Below are positions 1 through 48,238 of a stretch of DNA of 48,238 nucleotides, one piece after another (the first letter of the stretch is position 1; every line of letters starts with the position of its first letter). Source of the DNA: a virus (Duplodnaviria > Caudoviricetes); IMG/VR virus record IMGVR_UViG_3300029286_000065, positions 1 through 48,238 of that record. The stretch is one strand, 5' to 3'. The translations under genes were made by a program, and so were the position numbers. The notes under the pieces are model-generated. The model made no database searches. It was given only the letters and a program-made list of their open reading frames with translations, and had not been told where the DNA came from.

Positions 1-76
1 TGAGATTAAAATCCCTTGAAATTTCATCTATAAAATTTCTTAATATCATTGTCATTTTTTCTTGTTGTTCGGACAT
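1..76 (-). CDS. Hypothetical protein, 5' part only (runs off the window)
   Basis: ATG at 76 reads MSEQQEKMTMILRNFIDEISRDFNL with no stop before the window edge; TAATATATA lies upstream on the minus strand (145-153). Confidence 0.55.
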   Translation of the reverse strand, partial: MSEQQEKMTMILRNFIDEISRDFNL

Positions 77-144
77 ATTTTTGATTTATTTTTTAAACTA
101 TTCATTTTTACATACATGCCAAAAAAAGCCTTAAAATCAAAAAT

Positions 145-153
145 TATATATTA
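145..153 (-). promoter_or_regulatory. Putative late promoter TAATATATA
   Basis: Exact motif, intergenic, pointing at the ORF starting at 76. Confidence 0.5.
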
Positions 154-227
154 AAATAAAAACCCATTTTTTATTTTTATGTTATAAAAACTTAAAAGTT
201 TAAAACAAAAAAGGGGTGATGTCAATT

Positions 228-236
228 TAATATATA
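228..236 (+). promoter_or_regulatory. Putative late promoter TAATATATA
   Basis: Exact motif 20 nt before ATG 257. Confidence 0.6.
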
Positions 237-256
237 ATAAAAAACTATTATTTTTA

Positions 257-2851
257 ATGAGAGATAACTGGAATCTTAAATATGATTGGAATTTAATAAA
301 TTCCACTTGGATAAGAACCGAAAGATTGGACGATTACTCTAGTGGTATCACTTATATACCAGATAATTATTTTAAATATCAAAAATGTTTATCTGGTATT
401 ACTTATCAATATGTAAATACATTACATGATATTTATGCTAAAAATGCAATGGTTGGAAAGACTTGGTGTATTTATGATATGTATAACGAATTTGATATTA
501 TAAATAATTTTATGGTTAACATTGATACTGTTGATGTTTGTAGTACATCAAATTTAGATTTGACACAAAGATATTATAATATTGATAACGCTTATTTAAA
601 AACAAAACACAAAGTTCTTTTAACTAATCAAAGTAATAAAACAGAAAACGATTTATATAATGTTGATCAAAAAGGTTATTTGATTAGATCTAATTATCTT
701 TCTGATAGTGGTAATACATTTAGATATAAAGCATATATTAAATTGGGTGATAATAAACATAATGAATATCATTTAAAAGATGTGGGTGGTGTTTTTCCAA
801 CATCTGGATATGAATCTGAATATATGTTGGGAAAGACATATATAATAAAACATTTTTTTAATTATAATCTTAATGCAACTGATCCGGTTCCAAAACTTAT
901 TTTTACTGATTATGATGTCGCGAGACATATGAATCCATTAAATTATTCTTTGTATACAGGTTTTACTTTTATTACCAATAGTGAGCCATATTCTATAATT
1001 ATTAAATATCACGATTATGAATATATAATAAAAATTGTTGATAATATAGATTATTTTTTATATTCAGGTTCAATTACACCAATTAATATTACTGGATTCA
1101 CATATTCAACACTTGGTGGATTTACTGAGGAATTTTCTATTAAAGTATCTAATGATTTTTGTATTAATGCCAAAAAAGATGATTATGTAAAAATAACATT
1201 TAGTGGAAATACAAATTTACAATATTATACTTTTGTTAGATATGTTGACTGTACAAATAATTATATTTCTCTATTAAATTCAATACCATTAAATATTATT
1301 AATGATTTTTTTATTAGTGGTGGAACATATACAATTAGAAATTTACAATATTGTTTGGGTGATACTGACATACAATATGTTTTAAATGAATCTTATTATT
1401 CAAAATATTTTGATGTAACATCATCTTTATATATTCAAACTAAATATTATCCATATAATCATTATTTTGATTATGATGATTTACAATTTCAATATAGTGG
1501 GTCTACAATTAATACAAGTCCATCATATAAATTTATTACAAATAACACTTATATTAAATATAAATTATATGAGCATTTAAATACTATAAATTCGAGTGTT
1601 TTTGAAGGGTCTTATGTTTTTAATAGTGTAATAGATTCTAGTTTAACAGATTTCACAACAGGTTTTACTGTTTTGGTAACAGATGCTCAAAGTTCAGAAT
1701 ATTTAAATATTTATCCCAAGGGAACATATATTAAAATAATACCAACGAATCTGGGTGATATTTATTTTTTTAGAAAAAACACTTTTGTTAATTTAAATAA
1801 TTTATATAAAACACTTATTGTGGATTATGTTCCAAATGAATATTTTGTTATTGAAACATATAAATCGAATTCCGCTTTAACAATAACAAATATAGATACA
1901 ATTTATTCATTAACTGGAATATCTGATATTCTTTATTCTGTTTATAAAAATTATGAAAATGATTGGTATAGGGAAAGACCAAATAATATTAGAAAAATGA
2001 TTTGTAATGCATATTCAAGAATTGTTGAAAATGATTCAAATATAACTAAATATATTACGGCAATATTAACACAAGATGATAAAAATAAATTTGTACTTGA
2101 GCTATACAATCCAGAAAGTTTTAATAATAATAATGAATTAATTACATTAACATATGATCCAAATTTAACATATAAACCAATTGAATTAATAGAAATTGGT
2201 GTGGATAAACATACAAAAATTCCAATACCCATATTAAATGAAAATTTATTGATAACATCTTCAACTGGTTATTCTTATGATTCATTTTGGTTTAAAATAG
2301 ATGCTTTTTCTATTATTTCTGAATCATTAACGTTTACATTTTCATTTATATTGATAAGTGAATATTCAACGAGTTTGGATATTAATTGGGGTGACGGAAC
2401 ATCAGAAACTATTAATTTGTGGGGGTGGGATATAACAGACCCGTTGGGAAAAGAACAACCATATTCTGGTGATCATGAATTTTTGGCCGGTCAATCGTAT
2501 ACAATTACATTTAGTGGTAATTTATCATCAATTTATTATTTATATGTAAATGGTAATAATATTACAGAGACTAATATTTTAAAAATTAAAAATTTACAAT
2601 CGTTATTTTTAAATGATAATTTATTAACAGATTTAGACATAAGTAATTTAATTTATTTGAACAAATTATATTTAAATAAAAATAAACTTTTAAATACTGA
2701 TAAATTTTTTACCACATTAAATTCAAATGGATTATTATATGGTAATATTGATACTGGTGGTACTGGAAATGCTGTAGTAACCGATTTATCATTACAGGAT
2801 AGAATAAATAACTTAATTTTAAAGTGTTGGTCATTGATATATAATACTTAA
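257..2851 (+). CDS. Large virion structural protein with C-terminal PKD-like (WGDG) and leucine-rich-repeat segments
   Basis: 864 aa; KVLLTNQSNKTENDLYNV resembles the RVL..Q...ENG.Y motif of phage tail proteins; INWGDGTSE; LRR-like LQSLFLNDNLL and LNKLYLNKNKL; late motif upstream. Confidence 0.55.
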   Translation: MRDNWNLKYDWNLINSTWIRTERLDDYSSGITYIPDNYFKYQKCLSGITYQYVNTLHDIYAKNAMVGKTWCIYDMYNEFDIINNFMVNIDTVDVCSTSNLDLTQRYYNIDNAYLKTKHKVLLTNQSNKTENDLYNVDQKGYLIRSNYLSDSGNTFRYKAYIKLGDNKHNEYHLKDVGGVFPTSGYESEYMLGKTYIIKHFFNYNLNATDPVPKLIFTDYDVARHMNPLNYSLYTGFTFITNSEPYSIIIKYHDYEYIIKIVDNIDYFLYSGSITPINITGFTYSTLGGFTEEFSIKVSNDFCINAKKDDYVKITFSGNTNLQYYTFVRYVDCTNNYISLLNSIPLNIINDFFISGGTYTIRNLQYCLGDTDIQYVLNESYYSKYFDVTSSLYIQTKYYPYNHYFDYDDLQFQYSGSTINTSPSYKFITNNTYIKYKLYEHLNTINSSVFEGSYVFNSVIDSSLTDFTTGFTVLVTDAQSSEYLNIYPKGTYIKIIPTNLGDIYFFRKNTFVNLNNLYKTLIVDYVPNEYFVIETYKSNSALTITNIDTIYSLTGISDILYSVYKNYENDWYRERPNNIRKMICNAYSRIVENDSNITKYITAILTQDDKNKFVLELYNPESFNNNNELITLTYDPNLTYKPIELIEIGVDKHTKIPIPILNENLLITSSTGYSYDSFWFKIDAFSIISESLTFTFSFILISEYSTSLDINWGDGTSETINLWGWDITDPLGKEQPYSGDHEFLAGQSYTITFSGNLSSIYYLYVNGNNITETNILKIKNLQSLFLNDNLLTDLDISNLIYLNKLYLNKNKLLNTDKFFTTLNSNGLLYGNIDTGGTGNAVVTDLSLQDRINNLILKCWSLIYNT

Positions 2852-2867
2852 AAAATAATTTTAAAAT

Positions 2868-4637
2868 GTGGATTTTAAGGTTCAAATAATAAATACAGAT
2901 GCTAATGTTAATAATATATTGTTGACAGATGATCTCACAATAGAAACATTAAAAATTAAATATAATTGGGTATTAAATGCTAGTGTAAGAAATTGTGTTT
3001 TGGGACAAGATGATTATGGTTTAGTTTGGTATATGGGTGATTGGATATGTGGTGAATGGATAGATGGAACTTGGTATTCTGGTGTGTTTCACGATGGTAT
3101 TTGGAATAATGGTCGTTGGTATTCTTATTTGTTGGATAAACCAATGATATTAAGTAAAAGATTTGTAATTATAGAAGAAGATAAAATGTATTCACAATTT
3201 GAGGGTGGAAAATGGTATAACGGTGAATGGTATAATGGCATTTTTGGTAAATTAAAAGATTCAAGTGACAATGATATAAATATATCTGGAATGACATCAG
3301 AACAAATTTTAGATGAAACTGTTAGTTGTCCATATTGGTATCAAGGAAATTGGTATAATGGATTATTCAAAAATTCTGTATGGAAAACTGGAAATTTCAA
3401 TAAAGGTAATTTTTTGAATTCGTATTGGTTAAATGGGAAATTTTTTAACGGATTTTTTGATAATTACGAATGGTGGTCTGGTGATTTTTATGGGGGCGAT
3501 TTTGTTCGTGGTGATTGGAAAAATGGAACTTTTGCACAATATTCTACTATACCTACAAGATTTGGAACATATACTGGAACAACAACTGATGGTATTTTAA
3601 CAATATGGGAAAATGGTGTTTTTGAAAGAGGTGAATTTATGTCTGGTTTATATTTAGATGATAGTGGTAAAACAATAGCTAGTCAATATCACAATACAAC
3701 ACACTGGAAAGATGGTACATTTAATAATGGAACTTGGTGGGGTGGTCATTTTGAAAAAGGGAAATTTAATTATGGGAATTGGTATGGTGGTGTTTTCGGT
3801 ACAAATATAAACGATGGTTTTTATGGAAACACAACATGGGAAAATGGATTTTGGTATGATGGATTGTGGTTAAATGGGATATTTAAATCTGGTATGTTTT
3901 TGGGTGGAATGTGGATGAATGGATATTTTTATAATGGATTTTTAGTAAGTCAATTTGATGGTGTTTTTACACCAGATATGAAAATAAATGTAACACCACA
4001 ACCATTACCATCACCACCAGTACCACCAGCAGGATCACAACTACCAAAAGTTTCAAGTGGGTATACATATATGTTAGATGATTCATCTTGTTTAGTTGTG
4101 TGTGAAGTTTTGAGTACTGGTGATACACAAACAACAAGGGGGGTATGTTATTCTACCACAAAACAATCACCAACTATATATGACTCAATTATAATTGATA
4201 CTGGTGTTACATCAGAATATACTTGTATTATATCTGATATTTTTAATAAGATGTGTTATATAAGAACGTGGGCAACAAATGATATGGGCACTGTTTATGG
4301 TGATTATATTTTAACAACACCATATCCATATGTTTTAACTGTTGGTGTAACTGATATAACTAAAAATTCAGTTAAATTGTATGGAAATTTAGTATCAAAT
4401 GGTAGTTGGAATTTTCCATATACTATAATATCAGGGTTTAAATATTCTACAAATCCAAATTTAAACAATGTTCCATTTATAACAGGAACAACACAATCAG
4501 CACCTTACGATTTTTCATTAACTATTACTGGATTATCCGAAAATACACTATATTATTACTCAGCTGTTGCAATAAATGGAGAGGGATATCAATCTATTAT
4601 TGGTAATCCATTATTTTTTACAACACTCAATATATAA
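2868..4637 (+). CDS. Structural protein with [WF]-x-x-G-x pentapeptide repeats, a Pro-rich linker and two FN3-like domains
   Basis: GTG start; dozens of W/F-x-x-G-x units; PQPLPSPPVPP linker; TRGVCYST...YIRTWATN..GTVYG and ITGLSENTLYYYSAVAIN FN3-like motifs. Confidence 0.6.
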   Translation: MDFKVQIINTDANVNNILLTDDLTIETLKIKYNWVLNASVRNCVLGQDDYGLVWYMGDWICGEWIDGTWYSGVFHDGIWNNGRWYSYLLDKPMILSKRFVIIEEDKMYSQFEGGKWYNGEWYNGIFGKLKDSSDNDINISGMTSEQILDETVSCPYWYQGNWYNGLFKNSVWKTGNFNKGNFLNSYWLNGKFFNGFFDNYEWWSGDFYGGDFVRGDWKNGTFAQYSTIPTRFGTYTGTTTDGILTIWENGVFERGEFMSGLYLDDSGKTIASQYHNTTHWKDGTFNNGTWWGGHFEKGKFNYGNWYGGVFGTNINDGFYGNTTWENGFWYDGLWLNGIFKSGMFLGGMWMNGYFYNGFLVSQFDGVFTPDMKINVTPQPLPSPPVPPAGSQLPKVSSGYTYMLDDSSCLVVCEVLSTGDTQTTRGVCYSTTKQSPTIYDSIIIDTGVTSEYTCIISDIFNKMCYIRTWATNDMGTVYGDYILTTPYPYVLTVGVTDITKNSVKLYGNLVSNGSWNFPYTIISGFKYSTNPNLNNVPFITGTTQSAPYDFSLTITGLSENTLYYYSAVAINGEGYQSIIGNPLFFTTLNI

Positions 4638-4654
4638 AAACAAAATTTAAAAAA

Positions 4655-4663
4655 TAATATATA
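4655..4663 (+). promoter_or_regulatory. Putative late promoter TAATATATA
   Basis: Exact motif upstream of ORF 4712. Confidence 0.5.
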
Positions 4664-4711
4664 AGTTATTATTGTTTCCAATTAAAAAATTAAAAAATTA
4701 AAAAAATTTTA

Positions 4712-4960
4712 ATGAATACAACCTCTTTGAGGTTCAAAAACATTGAGTCTAATATCATAGATATTCTAAATGATCAATACGGAAAGTGTTTAAAAATTCA
4801 ATTATCAAACAAACCAGATAATATTTCTAGTTTAATTAGTTATTTGAAAAACAACGGTTGGTGTAATTATAAATTTAATGATTATAGTATCAAAAAACAT
4901 GTTAATGAACTTGATGTGGTAGTTACCTTGAGCTACATACCACCCGTGTTAAAATTCTAA
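4712..4960 (+). CDS. Hypothetical protein
   Basis: 82-aa ORF with A-rich leader and upstream motif. Confidence 0.6.
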   Translation: MNTTSLRFKNIESNIIDILNDQYGKCLKIQLSNKPDNISSLISYLKNNGWCNYKFNDYSIKKHVNELDVVVTLSYIPPVLKF

Positions 4961-5003
4961 TAATTTTTCATTATATATAGTAAAAAATAACTATTTTTAC
5001 TAT

Positions 5004-5240
5004 ATGATAGATGATAATTATTATATTTTCATTGAAGATGAAAATGAAAAATTTGTTATTAAAGTTACTAAAAAAATAGGTTGGGTTACAGAATCTATCG
5101 ATGGTAATGTTCCTTATGATTTAGAAATGGAAAGATATGATAAGGAATATGTAATAGACGATATATTAGAAGAACTTCGAAATACTTATGATTATGTCCA
5201 AGAAATTAATTATTCAGATATAATTGATTATATGGAGTAA
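5004..5240 (+). CDS. Small acidic hypothetical protein
   Basis: 78 aa, D/E-rich; TTATATATA variant at 4971-4979. Confidence 0.65.
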   Translation: MIDDNYYIFIEDENEKFVIKVTKKIGWVTESIDGNVPYDLEMERYDKEYVIDDILEELRNTYDYVQEINYSDIIDYME

Positions 5241-5243
5241 TTA

Positions 5244-5405
5244 TCATTTACTTACAACTTTACCCAAGTTACGAATGAACAATTGCATCGAAGTTAGTGT
5301 TGGTGTAAATTTGATTTGATTCGATTTAACAAATGGGATTTTACGGCGACCACATATATCCGGATTACCAGCAGCATATTGTTTCTTTAAATCATCGTTT
5401 TTCAT
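5244..5405 (-). CDS. Small hypothetical protein (53 aa, below the ORF-track cutoff)
   Basis: Hand-read MKNDDLKKQYAAGNPDICGRRKIPFVKSNQ...VVSK*; preceded by TATATTTG. Confidence 0.55.
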   Translation of the reverse strand: MKNDDLKKQYAAGNPDICGRRKIPFVKSNQIKFTPTLTSMQLFIRNLGKVVSK

Positions 5406-5434
5406 AAAATTTAGTTTTGGGTTTAAATGAATTA

Positions 5435-5442
5435 CAAATATA
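5435..5442 (-). promoter_or_regulatory. Bacteroidota-type -7 promoter element TAnnTTTG (TATATTTG)
   Basis: Matches the Bacteroidota housekeeping-sigma consensus about 30 nt upstream of ATG 5405. Confidence 0.45.
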
Positions 5443-5513
5443 TGATAATAAATCGATAAAAAAAATTATAAATTTATTTTATATATAAATAAAACACTAA
5501 AATTTTTAAGAAA

Positions 5514-5687
5514 ATGGAATCATCTGGTGAAGATTTAACCCTGTTTAATACTTATGTTGATTTATTTAAAAAAATAAATTCAACATTAAAAAAAGTAGTG
5601 ACAAAAGAAAATGGAAAAAGTGTTGATGTTGGATCTTATAATATGGGGTATGATAAACAGGGAAATTTAAAATTATTGGATTTTTGA
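5514..5687 (+). CDS. 57-aa ORF, possible protein-kinase-like C-terminal fragment
   Basis: Hand-read MESSGEDL...VDVGSYNMGYDKQGNLKLLDF*; D-x4-N then DF spacing as in kinase folds; TGATG overlap with the next gene. Confidence 0.4.
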   Translation: MESSGEDLTLFNTYVDLFKKINSTLKKVVTKENGKSVDVGSYNMGYDKQGNLKLLDF

Positions 5688-6736
5688 TGATAAAATATTT
5701 TAAAAAATTCGAATCATATATAGAACAAAGTTATGGTTATAGAGCTGGTGATTTGATTAGAAAGGCGGAAACATTATCTAATTTTAGGGGTGGTAGGGGG
5801 ACTGGACATTTTGGTACTGGTTTCTATTTTTTTGGTTCAGAAAAACAAGCAAAAAATTATGCAAAACCTATTTCTGCTAGATATGGAATGGAAACTGATG
5901 AACCAGATAGACCCATATCAAAAGTTGACTTCAATAAATATGTTTTATTTAAAATTAGAAGTTTTGAATTTGGATTAAAATTTCACGATATTTTAAAAGA
6001 AATAAATCATACTGGTTTTCGTGGATTTGAAAATCAAGCCAAGGAAAAGATGTGGGATGATGAATTTTCAGGTGATGATGATGATAGTATCACTGTTAAA
6101 GTTGAAAAATTGATTGAAAAGAGGAATAAAATAGCCAATGATTTACTTGAATTTATAAATTGTCCAAAAGATAAAATTAGAGGAAAATTTTTAGATACTT
6201 TCAATCATTCTGATGAAAAACAAGCTTATGATTTAATTCGAAATTTTGCATATTATAATTCTTCTAAAAATAAAAAGGGTGTTTGGTTTTATATGGATAA
6301 AGAAATAGATGAAATAATAATAAAATTTATAAATTATACTGAAAAGGATAAGAATTTTGATGGTGTGGATTGGAAATGTGATAAAAATAAAATAGATAAA
6401 TTTTTTGAAAATTATAAATCTAAAGTAGAATTAGATAAGGTTAAAAAATCGAAATATTTTAAGGAAGTAGTCAAAGAACTTTCTATGAAATTAGCTGTTA
6501 TGATTTCAAATGTTGAATATACTAAAGGAAGAAATACTGAACAAATTTCAAAAATAATTGAAAAAACAATTATTCAAAATTTAAGACAAAATCCATATAA
6601 TTCAAAAACAAGGAATGATGATACCAAATCTACAAAAATTATGAAAGCGTTGGGTTATGAAGGAATCGATGTAAGGGGTGTTGATGATTTAGATAATTCT
6701 ACATTTGGTAGTATTATATATGATATCAAAGATTAA
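5687..6736 (+). CDS. Putative ADP-ribosyltransferase-like protein with a capsid-targeting-like N-terminus
   Basis: ATG 5687; leader MIKYFKKFESYIE; GYRAG...FGTGFYF....A..YA and ALGYEGIDV...SIIYD resemble ART-PolyVal-type motifs around a large insertion. Confidence 0.5.
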   Translation: MIKYFKKFESYIEQSYGYRAGDLIRKAETLSNFRGGRGTGHFGTGFYFFGSEKQAKNYAKPISARYGMETDEPDRPISKVDFNKYVLFKIRSFEFGLKFHDILKEINHTGFRGFENQAKEKMWDDEFSGDDDDSITVKVEKLIEKRNKIANDLLEFINCPKDKIRGKFLDTFNHSDEKQAYDLIRNFAYYNSSKNKKGVWFYMDKEIDEIIIKFINYTEKDKNFDGVDWKCDKNKIDKFFENYKSKVELDKVKKSKYFKEVVKELSMKLAVMISNVEYTKGRNTEQISKIIEKTIIQNLRQNPYNSKTRNDDTKSTKIMKALGYEGIDVRGVDDLDNSTFGSIIYDIKD

Positions 6737-6773
6737 CCTTAACTTATTTTAGAAAAAATTCACATTTTTTACT

Positions 6774-6782
6774 TAATATATA
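6774..6782 (+). promoter_or_regulatory. Putative late promoter TAATATATA
   Basis: Exact motif upstream of ORF 6844. Confidence 0.55.
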
Positions 6783-6843
6783 CTTTTGAATTATATCCAA
6801 TTTTTTCAAAAAGTAAAAGATTGTAAAAAATAAATATAGAAAT

Positions 6844-8133
6844 ATGAAAAATTTAAAAATGGAATTGTTTAATTTCAAACAGAAATTGGTATTTGAACAA
6901 GCTGAAATTTCTTCAATTGTTGAAAGTTTTCTTTTGAATTATGATAATTTTTCAGAAAAAGAAATTCAAAAGGCTTTAAATGAAAGATTATTACCTTATA
7001 CATATGATACAGACGTGAAGGCTTTATTGGAAACTGTTGATCAAGAAATTCAATCATTTAATTTAATGTATGAATTAAAAGACCTTTATAAAAGAGTTGA
7101 AAAAATTAATTTGGGTGAACTTTATCGTCAACCTTTAAGTGTTATTCTTGAAATTACACAATTACCAGATGATCAAAGTAGATTGAGTGCTATTTTAAAT
7201 GAATTGAAAATTTATGAGTGGGTTTCAGAAATTAAAAAATTTATTTGGAATTTAACACAAAGTCCAATGGACCGTCAAAACATGATAAGTCCGGGTAAGG
7301 CTGATAAGATTTATACATTGGTTGAAAAATTAGAAAATGGACATATTGCTTTTGTATCAGATAGATGGTTTTTAATTGATGATAAGGGTATTAAACAAGT
7401 TTTAATGGAAGATTACGTAAAAGACGAAAATAGAATAAGAGAATTAAGAATTATGGAACAAGCTTTAACCCTTGGTGAAGTAAATAAAGATAAATTCTCA
7501 ATTAAAATTGATGAAAATATAGTTTTAAGTTTATCAACAAAGAATGATAAGAATTTGTATATTAACGAAGAAAAATTAGATGTCGAAACAACACTCGAAA
7601 GTATTTTTGCATCACCAATTATTCCTTATTTAAAGAAAGATTATTTTTTAATCACAAATACAGTTAAGGAAAATTTAAATAAAATTTTGGAATTAGATAT
7701 AGCTTTAAAATTACACAATCTTTTACAACCAACTTTGGAATGTTATGTATTTAACTATCAAAACAAAATGTATTTATACAGTAAAGATACTAGAACTGGA
7801 AGTGCCTTTTTTGAATATGAATCAGTAACAGAACTTATAAATGATATTCGTAAAGATTTGGATTTTGATGTTACTTATTTCTTTGAAAATAAATTATCAA
7901 AAGAATTAAAGAAAATTAAGACATTAGAAGATAAAGAAAAAATTATCGAAAGTAAAATTAAGGATGCTACTAATGCAATCGATGAATTGAAATATGAAAA
8001 AGAATTACTCGAATCTGATAAAGATTTAAAACTTTTATTTAATAATTTATTGATCCACAGACAAGATTTATATAAAGAATTGAATGAAACTAAAAATGAA
8101 AAAACTCAATTTAAAAAATCATTGGTTCGCTAA
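6844..8133 (+). CDS. Hypothetical late protein with a C-terminal coiled coil
   Basis: 429 aa, E/K/L-rich heptad-like C-terminus; has its own upstream motif and downstream terminator. Confidence 0.7.
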   Translation: MKNLKMELFNFKQKLVFEQAEISSIVESFLLNYDNFSEKEIQKALNERLLPYTYDTDVKALLETVDQEIQSFNLMYELKDLYKRVEKINLGELYRQPLSVILEITQLPDDQSRLSAILNELKIYEWVSEIKKFIWNLTQSPMDRQNMISPGKADKIYTLVEKLENGHIAFVSDRWFLIDDKGIKQVLMEDYVKDENRIRELRIMEQALTLGEVNKDKFSIKIDENIVLSLSTKNDKNLYINEEKLDVETTLESIFASPIIPYLKKDYFLITNTVKENLNKILELDIALKLHNLLQPTLECYVFNYQNKMYLYSKDTRTGSAFFEYESVTELINDIRKDLDFDVTYFFENKLSKELKKIKTLEDKEKIIESKIKDATNAIDELKYEKELLESDKDLKLLFNNLLIHRQDLYKELNETKNEKTQFKKSLVR

Positions 8134-8145
8134 ATAGGACTTAAT

Positions 8146-8187
8146 AAAAAAAATCCATCGATAATTTTTTATCGGTGGATTTTTTTT
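8146..8187 (+). terminator. Rho-independent terminator, probably bidirectional
   Basis: A-tract, ATCCATCGATAA / TTATCGGTGGAT stem with one wobble, then T-tract, directly after the 8133 stop. Confidence 0.8.
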
Positions 8188-8245
8188 ATCAATTTTTTTC
8201 CGTATCTTTATAAGTTTTGCATTTTTGTAAACTTTTTAAAATAAT

Positions 8246-8254
8246 TAATATATA
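8246..8254 (+). promoter_or_regulatory. Putative late promoter TAATATATA
   Basis: Exact motif upstream of the gp55-like gene. Confidence 0.45.
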
Positions 8255-8341
8255 ACATTTAGAAATTCATTGTTTTAGGCCTTTTAATTATTTTAGCATA
8301 AATAGGACTTATCAAATTATAAAAAAATAAGAACTAAAACT

Positions 8342-8722
8342 ATGGCCAAAGCATTCTATTTGGATGAAGATGAATTCTATTATGAAATAGTTTTATCCAA
8401 AGGAAAGGGGTTTTTGACGAAAAAAGCCGAAATCATGTTGATTAAAATTGCAAACAATTTTATTAAAAGAAAATCAGATCATTATAAAACAGATGATGAT
8501 AAAAATGATTGTGTTCAAACTGGATTATTATTTATGTTTCAAAACTGGAATAATTTTAATAATAAAAAATATAAAACCGCAATGCCATATTTTTCTGAAA
8601 TATTTAAAAGGGGGATAGCACAAGGATATAACGAGTTACGAAATAAAAAATCAAATCAGGATGCTGTTATTATGATTAGTTTAGATTCTTGTAATGATGG
8701 TGATGGTTTTTTTAATATATAA
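8342..8722 (+). CDS. T4 gp55-like late-transcription sigma factor
   Basis: MLIKIANNF...DDKNDCVQTG...WNNFN.KK...AMPYFSEIFKRG resembles the gp55 / sigma region-2 pattern (F...K..NPFAYFTQI); 126 aa. Confidence 0.7.
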   Translation: MAKAFYLDEDEFYYEIVLSKGKGFLTKKAEIMLIKIANNFIKRKSDHYKTDDDKNDCVQTGLLFMFQNWNNFNNKKYKTAMPYFSEIFKRGIAQGYNELRNKKSNQDAVIMISLDSCNDGDGFFNI

Positions 8723-8736
8723 AAGAAAATTGAAAA

Positions 8737-9246
8737 ATGGGTAATAAACAGGTTCCAAATAATAAACATTATAAACAGGGTCGTTACATTTGTCAAAATC
8801 CGGATAAATATTTGGGTGATTTAGATCGCGTTTATTATCGTTCTTCATGGGAACAAAAATTATATTATTATTTGGATTTAAATAATAGAGTATTAAAATG
8901 GAGTGCCGAAAATGTTACCATACCATATGAAATAAATGAAAATGGTAGTTGGAGTACACATCGTTATTATCCAGATGCTTATTGTGAGATTTTAATGCCG
9001 AACGGAAATACAAATAATGTCATTTTGGAAATAAAACCTTGGAGTGAATATAGAAATTTAGAACCACCAAAAGAACCACAAACAAAAACTATGAAATCTT
9101 TAAGAAATTATGAATATGCTTTAAAAACATTTCATAAAAATATAATAAAATGGCAAGCTGCAAAAACATTTTGTGAAAAAAGAGGTATTGAATTCTTTAT
9201 TATAACAGAAAAATATTTTACTGATGATAAAATAAAAATATTTTAA
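8737..9246 (+). CDS. T4 gp4-like head completion nuclease (TnsA-like)
   Basis: NPDKYLGD...YRSSWE...KWSAE...IPY...HRYYPD...EIKP...KWQAA..FC...G..F.IITE. Confidence 0.88.
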   Translation: MGNKQVPNNKHYKQGRYICQNPDKYLGDLDRVYYRSSWEQKLYYYLDLNNRVLKWSAENVTIPYEINENGSWSTHRYYPDAYCEILMPNGNTNNVILEIKPWSEYRNLEPPKEPQTKTMKSLRNYEYALKTFHKNIIKWQAAKTFCEKRGIEFFIITEKYFTDDKIKIF

Positions 9247-10061
9247 TGATACTTAAAGATGAATGTGATGCACTACTTGGTGAATACAATAAAGATCGTA
9301 AAAGTTGTATTTATGAATCTACTGATATTATTTTTGATTTAATAAAGAAGAACAATCATGAAGTTATGTTTACCAAATCAAATAAATTAATGAAAGGTAA
9401 ATTTTATTTGATGAAATATGAATATATTAAGGATAAATATTTTGAAGATAAATATATAACAGGCTTTAATAAAAATGTTCCATCTTTAAAAATTTGGTGT
9501 CCTGTTTTTATTTTAGAATTAAAAGAATCAGATAAAGTTGTACAAAGACTTAATAAAAATAAAAAAAATATAATGTTCGCGATTAATTTGGATTATTTAC
9601 CATTTAGATATCGAATTTTATTTTTTGATATATTATTCAATTCTAATTTCGAATTAATTGAAAAAAATAAAGATTTACATTTTAGAGGTGAAAATGTATT
9701 AAATGAATACCCCCTTGAAGTTTCATCTGAAAAAGTTTATAATTTATTAAAAAACAATGGTGGATATGAATATAGTTTAACAGCATATGATCCAGATAAA
9801 ATTGAAAATTTTATTTATGGAAATCCGCAACTATATTCTATTTCAACTACAATAGCACAAAGATTTATGTTTATTGATTGTAAATTGAAAAACAAAAAAA
9901 ATATTATAGAAACGTTAAAAGAATCAGAAATTGAAAAAGAAAGGGATAAAATAAAATCTGTTTTGAAATCATTAGATGAATTATTAACTGATTTAGAAAG
10001 TAATGAAAAAGTATTGTATAAGAAGTTAAGACAATTAGAAAATTACTTCGAAATCGTTTGA
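9246..10061 (+). CDS. T4 gp2-like DNA end-protector protein
   Basis: GKFYLMKY...PVFILE...AINLDYLPFRYR resembles gp2 G..Y.F.Y...GLNLHYLP..R; TAATG coupling to the gp4-like gene. Confidence 0.55.
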   Translation: MILKDECDALLGEYNKDRKSCIYESTDIIFDLIKKNNHEVMFTKSNKLMKGKFYLMKYEYIKDKYFEDKYITGFNKNVPSLKIWCPVFILELKESDKVVQRLNKNKKNIMFAINLDYLPFRYRILFFDILFNSNFELIEKNKDLHFRGENVLNEYPLEVSSEKVYNLLKNNGGYEYSLTAYDPDKIENFIYGNPQLYSISTTIAQRFMFIDCKLKNKKNIIETLKESEIEKERDKIKSVLKSLDELLTDLESNEKVLYKKLRQLENYFEIV

Positions 10062-10082
10062 AACTTTTTGGATTTGTTTAAT

Positions 10083-10095
10083 TAATATATAAATA
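10083..10095 (+). promoter_or_regulatory. Putative late promoter TAATATATA overlapping a T4-type TATAAATA
   Basis: TAATATATAAATA ends 16 nt before the portal GTG. Confidence 0.65.
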
Positions 10096-10111
10096 AAAAT
10101 AAAGTATTATT

Positions 10112-11923
10112 GTGGCAAGTTATAGAGGTGATTATTCTGGTCAAGGTCAACAAGTGAATCCTACCATATTTAACAGAGTTTTAAGGGGGTTATCAAATGT
10201 ATTTGGTGGTCTGGATTATAACGAAATGAAAGTTAAGAACGCTTATGCTTTGGGTGTTCACGAAGAAACTACTGATGTCGCTTATCATCCACAGGGTACA
10301 AATATGTATGATTTATTTACGAAAAAAACAATAGCACGTTTTTTGGATAAAAAATCAATAGCGTACTTAGATAGAACATATTTAGATAAACGTAAAATTT
10401 TAAGACAATATTCCATAAAAGATGAAATTAAGGATTTTATTACACAAATATGTGATGAATGTATTATATATGATGAAAATAATAAATTTTGTTATGTAAA
10501 AGATTTACCTGATACTTTTGATCAAACAATTCGTCAAAAATATCAAGAAAATTTCAATAAAATAATGAATGAATTTAATTTTATTGATGGTGTTGTAGCT
10601 TGGAATTATTTGAGAAATTTAATTATTGATGGTTATATAGCATTTGAAATTATTTATGATGATAGACAAAAAAACATAATAGATTTGGCCCCATTGGATC
10701 CAATGACACTCATAGTCGCGACAGATCCAATGTCAAACACAATGATTTGGATACAATTCCCAGACAACCCACAACTTCGTAGAATATTATTGGATTCACA
10801 AATAGTTTATATTTCGTATTCAAATAATAACGAATATGGTGATACTAGTTATGTTGAAAATCTTATTAGACCGTATAATCAATTAAAAATGCTTGAACAA
10901 GCAAAATTGTTATACAATATTAATCAAGCATCACTTTATAAAAAATTCATTATTCCAGTTGATGGTTTATCCCGTCAACAGGCAGAACAACAAATTTATG
11001 AATTGATGTCCGATTACCACGAAGATGTTCAATGGGATGAACATTTGGGACTTGTTTCAATGAATGGAAGTACAAACATTCCACATAGTAAAGATTTTTG
11101 GTTTCCATCATCAGCTGGTCAATCACCAACTTTTGATATAGTAAGACCAGAACAAAATAATTTAGCCGAAGATACTACATTACAATGGTTTTATAAAAAT
11201 TTTAAAAGGGCTAGTAAAATTCCATTTCAAAGACATGAAGAAGAAACAGGTGGTGGTACATTATATGATAGTACAACTTCAATGACCAGAGATGAAATAA
11301 AATTTAAAAATTTTATTACTAGGATTCGTACCATTTATAAAGAATTAATAACAAAACCACTGAGAATTCAAATGGTTTTAGATTTTCCGGAATTAAAAAA
11401 AGATATTGTTTTCGCAAACTCTTTAAGATTATTATTTAATTCTGATGTTTTGTTTGAGGAATGGAAATATTTAGCAAATTTGGACAAAAGATCACAAATA
11501 GCTGCTACATTAAGTAGTAATTTGATGGATGCTGAACAAAAACCATATTTAAGTGTAGAATGGATTGCTAGAAATATTATGAAATTTTCCGATAAAGATA
11601 TTGAAGAAAATGAAAAATATAAAATGATGGAAAGAAAGAAAGCCCTACAAAACGCTGGGATAGCACCACCAGAAGGTGGCGGACCAATGGGTGGTGGACC
11701 AATGGGTGGTGGACCAATGGGTGGTGGACCAATGGGTGGTGGATCACCGATGGGTGGGGGTGGGGCACCACCAGAACCGGAAGGTGGTGGTGGAGAAATT
11801 CCAACACCACAAGGTGAAGTGGGTGGGCCACAAGGTGGTGGTGCACAAGGTGGATTGGGTGGACCACAAGGTGGTGCACAAGTAGGTGGTGGTCAAGCTG
11901 GTGGTGGAACCCCGACTATTTAA
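10112..11923 (+). CDS. Portal vertex protein (T4 gp20-like)
   Basis: EI..FITQICDE, IDGYIAFE, LDP, RPYNQLKMLE, KDFWFP, IPFQR, TRDEIKFKNFI.R.R motifs; position in the head module. Confidence 0.93.
   Translation: MASYRGDYSGQGQQVNPTIFNRVLRGLSNVFGGLDYNEMKVKNAYALGVHEETTDVAYHPQGTNMYDLFTKKTIARFLDKKSIAYLDRTYLDKRKILRQYSIKDEIKDFITQICDECIIYDENNKFCYVKDLPDTFDQTIRQKYQENFNKIMNEFNFIDGVVAWNYLRNLIIDGYIAFEIIYDDRQKNIIDLAPLDPMTLIVATDPMSNTMIWIQFPDNPQLRRILLDSQIVYISYSNNNEYGDTSYVENLIRPYNQLKMLEQAKLLYNINQASLYKKFIIPVDGLSRQQAEQQIYELMSDYHEDVQWDEHLGLVSMNGSTNIPHSKDFWFPSSAGQSPTFDIVRPEQNNLAEDTTLQWFYKNFKRASKIPFQRHEEETGGGTLYDSTTSMTRDEIKFKNFITRIRTIYKELITKPLRIQMVLDFPELKKDIVFANSLRLLFNSDVLFEEWKYLANLDKRSQIAATLSSNLMDAEQKPYLSVEWIARNIMKFSDKDIEENEKYKMMERKKALQNAGIAPPEGGGPMGGGPMGGGPMGGGPMGGGSPMGGGGAPPEPEGGGGEIPTPQGEVGGPQGGGAQGGLGGPQGGAQVGGGQAGGGTPTI
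11675..11752 (+). repeat. 15-bp tandem repeat encoding (GGGPM)4-GGGSPM in the portal C-terminal tail
   Basis: GGTGGTGGACCAATG-type units read directly. Confidence 0.9.
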
Positions 11924-13484
11924 TATATTTGAATTTTAAGTTTCCACTATCATAAATTCGATAGATTTTTCTTTCTAACATAATTTTATGTTCTGTTTTA
12001 TTAATATCAAACTTTTCTTTGCCGATAATATAATAATAATTTGGTTTTGTTTTATCAACTAAAATAAAACCAAGTTTTTTATATAAATCTTCATTCCACG
12101 ATCTATCGGAATAACCAATAATTTCAACGGGACTGTATTTTTCGACAAAATATTTAAATAATTTGTTTTCAGAACCAATAATATTTGTATTTAATTTATT
12201 ACAAAATCTTAATATTTCATAAATGTTATTTTTTTGTCCAAATATCATCAAAGAAATTAATTCATCATCATGAAATAAGCCTATTTTAATTTTTGAATTA
12301 ACAAATCCTCGTAAATGATTTTTTTCAAGAAAATAACGAATCAAATCATTATTTTTAATTTCTTTGATTTTACATTTTCTAGAATAAATTTTATTTGGTG
12401 TTTTATCAAGTAAATTTAATATTTTTGATTTAACTATTTCTTTTTTATAAATCCATTCGTCTTCATAAATATGAATTAAATATATTCCTTGTTGTTCACA
12501 TAATTCTGTTTTGTTTAAATGATAATTATCATTTTTACTAATTTCATTGTGCCAAAATAATCCATTAAATTCAAACGCTAGTTTTAAATCTGGTAAATAA
12601 ATATCCAGTTCATATGGATAAATTATTTTTCTATTATTTAAAATGATATTTCCCAAATAATTTTCTTTAATGAAATCTTGAAGTTGTATTTCATATCCAC
12701 TATTTGAAAAAGAATTTATTGGATTACATATAGTGCACATTATCGTATTTAATTCAAATCTAGTATAAAATGCCTTTTTACCTATTTCGTATTCTTTATT
12801 ACATTTATCACATCTAAAAATAAATGAATCTTCTTTGATGTTTAAAAAGTTAATATTGTATTTATTTGTTAATTTTATTATATTATTTTTTTTAATTATT
12901 TCTTTGAAATTTTTATGTTGTGATATTATTTTTACTCCATTATTTTTAAAACATGTATTTTCTTTTTTTATTTTTACATCCTCAATCATCGATACATTTT
13001 TAACATTATATTTTTTTTCAACAGTATTATTTATTTGTTGTCTAACCGACTTATTACTTAAAAAATATTCATCTCCACAATTTTTTTTATTGGTATTTTT
13101 AATTTTAGTTTTTATATCATTGTTTTGAGTGATGTGTTCTACATTATATATCTTTTTAATTGTTTCTTTTGATTTTTCCTTTACACTATCTAATTGAAAT
13201 ACATTCTTAACACCATATTTTTTTATTAAATTTTCTTCTCTTTTACAAATTACACAAATGTAATTTTCTAAATAATTATTTTTAAATAAAGAATTAAATT
13301 TAATTTTTTCCTCTTTATTACATTTATCACAAATAACATCTATATCAATTTTACACCCCTTACTTAAATGTAATATCTGAACATTTATAGTATCACTAAT
13401 ATTACATTTATATCCCAAATCATCATATCTTTTTTTATTTCGTCTACAAATAATTATAGGAACTGTTTTATTTTTAAGCATCAA
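11916..13484 (-). CDS. Free-standing homing-endonuclease-like protein (Zn ribbons, KYGV repeats, PD-(D/E)xK/Vsr-like domain)
   Basis: CDKC/CVIC, KYGVKNV repeats, ELDIYLPDLKLAFEFNGLFWH, IHIYEDEW; paralog of 19108-20874. Confidence 0.75.
   Translation of the reverse strand: MMLKNKTVPIIICRRNKKRYDDLGYKCNISDTINVQILHLSKGCKIDIDVICDKCNKEEKIKFNSLFKNNYLENYICVICKREENLIKKYGVKNVFQLDSVKEKSKETIKKIYNVEHITQNNDIKTKIKNTNKKNCGDEYFLSNKSVRQQINNTVEKKYNVKNVSMIEDVKIKKENTCFKNNGVKIISQHKNFKEIIKKNNIIKLTNKYNINFLNIKEDSFIFRCDKCNKEYEIGKKAFYTRFELNTIMCTICNPINSFSNSGYEIQLQDFIKENYLGNIILNNRKIIYPYELDIYLPDLKLAFEFNGLFWHNEISKNDNYHLNKTELCEQQGIYLIHIYEDEWIYKKEIVKSKILNLLDKTPNKIYSRKCKIKEIKNNDLIRYFLEKNHLRGFVNSKIKIGLFHDDELISLMIFGQKNNIYEILRFCNKLNTNIIGSENKLFKYFVEKYSPVEIIGYSDRSWNEDLYKKLGFILVDKTKPNYYYIIGKEKFDINKTEHKIMLERKIYRIYDSGNLKFKYIK
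12140..12224. repeat. Left arm of an 85-bp inverted repeat (partner 20536-20620)
   Basis: Reverse complement matches 20536-20620 at 84/85 positions by hand alignment. Confidence 0.85.
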
Positions 13485-14557
13485 TTTAAAATTAATTTAT
13501 TGAAATTATCATAATCTTTATTTATTATAAAAATAAATTGATATCCTTGTTCTTTACAAGTTTTTTCTTTAATTAAATTTTTTTCAATGTGCTTATCATA
13601 CCATATTGACGATTTAATTTCAACAATTAAATTATAATCCGGTAAATAAAAATCGGAATAATATTTTAATTTTTTATCATTTTGTTCATATAATATTGTT
13701 TTACCATTCATAATTGTAAATTCACCAAAATATTTATCTAAAAAATCTTTTTCATACGATCCCTGATAATATAATGGTGTATTCTTATAATATTTTATTT
13801 TAAATGATGTTCTTATCATTTTTTTATATATTTCTTCATTAAGTAAAACGTGTTCTACACCATATTTTCTTAAAAAAGTCTTTTTTCTTTTTTCTTTTGC
13901 AGATTCTATTTGAGATGTATATTCACAACCATATTTTTCTAAACATGTTTTTTTTGATTTTTTTTTAATAATATCACATTGTAAGGGATATTCAACACCC
14001 CAATTTTCTAAACACGTTTCCTTTATTTTATTTTTTATCGATTCAACTTGAGATACATATTCAAAACCATATTTTTCTAAACATGTTTCTCTTGATTTTT
14101 TTTTGATGTTTTCATTCGACAAACCCCAATCACATCCAAATTTTTCATTATTGGTTTCAATCTTTTTATTTTGAAAAATTTCTGATTGTGATACATTCTC
14201 TACACCATATTTTTTAATCACTGTTGATTTCATTTTATCCAAAACTTCGGTTCTTTGTGATGGATATTTTTTACCATATTTTTTTAAATTGGTTTCTTCT
14301 AATTTAAATTGTGAACATTTTCGACATAAATAATCACCAAATTTATTATTATACCCTAAGTAATCTCTATATCCAATATCTTTTTCCTTTCCACAAGTGT
14401 CACACTTACATTTAATAATAGAGTGTGAACCACTTTTGATGTTTTCTACTTTAATGTTTAATTCATCACCAACACCAATGTCTTTATATCCCAAATTCTT
14501 ATAATATTTCATATTACTTGGGTGAATGGTTACTGTTATTGATTTCGTTAATATCAT
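13481..14557 (-). CDS. Homing-endonuclease-like protein (KYG repeats, C-terminal PD-(D/E)xK nuclease)
   Basis: CDTC/CRKC; about 7 ETCLEKYG.EY-like repeats of ~22 aa; YQGSYEKDF...YYSDFYL....IVEIKS. Confidence 0.75.
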   Translation of the reverse strand: MILTKSITVTIHPSNMKYYKNLGYKDIGVGDELNIKVENIKSGSHSIIKCKCDTCGKEKDIGYRDYLGYNNKFGDYLCRKCSQFKLEETNLKKYGKKYPSQRTEVLDKMKSTVIKKYGVENVSQSEIFQNKKIETNNEKFGCDWGLSNENIKKKSRETCLEKYGFEYVSQVESIKNKIKETCLENWGVEYPLQCDIIKKKSKKTCLEKYGCEYTSQIESAKEKRKKTFLRKYGVEHVLLNEEIYKKMIRTSFKIKYYKNTPLYYQGSYEKDFLDKYFGEFTIMNGKTILYEQNDKKLKYYSDFYLPDYNLIVEIKSSIWYDKHIEKNLIKEKTCKEQGYQFIFIINKDYDNFNKLILN

Positions 14558-14654
14558 TTTTATTTATTATTTTTTATTTTTTATTATATATAAAATATCA
14601 AACACCCAAAACAGTAAAAATTCTTTTTAATGGAAAAATATTGATTTTTAATGA

Positions 14655-14663
14655 TAATATATA
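14655..14663 (+). promoter_or_regulatory. Putative late promoter TAATATATA
   Basis: Exact motif upstream of the protease gene. Confidence 0.65.
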
Positions 14664-14676
14664 AACAAAAATAACA

Positions 14677-17115
14677 TTGAAAATCCAACCTATGAAAAAT
14701 GTAATGATTATTGATAACTCATTTTTGGGTGGTGGTTTAGAAAAAATTAATGAAGTTGTAAGTCGTAAGGGAAATGTCCTATATATAATGCACGGCGTAT
14801 TTACCGAATTTTCAATTCGCAATCGTAACGACAGAATTTATACAGCTGAGAAATTTCTACCCCATCTTAGTGAGTTATTAGAAAGAAAAAATTTACTGAA
14901 AGTAGTTTACGGGGAGTTTGATCATCCCGATGTATTTGATACTAGTTTAACCAGAATATCACACACAATTCAAAATGCATGGTATGTAAAAGAAACCAAT
15001 AGAGTTGATGGTGAAATTCGTTTAACTAATACCTTTTACGGAAAGGAAGCAAAAGCACTCGTAGATGATGACCTACCAATTTTCGTATCAAGTAGAGCAG
15101 CCGGTGTAACTGAATCAAATAGTGAAGTAAGTATTAAGAAACTTTTCACATATGATGCTGTTGCTGATCCGGGTTTTAGTTCTGCTAGAATGGAATTAAA
15201 GAACATGAATGAATCATTGGGTTACAATGAAAACTTAAACTTCAGGATATTTGATATGTCCGAGGAGTCAAAAATTAATGAATTATATCATATGGATAAA
15301 AACGAATTAGCAACTCAATTTAAAATGGAAGAGTTTAAGGAGTATTTAGACGGTGAGTTAATGAAAACAAAAAAATCTATCGATGAAACTCTTAGTAGTA
15401 AGAATTTTGATCCAGATAAACTTTCACGTCTTTATGAAGAATTCGAATCTTTGATGCATGGACAGAAGAAGATAACAGAATATCTTGACCACATTGCTGA
15501 CGCAATTAAAGTTTTAGTTGAAGAAAACAAACAACTAAAGAAAAGTAATGAAAAATTAGAAGAAAAAGTTGACAGAACAAAAGACAGAACAAAAGATTTA
15601 ATTAAACACAATGATTATTTGGCCGAAAGTTTAGAAAAAACTATGGACTATTTGGGTTATGTCGCAGAATCAACAGATCAAGTTATTACCTATCAAAAGT
15701 ATATAGCAGAAAAATTAGATAATGGAATTTCTTTTATCGAATATGTTGCCGAAAATGTTGATAATACCATTAAATACAGTGAATATATCGCTGAAAATTA
15801 TGATAAAATTGTTGATTATACTGAATATGTTGCCGAAAATCTTGATAAGAATATCGCATATACTGAATATGTTGCAGAAAATCTTGATAATACTATCGAT
15901 TATGCTGAATATATTGGTGAAAGTGCAGACAAAATTATTGACTATACCCAATATATCGCTGAAAATGTAGATAATGCTATTAGATATTCCGAATATGTTG
16001 GTGAAAATGTTGATCATTCTATTCATTATGGTGAATATGTTGCTGAAAATGTAACTGACGTTATGGCTTATCAAAAATATAACGCAGAAGTTTTGGATAG
16101 AACAATTGATTACACAAAGAAAATTGTTGAAAAACTTAACAATTCTATTGGAAACCCATTAAACGAAGCAATTGGTGAAATGGGAGATATGACAGCTGAT
16201 GATCCTCAAGCATATTATGATGATAAAGAAAAACCAGAAGGTGAACCAGAAGATGGACAACCAACAGGTGAAGGACAACCAACAGGTGAAATCCCACAAG
16301 GAGAAACCCCACAAGGAGAAGAAACCCCACAAGGACAAGGAGAAGAAACCCCAGAAGATATTGAGGGCGTAAACACTGAAGAAGTACAAGATGGTCAAGA
16401 AGAAACCGAAGAACTTGGTATTGTTCCGGGTATGGTTGTTAAGATTGACGATGACAAAACTGGTGAAGTTTTAGCAGTAAACACCGAAAACGGGGTTGTT
16501 GTTGTTAAAATGGGTGAAACAGATGAAACCGAAGAAATAGAAGAATCAAGAATTTCTATTTTGGGAACAGGAAAAATATATGAAAATGAAAATAAATTAC
16601 ATAATGAAGTAAAGAATTTAATTTTAGAAGCTAAGAAACGTGAAGCGTCTAAGGTAGAAGATCCACACTTCCTATTATTCTTAACCGAAAAACAAAAAAC
16701 TAATTATTATAGTTTAACACCAGAAGTTAAGGAACAAGTGAACTTTGCAATGAACGAAAACAAAGGTAAATACACAAATGCGGGAGAAGTTCTTTCAATA
16801 ATTCAAAAAACTATTACAAAGACTGCAAAACCATTAAATGAAATGTTGGTTGAAAATATTCCAAGTGAATTGAAACCAATGTGGGATGGTTTAAATCCAA
16901 AAATTCAAGAAGGTATTTTAAACGAAGCACAATTTTATACAAACTTGACAGAGGACAAAGTAGAATCATTTTGGATCACTAGAAATCTAGAAGTATATAC
17001 TTCAAGACAAAACGCTAGTAAGAAGGTATTAAACGAAAACGTAAATGATTACGACAACTTCAAACTATCGGATGAACAACTTGACTCGTTCAAAAAAATT
17101 CTTAACAGATATTAA
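14677..17115 (+). CDS. Prohead protease (T4 gp21-like) fused to a scaffold/core region (gp22-like); likely start ATG 14692
   Basis: NRNDRIY, GEFDHP, ISH, VSSRAAG, YDAVADPGF gp21 motifs, followed by coiled coil, 14-aa repeats and an acidic linker. Confidence 0.9.
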   Translation: MKIQPMKNVMIIDNSFLGGGLEKINEVVSRKGNVLYIMHGVFTEFSIRNRNDRIYTAEKFLPHLSELLERKNLLKVVYGEFDHPDVFDTSLTRISHTIQNAWYVKETNRVDGEIRLTNTFYGKEAKALVDDDLPIFVSSRAAGVTESNSEVSIKKLFTYDAVADPGFSSARMELKNMNESLGYNENLNFRIFDMSEESKINELYHMDKNELATQFKMEEFKEYLDGELMKTKKSIDETLSSKNFDPDKLSRLYEEFESLMHGQKKITEYLDHIADAIKVLVEENKQLKKSNEKLEEKVDRTKDRTKDLIKHNDYLAESLEKTMDYLGYVAESTDQVITYQKYIAEKLDNGISFIEYVAENVDNTIKYSEYIAENYDKIVDYTEYVAENLDKNIAYTEYVAENLDNTIDYAEYIGESADKIIDYTQYIAENVDNAIRYSEYVGENVDHSIHYGEYVAENVTDVMAYQKYNAEVLDRTIDYTKKIVEKLNNSIGNPLNEAIGEMGDMTADDPQAYYDDKEKPEGEPEDGQPTGEGQPTGEIPQGETPQGEETPQGQGEETPEDIEGVNTEEVQDGQEETEELGIVPGMVVKIDDDKTGEVLAVNTENGVVVVKMGETDETEEIEESRISILGTGKIYENENKLHNEVKNLILEAKKREASKVEDPHFLLFLTEKQKTNYYSLTPEVKEQVNFAMNENKGKYTNAGEVLSIIQKTITKTAKPLNEMLVENIPSELKPMWDGLNPKIQEGILNEAQFYTNLTEDKVESFWITRNLEVYTSRQNASKKVLNENVNDYDNFKLSDEQLDSFKKILNRY
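15616..16119 (+). repeat. Twelve tandem 42-bp (14-aa) repeats, consensus YVAEN.D..I.Y.E
   Basis: From YLAESLEKTMDYLG to YNAEVLDRTIDYTK with exact 42-nt periodicity. Confidence 0.92.
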
Positions 17116-17183
17116 TCTGTTAAAATATATGTTTAGTTTTCCCATAATATCTGTGAAAATGGAAAAAATTGGGATTTTCGATT

Positions 17184-17192
17184 AAATATATA
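17184..17192 (+). promoter_or_regulatory. Putative late promoter variant AAATATATA upstream of the MCP
   Basis: One mismatch to TAATATATA, 25 nt before ATG 17218. Confidence 0.55.
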
Positions 17193-17217
17193 CTAAAAAA
17201 TAATCAAAAAATAAATT

Positions 17218-19017
17218 ATGGCACACTTTATAGTAGATAAGCCAAAAGCTTTAAAAAAATGGAATCCAATTTTAGAAGCCCTTAAAGTAAAGGACGATGA
17301 AAAAAGAGAATGGATGTCCGAATATGCTGAAATGCACCAGCTTCATATCAATGAAAACGTTGCATATACAACATTAAACCAAAATGGTATGGGTAATATT
17401 CTTGCCCCAACCGTTGGTACAATTCCTGCTTCCGTGTGGCAAGTCGGTGCTGGTGCAATTGGTTCTGGTGATGTTGCACAAAACTTACTTCCAGTAAGTA
17501 TGAAAATTGCAGCTCAAACAATTGGTTTAGACCTTGTTGCTGTAAAACCAACAGCTTCTCCAAGAATTGAGTTGTTATTCGTAGATTTTAAATACGATAA
17601 CGCTTATGGTGATGGAAGTCGTGAAGATCAAGATGCTGAACAAAGACCATTAGTTTTTAAAATTACAACTACATCACAAGATGCAGCTTTAGTTACTGCA
17701 TTACAATTACAACTTTCTGTTCTTGGAATTAAAGAACGTATTGGTGGAATTTCACAAAGAATGTGGGTAAAGTTAGAAGCAACTACAGCTGCTATTTTAG
17801 CAGTTGGTCCTTTAACTAATTCAAAACAAAATTGGTTGGAATTTTTAGGATTCTCACGTATTGACGGTCATCCAATTTTCCGTTGTTATCGTCAAGCTGG
17901 TTTTTCAGTTGGTGCATTAGTACCACAAGATGGTGCACCTGCATGGTCACAAACTAAAAATACATTTGATCAATCAACCGCAATGGCCACAACAATGGCT
18001 GGTGGTTTCTGGTATATTAATACAGTTGTAGCTACACATGTTCCTACAACAGTAGCAGCTACTGGTTACTTATCAGGTTTAACTATTCAATTGGTTTCAT
18101 TATTAGAAGATCAATTACCGGGATTCTCTGGTGGTTTCAATGATTTTGAAACTCCTTGGACAACTGGTGTACAAGACAACTACAAATCACAAGGTGGTGG
18201 CCCGATGAACCGTTATCAAGATGAAAAAACTTATCCAAGTGTAATTGGACCTGACGTATTTACTAAGGTTGTTACAGTTGGTGACATCGAAATCAGTTCA
18301 ACTTTAAAACGTACTCAAATCGAAGATATTAAAGCTGCAACTGGAATGGACATTGTTCAAAAATTGGAAGGTGTTCTTATCAATGAATTAACACAAGTTA
18401 TTTCAAAAGAAATCGTTGCTAAAATTAGAAGTTTAGCTTTGAAAAACAGAGTTTCTCACACTGCACCTAAAAATGCTGATGGTACAAGTAAATTCGACTT
18501 CGATGTTGATACTTACGCTGTTGCAGCTAACGCACCGGGGGGTGAAACTACACATACATTACAACGTAAATTAGTTGCGAAGATTAATAACGCTTCTAAC
18601 TTTATTGCTACTGATGGTCGTATCGGACCGGCTCAATATTTAGTAACAAACGGTAACATCGCTTCCGTATTACAAGATATCGCTGGTTATACACTTAACC
18701 CAACAAATGTTGGTAAATTGAACACAAACGGTCAATTATACCCAATGGGCAATATAGGAAATATTCAAATATATGTTGACCCATATATGAGATGGGATGA
18801 TAATTATGTTTATATTGGAAGAAAAAATACTATTGATCAACCGGGTCTTATTTTCATTCCTTATTTAATGGCACAATCTATCAGTTTAATTTCTGAAGCA
18901 ACTTGGGCACCTAGAATGTTAATTCGTTCAAGATATGCAGTAAGTGATATTGGTTTCTTTCCAGAAAAACAATTTATGGCTTTATCAGTTACCGATACTC
19001 ATGGTTATTTAATTTAA
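17218..19017 (+). CDS. Major capsid protein (T4 gp23-like)
   Basis: KW.PIL N-terminus, IGLDLVAVKP..SP, INEL...I.KEI spine helix, IYVDPY, GLIFIPY, P.M..RSRY; follows protease/scaffold; strong terminator downstream. Confidence 0.93.
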   Translation: MAHFIVDKPKALKKWNPILEALKVKDDEKREWMSEYAEMHQLHINENVAYTTLNQNGMGNILAPTVGTIPASVWQVGAGAIGSGDVAQNLLPVSMKIAAQTIGLDLVAVKPTASPRIELLFVDFKYDNAYGDGSREDQDAEQRPLVFKITTTSQDAALVTALQLQLSVLGIKERIGGISQRMWVKLEATTAAILAVGPLTNSKQNWLEFLGFSRIDGHPIFRCYRQAGFSVGALVPQDGAPAWSQTKNTFDQSTAMATTMAGGFWYINTVVATHVPTTVAATGYLSGLTIQLVSLLEDQLPGFSGGFNDFETPWTTGVQDNYKSQGGGPMNRYQDEKTYPSVIGPDVFTKVVTVGDIEISSTLKRTQIEDIKAATGMDIVQKLEGVLINELTQVISKEIVAKIRSLALKNRVSHTAPKNADGTSKFDFDVDTYAVAANAPGGETTHTLQRKLVAKINNASNFIATDGRIGPAQYLVTNGNIASVLQDIAGYTLNPTNVGKLNTNGQLYPMGNIGNIQIYVDPYMRWDDNYVYIGRKNTIDQPGLIFIPYLMAQSISLISEATWAPRMLIRSRYAVSDIGFFPEKQFMALSVTDTHGYLI

Positions 19018-19033
19018 TAGTTAAATACGACAC

Positions 19034-19064
19034 AAAAAAGCCGAATTTTATTCGGCTTTTTTTT
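19034..19064 (+). terminator. Rho-independent terminator after the MCP
   Basis: AAAAAAGCCGAAT-TTT-ATTCGGCTTTTTTTT. Confidence 0.9.
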
Positions 19065-19107
19065 ATGCTTTTTAAAAACTTATTTAAAATAAAAATATAT
19101 TAAATTT

Positions 19108-20874
19108 ATGATTATTGATGAATACGTAAAAGTAAAAACAACCAATAAAAATATTGGTTTATATAGAAAAATAATGAATGATCCTAATATAAAATCTGGA
19201 TATATTATTACTCTATCCATTTTGAAATTACCAAAAGGATCAAAACAATTAATTGATGTTAAATGTGATGTATGTGGAAAAAATAAAAAAATGTCATTTA
19301 GAACATATTATAATATAACAAATAAAAATTCCGAAAAATATTTTTGTAAAGATTGTAAATGGGTGAAAACAAAACAAACCAATTTGGAAAAATATGGTGT
19401 TGAAAATCCATTTCAAAATGAAAAAATTAAAGATAAAATAAAAATTACAAATATAGAAAAATTTGGATTTGATCATCCATTAAAAAATGAACAAATAAAA
19501 AATAAAAGAAGAAAAACAGAATTAGAAAAATATGGTTTCGATCATCATTTAAAAAATAAATTAATTTTAAATAAATTAAAACAAACTAATTTGGAAAAAT
19601 ATGGAAATGAATGTTCTTTATTAAACAATGAAGTAAAATTAAAAACGATAAAAACAAATATAGAAAGATATGGTGTTGATGTTCCATTAAAAAATAAAGA
19701 TATTATCAACAAATTAATAGAAACAAATAATTTAAAATACAATAATAATTCCCCTTTACAAAACGAAGAAATAAGAGAAAAATCTTTAAAGAAATTATTT
19801 GAAAATTTTGGTGTATATAATCCATTGAAATCAGATATAATTAAAAATAAAGTCAAGAATACTAAAATAAATAATTTACTTTGTAAATATAAAGATTTAA
19901 ATATAGTAAATATAGATTATGATAATCAACAATATGAATTTAGGTGTGATAACAATAATAATCATAATTTTTTAATATCATCTATTTTATTATACGATAG
20001 ATTGAAATTTAAAACCATTTTATGTACAGTTTGCAATCCAATAAATTCATATTCTATAAGTGGACAAGAAATTCAACTTCAAAATATTATCAAAGAAAAT
20101 TATACTGGAAATATTATTTTAAACGATAGAAAAATTATCAAACCATATGAATTAGATGTTTATTTGCCAGATTTAAAATTGGCTTTTGAATATAATGGTT
20201 TATTTAGGCATAATGAAATGGGTAAATCCAATGACTATCATCTTAATAAAACCGAATCATGTGAAAAACAAGGAATACACTTAATACATATTTATGAAGA
20301 TGACTGGGTTTACAAACAAGAAATAGTTAAATCCAGAATTTTGAATTTACTTGGTAAAACTTCTAATGAAATTTTATCTGAAAAATGTGAAATAAAAAAT
20401 TTTTTAGATAACTCGTTAATAAAAGAATTTTTAGAAAATAATCATTTACAAGGATTTATTGAATCCAAAATTAAACTTGGTTTATTTTATAACAACGAGT
20501 TAGTATCGGTTATGATTTTTAAAAGACGTAAAAATATTTATGAAATATTAAGATTTTGTAATAAATTAAATACAAATATTATTGGTTCCGAAAACAAATT
20601 ATTTAAATATTTTGTCGAAACATATAAACCAAAAGAAATTACTGGTTATTCCGATAGATCTTGGTGTGATGATTTATATGAAAAACAACTTGGATTTATT
20701 TTAGTTGATAAAACAAAACCAAATTATCATTACATAGTTGATGGTGTTAGGAAACAAAAAATGATTAAAGAAAATAAAACGGAACATGAAATTATGTTAG
20801 AAAGAAAAATATATCGTATTTATGACAGTGGTAGTTTAAAATTTAAATACATCAATGAAAAAATTAACAAATGA
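19108..20874 (+). CDS. Homing-endonuclease-like protein, paralog of 11916-13484
   Basis: CDVC/CKDC, TNLEKYGVEN repeats, ELDVYLPDLKLAFEYNGLFRH, IHIYEDDW, IYRIYDSG. Confidence 0.75.
   Translation: MIIDEYVKVKTTNKNIGLYRKIMNDPNIKSGYIITLSILKLPKGSKQLIDVKCDVCGKNKKMSFRTYYNITNKNSEKYFCKDCKWVKTKQTNLEKYGVENPFQNEKIKDKIKITNIEKFGFDHPLKNEQIKNKRRKTELEKYGFDHHLKNKLILNKLKQTNLEKYGNECSLLNNEVKLKTIKTNIERYGVDVPLKNKDIINKLIETNNLKYNNNSPLQNEEIREKSLKKLFENFGVYNPLKSDIIKNKVKNTKINNLLCKYKDLNIVNIDYDNQQYEFRCDNNNNHNFLISSILLYDRLKFKTILCTVCNPINSYSISGQEIQLQNIIKENYTGNIILNDRKIIKPYELDVYLPDLKLAFEYNGLFRHNEMGKSNDYHLNKTESCEKQGIHLIHIYEDDWVYKQEIVKSRILNLLGKTSNEILSEKCEIKNFLDNSLIKEFLENNHLQGFIESKIKLGLFYNNELVSVMIFKRRKNIYEILRFCNKLNTNIIGSENKLFKYFVETYKPKEITGYSDRSWCDDLYEKQLGFILVDKTKPNYHYIVDGVRKQKMIKENKTEHEIMLERKIYRIYDSGSLKFKYINEKINK
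20536..20620. repeat. Right arm of the 85-bp inverted repeat (partner 12140-12224)
   Basis: 84/85 identity to the reverse complement of the partner. Confidence 0.85.
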
Positions 20875-21784
20875 TATTTTATTAGAAAGATTTTTAAGTA
20901 TTCACAAAGATAAATACGAATACGATTTTGATTCCATAAGTAATGGAAAAATTAAAATATTTTGTAAAAAACATGGTTATTTTATTCAAAGAATTTATGA
21001 CCATTTATATAATCATGGATGTACGAAATGTGGTATAGAAAAAGTATCAGAAATTAGACGTGAGAAACTTGATAATTTAATTTTAAGATCAAATAAAGTT
21101 CATAATAACAAATATGATTATTCATTAATAAAAAGTTCAAAAAATATGAATGAACATATAAATATAATATGTCCTAAACATGGTGAATTTATAACTGTTT
21201 TTAATTATCATATTAATGCAAAACAGGGATGTCCTGATTGTGCTATAGAAAATAGTAAAGATGATTTAAATATCTTTATTGAAAAATCTATTAAAATTCA
21301 TGGAATTTTATATGATTATTCAGAAGTTGATTATATTAACAGTAAAAGTTATGTAAAAATAATCTGTAAAAAACATGGTTCTTTTTTACAGAAACCAAAC
21401 TATCATATATTAGGTCAGGGTTGTCCAAAATGTAGAACATCAAAAGGTGAGAAGAAAATTTTAAATTATTTGATTAAAAACGATATAAAATTTGAATATC
21501 AAAAAAAATTCGAAAACTGTAAAGTAACAAAATCGTTATTCTTTGATTTTTATATTTATGAAAAAAATATAATAATAGAATTTGATGGTGAACAACATGA
21601 AAAAATAATTAATTATTGGGGTGGTGAAAATGGTTTAGAAAAAAGAATAAAATATGATAAAATTAAAGATGAATTTTGTTTAGAAAACAATATTTTATTA
21701 TTTAGAATAAAACACAATGAAAATATTCAACAAAAGTTGGATATTATTTTTTCTGGGAAAGATCATTTATCATATCATCGATGA
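20855..21784 (+). CDS. Homing-endonuclease-like protein with three C..HG.F...H....GC..C Zn repeats and a C-terminal PD-(D/E)xK domain
   Basis: KYDYS...IICPKHGEF...GCPDC-type unit x3; FDFYI....IIEFDGEQH...DKIKDEFC. Confidence 0.75.
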   Translation: MKKLTNDILLERFLSIHKDKYEYDFDSISNGKIKIFCKKHGYFIQRIYDHLYNHGCTKCGIEKVSEIRREKLDNLILRSNKVHNNKYDYSLIKSSKNMNEHINIICPKHGEFITVFNYHINAKQGCPDCAIENSKDDLNIFIEKSIKIHGILYDYSEVDYINSKSYVKIICKKHGSFLQKPNYHILGQGCPKCRTSKGEKKILNYLIKNDIKFEYQKKFENCKVTKSLFFDFYIYEKNIIIEFDGEQHEKIINYWGGENGLEKRIKYDKIKDEFCLENNILLFRIKHNENIQQKLDIIFSGKDHLSYHR

Positions 21785-21971
21785 TGATAGATTTGTTTTT
21801 TACAGATATTTCTAATTCATAAATTCTTTTATTCATTTCAATAATATCATCATTTAGGGATGAAATTATTCCACTACAAATATCTATTATTTTTAATTCA
21901 TCTTTTGTTAATTCATCTTCTTTTAAAAGAAGTTCTTTACAAATTAATTCTGTTAATTTTGTTTTGATCAT
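21744..21971 (-). CDS. Hypothetical protein
   Basis: 75-aa ORF at the end of the minus-strand block. Confidence 0.5.
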   Translation of the reverse strand: MIKTKLTELICKELLLKEDELTKDELKIIDICSGIISSLNDDIIEMNKRIYELEISVKNKSIIIDDMINDLSQKK

Positions 21972-22024
21972 TGATGTTTATCTGGTTCAAGATGAATATC
22001 ATAATTTAAAATCGAAAAAATTAT

Positions 22025-22915
22025 TTATTTATATAAATTGCGATCATCTATATAAGAAAAAACATTTTTATCAATCAAATTCAAATTAATTAAATCATTG
22101 TTGTCATTATCTTTTAACATATTTCTAACCACTGTAGATGAAACTTCAATAATACCTGTTTTTTCTTTGTTTAAGAAGATGTGGGGTGGTTTTAAGTACC
22201 AATCAACATTCGTATCCCTTTTAAATCCACGTCTTGGTATAACCACGAATCTCATCATACGTTCAAGTTCCTGATAATTAACCCAAGTGTGAAATGTATT
22301 TGCGTTATCTTGTCCGATGATCATACTAAACTGATACATTTCCATCAGTTCTTTTTCATCTTTTAATCTTTTCACAAAATAAAAAGTTTCCCCGAAGAAT
22401 TTATTTTTGATTTCATAATCGAAAACTTTAATTCTTTTGTCAATTTCAGCTGCAATTTTACACATTTCCAATCTTTGTTCAGCTGGTGCCATATTTTTAT
22501 TATACATATGGTGGAAACATGGTAAAATCCAAACTTCATCAAATTCATTACTTGTATCTAAAACAAATTTCGCTGTTTGAATATGACCATTTGTTATTGG
22601 ATTAAAAGCACCCCCGTAAAGAGCCACTTTTATTTTTCTACCCAATGATTTATATTGTTCCCTTCTACGATTGATTTTATTCAGTGTATCTTGAATAAGA
22701 TCTTCAAAATTCCAACCAGATTCAGCACATAACATTATAAGAGATGATGACATTAAATCTCCGGATTCTTCTTTAATGTTTTTAATATCATTCCATTTCA
22801 TCAATTCAAAGAATTCACTTTGAATATCTTTAAGTCGCTCTGAAAATGGTGTATACCCGAAATTATCCTTAAAAGTATCTTCTACTTTTTTTTGTAATTC
22901 GTTGTTATTCATCAA
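22025..22915 (-). CDS. nadD: MazG-like (all-alpha NTP-PPase) domain fused to nicotinate/nicotinamide-nucleotide adenylyltransferase
   Basis: N-terminal SEFFEL...EESGDL...K...R; C-terminal YGGAFNPITNGH (HIGH-type), IIGQDN...W, VSSTVVR. Confidence 0.85.
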   Translation of the reverse strand: MMNNNELQKKVEDTFKDNFGYTPFSERLKDIQSEFFELMKWNDIKNIKEESGDLMSSSLIMLCAESGWNFEDLIQDTLNKINRRREQYKSLGRKIKVALYGGAFNPITNGHIQTAKFVLDTSNEFDEVWILPCFHHMYNKNMAPAEQRLEMCKIAAEIDKRIKVFDYEIKNKFFGETFYFVKRLKDEKELMEMYQFSMIIGQDNANTFHTWVNYQELERMMRFVVIPRRGFKRDTNVDWYLKPPHIFLNKEKTGIIEVSSTVVRNMLKDNDNNDLINLNLIDKNVFSYIDDRNLYK

Positions 22916-23156
22916 TTTCTGTTATTTCACCATAATTATCAACAATCCATTTATATGCTTCGTCAAAGGAATTCCACAGACCGTCTTTTGGAATATTTGG
23001 ATATTCATTAATATCGTTAATTAAATACCAATCAATATCATAAGCATATCCACCTTCATTTGGATCGTGCCAAATAGAATATTTTTGATCATTCTCTTCC
23101 TGAATACCAAATCCTTCTTCTGGATGTTTTTTTCTTTGATAATTCCAAATTTTCAT
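22905..23156 (-). CDS. Hypothetical protein
   Basis: 83 aa, overlapping both neighbours in operon fashion. Confidence 0.65.
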   Translation of the reverse strand: MKIWNYQRKKHPEEGFGIQEENDQKYSIWHDPNEGGYAYDIDWYLINDINEYPNIPKDGLWNSFDEAYKWIVDNYGEITEIDE

Positions 23157-23596
23157 GATAATAATTTTTTAACAATGGAACCAATTAATTTATTATCAGC
23201 ACGACCTGCAAAAACTTTTGTTGCAGATGTCATCACTTTACCCATGTCACGAACAGTAGTTGAACCAGTTTCTGTGATAATTTGTTTCACTTTTTCTGTA
23301 ATTTCTTCTTCGGACATTTGTTCTGGTAGGAATGTTTTGTAAACAACAATCAATGATAATTCTTGATTGACCAAATCCATTCTACCACCTTCTTCATATT
23401 GTCTAGCGGATTCAGTACCTTGACTGACTAATTTTTGAATGATTTTAATTACCTGTTCATCAGATAATTCTTTCCCATCTTTCGCCTTTTCTACCTGAAT
23501 TGATGATTTGATTTGTCGTAATGCTTGAAGTTTTATTTCCGATTTTTCTAGCATCGATTTTTTAATGTCGGAATCAATTTGTAGTTCCAGTTTCAT
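23153..23596 (-). CDS. yqeY: GatB/YqeY domain protein
   Basis: ALRQIKS...ESARQYEEGGRMDL...E......FLPEQMSEEE...DMGKVM...GRAD. Confidence 0.9.
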   Translation of the reverse strand: MKLELQIDSDIKKSMLEKSEIKLQALRQIKSSIQVEKAKDGKELSDEQVIKIIQKLVSQGTESARQYEEGGRMDLVNQELSLIVVYKTFLPEQMSEEEITEKVKQIITETGSTTVRDMGKVMTSATKVFAGRADNKLIGSIVKKLLS

Positions 23597-23792
23597 TTTT
23601 TTTCTTTTTACGAGTAAGTAAATAAATAATTAATGATCCGAATAAAATAACAAAAGTCCAGAATAGGATTTTTCCTATATAAATTCCAATTCCAATTCCA
23701 ACTGCTAATGCCCAACCGTATGCAAATCCACCAAGAGTGAAAAATACAATGGCTACAATAAGACATAAATAAAATACACTTTTTGTTTTCAT
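23574..23792 (-). CDS. Small membrane protein
   Basis: Two to three hydrophobic segments followed by RKKKK. Confidence 0.7.
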   Translation of the reverse strand: MKTKSVFYLCLIVAIVFFTLGGFAYGWALAVGIGIGIYIGKILFWTFVILFGSLIIYLLTRKKKKNETGTTN

Positions 23793-23819
23793 AATTTACT
23801 GTTTAAATATTAATTATTA

Positions 23820-23827
23820 CAAACTTA
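23820..23827 (-). promoter_or_regulatory. Bacteroidota-type -7 element (TAAGTTTG)
   Basis: TAnnTTTG about 28 nt upstream of ATG 23792. Confidence 0.5.
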
Positions 23828-23851
23828 ATTAAAAATTATTTAATAAAAAAA

Positions 23852-24274
23852 TTATTTATTTGATTTTTTAAAATTTTCGAATTCCTTATGGATATTTTTG
23901 GCACCAACAGTATTTTGTGTATGAATTAAAATTTCAGGACATTTTAAATTATTATTCAACATATAATTTATTAACCATTTTGCACATTCAAAACCTGTAC
24001 CTTCGAGAACAGTATAATCAATCCACCCAGTATAAACGGTAAACATTCTATAATGATAATAATGTTCATCTTTTAAATCATGATCGAAACTGATTATATT
24101 TGGTAATCCTTTTTCTTCGATTGTTTTGACGAATTCTCCAAAATCACGTACAATAACCCAATCTAACAAGAAATATTTCTTATTTCCGGTCAATTCATAT
24201 GCACTCATTTGATCCCCCTCACCCTTTCGGTTCACTGGAAATCTCTCATCGTCTAGGAATAAATAGTATGACAT
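23852..24274 (-). CDS. Cyclic-phosphate-processing receiver-domain protein
   Basis: LFLDDER.P, WVIVR...EF, ISFDHDL, TG.ECAKWL, HTQN.VG..NI. Confidence 0.8.
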   Translation of the reverse strand: MSYYLFLDDERFPVNRKGEGDQMSAYELTGNKKYFLLDWVIVRDFGEFVKTIEEKGLPNIISFDHDLKDEHYYHYRMFTVYTGWIDYTVLEGTGFECAKWLINYMLNNNLKCPEILIHTQNTVGAKNIHKEFENFKKSNK

Positions 24275-24286
24275 CTTTTTTAATTT

Positions 24287-24556
24287 TTAAGATTCAAATG
24301 GAATTTCGTACATTTCTTTGGATATTTTTCTTTGTTGAACAGCGTTATAAACCCATTCATTCATTTTATCGGAAACTTGATACCACCCAGATCTACAAAA
24401 ATTAATATAACCATCCTTATTAATATCAGATTCAGTTGTTCCTTCATCGAGTTTACACCATAAACAAACTTGGTTAATATCAAGATAAACGACTAATTTT
24501 ACATCTAAAATAGTTTCTCCATAATAATCATCTGATTCTTTGAAGATTTCATTCAC
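24287..24556 (-). CDS. Hypothetical protein
   Basis: 89-aa ORF in the minus-strand run. Confidence 0.55.
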   Translation of the reverse strand: MNEIFKESDDYYGETILDVKLVVYLDINQVCLWCKLDEGTTESDINKDGYINFCRSGWYQVSDKMNEWVYNAVQQRKISKEMYEIPFES

Positions 24557-24588
24557 CTTTGAAAGAAAGTCTTATTTTGTCATAAATT

Positions 24589-24783
24589 TTATTTTTTTAA
24601 TCTTGTGTTTTCTTTGGGTATCCAAAATCTTCCGTATTCTGAACTATGAATTAAATGAGAATATATTGAACTTTCAACAATATACCCAGTATAAATGGTA
24701 GTCCATTCATCTTCTGTGAATTCGTAAGTTGGTCGTGTTGGATATTCTTCTTCTTTTTCTTTTTCCATAATCACTTTTGTCAT
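24589..24783 (-). CDS. Hypothetical protein
   Basis: 64-aa ORF, closely packed with neighbours. Confidence 0.55.
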   Translation of the reverse strand: MTKVIMEKEKEEEYPTRPTYEFTEDEWTTIYTGYIVESSIYSHLIHSSEYGRFWIPKENTRLKK

Positions 24784-24785
24784 AA

Positions 24786-24998
24786 TTATTTATTGTAAGG
24801 TTCTGGGAGTTCAGCATATGCAATCATTCTATCATCGTGATCCCATTCATTTTTCTTTTTAAATGGTGAATAATTGATTGAACCAATTGTTACAACTCTA
24901 ATGTCATCGTCACTAAACCCACTTTTCCATATTGTAACAAAATACAGTTTACCAATTTCTGGTTTATTATTCTTATCATTAACTGGTTTCCAATCCAT
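24786..24998 (-). CDS. DUF551-like small phage protein (likely start MDWKPV at 24998)
   Basis: W.PV....PE...Y.V...W.......AYAELPEPY pattern. Confidence 0.6.
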   Translation of the reverse strand: MDWKPVNDKNNKPEIGKLYFVTIWKSGFSDDDIRVVTIGSINYSPFKKKNEWDHDDRMIAYAELPEPYNK

Positions 24999-25016
24999 AT
25001 TTATAATTTTAAAATA

Positions 25017-25024
25017 CAAAGATA
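25017..25024 (-). promoter_or_regulatory. Bacteroidota-type -7 element (TATCTTTG)
   Basis: TAnnTTTG 18 nt upstream of ATG 24998. Confidence 0.5.
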
Positions 25025-25048
25025 CAATGAATATTTCAAATAAAAAAA

Positions 25049-25813
25049 TTAAATACTTGTTTCTAAAACTATCAATAGGTTATAATCATCAAATTTTGTT
25101 AATATAAATGTTTCAAAAACAAATACATCAATAAATGTTGAAGTGTTTATTGTATTGAAATATCTTTTTGGGAATGTGAAAGTTTCATTTTCATGTTCAA
25201 TGTCACATATTTTTATTTTCCATTTACTTTCACCGATATATAATATGTTTGATTCGATAATAATTTGAATGATGTCGTTTTCTTTGACATCAATGGTTGT
25301 CATTTTTTTAATTTTATCAAATTCTTGACTTGACAATTTAAATCGAAATAAAGAATCATCAATATTCATCAATTTATTAATATCGTCCAAATTTATTTCT
25401 TTCCCAACAGTAATAGGATCACCACTAATAATTCTAACTTCTAATTGTTCGCTATTTATTTTTAAATAATTAGCGAAAAATTCTTCATTATACATTATTT
25501 CACATTTTATACCATTATAATCTGAAAAATTGTTTAGATAATGCCATAATTTTTTACCATCTTTTGTTATAAATACAATTGGGTTTTCAATTTCAGTTAC
25601 AATATCAATTAAATCTTCATTTTTGATAACGTAACTTTTAAAAGCATAAATATTTTTGAAAGTGTCACCAACAAAAGAAAAAAGAATAAGATTATCCTTT
25701 TCGAATTTAAAAACTAATCGTTTATCTATTCTAGTTAAATCCTTTATCTTATCTAACAGTGTTTTTATATTCGATTGTGTTATTTCGAATTTAATTGTTT
25801 CATTTTTTGACAT
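25049..25813 (-). CDS. DNA polymerase sliding clamp (gp45/PCNA-like)
   Basis: 254 aa; two helix/beta repeats (FEITQSNIKTLLDKI and FKLSSQEFDKIKKM); next to the primase. Confidence 0.55.
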   Translation of the reverse strand: MSKNETIKFEITQSNIKTLLDKIKDLTRIDKRLVFKFEKDNLILFSFVGDTFKNIYAFKSYVIKNEDLIDIVTEIENPIVFITKDGKKLWHYLNNFSDYNGIKCEIMYNEEFFANYLKINSEQLEVRIISGDPITVGKEINLDDINKLMNIDDSLFRFKLSSQEFDKIKKMTTIDVKENDIIQIIIESNILYIGESKWKIKICDIEHENETFTFPKRYFNTINTSTFIDVFVFETFILTKFDDYNLLIVLETSI

Positions 25814-25971
25814 TTTTATAAAAATTATTTTTAATAATACTTTTAAATTGAATGTAAGTTTTTATATATTGATAGTTATGTGCATTTTCAACTACCAACT
25901 ACTGATATTTTAATAGTTATAAAAAGATTTTTCAATTATTTCTTCCATTTTGTTTATATTGTTTTCTAACA

Positions 25972-27186
25972 CTAAAGTTTAAAATCAAAATCAGTTATCG
26001 ATTTATCGTTTGGTTTCTTTTTTTGAACATCTTTTAAATAAATCATATCAAATTTATCTCTGGAAAAATATTGTTCCAAATTTAAATCGAAATAAATATT
26101 TGGGTTATCATAAAAAATAACTAATTGATTAATATCTTTTATATTTTCTAAATTATGCCTTAATGAATAATCACCTTTGGATAATTCATCTATCATTTTT
26201 TTCCACAAAAAAACACATTTCCCTTGTTCTAACATTTTTTTAGCTTTTCTTAAACCCGGACCGTCATTATCAAATATAAATCGTAAATCGATATTCTCAT
26301 TATCAATTATGCTAATATCCGTATCTAAGCCAAGAAGTGACATTGAATTTGGAAAAAATATACTATCTAAATATCCTTCGAAAGCATTTACTGGTCTATT
26401 GAAATCAACATTTAAAATATTAAATAGGTGTGATAATTTATTATATGAAATAGCTTCAATTTCATCTAATTTTTCGTTTGGATTTTTATAATTATAAAGA
26501 TATTCAAATTCATGTTCTTTGTATATTCTTTTTGTTTTTTCATCTTTTAAATTTCTTAATTGAAACCCAAGTAATTTATTTCCACTTCTATTTAGAATAA
26601 TAATAACTGGTTCTTTCCATTTATCAGTAATATTGTAAATTCCCTGAAGAATATTACTATAATTTGTTATTTTTCTACTTTTTAGATAATCAAAAGCTGT
26701 AGAACCTTTTTTAATTGGTGATATTTTTGTTAAAAAACTTTTTGGTCTGTTGTTTAAAAAATCCATAAATTCTTTTGCATTTAATAATTTATCTAGATTT
26801 TCAACAACTAAATCTTCTCTATTTGTGAATGATATATTTTGACTTATATATTCATAAATATCCATTTTCTTTTCCGGGTCTAATTGGACACCAAAATGAT
26901 CACACCATTTAGTAAAAAACATACTACACGAATCTTCATTAAAACATTTTATAAACATGTTTTTGAAATAAAGATGAGAACGTTTTAAATTTGGTCTATT
27001 GTGACTATCCCCACAAATAGGACAGGCCATTGAAATTTCTGTTGGATTTTGTTCGTTTGGCCTTAATTTTATAATTTTTTTTTGATAATCGGTATGTGAT
27101 TTATTTAATATATCTTGAACAATATTAATAATATAGTTTAAATCTAATTCGGCTTTTTTATTGTTTTTAAATAATTCATTAACCAT
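25972..27186 (-). CDS. DNA primase (T4 gp61-like)
   Basis: ACPICGDS...KR..LY...KCFN...C Zn-binding domain; TOPRIM FEGYLDS, FDND, KDINQL. Confidence 0.9.
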   Translation of the reverse strand: MVNELFKNNKKAELDLNYIINIVQDILNKSHTDYQKKIIKLRPNEQNPTEISMACPICGDSHNRPNLKRSHLYFKNMFIKCFNEDSCSMFFTKWCDHFGVQLDPEKKMDIYEYISQNISFTNREDLVVENLDKLLNAKEFMDFLNNRPKSFLTKISPIKKGSTAFDYLKSRKITNYSNILQGIYNITDKWKEPVIIILNRSGNKLLGFQLRNLKDEKTKRIYKEHEFEYLYNYKNPNEKLDEIEAISYNKLSHLFNILNVDFNRPVNAFEGYLDSIFFPNSMSLLGLDTDISIIDNENIDLRFIFDNDGPGLRKAKKMLEQGKCVFLWKKMIDELSKGDYSLRHNLENIKDINQLVIFYDNPNIYFDLNLEQYFSRDKFDMIYLKDVQKKKPNDKSITDFDFKL

Positions 27187-27308
27187 TCTATTCTATCTTC
27201 TATATTTTCTTTGTGTGTTATTCTTATTAAATTTATATTAATTTATATTATTTTGACAAAATGTTGTTTTTGTCAATTTTTTAATTTTTAAACTAGACCA
27301 TTATTTCG

Positions 27309-27317
27309 TAATATATA
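27309..27317 (+). promoter_or_regulatory. Putative late promoter TAATATATA
   Basis: Exact motif 24 nt before ATG 27342. Confidence 0.6.
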
Positions 27318-27341
27318 AGAAAAAAACAAATTAGTTTAATC

Positions 27342-27845
27342 ATGGAACAGAAATCATTGGAACAAATGTTTAAAAAATGGAGTCCTATTTTAGATGCTTT
27401 AAAAGTAACGGATGATAAAATTAAGAAAATTATGGTGGAATATGCTGAATATTGTTTATCACCAGAATATTATCAAAAATATGAAAATGATATTGCCCAA
27501 AATTTATTACCTGTTTCTTTAAAAATTTTATCACAATTGAATATAAAAGATAAAAATGTTGTATTAAAAGAAGATCATAAGATTGGTTTTGAAGATATGC
27601 CAACTAAAAGTTTTAGTATATCAATAAATACAGATGAATTGATTTCAATGAAAGAAAGTGTTGGTTTTGGGGGTGCTGAAAAAATGGAAAGTGTGGTGAT
27701 ACAAGAATTGGTGAATTATATAAACAAAGAATTAGAAACAAAAGAAAATTTATATATTTCAAATCTAGTTCAATCAATTTCGATCATATCAACAGATATT
27801 TATTCACCAAGAATAATATTAATATCCAAAATCTATATTGATTAA
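27342..27845 (+). CDS. Miniature paralog of the major capsid protein
   Basis: Four colinear blocks match the MCP at 17218: KKWSPILDALKV..EYAE; DIAQNLLPVSLKI; EKMESVVIQEL...INKE; VQSISIIS...SPRIILIS. Confidence 0.85.
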   Translation: MEQKSLEQMFKKWSPILDALKVTDDKIKKIMVEYAEYCLSPEYYQKYENDIAQNLLPVSLKILSQLNIKDKNVVLKEDHKIGFEDMPTKSFSISINTDELISMKESVGFGGAEKMESVVIQELVNYINKELETKENLYISNLVQSISIISTDIYSPRIILISKIYID

Positions 27846-27860
27846 AAATAATTTATAAAA

Positions 27861-28085
27861 ATGGAAGAAGAAAAATATTTGGACACTATCGGTGTTGAAA
27901 AAATATCATTGATTGGTGAAAAAAGTTTCAAACCTATTATATTTATCATATTTAAAGATGGAACTGAAGAAGTATGTAATTTTTCTAATGAAGAAATTCA
28001 AAATATAAAAAATATGGATTTTGAAGAAATTGGTGGTTGGAAATATTTTTTAAGTAAATCTAAAAGATTAAAAAATAAATTATAA
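27861..28085 (+). CDS. Hypothetical protein
   Basis: 74 aa, follows the mini-MCP on the same strand. Confidence 0.65.
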   Translation: MEEEKYLDTIGVEKISLIGEKSFKPIIFIIFKDGTEEVCNFSNEEIQNIKNMDFEEIGGWKYFLSKSKRLKNKL

Positions 28086-28088
28086 AAA

Positions 28089-28280
28089 ATGGAAGAAGAA
28101 TATAAATTAATTAAAGATGCAACGATTTCAGACAGAGATATAGAAGAACTTCGTGAAATTTTCAAACGTGAATACGCTAAGAAAAAAGGTTGGGATCCAA
28201 ATAATCTCACATCAGAACAGTTAAACGAAATATGTTCGGATAAAAGGTGGAGTGAAGGTAATTTTATGTTGAAATCATAA
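28089..28280 (+). CDS. Hypothetical protein
   Basis: 63 aa, starts 3 nt after the previous stop. Confidence 0.65.
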   Translation: MEEEYKLIKDATISDRDIEELREIFKREYAKKKGWDPNNLTSEQLNEICSDKRWSEGNFMLKS

Positions 28281-28325
28281 ACTTATCTTGATTTATTGTC
28301 TATAAATAAATAAGGAGATATATTT

Positions 28326-28643
28326 ATGGACATTTTAGACAATATTTTAGATGATGAAAACCCCGAATTATTATATACTTTTGATTTTAAATCGAAATTC
28401 AAACTGATAGACACAAGAAACGGAGTACATATTACATTCACTTATTTATTTAAACGTGGATTAACAAAAGATGAAATTAAATTTTTAGAAAATGATTTTT
28501 TTAAAAAATCAATTGATGTTAGAGATATATCAGGTTTAGAATTGAGTGATTTTAATATGAGTAAAACCTATACCGCTATTTTTTCATTGTTTTATTCAGA
28601 TGATAATAAATTTGATTGTTTTTTACACCACATCGTAAAATAA
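28326..28643 (+). CDS. Hypothetical protein
   Basis: 105 aa; preceded by TATAAATA and AAGGAG. Confidence 0.65.
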   Translation: MDILDNILDDENPELLYTFDFKSKFKLIDTRNGVHITFTYLFKRGLTKDEIKFLENDFFKKSIDVRDISGLELSDFNMSKTYTAIFSLFYSDDNKFDCFLHHIVK

Positions 28644-29228
28644 TTAATCTGGAAAATCATAAGTTGGACTAAAAACATCATCTAAATCTAAATTTTTAAT
28701 TTTTGATTTTTTTTCTATTTTTTTCAATTCTATTTCTTCTGGTGTTAAATCCTCTTCATCAAATTCAATTTCTTTTAATTTGGTTGGTCTTTTATTTGAC
28801 ATTTTATTTAAATCATAAAGTATTTTATATGTTAATTTATATTCTTCTTTATTATTATTGACCAAAATCAACGTTACAGTATATTTCCTTTTTTTCATAG
28901 CACCAAATCCCAATAATCCTCTACTACCATCGGGTGTTGCCGCTAATTCAAGTATATTTTCAGGTTCCAATCTACCATCAGATTCATTTATACCAAAAGT
29001 TATTTCATCACCATTAATAATAGGTTTTTTAACTTCAGCGAAATTCATTTGAAGAATTTTTTCAACTGATTTTAAAACTTCTTCTGGAAAATCGGTTGAT
29101 TTGGTGTCTAAGTCAATTTTATCCCCATAATCGGATAATTCTTGATCATCGTCATTATCATCGTCATTATTTTGAATATTCAAATTTTCTTTTACGAATG
29201 TTTTATAATTTTTAAGTGATTTTTTCAT
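28644..29228 (-). CDS. Hypothetical protein with a capsid-targeting-like leader
   Basis: MKKSLKNYKTFVKE; acidic tracts; late motif at 29256. Confidence 0.7.
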   Translation of the reverse strand: MKKSLKNYKTFVKENLNIQNNDDDNDDDQELSDYGDKIDLDTKSTDFPEEVLKSVEKILQMNFAEVKKPIINGDEITFGINESDGRLEPENILELAATPDGSRGLLGFGAMKKRKYTVTLILVNNNKEEYKLTYKILYDLNKMSNKRPTKLKEIEFDEEDLTPEEIELKKIEKKSKIKNLDLDDVFSPTYDFPD

Positions 29229-29255
29229 AGTTTTTATTTTTTTTTAACTTTATTT

Positions 29256-29264
29256 TATATATTA
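29256..29264 (-). promoter_or_regulatory. Putative late promoter TAATATATA
   Basis: Exact motif upstream of ATG 29228. Confidence 0.6.
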
Positions 29265-29285
29265 AAAAATAAAACGATTTTTTCA

Positions 29286-30893
29286 TTACAATTTAGATAA
29301 TCTACCCAAAACTGTCTGTTTCTTACCCATATATTCATCATGGTTTTTGATTTCTGCAATTGCTGATATAATATCACCAACATAAATATTTTGTGTATCT
29401 TCCATATTACTTTTCTTAACAACGAATTTAGGATTGATAATTCCAAATTTTGTAAAAATGTTTCCGTTTTGGTCTTTTAATTTATAAACATTAGACCAAC
29501 CATATTGAGTTTCAAATCCGCCAATATGAATAATTTCAAGATTTTCCAATTTCATTTTTTCACCAATAACCCCAACCCATTCAGATTCTTGTTTAATATT
29601 CGCATATAATTTACCAAAATAAAAAGAACAAGCTCCACTAATATAGTAAATTAAACGAGTCTTAACATAACCCATTTTTATAAAATTTGATGCGTTAAAC
29701 AAGAAATTATTTTCCTTGTTTTCTTCAATATAATCAATTACATCTTGGATCTGTGGATCATTATCACGAATTGTCTCTAATCTTGGATAATATACATCAT
29801 TACAAAAATCTTTCCAACTACTATATTCATCCCTATTGTTTATTCTTGGTGGTGTATTGGCGTATGATACATCCCCTTGAACAGATTGAGATGTTGATGA
29901 TACAAGTTTAATATTAGGATTTGGATTCTCTTCCATTTTTTTGGAATTTATCTTTTCCGCTGTGGATTTAGACATATAACCCCTATTCTTATACCACCAA
30001 ATATAATATCTAATGATTTCATTAACCGAAACTGTATCTTCTACCCAACGACCACCACCCATTCCATCATAATCATCATCAAAACCACCACCATCATTAT
30101 CCCAACTTTCAGAAATGAAAGAAATATCTGTCAAATATGTTAAAACTTTTTCGTAATCGTAACCAAGATAATTTTTGATACAAGTTCCACCAACTTTAAT
30201 AATGGAACCATCTTTTATTTTTTGAATGAAAACCGTTTTTTTACGATAAATATTTTTATGACAGTGATCACATTCTGATTTTTCCATGTTGACCATATCA
30301 ATCGGAATTTGTTGTCCGGGTGCTGGTTTTAATAAATTGTCAATGTAATCAAAAGTTCCTAAAATGATCCATTCATCTTCTGGTTTAATGACTGTTACCA
30401 TTGTTAAATCGTAAACTTCAACATCTTTGGAAACGATTTTCCAAGGGGATTTATCTTTTCCATCCAATTTTGTTTTTAATGTTGATTTTACTTGTTCAAT
30501 TTCCGATAAATCATCGGTATAATTTTTACCATTTGAAAAATTTTCACGATAATAATTGATACTATGATCACCATATGAAACAAAAGTATAATATTTTTTT
30601 GTTTCAATGAGTTTCAGAATAGGAACCGGAATTTTAATGAATTTACAAATTCTTGTGACTCTTTTGATAATCTTATCAAAAGTTGCTTTCTTGTCATCGT
30701 ATTTCGAACCGGCTTCACCACCAACTGGAATTTCAATTTTCTTTGTTTCTAATGTATAAAACAATTTAATGTTCTTGCCATCACTAACTTCTTGAACCTG
30801 ACTTTCTTCTTTCAAAAAAGTCTGGTAATCATTTACGATTTTTTCCATTTGGTTTAAGTTTGATGATACAAAATTACGATATTTATAGTTCAT
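29286..30893 (-). CDS. Phage protein with a Zn finger and a C-terminal OB-fold-like domain; capsid-targeting-like leader
   Basis: CDHC...R...VGGTC..YLG; SEWVG.IGE...ETQYG...H.EY.G.KQT.L.R; MEKIVNDYQTFLKE from ATG 30848. Confidence 0.65.
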   Translation of the reverse strand: MNYKYRNFVSSNLNQMEKIVNDYQTFLKEESQVQEVSDGKNIKLFYTLETKKIEIPVGGEAGSKYDDKKATFDKIIKRVTRICKFIKIPVPILKLIETKKYYTFVSYGDHSINYYRENFSNGKNYTDDLSEIEQVKSTLKTKLDGKDKSPWKIVSKDVEVYDLTMVTVIKPEDEWIILGTFDYIDNLLKPAPGQQIPIDMVNMEKSECDHCHKNIYRKKTVFIQKIKDGSIIKVGGTCIKNYLGYDYEKVLTYLTDISFISESWDNDGGGFDDDYDGMGGGRWVEDTVSVNEIIRYYIWWYKNRGYMSKSTAEKINSKKMEENPNPNIKLVSSTSQSVQGDVSYANTPPRINNRDEYSSWKDFCNDVYYPRLETIRDNDPQIQDVIDYIEENKENNFLFNASNFIKMGYVKTRLIYYISGACSFYFGKLYANIKQESEWVGVIGEKMKLENLEIIHIGGFETQYGWSNVYKLKDQNGNIFTKFGIINPKFVVKKSNMEDTQNIYVGDIISAIAEIKNHDEYMGKKQTVLGRLSKL

Positions 30894-30900
30894 AAAAAAA

Positions 30901-31055
30901 TTATTTCGTTTCTTTTTTAACCAATGTTACTAAATTGTCTAATGAATCTAAAATATCTAATTTTTCACCATCAGTTGTTCTTTTCCAATCTGAAGTTTTT
31001 TATAAGTTTGATTATCAGATTCGGTTATTAATTGAAATTCTTCTAAATGTTTCAT
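30901..31055 (-). pseudogene. Small tagged ORF, possibly frameshifted
   Basis: MKHLEEFQLITE...MVKN* (31055-30957); the -1 frame after an A6 run continues TSDWKRTTDGEKLDILDSLDNLVTLVKKETK* to 30901. Confidence 0.4.
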
Positions 31056-31468
31056 TATTTTATATAATTTAATTTATTTAAACCACTGTAAATATCTGAT
31101 ATTCTACATTTTAACACAACTTGTTTCTTTTGTGAAGTCCATGATGTAGATTTTGAATCAACAATGAAAGCTACAATATAAATTAAATCTCCACGTTTAA
31201 CTTCCTTCTGTAAATCTGTTTGAAAAACTGGACTACCACTAATAGCTTCTTCAAGTTTTTTAATTCTTTCTTTATCCGTAATAATGTCTGTAATTTGTAA
31301 AATTTTTATTGGTTCTGTAATTTTTTCAATTTCACCATTTTCAAGTTCACGTAGTGCTGTAATATCATCAGACAAAGGTTCGAATTCCATTGTTTTTTTG
31401 AATTTTTTAACTTTATCGTCTTTAAATTCAGAAAATTTAGTTGTTATATTTGTTTTCTCTTTACTCAT
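31055..31468 (-). CDS. Hypothetical protein with a weak capsid-targeting-like leader
   Basis: 137 aa; ITTKFSEFKD. Confidence 0.65.
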   Translation of the reverse strand: MSKEKTNITTKFSEFKDDKVKKFKKTMEFEPLSDDITALRELENGEIEKITEPIKILQITDIITDKERIKKLEEAISGSPVFQTDLQKEVKRGDLIYIVAFIVDSKSTSWTSQKKQVVLKCRISDIYSGLNKLNYIK

Positions 31469-31775
31469 TTGATTTTTTCAAGGTGATTATTTTATAGTCA
31501 TCAACATTTTCAATTTTTGATATTGAACTCAATGGAAACATACTTGGATTAGCAACTGGTGTTATTTCAGGCCAATATTCAACCAATCCATTTTCTTTTG
31601 GATTTTTATGTTGAAAATAAATTATTTGTCCAATAACATACATATAATTATGATTGTCAAATTTAAATAAATCACCAGATTTTAACCCCCTACAATATTC
31701 ATCTGGGACAATATCAAATTGATTATAATTTAACATTTCGTTTATAAATGTTTTAAATTTCTTTATTCTTTTCAT
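31461..31775 (-). CDS. Hypothetical protein with a capsid-targeting-like leader (start corrected to ATG 31775)
   Basis: MKRIKKFKTFINE; the late motif at 31801-31809 lies between the track start and this ATG. Confidence 0.7.
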   Translation of the reverse strand: MKRIKKFKTFINEMLNYNQFDIVPDEYCRGLKSGDLFKFDNHNYMYVIGQIIYFQHKNPKENGLVEYWPEITPVANPSMFPLSSISKIENVDDYKIITLKKSNE

Positions 31776-31800
31776 TTTATAATGATTATTTTTCTTTAAG

Positions 31801-31828
31801 TATATATTAATTTTTATTTTAATATATA
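31801..31828. promoter_or_regulatory. Back-to-back divergent putative late promoters (31801-31809 minus, 31820-31828 plus)
   Basis: Two exact TAATATATA copies pointing at ATG 31775 and ATG 31857. Confidence 0.65.
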
Positions 31829-31856
31829 ATAATAAAAAAGAAACAAATATAACAAA

Positions 31857-32855
31857 ATGAAAAAACAAACAAATAAAGTTAAAAAATTTAATCAATTTGT
31901 AAATGAAAATATTATTGTTATTGATTATATATTAGATAAAATTAACAAACATGGTATAGAATCTTTATCTGAAAAGGATAAAGATGTGTTAAACGGTGTT
32001 TATCAGAATAAAAAAATAGATGTTTCTCTAATAGAAAATGAAATCTTTACGATGTTATGTAATAATGAAGATGAAGATAATATATTATTTGATATAGAAG
32101 AAGAAACAAATATACATAGTCATGATATATTGCCAATATACTATTATTGTAAAAAAGTTTATGATAACATAGAAGAACTATTTAATAATTTAAGTGAATC
32201 TCCAAGTGTATATGATTTTTTTGAATTTTTTGTTTCTTATAATACTGATAGTTATTTATCATTATTTAATAACGATAAAGAATGGATTATAACTAAATCA
32301 TTTAAAGAATCCTTTGAAAATGAAGATATAGATTTAGATGATGAAGATTTTGATAATATGAAATATGATATAATTAAATGTTTTGAATTAGAAGAAATAA
32401 AGGATAAATTTGGAACTTTCAATCTAAATAAAGAAAAAGAAATATATTCAGACCAAGATATATCTAAACCAGAAAATTTTATACCCAAATCTGGAGATGT
32501 TGGATCAAAAATGAATGGTGGTTTACTAGTTAACAAGGAACAAAAATTAATTGTTTCTGAAATCGATTTGGGTCAGACTGATTGGGAAAATGCTAAAAAA
32601 TTATGTTCCGATTATAGGGGTGGTGGTTTTAATGACTGGCGTTTACCGACTAAAGATGAACTAAACCAAATTTATTTATTATATAAAATGAATGTTGATA
32701 ATTTACTTCCCCATTCCTATTGGAGTTCCTCAATACATTTATCTATTTACTATTGGGTGCAGTATTTTGTCGGTGGACATCAGAACTTCACTAATAAGAC
32801 TAACAAGTTTTGTGTTCGTCCTGTCAGGAATTTTATTAATTGTTCATTAAATTAA
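31857..32855 (+). CDS. Tagged protein with a DUF6576-like helix, an acidic region and a C-terminal DUF1566/Lcl C-type-lectin-fold domain; candidate DGR target
   Basis: VKKFNQFVNE; IDYILDKINKHGIESLSEKDK.VL; W.NAK..C...GGFNDWRLPTKDEL...YWSSS...VRPVR. Confidence 0.8.
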   Translation: MKKQTNKVKKFNQFVNENIIVIDYILDKINKHGIESLSEKDKDVLNGVYQNKKIDVSLIENEIFTMLCNNEDEDNILFDIEEETNIHSHDILPIYYYCKKVYDNIEELFNNLSESPSVYDFFEFFVSYNTDSYLSLFNNDKEWIITKSFKESFENEDIDLDDEDFDNMKYDIIKCFELEEIKDKFGTFNLNKEKEIYSDQDISKPENFIPKSGDVGSKMNGGLLVNKEQKLIVSEIDLGQTDWENAKKLCSDYRGGGFNDWRLPTKDELNQIYLLYKMNVDNLLPHSYWSSSIHLSIYYWVQYFVGGHQNFTNKTNKFCVRPVRNFINCSLN

Positions 32856-32914
32856 ACAATTGTACAAATCAATCCAATCACATTTCATTTTAAAATTCCA
32901 TCTTTAAATAAAAA

Positions 32915-33229
32915 ATGAAATATTTATTAAACAAAATTAAATTTTTTCTGATATACAATAAGAAAAAAGTTATCGTTATGAACATTCAATTTGTAAATTA
33001 TAAAAAATTTGAAATAGAAAAAAATGATTTTTCTGTTTCAGAAGAAACTGGTGAAATGATAAAAGGTGAAAAGAAAATAAGTGTGGTGTATATGGGTTCG
33101 GTGTCATTTTCACCGGATCGTATCATCGATTTTTTAAAAAATTTAGAAAAACAATGTACAATAGGTAAAAGAGAAGTTTATATATATGAAAATTCAACTT
33201 GTGAAGATTTTTGTTATGCTATTGTATAA
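32915..33229 (+). CDS. Hypothetical protein (start may be the internal MNIQFV)
   Basis: ORF track; the N-terminal part is low complexity. Confidence 0.55.
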   Translation: MKYLLNKIKFFLIYNKKKVIVMNIQFVNYKKFEIEKNDFSVSEETGEMIKGEKKISVVYMGSVSFSPDRIIDFLKNLEKQCTIGKREVYIYENSTCEDFCYAIV

Positions 33230-33243
33230 TATCAGAATAAATA

Positions 33244-33798
33244 TTAAATTGTAATTTTATTTTTATTACTTATGAATCTTGGAGAAGCCTTCGAAATATA
33301 AAAATCAAAATTTGAATTTTTCTTCTTTACTTTCTTCAATATATCAATAATAATTTTGTCAATATTTGATTTTGATTTACCTTCAATTCTTCTATATCCA
33401 CTTGAACTGAAACCAAAGTCATTAGTTTCTTCAATTCTATTCAATAAAAGGAAATTTGGATCATCATAAATATTATTATTTGTTAATTTAATTTCTTTGT
33501 TCATCCATCCATGAGAAAACGGATTATCTTCCTTTGCAACATATAAATTTCCATCAATATCAACTATCACTCTAACATTCGGTTCGAAATTATCCAATGA
33601 TTTTGGATTTTTATAAACAGGTGTTGAATATCGAATGTCATTAAAACCAGACCCATTAACATAACCAAAAGGTTTTTCTTCTTCATCTTCATTGATGTAT
33701 TTATTCGTAGTATCAGGTATATTAAATTCTCTTTGTGCATATTTATCCGCGACACCCTCTAATTGTTTAAAATTTTCAAAAGTTTTTAAATTTTTCAT
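33244..33798 (-). CDS. Hypothetical protein with a capsid-targeting-like leader
   Basis: MKNLKTFENFKQLE. Confidence 0.7.
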   Translation of the reverse strand: MKNLKTFENFKQLEGVADKYAQREFNIPDTTNKYINEDEEEKPFGYVNGSGFNDIRYSTPVYKNPKSLDNFEPNVRVIVDIDGNLYVAKEDNPFSHGWMNKEIKLTNNNIYDDPNFLLLNRIEETNDFGFSSSGYRRIEGKSKSNIDKIIIDILKKVKKKNSNFDFYISKASPRFISNKNKITI

Positions 33799-34109
33799 TT
33801 TTTCATTAAAGGTTTTTCAGATTTTTTATCTGAATCACTAAGATTTTTAGACACTCTAAATCTCCACTTATCTATTCTTTTTAATTTATCTTTCTTTTTC
33901 TTATCACCGGAAAAAAAATCACTTTTAACATTAATTGGTACAAGTCCTAACAAATGTTTATCACCTGTGGGGTGTCCAATCACATCTATGATGGTATTAC
34001 CATTAGATAATTGTGTTGGATTGTTATTAAATCCACTACTATTACTACCGTAACCAACATTACGATAATCTTCTTTAATGAATTCACTATATGTTAAAAT
34101 TTTATCCAT
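33795..34109 (-). CDS. Hypothetical protein with a basic tail and a capsid-targeting-like leader
   Basis: MDKILTYSEFIKE, close to T4 IPIII MKTYQEFIAE. Confidence 0.7.
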   Translation of the reverse strand: MDKILTYSEFIKEDYRNVGYGSNSSGFNNNPTQLSNGNTIIDVIGHPTGDKHLLGLVPINVKSDFFSGDKKKKDKLKRIDKWRFRVSKNLSDSDKKSEKPLMKK

Positions 34110-34124
34110 TTCTTTAATTTTTCT

Positions 34125-34133
34125 TATATATTA
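34125..34133 (-). promoter_or_regulatory. Putative late promoter TAATATATA
   Basis: Exact motif 15 nt upstream of ATG 34109. Confidence 0.6.
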
Positions 34134-34171
34134 ATTTTTTTATCTCAATAATTTTTATATATCTTTATATT

Positions 34172-34930
34172 ATGAAAAAAATTTTAACTATTGGAGATTT
34201 GCACGGCAGAACTATTTGGAAAACATTTGCTGATATTAAATTTTTACTTACAGCAGAAATTGGTACAGCTGGTTATGCACCATTTGAACCCGATTATGAT
34301 TTGTTTATTTTTCTTGGTGATTATACGGATTCGTTTACTGAAAGTAATGAAACTATTCGTGAAAATCTTTTAGAAATCATTAGATTCAAAACTTTATATC
34401 CTAATAATGTTATTTTGCTTTGGGGTAATCACGATATTGAATATTATTTAAATAAACCTTGGTTACCGTTAAAAACTGCAATTAGTGGATTTCGATCTGA
34501 AATGCATTATGATATATATGAAATTTTTAAAAAAAATGAAAATCTTTTTCAAGTTGCATTTCAAATAGAAAATTATATTTTTTCCCATTCTGGAATTCAC
34601 TTTGATTGGTATTTTCATGTTTTCACCAAAGCTATCAAAGATATGGGGTGGGATGATTTAAGTGTTGCTGACCAAATCAATAATGCATTTAATCAACGTA
34701 TAGATTGTGTATTTGATGTCGATCATTATCGTGGTGGTTATAAAAAAGTTGGAGGACCATTATGGTGTGATAAAAGATTGATGGAAAAAAAACCACTAAA
34801 AAACACAAGACAAATTTGTGGACATAATCCAGTTAATGATATAACAACTATTAATATAAACGATAATACCAGTATAACTTTTTGTGATGTTTTGCATAAG
34901 AAAAATACTTATTATTCACTTAATATTTGA
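34172..34930 (+). CDS. Calcineurin-like metallophosphoesterase
   Basis: GDLHG, GDYTD, GNHD, SHSG and GH motifs. Confidence 0.9.
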   Translation: MKKILTIGDLHGRTIWKTFADIKFLLTAEIGTAGYAPFEPDYDLFIFLGDYTDSFTESNETIRENLLEIIRFKTLYPNNVILLWGNHDIEYYLNKPWLPLKTAISGFRSEMHYDIYEIFKKNENLFQVAFQIENYIFSHSGIHFDWYFHVFTKAIKDMGWDDLSVADQINNAFNQRIDCVFDVDHYRGGYKKVGGPLWCDKRLMEKKPLKNTRQICGHNPVNDITTININDNTSITFCDVLHKKNTYYSLNI

Positions 34931-35483
34931 TAATATCAATTATTTTTATTTGATTACTATCAAAAACAATCCAATCATATCTATCTGGTTTATCACCATA
35001 ATATTCAATTTCATTCAAATATTCAATAGAATCATAACCTTCCATTTTTAAATAAGATTTATAATAAAAAGATAGTGTTTTATTTTCAACAATATTATTA
35101 TCCAACATTTCATCAACAATAGAATCTTCATTCATGGATATTGTATGATATGGGAGTTTTAACAATTCATCCAATTCTTCTGTTTTTATATTTAAAAGAC
35201 CAGTTTCATCTCCCCACTTTAACATATTTCTAACTAAATCACCTTCATTTATTTTTAATGTTTTATTAACGGTTATTTCTACTTCATAAATAACCTTATC
35301 AGGTTTTTTTGCAAATTTATTTGCCACATCTTTATTTGGTGTAAAATGATAACCAAGATAACTCAACAAATGATTATCTTTTCCCAGTTCATTCTGATTA
35401 AATTTATTAAATAAATGTCTGGAACCATGATACAAATGGGGAATTGATTCGTTTTTTTCAAATATTTGGAAATTGGTTATCAT
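34920..35483 (-). CDS. ADP-ribosyltransferase-like (ART-PolyVal-type) protein, tagged; start likely ATG 35483
   Basis: MITNFQIFE; LYHGS...F..F...LG...GYHFT....A..FA...GYDSI.Y.NE.E...F...QIK; ATGA overlap with the upstream paralog. Confidence 0.65.
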   Translation of the reverse strand: MITNFQIFEKNESIPHLYHGSRHLFNKFNQNELGKDNHLLSYLGYHFTPNKDVANKFAKKPDKVIYEVEITVNKTLKINEGDLVRNMLKWGDETGLLNIKTEELDELLKLPYHTISMNEDSIVDEMLDNNIVENKTLSFYYKSYLKMEGYDSIEYLNEIEYYGDKPDRYDWIVFDSNQIKIIDIIKY

Positions 35484-36079
35484 GGATTTAACATTGGTTT
35501 TTGATCCCATACGTGGATTATTTTTATTTGATTTTCATTGAATGCAATCCAATCGAATCTATCAATTTCAGGTAATTCTATTTCATTTTCATATTTAATT
35601 GAATCATAACCTTGTTTAATTAAATAATCTTTATATGACAAAGATATTTTTTTAGAATCTTCGGATTTTAAATATAACAATTTATGAGATATCGTTTCTT
35701 GTGATATTTCATAATAAGGTAATTTTAAAATTTCATCAAAAATTCTATTTTGTCGGTTAAAAATATATTTATTTATTATATTATTTTCAACACCAAATTT
35801 TAACATATTTCTAACTAAATCACCCTCTTTAATTATTAATGGTTTGTTAACTTTTAATTCAACTTCATAAATAACATAATCTGGTGGGTTCATAAATCTT
35901 TCAGCAACAATTTCATCTTCAGAAAAATGACAACCCAAAAAACTCAAAAGATGACCATCCTTACCTAATTTATTGAAATCAAAGAGTTCAAATTTGGTGG
36001 AACCGCCATGAAATAATGGTCCAACAGTATATTTGGTTTGTTCATTTAAGAAATTTTTATAATACAATAGATGGTTCAT
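35480..36079 (-). CDS. ADP-ribosyltransferase-like protein, tandem paralog of 34920-35483, tagged
   Basis: MNHLLYYKNFLNE; LFHGG...GCHFS...GYDSIKYENEIE...FNENQIK; shares EGDLVRNMLK with its neighbour. Confidence 0.65.
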   Translation of the reverse strand: MNHLLYYKNFLNEQTKYTVGPLFHGGSTKFELFDFNKLGKDGHLLSFLGCHFSEDEIVAERFMNPPDYVIYEVELKVNKPLIIKEGDLVRNMLKFGVENNIINKYIFNRQNRIFDEILKLPYYEISQETISHKLLYLKSEDSKKISLSYKDYLIKQGYDSIKYENEIELPEIDRFDWIAFNENQIKIIHVWDQKPMLNP

Positions 36080-36779
36080 TGTTCTTCGGTTTTATTTTTA
36101 TGTAGAATGAAATATCATCTTCCGAATCATCTATATAAGATTCAACTTTTTTACCCCAAGGAAATTTATTACACCAATCGGTAAAATATTTGTCTAAATC
36201 TTTTTCTTCTTTCAATTGATCTTTCGAAATAATTTTTCGAAGTCTTTGTGTTGTGATTATTGTAATAGTTTTACTTTTTTTATCTTGAAATAGATTTTTT
36301 AAATCCTTTTTAACTTCTTGTAATATTTTTAATGTTCTGGTATTTGTTTCCGACAGAACCCCATTAATTAATATTAGACATTTATAAGATTTTATACTTC
36401 TCACTTCTTTATCTTTCACTTCAAATTGTCCGGTTTTATAAATTATGTCTGTCATATCATTGTAAAAACCATATTCGATCATATTATTTCTAATACCAAA
36501 ATAAAAAGATAATCTTTCGGTATTTATTTTTTCATAAATATTAAATGTATTAATATTTGAGTCTTTAAATTCAAAAGCATCTGATATATCAATTGGTTTT
36601 TTAATTATTTCGGTTCTGAAAAAATAAAGAAAATTTCCAGTATTTAAATAATTACTAGTTTTAACAAAAGAAAAATTTAATTCATCCAATGTATGCAAAA
36701 ACATGTAAAAACCAAAACGACCATCTATTGGGTGATTTTGATTATTCTCTTTTATATATGTCAAGAAGTCTTTTACCAT
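36057..36779 (-). CDS. Hypothetical protein with a capsid-targeting-like leader
   Basis: MVKDFLTYIKE. Confidence 0.7.
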   Translation of the reverse strand: MVKDFLTYIKENNQNHPIDGRFGFYMFLHTLDELNFSFVKTSNYLNTGNFLYFFRTEIIKKPIDISDAFEFKDSNINTFNIYEKINTERLSFYFGIRNNMIEYGFYNDMTDIIYKTGQFEVKDKEVRSIKSYKCLILINGVLSETNTRTLKILQEVKKDLKNLFQDKKSKTITIITTQRLRKIISKDQLKEEKDLDKYFTDWCNKFPWGKKVESYIDDSEDDISFYIKIKPKNNEPSIVL

Positions 36780-36784
36780 ATGGT

Positions 36785-36793
36785 TATATATTA
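36785..36793 (-). promoter_or_regulatory. Putative late promoter TAATATATA
   Basis: Exact motif only 5 nt from ATG 36779. Confidence 0.55.
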
Positions 36794-36803
36794 AAAAATA
36801 AAA

Positions 36804-37505
36804 TTATTTTTTAATGACATAATAATATGTATTTGAATCTGGGAAGAATTTACTTTTGCCAATTAATAAATCATATTTATCTTTAAAGGAATCTTTAATA
36901 GATTTATTATAAAATTTTATTTTTTGGGGGTTGTTTGTGTCTGAAATCATGTAAATGGGATTGACCAACTCATCTATCATTTTTAACAAAATATACGATA
37001 AAGCATTAAATATTTTGATAGTATCACCCAATTTTGTTTCTTTTTCAACAATATTTTGTAATTTTAAAAACTCTTTTTCATAATCTTCTAATTTTAATTT
37101 TGATAATTCTTTTTCAAAATTATCATATTGTTTTTTAGTTGTAAAAAATATATTATAAACAACTTCATTATGAAATAATTCATTATCTTCTATCAAATAT
37201 TCTAATACTAAAATATAATCTATATCATTCACAGTAAAAAAACATCTAATATCTTTTCCATTTGAAAATCTTAACGACTTAAAATAATTAAAACCGAAAT
37301 CAATATAATTTGGATAAAATTTTATTTCATTTATTAGACACATATATCTATCATATGTAAGAATTCCATGTTTAAATTTTTGTTCTGGGTGATAATTCAT
37401 TTTATTACCAAAATACTCTCTTATTTCATCCGTTGATTTTTTTTCTTTAATCATTTGACGATATTTATCATTTACTTCTTTTGTCCAAATCTCATTAAAT
37501 TTCAT
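36804..37505 (-). CDS. Hypothetical protein
   Basis: 233-aa ORF. Confidence 0.7.
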   Translation of the reverse strand: MKFNEIWTKEVNDKYRQMIKEKKSTDEIREYFGNKMNYHPEQKFKHGILTYDRYMCLINEIKFYPNYIDFGFNYFKSLRFSNGKDIRCFFTVNDIDYILVLEYLIEDNELFHNEVVYNIFFTTKKQYDNFEKELSKLKLEDYEKEFLKLQNIVEKETKLGDTIKIFNALSYILLKMIDELVNPIYMISDTNNPQKIKFYNKSIKDSFKDKYDLLIGKSKFFPDSNTYYYVIKK

Positions 37506-37550
37506 AAATAATTTTTTATTCTTATATGTTATTAATTTTGAATTGTTTAA

Positions 37551-37694
37551 ATGTTAATTTCTAAAACATCTTCTATTTGTTTCATTAAAATCAAACCCAA
37601 TAACAAAAGATGTTATGACAATCAATCAGAAAAAGAAATATTAGTGTTTGATACATTTTATTCGGATATTTTAAAAATTGAAATTATATCTTAA
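37551..37694 (+). CDS. Possible 47-aa ORF or gene remnant
   Basis: Hand-read MLISKTSSICFIKIKP...DNQSEKEILVFD...IEIIS* filling an intergenic gap. Confidence 0.25.
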   Translation: MLISKTSSICFIKIKPNNKRCYDNQSEKEILVFDTFYSDILKIEIIS

Positions 37695-38363
37695 ATTAAA
37701 TCTATTTTTATATTGAAATATTTTTTATCTAATTTATGTGGATAAATAATATCAAAAATTTTATTGTTTAATGGACCAAATTCAAATTCAGTATTTCTAT
37801 CAAATCTATTATAATATGGTGATTTCCCACCTTTTGTAATTCTAATTTCAAATGGATCACTTGGAGATTTTGCGTTATGTAATGTAACAATTTCACCTTC
37901 TTCAAAAATATAATTTTTTATAATTGTTTCTAATTCAGCTTTTAATTTTAGATTTTCAGCTTTTATTTCAGCCTTTGTTCTTTCTTTATCTGCTAATCTA
38001 AAATATTTATTATTTTGTCCTCTTTTTTTCAATGAATATAAAATATCAAGAACATCTTCACGAATTTCTTCTTCTGATGAATTGTCATATTCACTAAAAA
38101 TTTTCCACATAATTTTTCCCTCTTTTCCCAAACCAGCTAAATCTGTTTTACCATATTTATTTTCAATTCCAATATATTGACGAATATGCATTTGAATTGA
38201 ACCTATTGATACGTTCATTATATGGGATAATTCAGTTTCATCTTGAATACCTAATTTTTTTAGTCCGAATTTATGATAATAAAAGATATTCTTTACTCCA
38301 AGGTTCTTTGTTTGATAAATCAGATTCATTTAAAAATTCTAAAAATTCAAATATATGTTTCAT
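37691..38363 (-). pseudogene. Tagged protein split by an apparent +1 frameshift near 38281
   Basis: ATG 38363 MKHIFEFLEFLNE...KEYLLLS* (stop 38271) overlaps the 212-aa frame ...YYHKFGLKK...; late motif at 38384. Confidence 0.55.
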
Positions 38364-38383
38364 AAAGTTAAATTATTTTTAAC

Positions 38384-38392
38384 TATATATTA
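38384..38392 (-). promoter_or_regulatory. Putative late promoter TAATATATA
   Basis: Exact motif 20 nt upstream of ATG 38363. Confidence 0.6.
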
Positions 38393-38402
38393 AATTTAAT
38401 TT

Positions 38403-39209
38403 TTAAATCTTAATTCTTTCTTTACCCTTATTTGCAGTATTGAAAATATAATAATCGACAGCGACATCCAAATCTTTTTCCTTAAAGAAGTCTGTCATAT
38501 GTTTTACGGTATTTTCATCATCATCCGAAAATCCAACTTTTAATTTAGCACCAACTCTTGTGGCAAAATTTTGTAATCTTGTTAAAAAAGCATCAATAGC
38601 TATTTCTTTTCCATATTCTACTTTTTGTGTAATTTCAAAATCAAACCCAAATCTATTTCTAAAATATTTAGACATAATACCAATAAATTCACAAGTGTCC
38701 AAATAGGAACAAATCGTTGCATCTTTAGAATTAAATAATTTTTGAAATTTTTCCAAATTTTTTGACATTTTATCCCTTTGTTCTTGAGTTAAATAATTAC
38801 AAATCAACCATTTTACAAATTTTTTAATTGTTTCTGGTTCGTGACCTCTTGCTGTAATTATAAGAAAAACATTTCCGTTAACAATAGTATTTATGAAATC
38901 TTTAAAACTTGGACCAAAATTACTATTTTTAATTGCTGATTTTGCATCTTCCAAAAAAGCTTTATCCCCCCTTGGACCAGTATCTCTAAATTCTTGAAAT
39001 GTTAATTTTAAATCATTATTTCTTCTTCTCCACCCTTTTTGTTTTCTTATTTTTGCAAATTCTTCTGGTAAAACATCTTTCGGAACCCATTTACCATTTT
39101 TTAAAACATCAATATGAATGGGAGTTGACATATGGAGTAAATTATTATCTATATCAAAAATAAAGTACTTGAGTGTTTTTTGTTTAAATGTATTGAACTT
39201 TTTAATCAT
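38403..39209 (-). CDS. HAD-superfamily hydrolase-like protein with a tag-like N-terminus
   Basis: FDIDNN (motif I), ITARGH (II), K (III), FSDD (IV); MIKKFNTFKQK. Confidence 0.75.
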   Translation of the reverse strand: MIKKFNTFKQKTLKYFIFDIDNNLLHMSTPIHIDVLKNGKWVPKDVLPEEFAKIRKQKGWRRRNNDLKLTFQEFRDTGPRGDKAFLEDAKSAIKNSNFGPSFKDFINTIVNGNVFLIITARGHEPETIKKFVKWLICNYLTQEQRDKMSKNLEKFQKLFNSKDATICSYLDTCEFIGIMSKYFRNRFGFDFEITQKVEYGKEIAIDAFLTRLQNFATRVGAKLKVGFSDDDENTVKHMTDFFKEKDLDVAVDYYIFNTANKGKERIKI

Positions 39210-39239
39210 TAAATTTATATGAAAAAATAATTGAAATGT

Positions 39240-39680
39240 TTATTCTTCATTTCCAAAATATAATATACCATCATCACCCAAATAAATATCCATTTCACCC
39301 AATTTATGTGCAGAGTCCATTAAAATTTTTTCGATATCATCGTCATATCCCCTATCAAAAAATCCAGCACCATGATGATTTCTGGTTAACCAAATATCGT
39401 GACCCAATTGATCTTCGTCTATACCATTAACTGCATCACCTGCATATTCTAAAAATAATTTGATGTCTTGATATGCTTTTATTTTCGAATCATCTGAAAA
39501 ATTATGAATATTTAAATCAGCTTCCGGAATAAATTGTTTTATTTCATCACTATATTCAGAATTATTTTCATCATCCAACCTTTCTTCTTCCGTCCATATA
39601 GCACATTCCAGATAACTATTCATAATTTTTATTATGTCTAATTTTGTTTTGAATTCTTCGTATAATTTCAAATATTTCAT
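39240..39680 (-). CDS. Phage hypothetical protein with a capsid-targeting-like leader
   Basis: MKYLKLYEEF; YLECAIW...GHDIWLTRNHHGAGFFDR...Y.GDDG. Confidence 0.75.
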   Translation of the reverse strand: MKYLKLYEEFKTKLDIIKIMNSYLECAIWTEEERLDDENNSEYSDEIKQFIPEADLNIHNFSDDSKIKAYQDIKLFLEYAGDAVNGIDEDQLGHDIWLTRNHHGAGFFDRGYDDDIEKILMDSAHKLGEMDIYLGDDGILYFGNEE

Positions 39681-39720
39681 ATTTTATTATGTCTAATTTT
39701 GTTTTGAATTCTTCGTATAA
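39627..39720. repeat. Perfect 39-bp direct repeat (39627-39665 and 39682-39720)
   Basis: TTTTATTATGTCTAATTTTGTTTTGAATTCTTCGTATAA twice, bracketing ATG 39680. Confidence 0.9.
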
Positions 39721-39759
39721 GATGTCGTGGATTTCTTTTGAAATTTTTTTAAAATTTTT

Positions 39760-42264
39760 TTATGTCCAGTTTAAATTAACAAAATTTTCAGTATAAATAT
39801 TTTTATCAGCGTTATCAGCCAATATTAATTTATCAGCGTTTGTAATAATATTTTGATTTAATGTATTATTTATTTCATCTGTTGGAATAACATCATTAAA
39901 TATTCTTAAATTAGTATATTTAATATTAGAACCCAAAACATAAAGATCGATGTCATGGATATAATTTTCCGGTTCAATATCATAAAATGTTTCTTTTATT
40001 GTTTTAAATATGGTTGAAAGTGAATGTAATTCGGTGTTATTAACTGGTTTAAATCCGGCATTTATTAAATATGTATAACCTGTTGTATCCATCCAAGATA
40101 TTGTTTGAACTTGAAAACTATTTGGTTCCATAAAAGTTATATTATAATCATTATCTCTACTATATAATTTTATTTCCAATATTTTTTGTCTTTGATCTAA
40201 TATAATAACCAAACCATACCAAATATTTGTTAATAAATTAACATTTTTTAATTTATAAAATTGATTATTGATTTGAAAATTGATATCTTTTTTGAAATAC
40301 CAAATTCTATAACCAAGTTTGGTTGTTTCATCATAGTTATTTAATAAATAAAAATTTGTATTTTGTTCAATATCATAATATTTCCAAGCGTTTCTACTTG
40401 GGTTTAAAGTATCCCAACTATTATTAAAATTAAACCAAGTAATAAAACTACGATTATCTGAAACATTTAGAATATTATCTGTTTTTTTGAAAATGACAGA
40501 TTGTTTACCAACAGTATCTTTAAAATCATAATAATTTACTGCAAAATTTATATTTCCATTTAAAATATCTTGTTTAATTCTTAGTACTTTATTATTAACA
40601 ACAAATCTCATAGGATCAAATGAAAATGGTTTGAATTGGTCTTTATTCGCTATTTTATCACCATCTTCTTTTATTTCATTACCAAATAATTCATCCATAG
40701 TTGTATTTTTAGTAAGAGTATCCAATTTGAATTTACTTTCTGTTGATAAATTCATAATATTTGCTTTTTGTTCGTATTTTTCTAACATGACTTTGTAATA
40801 GATACCCGCATTCATGACATCTCTGAATATGTTTGCGCTTTTAACATAAAATAAACGATTAATAGAACATATAAATAAAATATCATCTTCGGATGGTCTT
40901 TTTGTTATTCCGAATTTATTTTTAAATTCATCTTTCATAATCTGAATTTCAAAAGTATCAAATAAATCTAAAGCGAATACATTAGATTTTAATTGATTGT
41001 CTGGAAATTTATTTTCGGGTACTATAATCTTAATTGTTTTAACATCTATTATATTTTTCAATTGATATTCGTGTAAAATGAAATCTGTTCCATTTCTATC
41101 TGGATCAGTTAAATGATAATCACAATCCCAAGCGAATAAATTGCTAACTTGATTTGCTAAAGTATTATAATATTGAGTTATTGATTGTATATTATATGGT
41201 TTCCATAAATTATTCGAATTTGCATCATTTTCGGCTTGTAAATTTGTCATTACATTATTGGTTATCGAATAACAACTCAATCCTTGTGTGTAAAAGTCTA
41301 AATTCAAATCATATGTTGACACCGCGGAACCATATGGTTTAACTGTATTCCAATTTACCGGATTATTTATATCATATGAACTAACGTTCATCCCACATAT
41401 TTCTGTTACACCAGTAGATTTAAAAAAAGTTGTTAAACAATCTTGACGAATACCATATTTATTTGTTTTTAAATAATTTGCTGATACATTTTGAAAATCA
41501 CCAATGATAATAATATCAATTATATGCGCAGGTTCCGGATCATCTGTATATGGTGTTATCAAATATTCTATTCTCGCAAAACGAAGTTCATTGAATTTAT
41601 ATGTTGAAATATTTTCTTTTGTGAGTGGTTCCCAATCAGAATATGTTCTACCATCGTTTTGTGTAACTCTATATTTAATATTTAGATTTGCAATATTTCC
41701 ATATCCTTGTATTTGAAAATCCGATACCGAAAATATTTTAAATATATCTCTTGGAACAATAACAATTGGTGTTGTTCCAGATATATCAACATTAACATCC
41801 GAATATGTTAAATCATATTTACCTGTTAATGTTATATTTGAAACGTATATTGGTGTTCTGAGATGATAATTATCAAAAGGTGGATCATCCACTCTAAAAA
41901 TATAAAATTCAAAATCAAACGGGACTGTTGGACTAAAAGTAAAACCGGATAATATTAGTTCATAATCAAATGAAGTGGTTGTTCCTGTTGAAATTGTTGT
42001 TAATGGTATTAAATCACTCCAGCAATCACCACATTTCATCGCATCTGAATCCGGAACATTTTTATATTTAAAATAGATTTTAAGATATTGATAGTTTTTA
42101 ATTCCTTCAACCGTCATATTAAGTTGATCTAAACTTTTAACACCCATAATTGGTGAGGTAATAACCATTTTTAAAGTATTACCAGTTGGATAATTAAGAA
42201 TATCAGTACCAATAAAATTTATTGTGAATGTTTCATCAAATTTTTTACTAAGTAAATAATTCAT
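39760..42264 (-). CDS. Neck/head-closure protein (T4 gp14-like core) with N- and C-terminal beta-rich extensions
   Basis: F.LDLFDTFEIQI.K.EF...RPSEDDILF....RLFYV...YYKV.L.KYE resembles gp14 RP.EGDLIY; LamG-like C-terminus (TNIWYGLVI...NLRIFN). Confidence 0.6.
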   Translation of the reverse strand: MNYLLSKKFDETFTINFIGTDILNYPTGNTLKMVITSPIMGVKSLDQLNMTVEGIKNYQYLKIYFKYKNVPDSDAMKCGDCWSDLIPLTTISTGTTTSFDYELILSGFTFSPTVPFDFEFYIFRVDDPPFDNYHLRTPIYVSNITLTGKYDLTYSDVNVDISGTTPIVIVPRDIFKIFSVSDFQIQGYGNIANLNIKYRVTQNDGRTYSDWEPLTKENISTYKFNELRFARIEYLITPYTDDPEPAHIIDIIIIGDFQNVSANYLKTNKYGIRQDCLTTFFKSTGVTEICGMNVSSYDINNPVNWNTVKPYGSAVSTYDLNLDFYTQGLSCYSITNNVMTNLQAENDANSNNLWKPYNIQSITQYYNTLANQVSNLFAWDCDYHLTDPDRNGTDFILHEYQLKNIIDVKTIKIIVPENKFPDNQLKSNVFALDLFDTFEIQIMKDEFKNKFGITKRPSEDDILFICSINRLFYVKSANIFRDVMNAGIYYKVMLEKYEQKANIMNLSTESKFKLDTLTKNTTMDELFGNEIKEDGDKIANKDQFKPFSFDPMRFVVNNKVLRIKQDILNGNINFAVNYYDFKDTVGKQSVIFKKTDNILNVSDNRSFITWFNFNNSWDTLNPSRNAWKYYDIEQNTNFYLLNNYDETTKLGYRIWYFKKDINFQINNQFYKLKNVNLLTNIWYGLVIILDQRQKILEIKLYSRDNDYNITFMEPNSFQVQTISWMDTTGYTYLINAGFKPVNNTELHSLSTIFKTIKETFYDIEPENYIHDIDLYVLGSNIKYTNLRIFNDVIPTDEINNTLNQNIITNADKLILADNADKNIYTENFVNLNWT

Positions 42265-42285
42265 CGAAAAATTGATTTCATTTTT

Positions 42286-42294
42286 TAATATATA
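42286..42294 (+). promoter_or_regulatory. Putative late promoter TAATATATA (the TATATATA core may also serve the minus-strand neck gene)
   Basis: Exact motif in the 43-nt gap between divergent genes. Confidence 0.55.
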
Positions 42295-42307
42295 TAAAAA
42301 ATAAGTA

Positions 42308-42682
42308 TTGGAAATTTTGTTACTTAAAAGATTTAATGAATTTATTAAAATAAATGAAGAAAAAAAGGACGATGGAATTCATGTTGATGGTGATAGGCTT
42401 AAAATTATAAATAAAAGGAAAAAATCTATCAATCAAAAGTGGGTTTGTTTAATTGTTACAGATAAAACAAAATTAGATTTTGAAATAAAATATCCCGGAA
42501 GACCATTTGATATAAATTTAGGTAGTCATAGAATCTTTTTTAACATTAAAGATCCAAAAAATACTAAGTTAGAAATAGAAGAAGTGAAAAATAAGTATAA
42601 AGAAGGAAATATATATAATAAGAATGAGAATGATATGATAATACAAGTTAATTTTCACCAATATAGTCCACTAATTGATTAG
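42308..42682 (+). CDS. Hypothetical protein with a capsid-targeting-like leader
   Basis: LKRFNEFIKINE; TTG start uncertain. Confidence 0.65.
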   Translation: MEILLLKRFNEFIKINEEKKDDGIHVDGDRLKIINKRKKSINQKWVCLIVTDKTKLDFEIKYPGRPFDINLGSHRIFFNIKDPKNTKLEIEEVKNKYKEGNIYNKNENDMIIQVNFHQYSPLID

Positions 42683-42718
42683 ATGTCTTTTTCGGTGATA
42701 AAAAATAATAAAAAAGTA

Positions 42719-42982
42719 ATGGAAATTAAAAAATTTAACAACTTTATTTTAGAAAATAAAGAAAAAATTTCTGAAGAACCAAAAAAAGGTAGATGTAAAG
42801 ATTGTGGTAAGAAATTCAAGAAATGTAAATGTGAAAAAATTACAGAAACATCTTTAAATGAATCATCAGCTAAACAAAAAGCTGCCAGAGCAAAATTTTT
42901 AGAAATGATTCAAAAGAAAAAGGGGAAAAAGGAAGAAAAAGAAGGTAAAGACATTAAAAAATGTAAAAAAAGTGAAAAATAA
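42719..42982 (+). CDS. Small, very basic Cys-motif protein with a capsid-targeting-like leader (start ATG 42719)
   Basis: MEIKKFNNFILE; CKDCGKKFKKCKC; K-rich tail. Confidence 0.65.
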   Translation: MEIKKFNNFILENKEKISEEPKKGRCKDCGKKFKKCKCEKITETSLNESSAKQKAARAKFLEMIQKKKGKKEEKEGKDIKKCKKSEK

Positions 42983-43016
42983 ATTGAATTTAATCATTAA
43001 AAAATAAAAAAATAAC

Positions 43017-44210
43017 ATGCCATATATCCAACCAAACCTTTTTTATCAAGCGGATAAATTAATTAAACCGTATGAATGTGCTATGATAGTAGTTGAAGGT
43101 CCAAATTTAAAAGGAAAGATGAATCTTGATGGATTGGAAATTAAATATGAAAATTATACACTTTCACAATTAATTTTAAATCCATCAGCTTCCGATCAAC
43201 CAATGTTATATGGATTTTTAGGTAATAATATAACATTTTTAATGGTTAGAGCTAAATATATTCCAATGGATCCAAATTGGGCTGTTGAAACGGAACAATA
43301 TATTGAATATTATTTTAGTGATGATACTAAGGTGAGACAAATGGGACAAATAATGATTTTATCTGGAAATAGTGTAAAACGAATTCCACAAATTTATTTT
43401 AATAATCCTAGTACAAAAAATAAAGTTTATTTGGAAGTATTAATGGCCAATTTGGAACAAGATAGTTTAACTAATTTAAATCAATTTAAACAAACAAGTT
43501 CATTTAGTGGTCTTTATTATAATTCAATTATATCAGATTCTATTGGTTATATTATACCAACATCAACTGGTTCAACAGAATTGAAAGTTATTGATACAGA
43601 TGGAAGAACTCTTATTATTATTCCATATACTAATATCAGAAGTATTGCAAAAATAGACCCTTTAACTTTATTAATTGGTTTAGATACAGAAGAAAAAGTT
43701 AGATTATCATTTTTAAGTGCATATAATTGTTGTCAAGCAAATTCTCGTATTAACTGGGTTATGATGTCAAATAGATATCGAATATTAACACCATTGCAAC
43801 CAACTCTTGATATTACACCACCAGTGATTTCTTTTAATACCATTTTAACAGGAACCACAACTGGAATAACAAGTGGTGTGACCACATTATATCTTTTACC
43901 AAGTGGTACAACATATAGTCATACAGATTTAAAAAATATATTTATTTCTGGTGTCATTGATAATATGGATGGTATTATAGATAAATTAGATGTTTCGGTA
44001 ACAATTAATGCATTAAACGATTTGGTTCCAACATCAGCGATAACTGATGTTGGTGTTTATGATGTAGTATTTAGTATTACAGATTTAGCTTGTAATACAA
44101 TATCATATCATTTTTATGTCAGTATTTATACTGAAATATTGGGTATTATATCAACAGGATATTGGTTCGATACAGGTATTTGGCTAGATCTTGGTGTTTG
44201 GGTTGATTAA
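43017..44210 (+). CDS. Virion structural protein with an Ig-like C-terminal domain
   Basis: DITPPVISF...D..DG...GVYDVVFSITDLACN (DUF5011/HYR-like). Confidence 0.6.
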   Translation: MPYIQPNLFYQADKLIKPYECAMIVVEGPNLKGKMNLDGLEIKYENYTLSQLILNPSASDQPMLYGFLGNNITFLMVRAKYIPMDPNWAVETEQYIEYYFSDDTKVRQMGQIMILSGNSVKRIPQIYFNNPSTKNKVYLEVLMANLEQDSLTNLNQFKQTSSFSGLYYNSIISDSIGYIIPTSTGSTELKVIDTDGRTLIIIPYTNIRSIAKIDPLTLLIGLDTEEKVRLSFLSAYNCCQANSRINWVMMSNRYRILTPLQPTLDITPPVISFNTILTGTTTGITSGVTTLYLLPSGTTYSHTDLKNIFISGVIDNMDGIIDKLDVSVTINALNDLVPTSAITDVGVYDVVFSITDLACNTISYHFYVSIYTEILGIISTGYWFDTGIWLDLGVWVD

Positions 44211-44226
44211 AAAATAAAATTATATA

Positions 44227-45426
44227 ATGTCTGATTGGATTAGTGATGGTGAAAAAGGAAATCCCGTAAGAGTAAAATTAAATAGTTTATATGATTTGGT
44301 TTATGATTTAACTGGTTATACTGGTACATCTGGAACATCGGGTTCGTCAGGAATATCGGGATTTGGTTATGGTGGTTTCGGCGGAAATAGTATTTTATAT
44401 AAATTTAATAATGATAATACATTAACATCACCCGGATCTGGTTATTTAAAATTAAATAATTCATTACCATCATTAGCAAATAAATTGATTGTGGATTATA
44501 GAAATTTAAATGGAAGTTTTGTTGATACATGGTTAAGAAGTATTAGTAGTAATACATCATCATATTTTAGATTGTTTAAAGAAAATGATACTGCTATTTT
44601 TTGTATTTATAAAATTTTGGGATTAACGGATCATGGTATAATATCGAAATATGTTACGTTTGATATAGAAATAATTTATGCTGATGACAATGAATTTTTT
44701 GTTCAAGATGATAATATTGTATTAACATATACTAAATCTGGAAGTGGTGGTAGTTCGACATCAATAATTATACCACAATTAAAATTAGATACTGGTTTTT
44801 ATACATTGGACGGTTCTATAGTTAAAAAAACAGATACATTAAGAGGATATTGGGAATCTGCAGATACTAATTTTCTGGATTATAATCCAGAAATTTGGAC
44901 ATTTAGAAGAAAAAATTATATTAGAGAAATTAAGGATTCAGATTGGAAAATGAAACATACAAAATGGACACACGAACCCCATTTAAATGGTATTAAATTT
45001 CCCGGTAGTTCTTATTATTCGGGATCTATAAAATGTAGAGTTCCCGAAATTCAATCTAGTGGAATACATACCGAATTTACTCTTATTGCAACTGGTAGTA
45101 GTTATAAACAAATAATTCCTTTAGACCCATATGAATATATTTATGGAAATAGTGGTGGAACTTGGATTAAGTTATCGGATAATTTAGATTATAGTGAAAT
45201 GAAAATTAAAATAACAGGAAAAAGGGACAGTATGAGTTTAGCACTTAGATTCGCGGTTGTTATAGATAATCCTAATATAACAGATAAAAATCCCAAAATA
45301 ATAGGACCTTTAAGTGATATTGTTTATTTAAGATATGGTAGAAGTGGTGGAAATGGAAATATTATAAAATATTTTTGGAATGAAATTGATGTAAAAATGT
45401 TTGGAACTGGTAGATGGTCTACATAA
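44227..45426 (+). CDS. Tail-fibre-like structural protein
   Basis: Short [10 protein letters not shown] tract followed by YKFN..T...PGSG.LKLNN. Confidence 0.55.
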   Translation: MSDWISDGEKGNPVRVKLNSLYDLVYDLTGYTGTSGTSGSSGISGFGYGGFGGNSILYKFNNDNTLTSPGSGYLKLNNSLPSLANKLIVDYRNLNGSFVDTWLRSISSNTSSYFRLFKENDTAIFCIYKILGLTDHGIISKYVTFDIEIIYADDNEFFVQDDNIVLTYTKSGSGGSSTSIIIPQLKLDTGFYTLDGSIVKKTDTLRGYWESADTNFLDYNPEIWTFRRKNYIREIKDSDWKMKHTKWTHEPHLNGIKFPGSSYYSGSIKCRVPEIQSSGIHTEFTLIATGSSYKQIIPLDPYEYIYGNSGGTWIKLSDNLDYSEMKIKITGKRDSMSLALRFAVVIDNPNITDKNPKIIGPLSDIVYLRYGRSGGNGNIIKYFWNEIDVKMFGTGRWST

Positions 45427-45434
45427 AGATTCTT

Positions 45435-45528
45435 GGTGGGGGGGGTGAGAATATTGCCTTTGTGGTGTTGTTTTTATTATTCGTAGCCTCTTCGGAGTGG
45501 TTACGAATATTCCACTCCCGCCTTTTTT
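45435..45528 (+). ncRNA. Candidate structured RNA or terminator-like element
   Basis: GC-rich island; TATTCGTAGC-CTC-TTCG-GAG-TG-GTTACGAATA hairpin with a cUUCGg loop; GGTGGG/CCCGCC outer pairing; T6 tail. Confidence 0.4.
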
Positions 45529-45549
45529 AAAAATTAATAAAATTGAATA

Positions 45550-46161
45550 ATGTTATACGATTATAATTTAGATAATTTTTTATCAATTCCAACTGGTGAT
45601 GATAAAAGGATTTTTATATATGATAAAAATAATAATTTTAAATATAGTATTATAGTTGATTTATCACATTGGTTTGTTAAAAATAATTGTGTTATAATTA
45701 AAATAACAAATCAAAATGATATAATGCTTAGTTTTGAATCTAGAATTATCGCACAATCCGCTTTGGAAAAATTAGATTTGGTTAGAAAATCAATTTTAGA
45801 TTCAACAGGTAAATTAGATCCCAATCAATGGTGTAAATTTAACACATTAAATGTAAATATGATGTGTAGAGATTTAACACCCGGAATTAATAATCAGTTA
45901 GCTTTAAGTACACCTGTTTTACAGATTCCTAAATCTAAGATTAAAATCATGGTTAATAATGGTAGTTTTGTTCACGCTGGGATACCAGATGGAATTCATA
46001 CTGGTTGTTATTTTACATCATCTACGGATAATGGTGATCCAACAAAAGCTAGAGTTAATGATGGTGATGTTCAAATTGGTGATTTTTTATATTGGATAGG
46101 TTCAGTTGCTGGTTTTGATTTAGATAGTACTGATTATTTAGATTTTGAATATTTGATATAA
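45550..46161 (+). CDS. Putative virion structural protein
   Basis: 203 aa in the structural cluster; C-terminal CYF...GDFLYWIGSVAGFDLD..D..DF.Y. Confidence 0.6.
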   Translation: MLYDYNLDNFLSIPTGDDKRIFIYDKNNNFKYSIIVDLSHWFVKNNCVIIKITNQNDIMLSFESRIIAQSALEKLDLVRKSILDSTGKLDPNQWCKFNTLNVNMMCRDLTPGINNQLALSTPVLQIPKSKIKIMVNNGSFVHAGIPDGIHTGCYFTSSTDNGDPTKARVNDGDVQIGDFLYWIGSVAGFDLDSTDYLDFEYLI

Positions 46162-46226
46162 AATTGAAATATTTAGATTTTGAATAATATAAAGTATCTA
46201 ATATCTATTATTTTCATTTTAAAATT

Positions 46227-46235
46227 TAATATATA
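46227..46235 (+). promoter_or_regulatory. Putative late promoter TAATATATA
   Basis: Exact motif 20 nt before ATG 46256. Confidence 0.6.
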
Positions 46236-46255
46236 AAATAAAAATCTTAGATAAA

Positions 46256-48061
46256 ATGCAATGGAGAGAACCTAATGAAAAAGGTAAACAATTAGAAGAT
46301 CATAGTATCAAACAAATAAAATTAGATTTATCTCATCCAACATTTTTTGATTCTAATTCTGCAGCCACAGTTTTGTATGTTAATCAATTGTATTTTTCTG
46401 GGATTACTAGTGGAATAACATCTGGTACATCTGGTACATCTGGTACATCTGGTTCATCTGGTGTTGATGGAATTTTTTATGGTTCTTCCGGTTTTAGTGG
46501 AAGTTCAGGAACTGGTGGAAGTTCAGGGACTGGTGGAAGCTCTGGAACTAGTGGAAGTTCGGGTAAAACTGGTAGAAATGGTATCGATGGTAAAAAAGGT
46601 AGCCATGGAACAAGTGGTGAAACTGGAAGTTCTGGTTATGATGGAACCAGTGGAACATCAGGTCAAGATGGGACCAGTGGAACATCAGGTCAAGATGGGA
46701 CCAGTGGAACATCAGGTCAAGATGGGACCAGTGGAACATCTGGTCAAGATGGTCAAGATGGAAGTAGTGGAATATCCGGAACATCAGCAACGAGTGGAAG
46801 TTCAGGAACCAGTGGAACATCGGCAACATCGGGAACGAGTGGAAGTTCAGGAACCAGTGGAACATCGGCAACATCGGGAACCAGTGGAACATCTGGTCAA
46901 GATGGAACCAGTGGAACATCTGGTCAAAATGGAACTAGTGGAACATCTGGTCAAGATGGAACTAGTGGAACATCAGGTCAAGATGGGACCAGTGGAACAT
47001 CTGGTCAAGATGGAAGTAGTGGAACATCTGGTCAAGATGGAAGTAGTGGAACATCCGGTCAAGATGGAAGTTCAGGAACCAGTGGAACATCAGGTCAAGA
47101 TGGAACCAGTGGAACATCTGGTCAAGATGGAACCAGTGGAACATCTGGTCAAGATGGTCAAGATGGAAGTAATGGAACTAGTGGAACATCAGCAACAAGT
47201 GGAAGTTCGGGAACCAGTGGAACATCAGCAACATCGGGAACTAGTGGAACATCAGCAACATCGGGAACCAGTGGAACATCTGGTCAAGATGGAAGTAGTG
47301 GAACATCCGGTCAAGATGGAACTAGTGGAACATCAGGCCAAGATGGAACCAGTGGAACATCTGGTCAAGATGGTCAAGATGGAAATAATGGAACTAGTGG
47401 AACATCAGCAACAAGTGGAAGTTCAGGAACCAGTGGAACATCAGCAACATCGGGAACTAGTGGAACATCAGCAACATCGGGAACCAGTGGAACATCCGGT
47501 CAAGATGGAAGTAGTGGAACATCCGGTCAAGATGGAAGTAGTGGAACATCCGGTCAAGATGGAACCAGTGGAACATCTGGTCAAGATGGAAGTAGTGGAA
47601 CATCCGGTCAAGATGGAAGTAGTGGAACATCCGGAACATCAGCAACATCGGGAAGTTCGGGAACCAGTGGAACATCAGCAACATCGGGAAGTTCGGGAAC
47701 CAGTGGAACATCAGCAACATCGGGAAGTTCGGGAACCAGTGGAACATCCGGAACGGCAACATCGGGAAGTTCGGGTACTAGTGGAACATCAGCAACATCA
47801 GGTAGTAGTGGAACATCCGGAACATCAGCAACAAGTGGAAGTTCAGGAACCAGTGGAAAAGCTGGAAGTTCTGGAACATCAGGTACTAGTGGAACATCAG
47901 CAACATCTGGAACTAGTGGGACATCTGGAACATCGGGAAGTTCGGGAACCAGTGGAACATCCGGAACATCAGCAACCAGTGGAAGTTCAGGAACCAGTGG
48001 AAAAGCTGGAAGTTCTGGAACCAGTGGAACATCCGGAACATCAGCAACAAGTTTTATATGA
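46256..48061 (+). CDS. Collagen-like (Gly-X-Y; GTS/GSS/GQD) fibre protein, apparently truncated or frameshifted
   Basis: About 540 aa of triplet repeats; stops 2 codons after the last repeat while a globular domain continues in the +1 frame. Confidence 0.75.
46424..48052 (+). repeat. Coding 9-bp-unit and higher-order tandem repeats
   Basis: GGAACCAGT, GGAACATCN, GGTCAAGAT and GCAACATCG units with duplicated larger blocks. Confidence 0.9.
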
Positions 48062-48238
48062 TACTAGTGAGTCTAATTATACTCAAGGTAATTCAGGTCA
48101 AATAAAAGATTTTACTGCTACAACTGGAGATAAATTAAGTTCTGTATCTGGATTTACTGCGGTGACTAATGGAATTCGTGCTCAATTTAGAGAAATTGCT
48201 AAAAATCGTGGAACTGGATGGAGACAGATGGATTATGA
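48051..48238 (+). CDS. Partial tail-fibre globular domain in the +1 frame, running off the window
   Basis: Hand-read [62 protein letters not shown]; no convincing start of its own. Confidence 0.55.

Follow-up and report, generated by a model that had tools for sequence, protein, structure and literature searches.

The window analysed here, meaning the whole 48,238-nucleotide stretch from a Caudoviricetes virus (IMG/VR record IMGVR_UViG_3300029286_000065), carries on its plus strand an open reading frame (27342..27845) of 167 aa, which starts with the ATG at 27342 and whose stop codon ends at 27845. The frame is intact, and the ORF encodes a paralog of the T4-type capsid protein from which internal parts have been spliced out; the ORF will be called the mini-capsid gene, and its product the mini. 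The parent gene, 8.3 kb upstream (17218..19017, +), encodes a T4 gp23-type major capsid protein (MCP) of 599 aa (Pfam Gp23, E 2e-28), for which T4 gp23 gave the best structural matches. The portal gene (10112-11923) stands before the MCP gene and the protease/scaffold gene (14677-17115) lies between the two. Four homing-endonuclease-like genes (11916-14557 and 19108-21784) flank the protease and capsid genes; those at 11916-13484 and 19108-20874 are 50% identical to each other.

A promoter-like site (27296..27317, +) precedes the mini gene. It consists of AATATATA at 27310-27317 and a GACC/AACC element about 11 bases upstream of this motif, and the element recurs in several orthologous loci. 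The same AATATATA is found at 17185 before the MCP gene and also before the protease gene. In the 60 bases upstream of the 55 window ORFs it was counted 13 times, against 3.45 in shuffles (maximum 9 in 200 shuffles), and upstream of the 1,004 ORFs of the relative LR756501 146 times against 29, an enrichment of about four- to five-fold. The motif of its own that the sequence-only reading had assigned to the mini gene is thus present, common to the MCP gene and enriched; its action as a late promoter is putative.

Downstream, a 74-aa gene (27861..28085, +) has homologs that adjoin minis in other loci and in one case (P0025) are fused to a mini, and its start may bear a weak likeness to the last block of the mini (E 0.002-0.008). 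It is followed by genes of 63 and 105 aa (28089..28643, +), which are conserved in relatives and anchor the variable mini locus; the other conserved flank is a divergent primase-like gene (25972..27186, -). Further on (28644-36779) lies a cluster of ORFs whose T4 CTS-like N-termini (F-x-x-F-x-x-E) mark them as likely packaged internal proteins. This pattern, which we take to be the CTS-type targeting motif of T4 internal head proteins, is absent from the mini and present in nine other window ORFs.

The relation between the mini and the window MCP is apparent at two levels. BLASTP returned three colinear HSPs (E 4e-10, 3e-4 and 2e-3), and a profile of 120 minis, built without any MCP row, matches the window MCP in the same order with 71, 34 and 20 bits. 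Among 2,000 shuffled MCPs, of which 908 gave any domain, the best domain reached 4.6 bits. About 118 residues of the mini correspond to four colinear MCP blocks with new linkers between them, as the sequence-only reading had proposed from the letters of the two genes, and the two proteins differ by three internal deletions and a C-terminal trim. Block 1 (aa 11-37, MCP 13-39; 27372..27452, +) comprises two helices, is identical at 17/27 positions (ungapped, as are all identities given here) and is the family's best conserved part (K12, W13, Y34, E36). The first deletion removes MCP 40-84, most of the mature N-arm. Block 2 (aa 50-65, MCP 85-100; 27489..27536, +; 12/16 identical) is an N-arm helix and covers the first third of a Gol-like region. 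A family-specific linker of 22 aa (aa 66-87; 27537..27602, +), with the motif LNLxxK and a short strand, then replaces MCP 101-355, that is the E-loop and the insertion domain. In block 3 (aa 88-131, MCP 356-399; 27603..27734, +) a P-domain strand, a short helix and the first half of the spine helix are found; aa 88-105 match MCP 356-373 at profile level only (2/18 identical), and aa 106-131 share 10/26 residues with MCP 374-399. MCP 400-543, the remainder of the spine helix and the A-domain, is deleted, and the spine helix joins directly to block 4 (aa 135-165, MCP 544-574; 27744..27836, +; 9/31 identical), the P-domain beta-hairpin. The earlier description of an intact but diverged frame with several internal deletions is therefore borne out.

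Block 1 aligns weakly (conditional E 0.012) with residues ~7-40 of T4 gp23. As these lie inside the 65-residue N-terminal piece that is described as being removed from gp23 at maturation (PMC9546572), block 1 is likely a capsid propeptide. E46, invariant in 50 MCPs, is the putative cleavage site of the parent protein. The conserved NE that follows block 1 was found in 5/120 minis, and therefore the propeptide may stay on; in the window mini, YE or ND could serve as cleavage site.

Block 2 matches residues ~87-105 of T4 gp23, again in a weak alignment. The Gol region of gp23 is presumed here to span residues 94-122, and on this mapping about a third of it would be kept. The stretch matching T4 106-120 (IG[LF][DN]L motif) is missing in 119/120 minis, and the mini does not hold a complete Gol region of the Lit-activator type. 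The equation of block 2 with the Gol region consequently holds for its start and fails for the remainder; the same likeness and difference appear against the T4 Gol region as described in PMC3014915.

The AlphaFold model of the mini (120 alignment rows) has a pLDDT of 90.6 and a pTM of 0.85, with helices at 6-19, 25-39, 56-65, 97-105 and 110-133, strands at 72-75 and 88-94, and the hairpin at 136-166. In VIA, all of the top 50 matches are HK97-fold capsids or encapsulins (Z 5.1-7.8, over a model range of about 50-167; best match Z 7.8, rmsd 3.4, 96 aligned). The Z values are moderate, yet the matches are all of one kind and consistent with the sequence, and the mini is predicted to be an HK97-type P-domain sheet with half a spine helix. 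Foldseek against the PDB and viral sets gave no match at E<=0.001, the mini profile found 0 matches among PDB sequences, and the ESM Atlas, whose own model was poor, offered nothing usable. The MCP itself is modelled with a pLDDT of 61 and a pTM of 0.41 (residues 42-131 low). Block mapping and model together show that the E-loop, the insertion domain and the A-domain are lost and the P-domain strands kept. Since A-domain and E-loop are gone, the mini is probably not a capsomer builder, as had been suggested. A homotrimer prediction scored 0.01 against a mark of 0.42, which speaks neither for nor against such an assembly. The spine helix and the N-arm, also listed earlier as retained, are so in part: half of the former and one helix of the latter. 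In the BFVD, three proteins of 155-170 aa (A0A6B9WTQ7, A0A2D2W583 and A0A859AH17) match the mini model with TM 0.40-0.45 and E 0.01-0.04, and these are possibly unrelated mini-HK97 cores of other phages.

The mini belongs to a family. A word search yielded 20 homologs of 144-269 aa, and the family profile found 334 protein clusters at E<=0.001, a few of them full capsid proteins, and 146 at 1e-10; orthologs, whose absence would have been a mark of decay, are therefore plentiful. The best 150 of the 334 clusters were listed, and the 168 proteins classified comprise 142 that cover the entire profile but are not full MCPs, 6 full capsid proteins and 20 partial ones. Among proteins shorter than the MCP, the matches listed were high-identity pieces, mostly on short contigs, and are probably cut capsid genes. 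Neither Pfam nor PHROG returned anything below E 0.01 for the mini, and none of the 61 matches in a pattern scan of bacterial genomes was confirmed. Because the members share the new linkers (LNLxxK; IN..L..K..LY), a single origin is indicated. When trees were computed from the 118 shared columns, a single branch set the minis apart (30 minis, SH-aLRT 100; FastTree with 60 minis, node value 0.18), a grouping weakened by long branches and cluster-level sampling. Exact MCP words of at least 10 residues are kept in 18/120 minis. Most members stand alone. Fusions to RHH domains (P0019 and P0163, weak at E 0.003-0.009 and short of the cut-off) and to an HTH domain (P0137, E 1e-10) were seen, RHH genes lie upstream of minis in several loci, and tandem two-domain minis exist. 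By eye, P0010, P0016 and P0066 appear to be minis fused to permuted capsid-like pieces, with an insertion- or A-domain-like part first.

With the wide profile, a four-block mini was found in 6/12 records, namely LR756501 (two copies), LR756500, G005, G006, G007 and G002, and not in LR756502, LR745206, LR756504, G008, Lak-B5 and PTm1; some records are fragmentary and very distant minis could escape this search. LR756502 and LR745206 carry a capsid copy of an N-terminal-quarter type instead. Three of the four GenBank genomes of 634-735 kb thus lack the four-block form. Compared with the window MCP, that of LR756501 (735 kb) shows 70% identity and those of the three genomes of 634-642 kb about 49%. 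The largest phage genomes described in PMC7162821 are placed in the Mahaphage clade, and Bacteroidetes hosts are predicted there for phages of this size class. No description of the mini family or of self-derived capsid decoys was found in the open literature, and where preprints found there speak of a 'decoy', a host-side one is meant. The family is apparently undescribed so far.

Close pairs of minis gave dN/dS values (NG86) of 0.05/0.42 = 0.12 (L274/L278) and 0.03/0.13 = 0.23 (L279/L286). All pairs listed stay below 1 (0.12-0.84), the distant ones being near dS saturation. These ratios indicate purifying selection, and neutral evolution, which had been named as a ground for dismissing the gene, does not describe it. 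Divergence is nevertheless fast: between the window and G003 the mini is 45% identical, against 67-79% for the flanks and 88% for the MCP. At 46 MCP-invariant hydrophobic positions the minis carry on average 78% hydrophobic residues, and at 44 MCP-invariant polar, Gly or Pro positions the same residue occurs in 38% of minis. The MCP-invariant P-domain charges K364, R365, E369, R566 and R570 are kept in 12-23%, and the tip of the block 4 hairpin is variable. From these alignments, the fold appears to be kept while the surface drifts. The locus changes as well. The 105-aa flank is kept in 10 of 18 distinct loci (22 loci in total), the window's twin included, and stands beside very different minis in 9/17 distinct other loci. 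Two or more mini copies or remnants occur in 5/18 distinct loci, one relative (L005) has a copy split into 128 + 62 aa, and many tiny capsid fragments look like recombination debris. Contigs from the sequencing runs are mixed at this locus with many co-occurring relatives, which makes strain-level variation unreadable. Near another mini gene, L289:7505-8119 encodes a 205-aa capsid fragment of other design (MCP 323-561 span).

The capsid protein is not the only one to have been cut down. Each genome was queried with its own capsid, portal, protease, sheath and terminase, Lak-B5 and PTm1 serving as controls, and short self-copies of these five core proteins (E<=0.01) numbered 21 in LR756501, 11 in G005 and 1 each in Lak-B5 and PTm1; among the 21 + 11, some are weak (E 0.001-0.01) or adjoin the parent gene. 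The capsid copies include an A-domain piece (188 aa) and an insertion-domain piece (169 aa). In the protease copies GEFDHP has become GELGYP or GEIGNP and SSR is lost, so that the His and Ser motifs are gone, and a copy of the terminase ATPase is without the Walker A lysine; all of these we take to be catalytic residues. The mini is likely one of a wider set of cut-down head and tail protein copies in this phage group.

Several further observations were made in the relatives. At L126:1492-2213 and L133:1486-3020 (LR745206, LR756502), an N-terminal-quarter capsid copy is followed, by eye, by ORFs resembling the sheath N-terminus and pieces of the portal. The mature capsid N-arm segment occurs in ORFs of LR756501 (730457-730708) and G005 (280865-281659), in the former immediately after a targeting-like N-terminus ending in NE. 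The large terminase of LR756501 apparently consists of two distant genes (609229-611493 and 623868-624410), whose intein-like ends suggest a split intein. A 456-aa ORF of LR756501 (497200-498567) combines DNA-polymerase-B-like motifs (by eye), a D-P-Y-G-E-E-x-W tag and capsid block 2 with a Gol-like stretch. This tag is found in 86/1,004 LR756501 ORFs (L158-L194), in 40 of them near the C-terminus, and its carriers are packaged-type proteins, membrane proteins and core-protein fragments. Of 103 strict copies in six frames, 100 fall in called ORFs; their codons vary, though with a bias (TAC 75%, CCT 67%). The tag is also present, mostly in loops, in 12 of the mini-family proteins examined, and absent from G005, Lak-B5 and PTm1; G005 (L241-L272) has a different tag, RxxKIxxIL, which ends 30 ORFs and is always C-terminal. 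Fragments make up 9/77 tagged and 56/841 untagged small ORFs, which is no clear enrichment. A model of bait plus tag was not adopted on this ground and because the window mini lacks the tag.

Capsid, portal, terminase and tail-class proteins are reported triggers of bacterial sensors (10.64898/2026.01.04.697583, PMC13728456). The mini is read here, with a probability of roughly 0.4, as a decoy of the unassembled capsid precursor for such host sensors. It would be an internally deleted, selected copy of the phage's own capsid precursor, predicted to form a small soluble domain in which the propeptide helices and the N-arm helix pack on a P-domain sheet with half a spine helix. To judge from the shared promoter motif, it would be expressed along with the head genes, and the loss of A-domain and E-loop would keep it out of the shell. 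It may then bind a sensor that reads the P-domain sheet, the spine helix or the N-terminal part. With the A-domain contacts and the larger part of the Gol-like stretch missing, activation would not follow, and sensors that detect unassembled capsid protein would be occupied but not fully triggered. CapRel offers a possible target: it has been modelled on the P-domain sheet and spine helix of the capsid protein, plus A-domain loops (PMC9712102). As the mini has the former elements and not the A-domain contacts, binding without activation could result. Occupation of a trigger site is described for DSAD1, which blocks DSR2 in this way (PMC11087589). Avs7, 8 and 10 are reported to bind the capsid A-domain interface (10.64898/2026.01.04.697583, PMC13728456), and the mini cannot be a decoy for these because that interface is absent. 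Several points weigh against a decoy. A capsid mimic might equally trigger a sensor, the propeptide/N-helix bundle may owe its position as best conserved part to a partner within the phage, for instance the scaffold, and the RHH and HTH fusions suggest other uses. The dN/dS ratios below 1 in all pairs listed, the split L005 copy, the debris-like fragments and the weak or parent-adjoining self-copies belong on this side too. A broader version, in which megaphages hold a putative library of decoys cut domain by domain from their own essential proteins against fold-reading sensors, is tentative and on balance doubtful. It would comprise the capsid core, capsid A-domain, insertion domain, portal, dead protease, dead terminase ATPase and sheath end, with the mini as its most widespread member and smallest self-folding HK97 core.

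Other roles have to be weighed against the decoy. The stable core may have been put to use as an all-purpose interaction or regulatory domain, coupled for example to DNA-binding proteins, without any link to capsid sensing. This is unlikely: the weak RHH fusions, the HTH fusion, the upstream RHH genes, the tandem forms and the ease with which these genomes reshuffle short tags and pieces of genes speak for it, and the mostly stand-alone minis, the long exact MCP words in 18/120 of them and the parallel copies of other head proteins speak against it. Modulation of head assembly, suggested earlier as a size or assembly regulator, is likewise unlikely. Here the kept propeptide and P-domain would bind the scaffold/protease or the growing lattice edge and tune nucleation, size or timing, in keeping with the promoter motif common to the mini, MCP and protease genes and with a propeptide that may stay on (NE in 5/120). 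In T4 proheads the contacts between capsomers are made by a short helix and a hairpin, both of which the mini retains along with the region where the T4 residues M98, H282 and M284 anchor the portal (PMC9546572). The partner of a near-invariant MCP should itself be conserved, however, and the drift of the P-domain charges and hairpin tip, together with the absence of minis from 6/12 records, including three of the four large GenBank genomes, argues the other way. A kept fold, a drifting surface, a changing copy number and dispensability are easier to reconcile with a decoy than with a lattice partner.

Fast divergence and patchy presence would fit phage-phage conflict too, with the mini as a dominant-negative capsid piece that poisons head assembly of co-infecting relatives. 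Many relatives co-occur in the same sequencing runs, and satellite capsid homologs are known to redirect assembly (Ccm, PMC8569155). Since the MCPs of relatives share 53-88% identity and hardly vary in the kept blocks, self-poisoning would be hard to avoid, and no immunity gene is evident; such a weapon is distinctly improbable. That the gene is a decaying duplicate or an assembly artefact is largely refuted. The split L005 copy and the many remnants nearby in relatives would agree with decay, but hundreds of clusters, shared junctions, dN/dS of 0.12 and 0.23 and a pLDDT of 91 do not.

The decoy reading matters because the folds that bacteria sense in capsid, portal, terminase and tail proteins are conserved and hard for phages to alter; if it is true, self-derived decoys would be a general phage answer to fold-sensing immunity. 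Whatever its function, the mini, with its 167 aa of propeptide and P-domain and its predicted fold, marks out a minimal HK97 core. The model also suggests how a T4-type propeptide may pack on the capsid protein, the propeptide being absent from the matched mature-shell structures.

Among known systems, T4 gp23 and gp24 (Gp23; PDB 7vrt, 1yue) are structurally closest: the parent is of gp23 type, and the mini keeps P-domain strands and the start of the spine helix (against gp24 in VIA: Z 7.0, rmsd 4.1, 121 aligned). The vertex protein gp24, however, is a paralog of almost full length that has A- and I-domains and assembles into pentamers; the mini has neither domain and is patchily distributed. 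Ccm of SaPIbov5, as described in PMC8569155, is like the mini a diverged capsid homolog with a cleavable N-terminal domain that forms no capsids alone; unlike the mini, it has 355 aa and a full HK97 fold, forms vertex pentamers and is encoded by a satellite against its helper. A vertex protein of gp24 or Ccm type was rejected for a protein of 167 aa that lacks the pentamer-forming A-domain and occurs in 6/12 records, and the portal-vertex adaptor of the sequence-only reading is disfavoured by the same patchiness and by the fast divergence (45% against 88% for the MCP). DSAD1 provides a model of how the mini may work, being a small phage protein that competes with a structural trigger at the sensor site; it targets DSR2 and the tail tube, and in the available text of PMC11087589 it is not described as derived from its trigger. 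The mini shares with it the character of a small, fast-changing accessory gene in a variable locus. The cryptic protease gp117 of SPN3US (PMC5694885) is a truncated, presumably inactive head-assembly paralog in giant phages. It represents a simple truncation of a protease and not a capsid core with multiple deletions, but it is the nearest precedent for a cut-down paralog of a head protein.

Follow-up and report, generated by a model that had tools for sequence, protein, structure and literature searches.

A recurrent T4-like leader on unrelated megaphage proteins as a probable capsid-targeting sequence

The window analysed here, a stretch of 48,238 nucleotides that makes up positions 1 to 48,238 of IMG/VR record IMGVR_UViG_3300029286_000065, carries 17 open reading frames (ORFs) that open with a common leader, as do about a tenth of the genes of its 735-kb relative LR756501. 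With a probability of roughly 0.78, we read this leader as a portable capsid-targeting sequence (CTS) of the type borne by the T4 internal proteins IPII and IPIII. Proteins made late would be anchored in the prohead core through the two aromatics of the leader, and cleaved after its Glu by the gp21-like protease that the phage encodes; that they are packaged, cut and ejected along with the genome is inferred from T4. Copies that lack the Glu may be packaged uncut, or may be decaying. Because the 17 window genes and a tenth of those of LR756501 bear a T4-like tag, dozens of different proteins are likely packed in the particle and then delivered to the host cell. The cargo, which we expect to be at work within minutes of infection, would be a fast-turnover mix of NAD- and RNA-acting enzymes, metabolic enzymes and unassigned proteins. 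With some 100 genes in LR756501, the repertoire goes beyond what an earlier sequence-only reading of the window had guessed.

All 17 peptides listed in that reading are found in place (Table 1). Their motif is [ILVM]-K-x-[FY]-x-x-[FY]-[ILVM]-[NK]-E, alongside a variant with Ile/Leu-Phe-Glu. A strict regular expression matches 10 of the 52 called ORFs, against 0.84 (maximum 5) when the 25 N-terminal residues of each ORF are shuffled 200 times, a test that is circular because the expression was derived from the same leaders. Our main profile was trained solely on 16 window leaders, with ORF 31055 omitted. The genes put forward earlier as leaderless controls (NadD, YqeY, clamp-like, primase, metallophosphoesterase and fibre genes) indeed score below 0 with the leader profile, as do the cREC, portal and capsid genes, and the highest score among window genes off the list is 4.1. 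The N-terminus of the capsid protein was considered as a leader in itself and rejected (score -7.7). Clustering of 14 leader ORFs gave 13 unrelated cargo families, and L002 has another cargo at a syntenic position. The peptides are thus real, but not all 17 genes are intact: 31055 (32 aa) and 38363 (30 aa) are short ORFs beyond which coding resumes in a different frame, both frameshifts being read from the window and L001. A canonical cut site, [ILVFM]-x-E after the core, is present in 12 of the 17 leaders and missing from 5687, 31468, 33798, 39209 and 39680.

Table 1. Leader genes and head genes of the window; genes are named in the text by their 5' coordinate, and scores are those of the leader profile.
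Positions	Strand	Feature	Evidence and remarks
5687..6736	+	Leader gene, 349 aa	Score 9.3; Tyr-Ile precedes Glu; cargo matches nothing in Pfam or PHROG
6844..8133	+	Conserved 429-aa protein, [ILVM]NE-rich; candidate prohead core protein	Homologues 65% identical in LR756501, 45% in LR756502
10112..11923	+	T4-type portal	Portal_T4, E 3e-64
14692..17115	+	Prohead protease (S77, gp21-like) fused to scaffold, 807 aa	Peptidase_S77, E 6e-5 (weak, misses Pfam cut-off); phrog_207, E 1e-25
17218..19017	+	Major capsid protein	Gp23
28644..29228	-	Leader gene, 194 aa, acidic cargo	Score 21.9; own TAATATATA
29286..30893	-	Leader gene, phrog_2319 family, Cys pairs	Score 14.7; ORF begins at 30893, leader at second ATG, 30848; L002 orthologue retains leader; ESM Atlas search returned unnamed viral clusters only
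30957..31055	-	Short leader ORF, 32 aa, apparently frameshifted	Score 6.5; missing from L002
31055..31468	-	Weak leader gene, 137 aa, no cut site	Score 6.6; leader just as weak in orthologues
31461..31775	-	Leader gene, 104 aa	Score 23.0; own TAATATATA
31857..32855	+	Leader + DUF6576 + Lcl_C domain	Score 25.8; Pfam; own TAATATATA
33244..33798	-	Leader gene, 184 aa	Score 13.1; Gln-Leu precedes Glu
33795..34109	-	Leader gene, 104 aa, Gly/Ser-rich then basic	Score 20.0; own TAATATATA; orthologue in L002
34920..35483	-	Leader gene (Ile-Phe-Glu variant), ART-PolyVal ADP-ribosyltransferase-like	Score 15.6; PF18760, 47 bits
35480..36079	-	Leader gene, ART-PolyVal paralogue	Score 18.6; PF18760, 36 bits
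36057..36779	-	Leader gene, 240 aa	Score 16.9; L002 and LR756501 orthologues retain leader
37691..38363	-	Leader ORF, 30 aa (38271-38363)	Score 15.1; own TAATATATA; coding resumes in different frame, 37691-38329
38403..39209	-	HAD phosphatase, leader without terminal Glu	Predicted fold, invariant residues
39240..39680	-	Weak leader gene, phrog_1915 cargo from residue 13	Score 7.0
42308..42682	+	Leader gene, about 121-124 aa	Score 19.6; TTG start, ATG absent; own TAATATATA
42719..42982	+	Leader gene, 87 aa, basic, Cys pairs	Score 23.0

Judged by its genes, the window is a piece of a T4-like megaphage genome (26% GC), with a major capsid protein 70.5% and a portal 74% identical to those of LR756501. 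The clade label Mahaphage is given by terminase placement with the largest phage genomes (PMC12607003), and the window has no terminase gene. IMG/VR contig L001, which may come from the same sample, differs from it by 1 mismatch over 21,560 nt. The window contains a T4-type head module with a gp21-like protease. Its capsid prodomain terminates at Ile-Asn-Glu46, the predicted maturation site, with a comparable site in LR756501 and LR756502. The protease-scaffold has 8 [ILVM]NE sites in 807 residues, versus 2.5 per 1000; five of the eight are conserved in at least 25 of 26 aligned sequences, and the protein tops the ranking for such sites in the window, LR756502, PTm1 and Lak-C1, and is fifth in LR756501. 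We predict that it is the cutter of the leaders. When residues 620-807, the C-terminal domain of the scaffold, were co-folded with a leader alignment, the score was 0.00, which counts neither for nor against the pairing.

The motif is far from being confined to the window. It heads 57 of 1006 first-ATG N-termini in LR756501, against 1.4 after shuffling and 1.0 at internal positions, and the refined profile raises this to 92-100 leader genes, some 10% of the total. The 16-leader profile finds it in LR756502 (31 of 583 N-termini in the initial 400 kb, against 0.7) and in LR756500 (18 of 568 in 400 of 462 kb, against 1.3), and the refined profile again in LR756502 from 400 to 640 kb (18 of 372, against 0.7). 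PTm1 (2 of 310) and Lak-C1 (1 of 460 in 400 of 540 kb) are at background level with the 16-leader profile, and DNA-pattern scans of RaK2, XacN1, phiM12, PAU, pT24, KVP40, PX29, CP220 and MaF61 revealed no clear expansion of the megaphage leader, with 0-4 raw matches each. The core is followed by [ILVFM]xE in 83 of 100 LR756501 leaders and in 31 of 36 and 20 of 21 in relatives, versus about 21% of other N-termini, and leader codons vary synonymously near genome proportions. From these sequences we conclude that the leader is real and selected at the protein level. The 100 tagged LR756501 genes fall into 82 cargo families; they are clustered along the genome (60 versus 34 when shuffled), and those of LR756502 are not (4 versus 8).

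What this leader resembles is the CTS of T4, which gp21 removes from IPII and IPIII (Mullaney and Black 1996 via PMC9958956, PMC9026906), and in which mutagenesis assigns residues 4 and 7 to targeting and 8 and 10 to processing (PMC9026906). When applied to T4 itself, the refined profile places gp61.1 (23.3 bits), IPII and IPIII (22.2 bits each) as the top three of 267 proteins, the next scoring 11.2 and IPI just 3.7; our search gave no evidence of gp61.1 as a virion protein. Across 168 leader hits, the targeting columns 4 and 7 are F/Y in 95% and 98%, and the processing columns are ILVM in 70% (8) and E in 70% (10). An Ile/Leu-Asn-Glu site is common to the leaders, the protease-scaffold and the end of the capsid prodomain.

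The upstream context would fit late expression in the relatives. The upstream motif noticed before many leader genes does exist, an exact TAATATATA lying within 70 nt upstream of 7 of the 17, but in the window ATATATA is not enriched before leader genes (7/17 versus 15/38 others, p=1.0), because head and fibre genes also have it: it stands before the portal, protease, capsid and fibre genes. In LR756501, 83 of 100 leader genes have ATATATA in front of them or at the start of the run of same-strand genes to which they belong, versus 285 of 836 other genes; the corresponding counts in LR756502 are 35 of 36 and 183 of 487. We regard it as a putative late promoter.

Published virion proteomes lend partial backing to the reading of the leader as an address tag. 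At 10 bits or more, the profile has two matches in P-SSM2 and one in Syn9, and the top match in both is the T4-GC190 cytidylyltransferase. Its S-SM1 orthologue bears the leader and is present in purified virions with 25 counts (PMC3037559, PMC10665884); the leader-bearing Syn9 protein went undetected in Table S8, with columns as we assigned them. In the cultured phage Atu_ph07, three of the top four profile matches are on the published virion list, which comes from a PEG-purified preparation (PMC6102473), and over all ORFs the profile fails to split virion from non-virion proteins (p=0.58). A shorter, analogous leader marks virion proteins there: 20 of the 22 ORFs with it are in virions, versus 110 of 812 others. 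The expression for it was composed post hoc, when the virion list was known; 12 of its 22 matches are paralogues of a single family, and another is an internal Met of RNR hit by chance. A blind search gave a weaker signal: such patterns came second and third among 4520, 4 of 7 and 5 of 10 of their families being found in virions versus 110 of 764 (p about 0.01), and for a third pattern of this kind the count was 3 of 10. DNA-pattern scans find few matches of this type elsewhere (RaK2 7, XacN1 3). Taken together, the reading as an address tag is indirectly well supported, by the T4 control, the match to CTS positions, the shared cut site, the putative late-promoter context in the relatives and the virion proteomes of other phages.

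The cargo is where the strongest alternative has to be weighed. The tag could load the prohead while most cargo either is filler or scaffold, providing volume, DNA condensation or the sizing of a head for 600-700 kb of DNA, or has been picked up by drift; it would then be degraded or never become active in the host. We consider this unlikely, if the most serious of the rivals. Many cargoes are acidic or low-complexity, their net charge does not differ from that of other genes, two window genes are broken, and homologues of just 18 of the 100 tagged LR756501 genes turn up in the examined parts of four other genomes, all of which would suit a filler. Against it stand intact enzymes. A Pfam match (E<=0.0005) was obtained for only 16 of 103 tagged LR756501 proteins; most of the clear matches are to metabolic enzymes, and the intact enzymes include PPK2, two radical SAM proteins, DeoC, CoaE and a methyltransferase. 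That none of the 103 could be assigned with confidence to a replication, terminase or tail family favours the address tag. PPK2, the methyltransferase and HAD retain the leader in both LR756501 and LR756502, and T4 IPI and IPIII, which are anti-defence proteins, function in the host. The window adds two ART-PolyVal proteins above cut-off (35483, 36079), so that the ART-like label given earlier is confirmed for these; it is not supported for 5687, which an ART profile of window paralogues does not match (E 2.1). A single-sequence model of 36079 (pLDDT 40) was discarded, and Atu_ph07 gp381, tried as a relative of these proteins, matched weakly. The HAD label of 39209 is borne out by its predicted fold (pLDDT 92), whose closest match appears to be the T4 Pnkp 3'-phosphatase (VIA Z 10.8, rmsd 3.1, 132 aligned); VIA alone gave a match, with nothing significant from Foldseek, PDB sequence and profile searches or Pfam. 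Its DxD, T, K and DD residues are invariant across 60 sequences, and the leader sits outside the folded domain in the model (residues 1-8 below 50). Among its homologues 56 of 120 score at least 8 for the leader; some close ones are leaderless, and some starts are incomplete. For 31857, 'lectin' comes down to a Pfam Lcl_C domain, with Lcl-type matches only in NCBIfam. An arsenal of effectors for host takeover or anti-defence, as had been proposed, goes beyond what these proteins show, the clear cargo being mostly metabolic enzymes and PADLOC giving only three weak matches over 16 window cargoes, all to 5687 (E>=0.0015).

Alternatively, the peptide could be a docking motif for a target other than the prohead, such as the membrane, a chaperone or the phage factory, with the Glu site a coincidence. 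Metabolic enzymes are indeed unusual capsid cargo, and the i, i+3 spacing of the aromatics suits a generic amphipathic helix. Moreover, a second peptide, DPYGEExW, recurs in 103 copies across 89 LR756501 genes, and megaphages therefore employ other portable motifs. Against it speak the rank of T4 IPII and IPIII among the top profile matches, the cut-site tripeptide common to scaffold and capsid prodomain, the putative late-promoter context in relatives and the virion detections in other phages, and we deem it improbable. Finally, the pattern could have arisen at the DNA level, as an expression cassette, or as a side effect of translation starts rich in A and T. The AT-rich residues (K, N, I, F, Y) of a 26% GC genome and the promoter-like motif often found upstream could suggest this, but it is largely refuted, since composition-matched shuffles yield about 1 match versus 57-92, synonymous codons, F/Y and I/L/V swap freely, and the equally AT-rich Lak-C1 (26% GC) and PTm1 are at background.

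If the leader is a capsid-targeting tag, the injected proteome of uncultured megaphages would be readable from sequence alone, and each genome would offer about 100 candidates among which to look for factors that strike first in host takeover or against defence. Such a tag would also explain, in a testable way, why virion enzymes like the cyanophage cytidylyltransferase recur, suggest one purpose for heads and genomes of this size, and provide hundreds of natural variants with which to map the CTS receptor. We more tentatively suggest, at somewhat less than even odds, that the largest phages have turned the three-protein tag of T4 into a genome-wide sorting code through which about 100 proteins (10% of genes) are injected as a starter proteome. 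ADP-ribosyltransferases, an RNA end-healing-like phosphatase, polyphosphate kinase and radical-SAM enzymes would then be packaged together, acquired genes would join by gaining a 10-residue leader, and puzzling enzymes in cyanophage and jumbo-phage virion proteomes would be accounted for. In the open literature, outside which the original huge-phage survey and its supplements lie, we found no description of an expanded CTS repertoire in megaphages. The CTS has already been proposed in a review as a general T4-like loading mechanism (PMC9026906), and the novelty therefore lies in scale, enzyme cargo and the retrospective link to proteomes.

Several known systems invite comparison. The ejection proteins of phiKZ and SPN3US, as far as the available portions of the sources go, also form a big protein load in the head that is processed after Glu, but in a separate phage lineage, with long multi-cut propeptides on paralogue families instead of one short portable tag. 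The T4-GC190 cytidylyltransferase/NMNAT-like protein of cyanomyoviruses is likewise a virion enzyme whose long form opens with the leader; it has no homology to any window cargo tested, and the accessible parts of PMC3037559 and PMC10665884 do not tie its packaging to the leader. In Atu_ph07, scattered unrelated virion hypotheticals share a short basic-hydrophobic leader ending in L-x-E, but with a shorter, 8-residue spacing mostly missed by the megaphage profile, which makes it an analogue by likeness alone. The T4 CTS comes closest. It differs in number (3 hits in T4 versus about 100 tagged genes in LR756501), and megaphage leaders, known from sequence alone, show a variable pre-core extension, the I/L-F-E variant and Glu-less copies, with cargo that includes 300-800-aa proteins and enzymes and a protease fused to scaffold. 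Both are N-terminal, about 9-19 residues long, with an aromatic pair at i/i+3 and an L/I-x-E end; both come with a T4-type portal, capsid and protease, and both are portable, one leader being set on unrelated mature proteins. Our verdict is that the megaphage leaders form an expanded variant of the T4 capsid-targeting system.

The window (48,238 bp, 26% GC) has a head module in which a Gp23 capsid protein accompanies a T4-type portal and a fusion of gp21-like protease and scaffold. The records nearest to its capsid and portal are uncultured megaphages. Identity is 70.5% (capsid) and 74% (portal) with LR756501, a genome of 735,411 bp, about 50% with the 635-642-kb genomes, 32-36% with LR756500 and 28-33% or less with Lak and PTm1. 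The name Mahaphages has been given to the largest genomes, with Bacteroidetes as predicted hosts (PMC12607003). Among metagenomes, the window's DNA is best represented in those from lake water, including two that may be its source.

All 17 leaders listed by the sequence-only reading, N-terminal peptides with a core of roughly K-x-[FY]-x-x-[FY]-[ILV]-x-E, are present, but 31055 and 38363 are short frameshifted ORFs, 42308 starts at TTG, and five of the 17 lack the [ILVFM]-x-E predicted cut site found in the rest. The ORFs bearing them are indeed mostly unrelated (the 14 window ORFs compared fall into 13 families), and the leader is as portable in LR756501, where 100 tagged genes comprise 82 cargo families. 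Because tests within the window alone are circular, a profile was trained on 16 window leaders and then applied to relatives, 20 kb at a time, with ORFs called simply from ATG starts and a threshold of at least 10 bits. It matched 57 of 1006 first-ATG N-termini across LR756501 (1.4 in shuffles, 1.0 at internal positions), 31/583 in 400 of the 642 kb of LR756502, 18/568 in 400 of the 462 kb of LR756500, 2/310 in PTm1 and 1/460 in 400 of the 540 kb of Lak-C1. Re-tuned on LR756501, the profile matched 92 N-termini there (100 counting alternative ATGs), 35 in LR756502 and 21 in LR756500, with a further 18 of 372 at 400-640 kb of LR756502; these counts are likely lower bounds, because sub-threshold variants are common. 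Motif codons differ synonymously and F/Y and I/L/V interchange, showing that the peptide itself is under selection.

Features located during the analysis
Feature	Location (strand)	Remarks
Conserved 429-aa protein	window 6844-8133 (+)	[ILVM]NE-rich across three megaphages; may be a prohead core protein so far unrecognised
Four homing-endonuclease-like genes	window 11916-14557, 19108-21784	interrupt the head module
MazG-NadD fusion, YqeY, cREC cluster	window 22025-24274 (-)	without leader or late motif
167-aa paralogue of capsid N-terminal region	window 27342-27845 (+)	preceded by TAATATATA; several copies in LR756501, one in L002
Exact 39-bp direct duplication	window 39720-39682 and 39665-39627 (-)	flanks start of leader gene 39680; possible trace of leader addition, or assembly artefact
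cREC orthologue	L002 8758	profile score 15.6 (window copy -6.7); probably a false positive
D-P-Y-G-E-E-x-W, example	LR756501 552104-555792	synonymous codons free
gp61.1	T4 AF158101 18966-19130	annotated hypothetical; best CTS-like leader in T4

The sequence context may be that of late genes. A motif, ATATATA, lies 22-37 nt upstream of the window genes for portal, protease, capsid, head closure and fibres, whereas NadD, YqeY, cREC, primase and phosphoesterase lack it. It had been said to precede many leader genes, which holds for 7 of the 17 but is not leader-specific, 15 of 38 other window genes, head genes included, having it too. In LR756501, 83/100 tagged genes versus 285/836 others have the motif in front of them or of the run to which they belong, and in LR756502 the figures are 35/36 versus 183/487; in the window alone the difference (8/11 versus 15/38) is not significant.

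The most frequent leader ends, INE and LNE, also characterise the window protease-scaffold, which ranks first in the window with 8 sites in 807 aa, five of them retained in 25 or more of 26 aligned sequences. A comparable test in T4 puts gp22 at the top for [IL]xE. The capsid prodomain terminates at Ile-Asn-Glu46, with comparable sites in both relatives. We infer, with a probability of about 0.78, that tagged proteins are packaged and cleaved. Made late, they would bind the prohead core through the leader's aromatic pair, and the leader would be trimmed at Glu while the fused protease destroys the scaffold. The trimmed cargo would remain in the head and then exit with the DNA, an ejection that we favour with less certainty.

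Among the proposed window cargoes, two ART-PolyVal paralogues and a HAD protein were borne out, and the supposed lectin is an Lcl_C protein; members of phrog_2319 and phrog_1915 are further cargoes. The confident HAD model, with the leader outside the fold, best matches T4 Pnkp 3'-phosphatase (Z 10.8, rmsd 3.1, 132 aligned), and 56 of its 120 best homologues score at least 8, with linkers of variable length and some lacking the leader. Any Pfam match was obtained for 16 of the 103 tagged LR756501 proteins, clearly for a methyltransferase, PPK2, two radical SAM proteins, DeoC and CoaE and more weakly for a nucleotidyltransferase and OmpA, with no confident replication or tail family among the 103. 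For only 18 of 100 tagged LR756501 genes did the portions of other genomes that were compared contain a homologue, and a different tagged gene occupies a syntenic spot in L002, a further related stretch. Since T4 IPI and IPIII act against host defences (PMC9391042), the anti-defence arsenal of the sequence-only reading may fairly be supposed for part of the cargo; a mainly anti-defence purpose is the most doubtful of these proposals. LR756501 also holds a second recurrent peptide, D-P-Y-G-E-E-x-W, with 103 copies in 89 ORFs (37 C-terminal) and no match in a scan of the window and four further genomes; it may serve as another code for sorting or docking.

Published virion proteomes bear on packaging. 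At 10 bits or more, the profile matches an 86-aa ORF and T4-GC190, a cytidylyltransferase, in P-SSM2, and only gp184, the GC190 orthologue, in Syn9. In Table S8 of Sullivan 2010 (PMC3037559; column order inferred for S-PM2 and Syn9), GC190 has 25 counts in purified S-SM1 virions, where the supplement's sequence starts with the leader. It went undetected both in S-PM2, where the annotated copy has no leader, and in Syn9, where the leader is present. In that supplement, long forms have the leader and short ones of ~180-190 aa (P-HM1, P-HM2, Syn1) do not. More cyanophage virions contain the enzyme, with contamination named as a possibility (PMC10665884). For the cultured jumbo phage Atu_ph07, the virion list (PMC6102473; 131 of 140 proteins mapped by mass and order, plus gp594) includes three of the top four megaphage-profile N-termini (gp206, gp594, gp33); overall the score fails to separate virion from non-virion proteins (p=0.58). 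This list itself reveals a shorter type of leader, M-[RK]-hydrophobic-x-x-[LI]-x-E: its post hoc regex has 18 first-ATG matches versus 0.41 in shuffles, and virions contain 20/22 such ORFs versus 110/812, and 10 of 11 families, including one chance RNR match. In a label-blind search of 4520 patterns, two of this type ranked 2nd and 3rd, with 4/7 and 5/10 families in virions versus 110/764 (3/10 for a third pattern). Support from these data is moderate, though real, and comes from an analogous leader.

The T4 CTS system is itself already known, and a review has suggested that T4-like phages in general load their heads by means of the CTS (PMC9026906). In the non-subscription literature searched, huge-phage survey supplements apart, we found no description of a ~100-gene leader repertoire or of its link to the cyanophage and Atu_ph07 proteomes; a term search of a jumbo-phage overview (PMC7824862) returned mention of neither. 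T4, absent from profile training, served as control: gp61.1 (23.3 bits), IPII and IPIII (both 22.2) lead its 267 ORFs, the next scoring 11.2 and IPI 3.7, and gp61.1 may, judging by its leader, be an overlooked internal protein. In the T4 CTS, residues 4 and 7 chiefly govern targeting and 8 and 10 processing, Asp at residue 10 blocks cutting and keeps packaging, and gp21 cleaves after L/I-X-E (PMC9026906). The equivalent columns of 168 megaphage matches, selected by a profile that itself favours CTS-like columns, are 95% and 98% F/Y, 70% ILVM and 70% E: the residues that target and process T4 internal proteins are the conserved columns of the megaphage leader.
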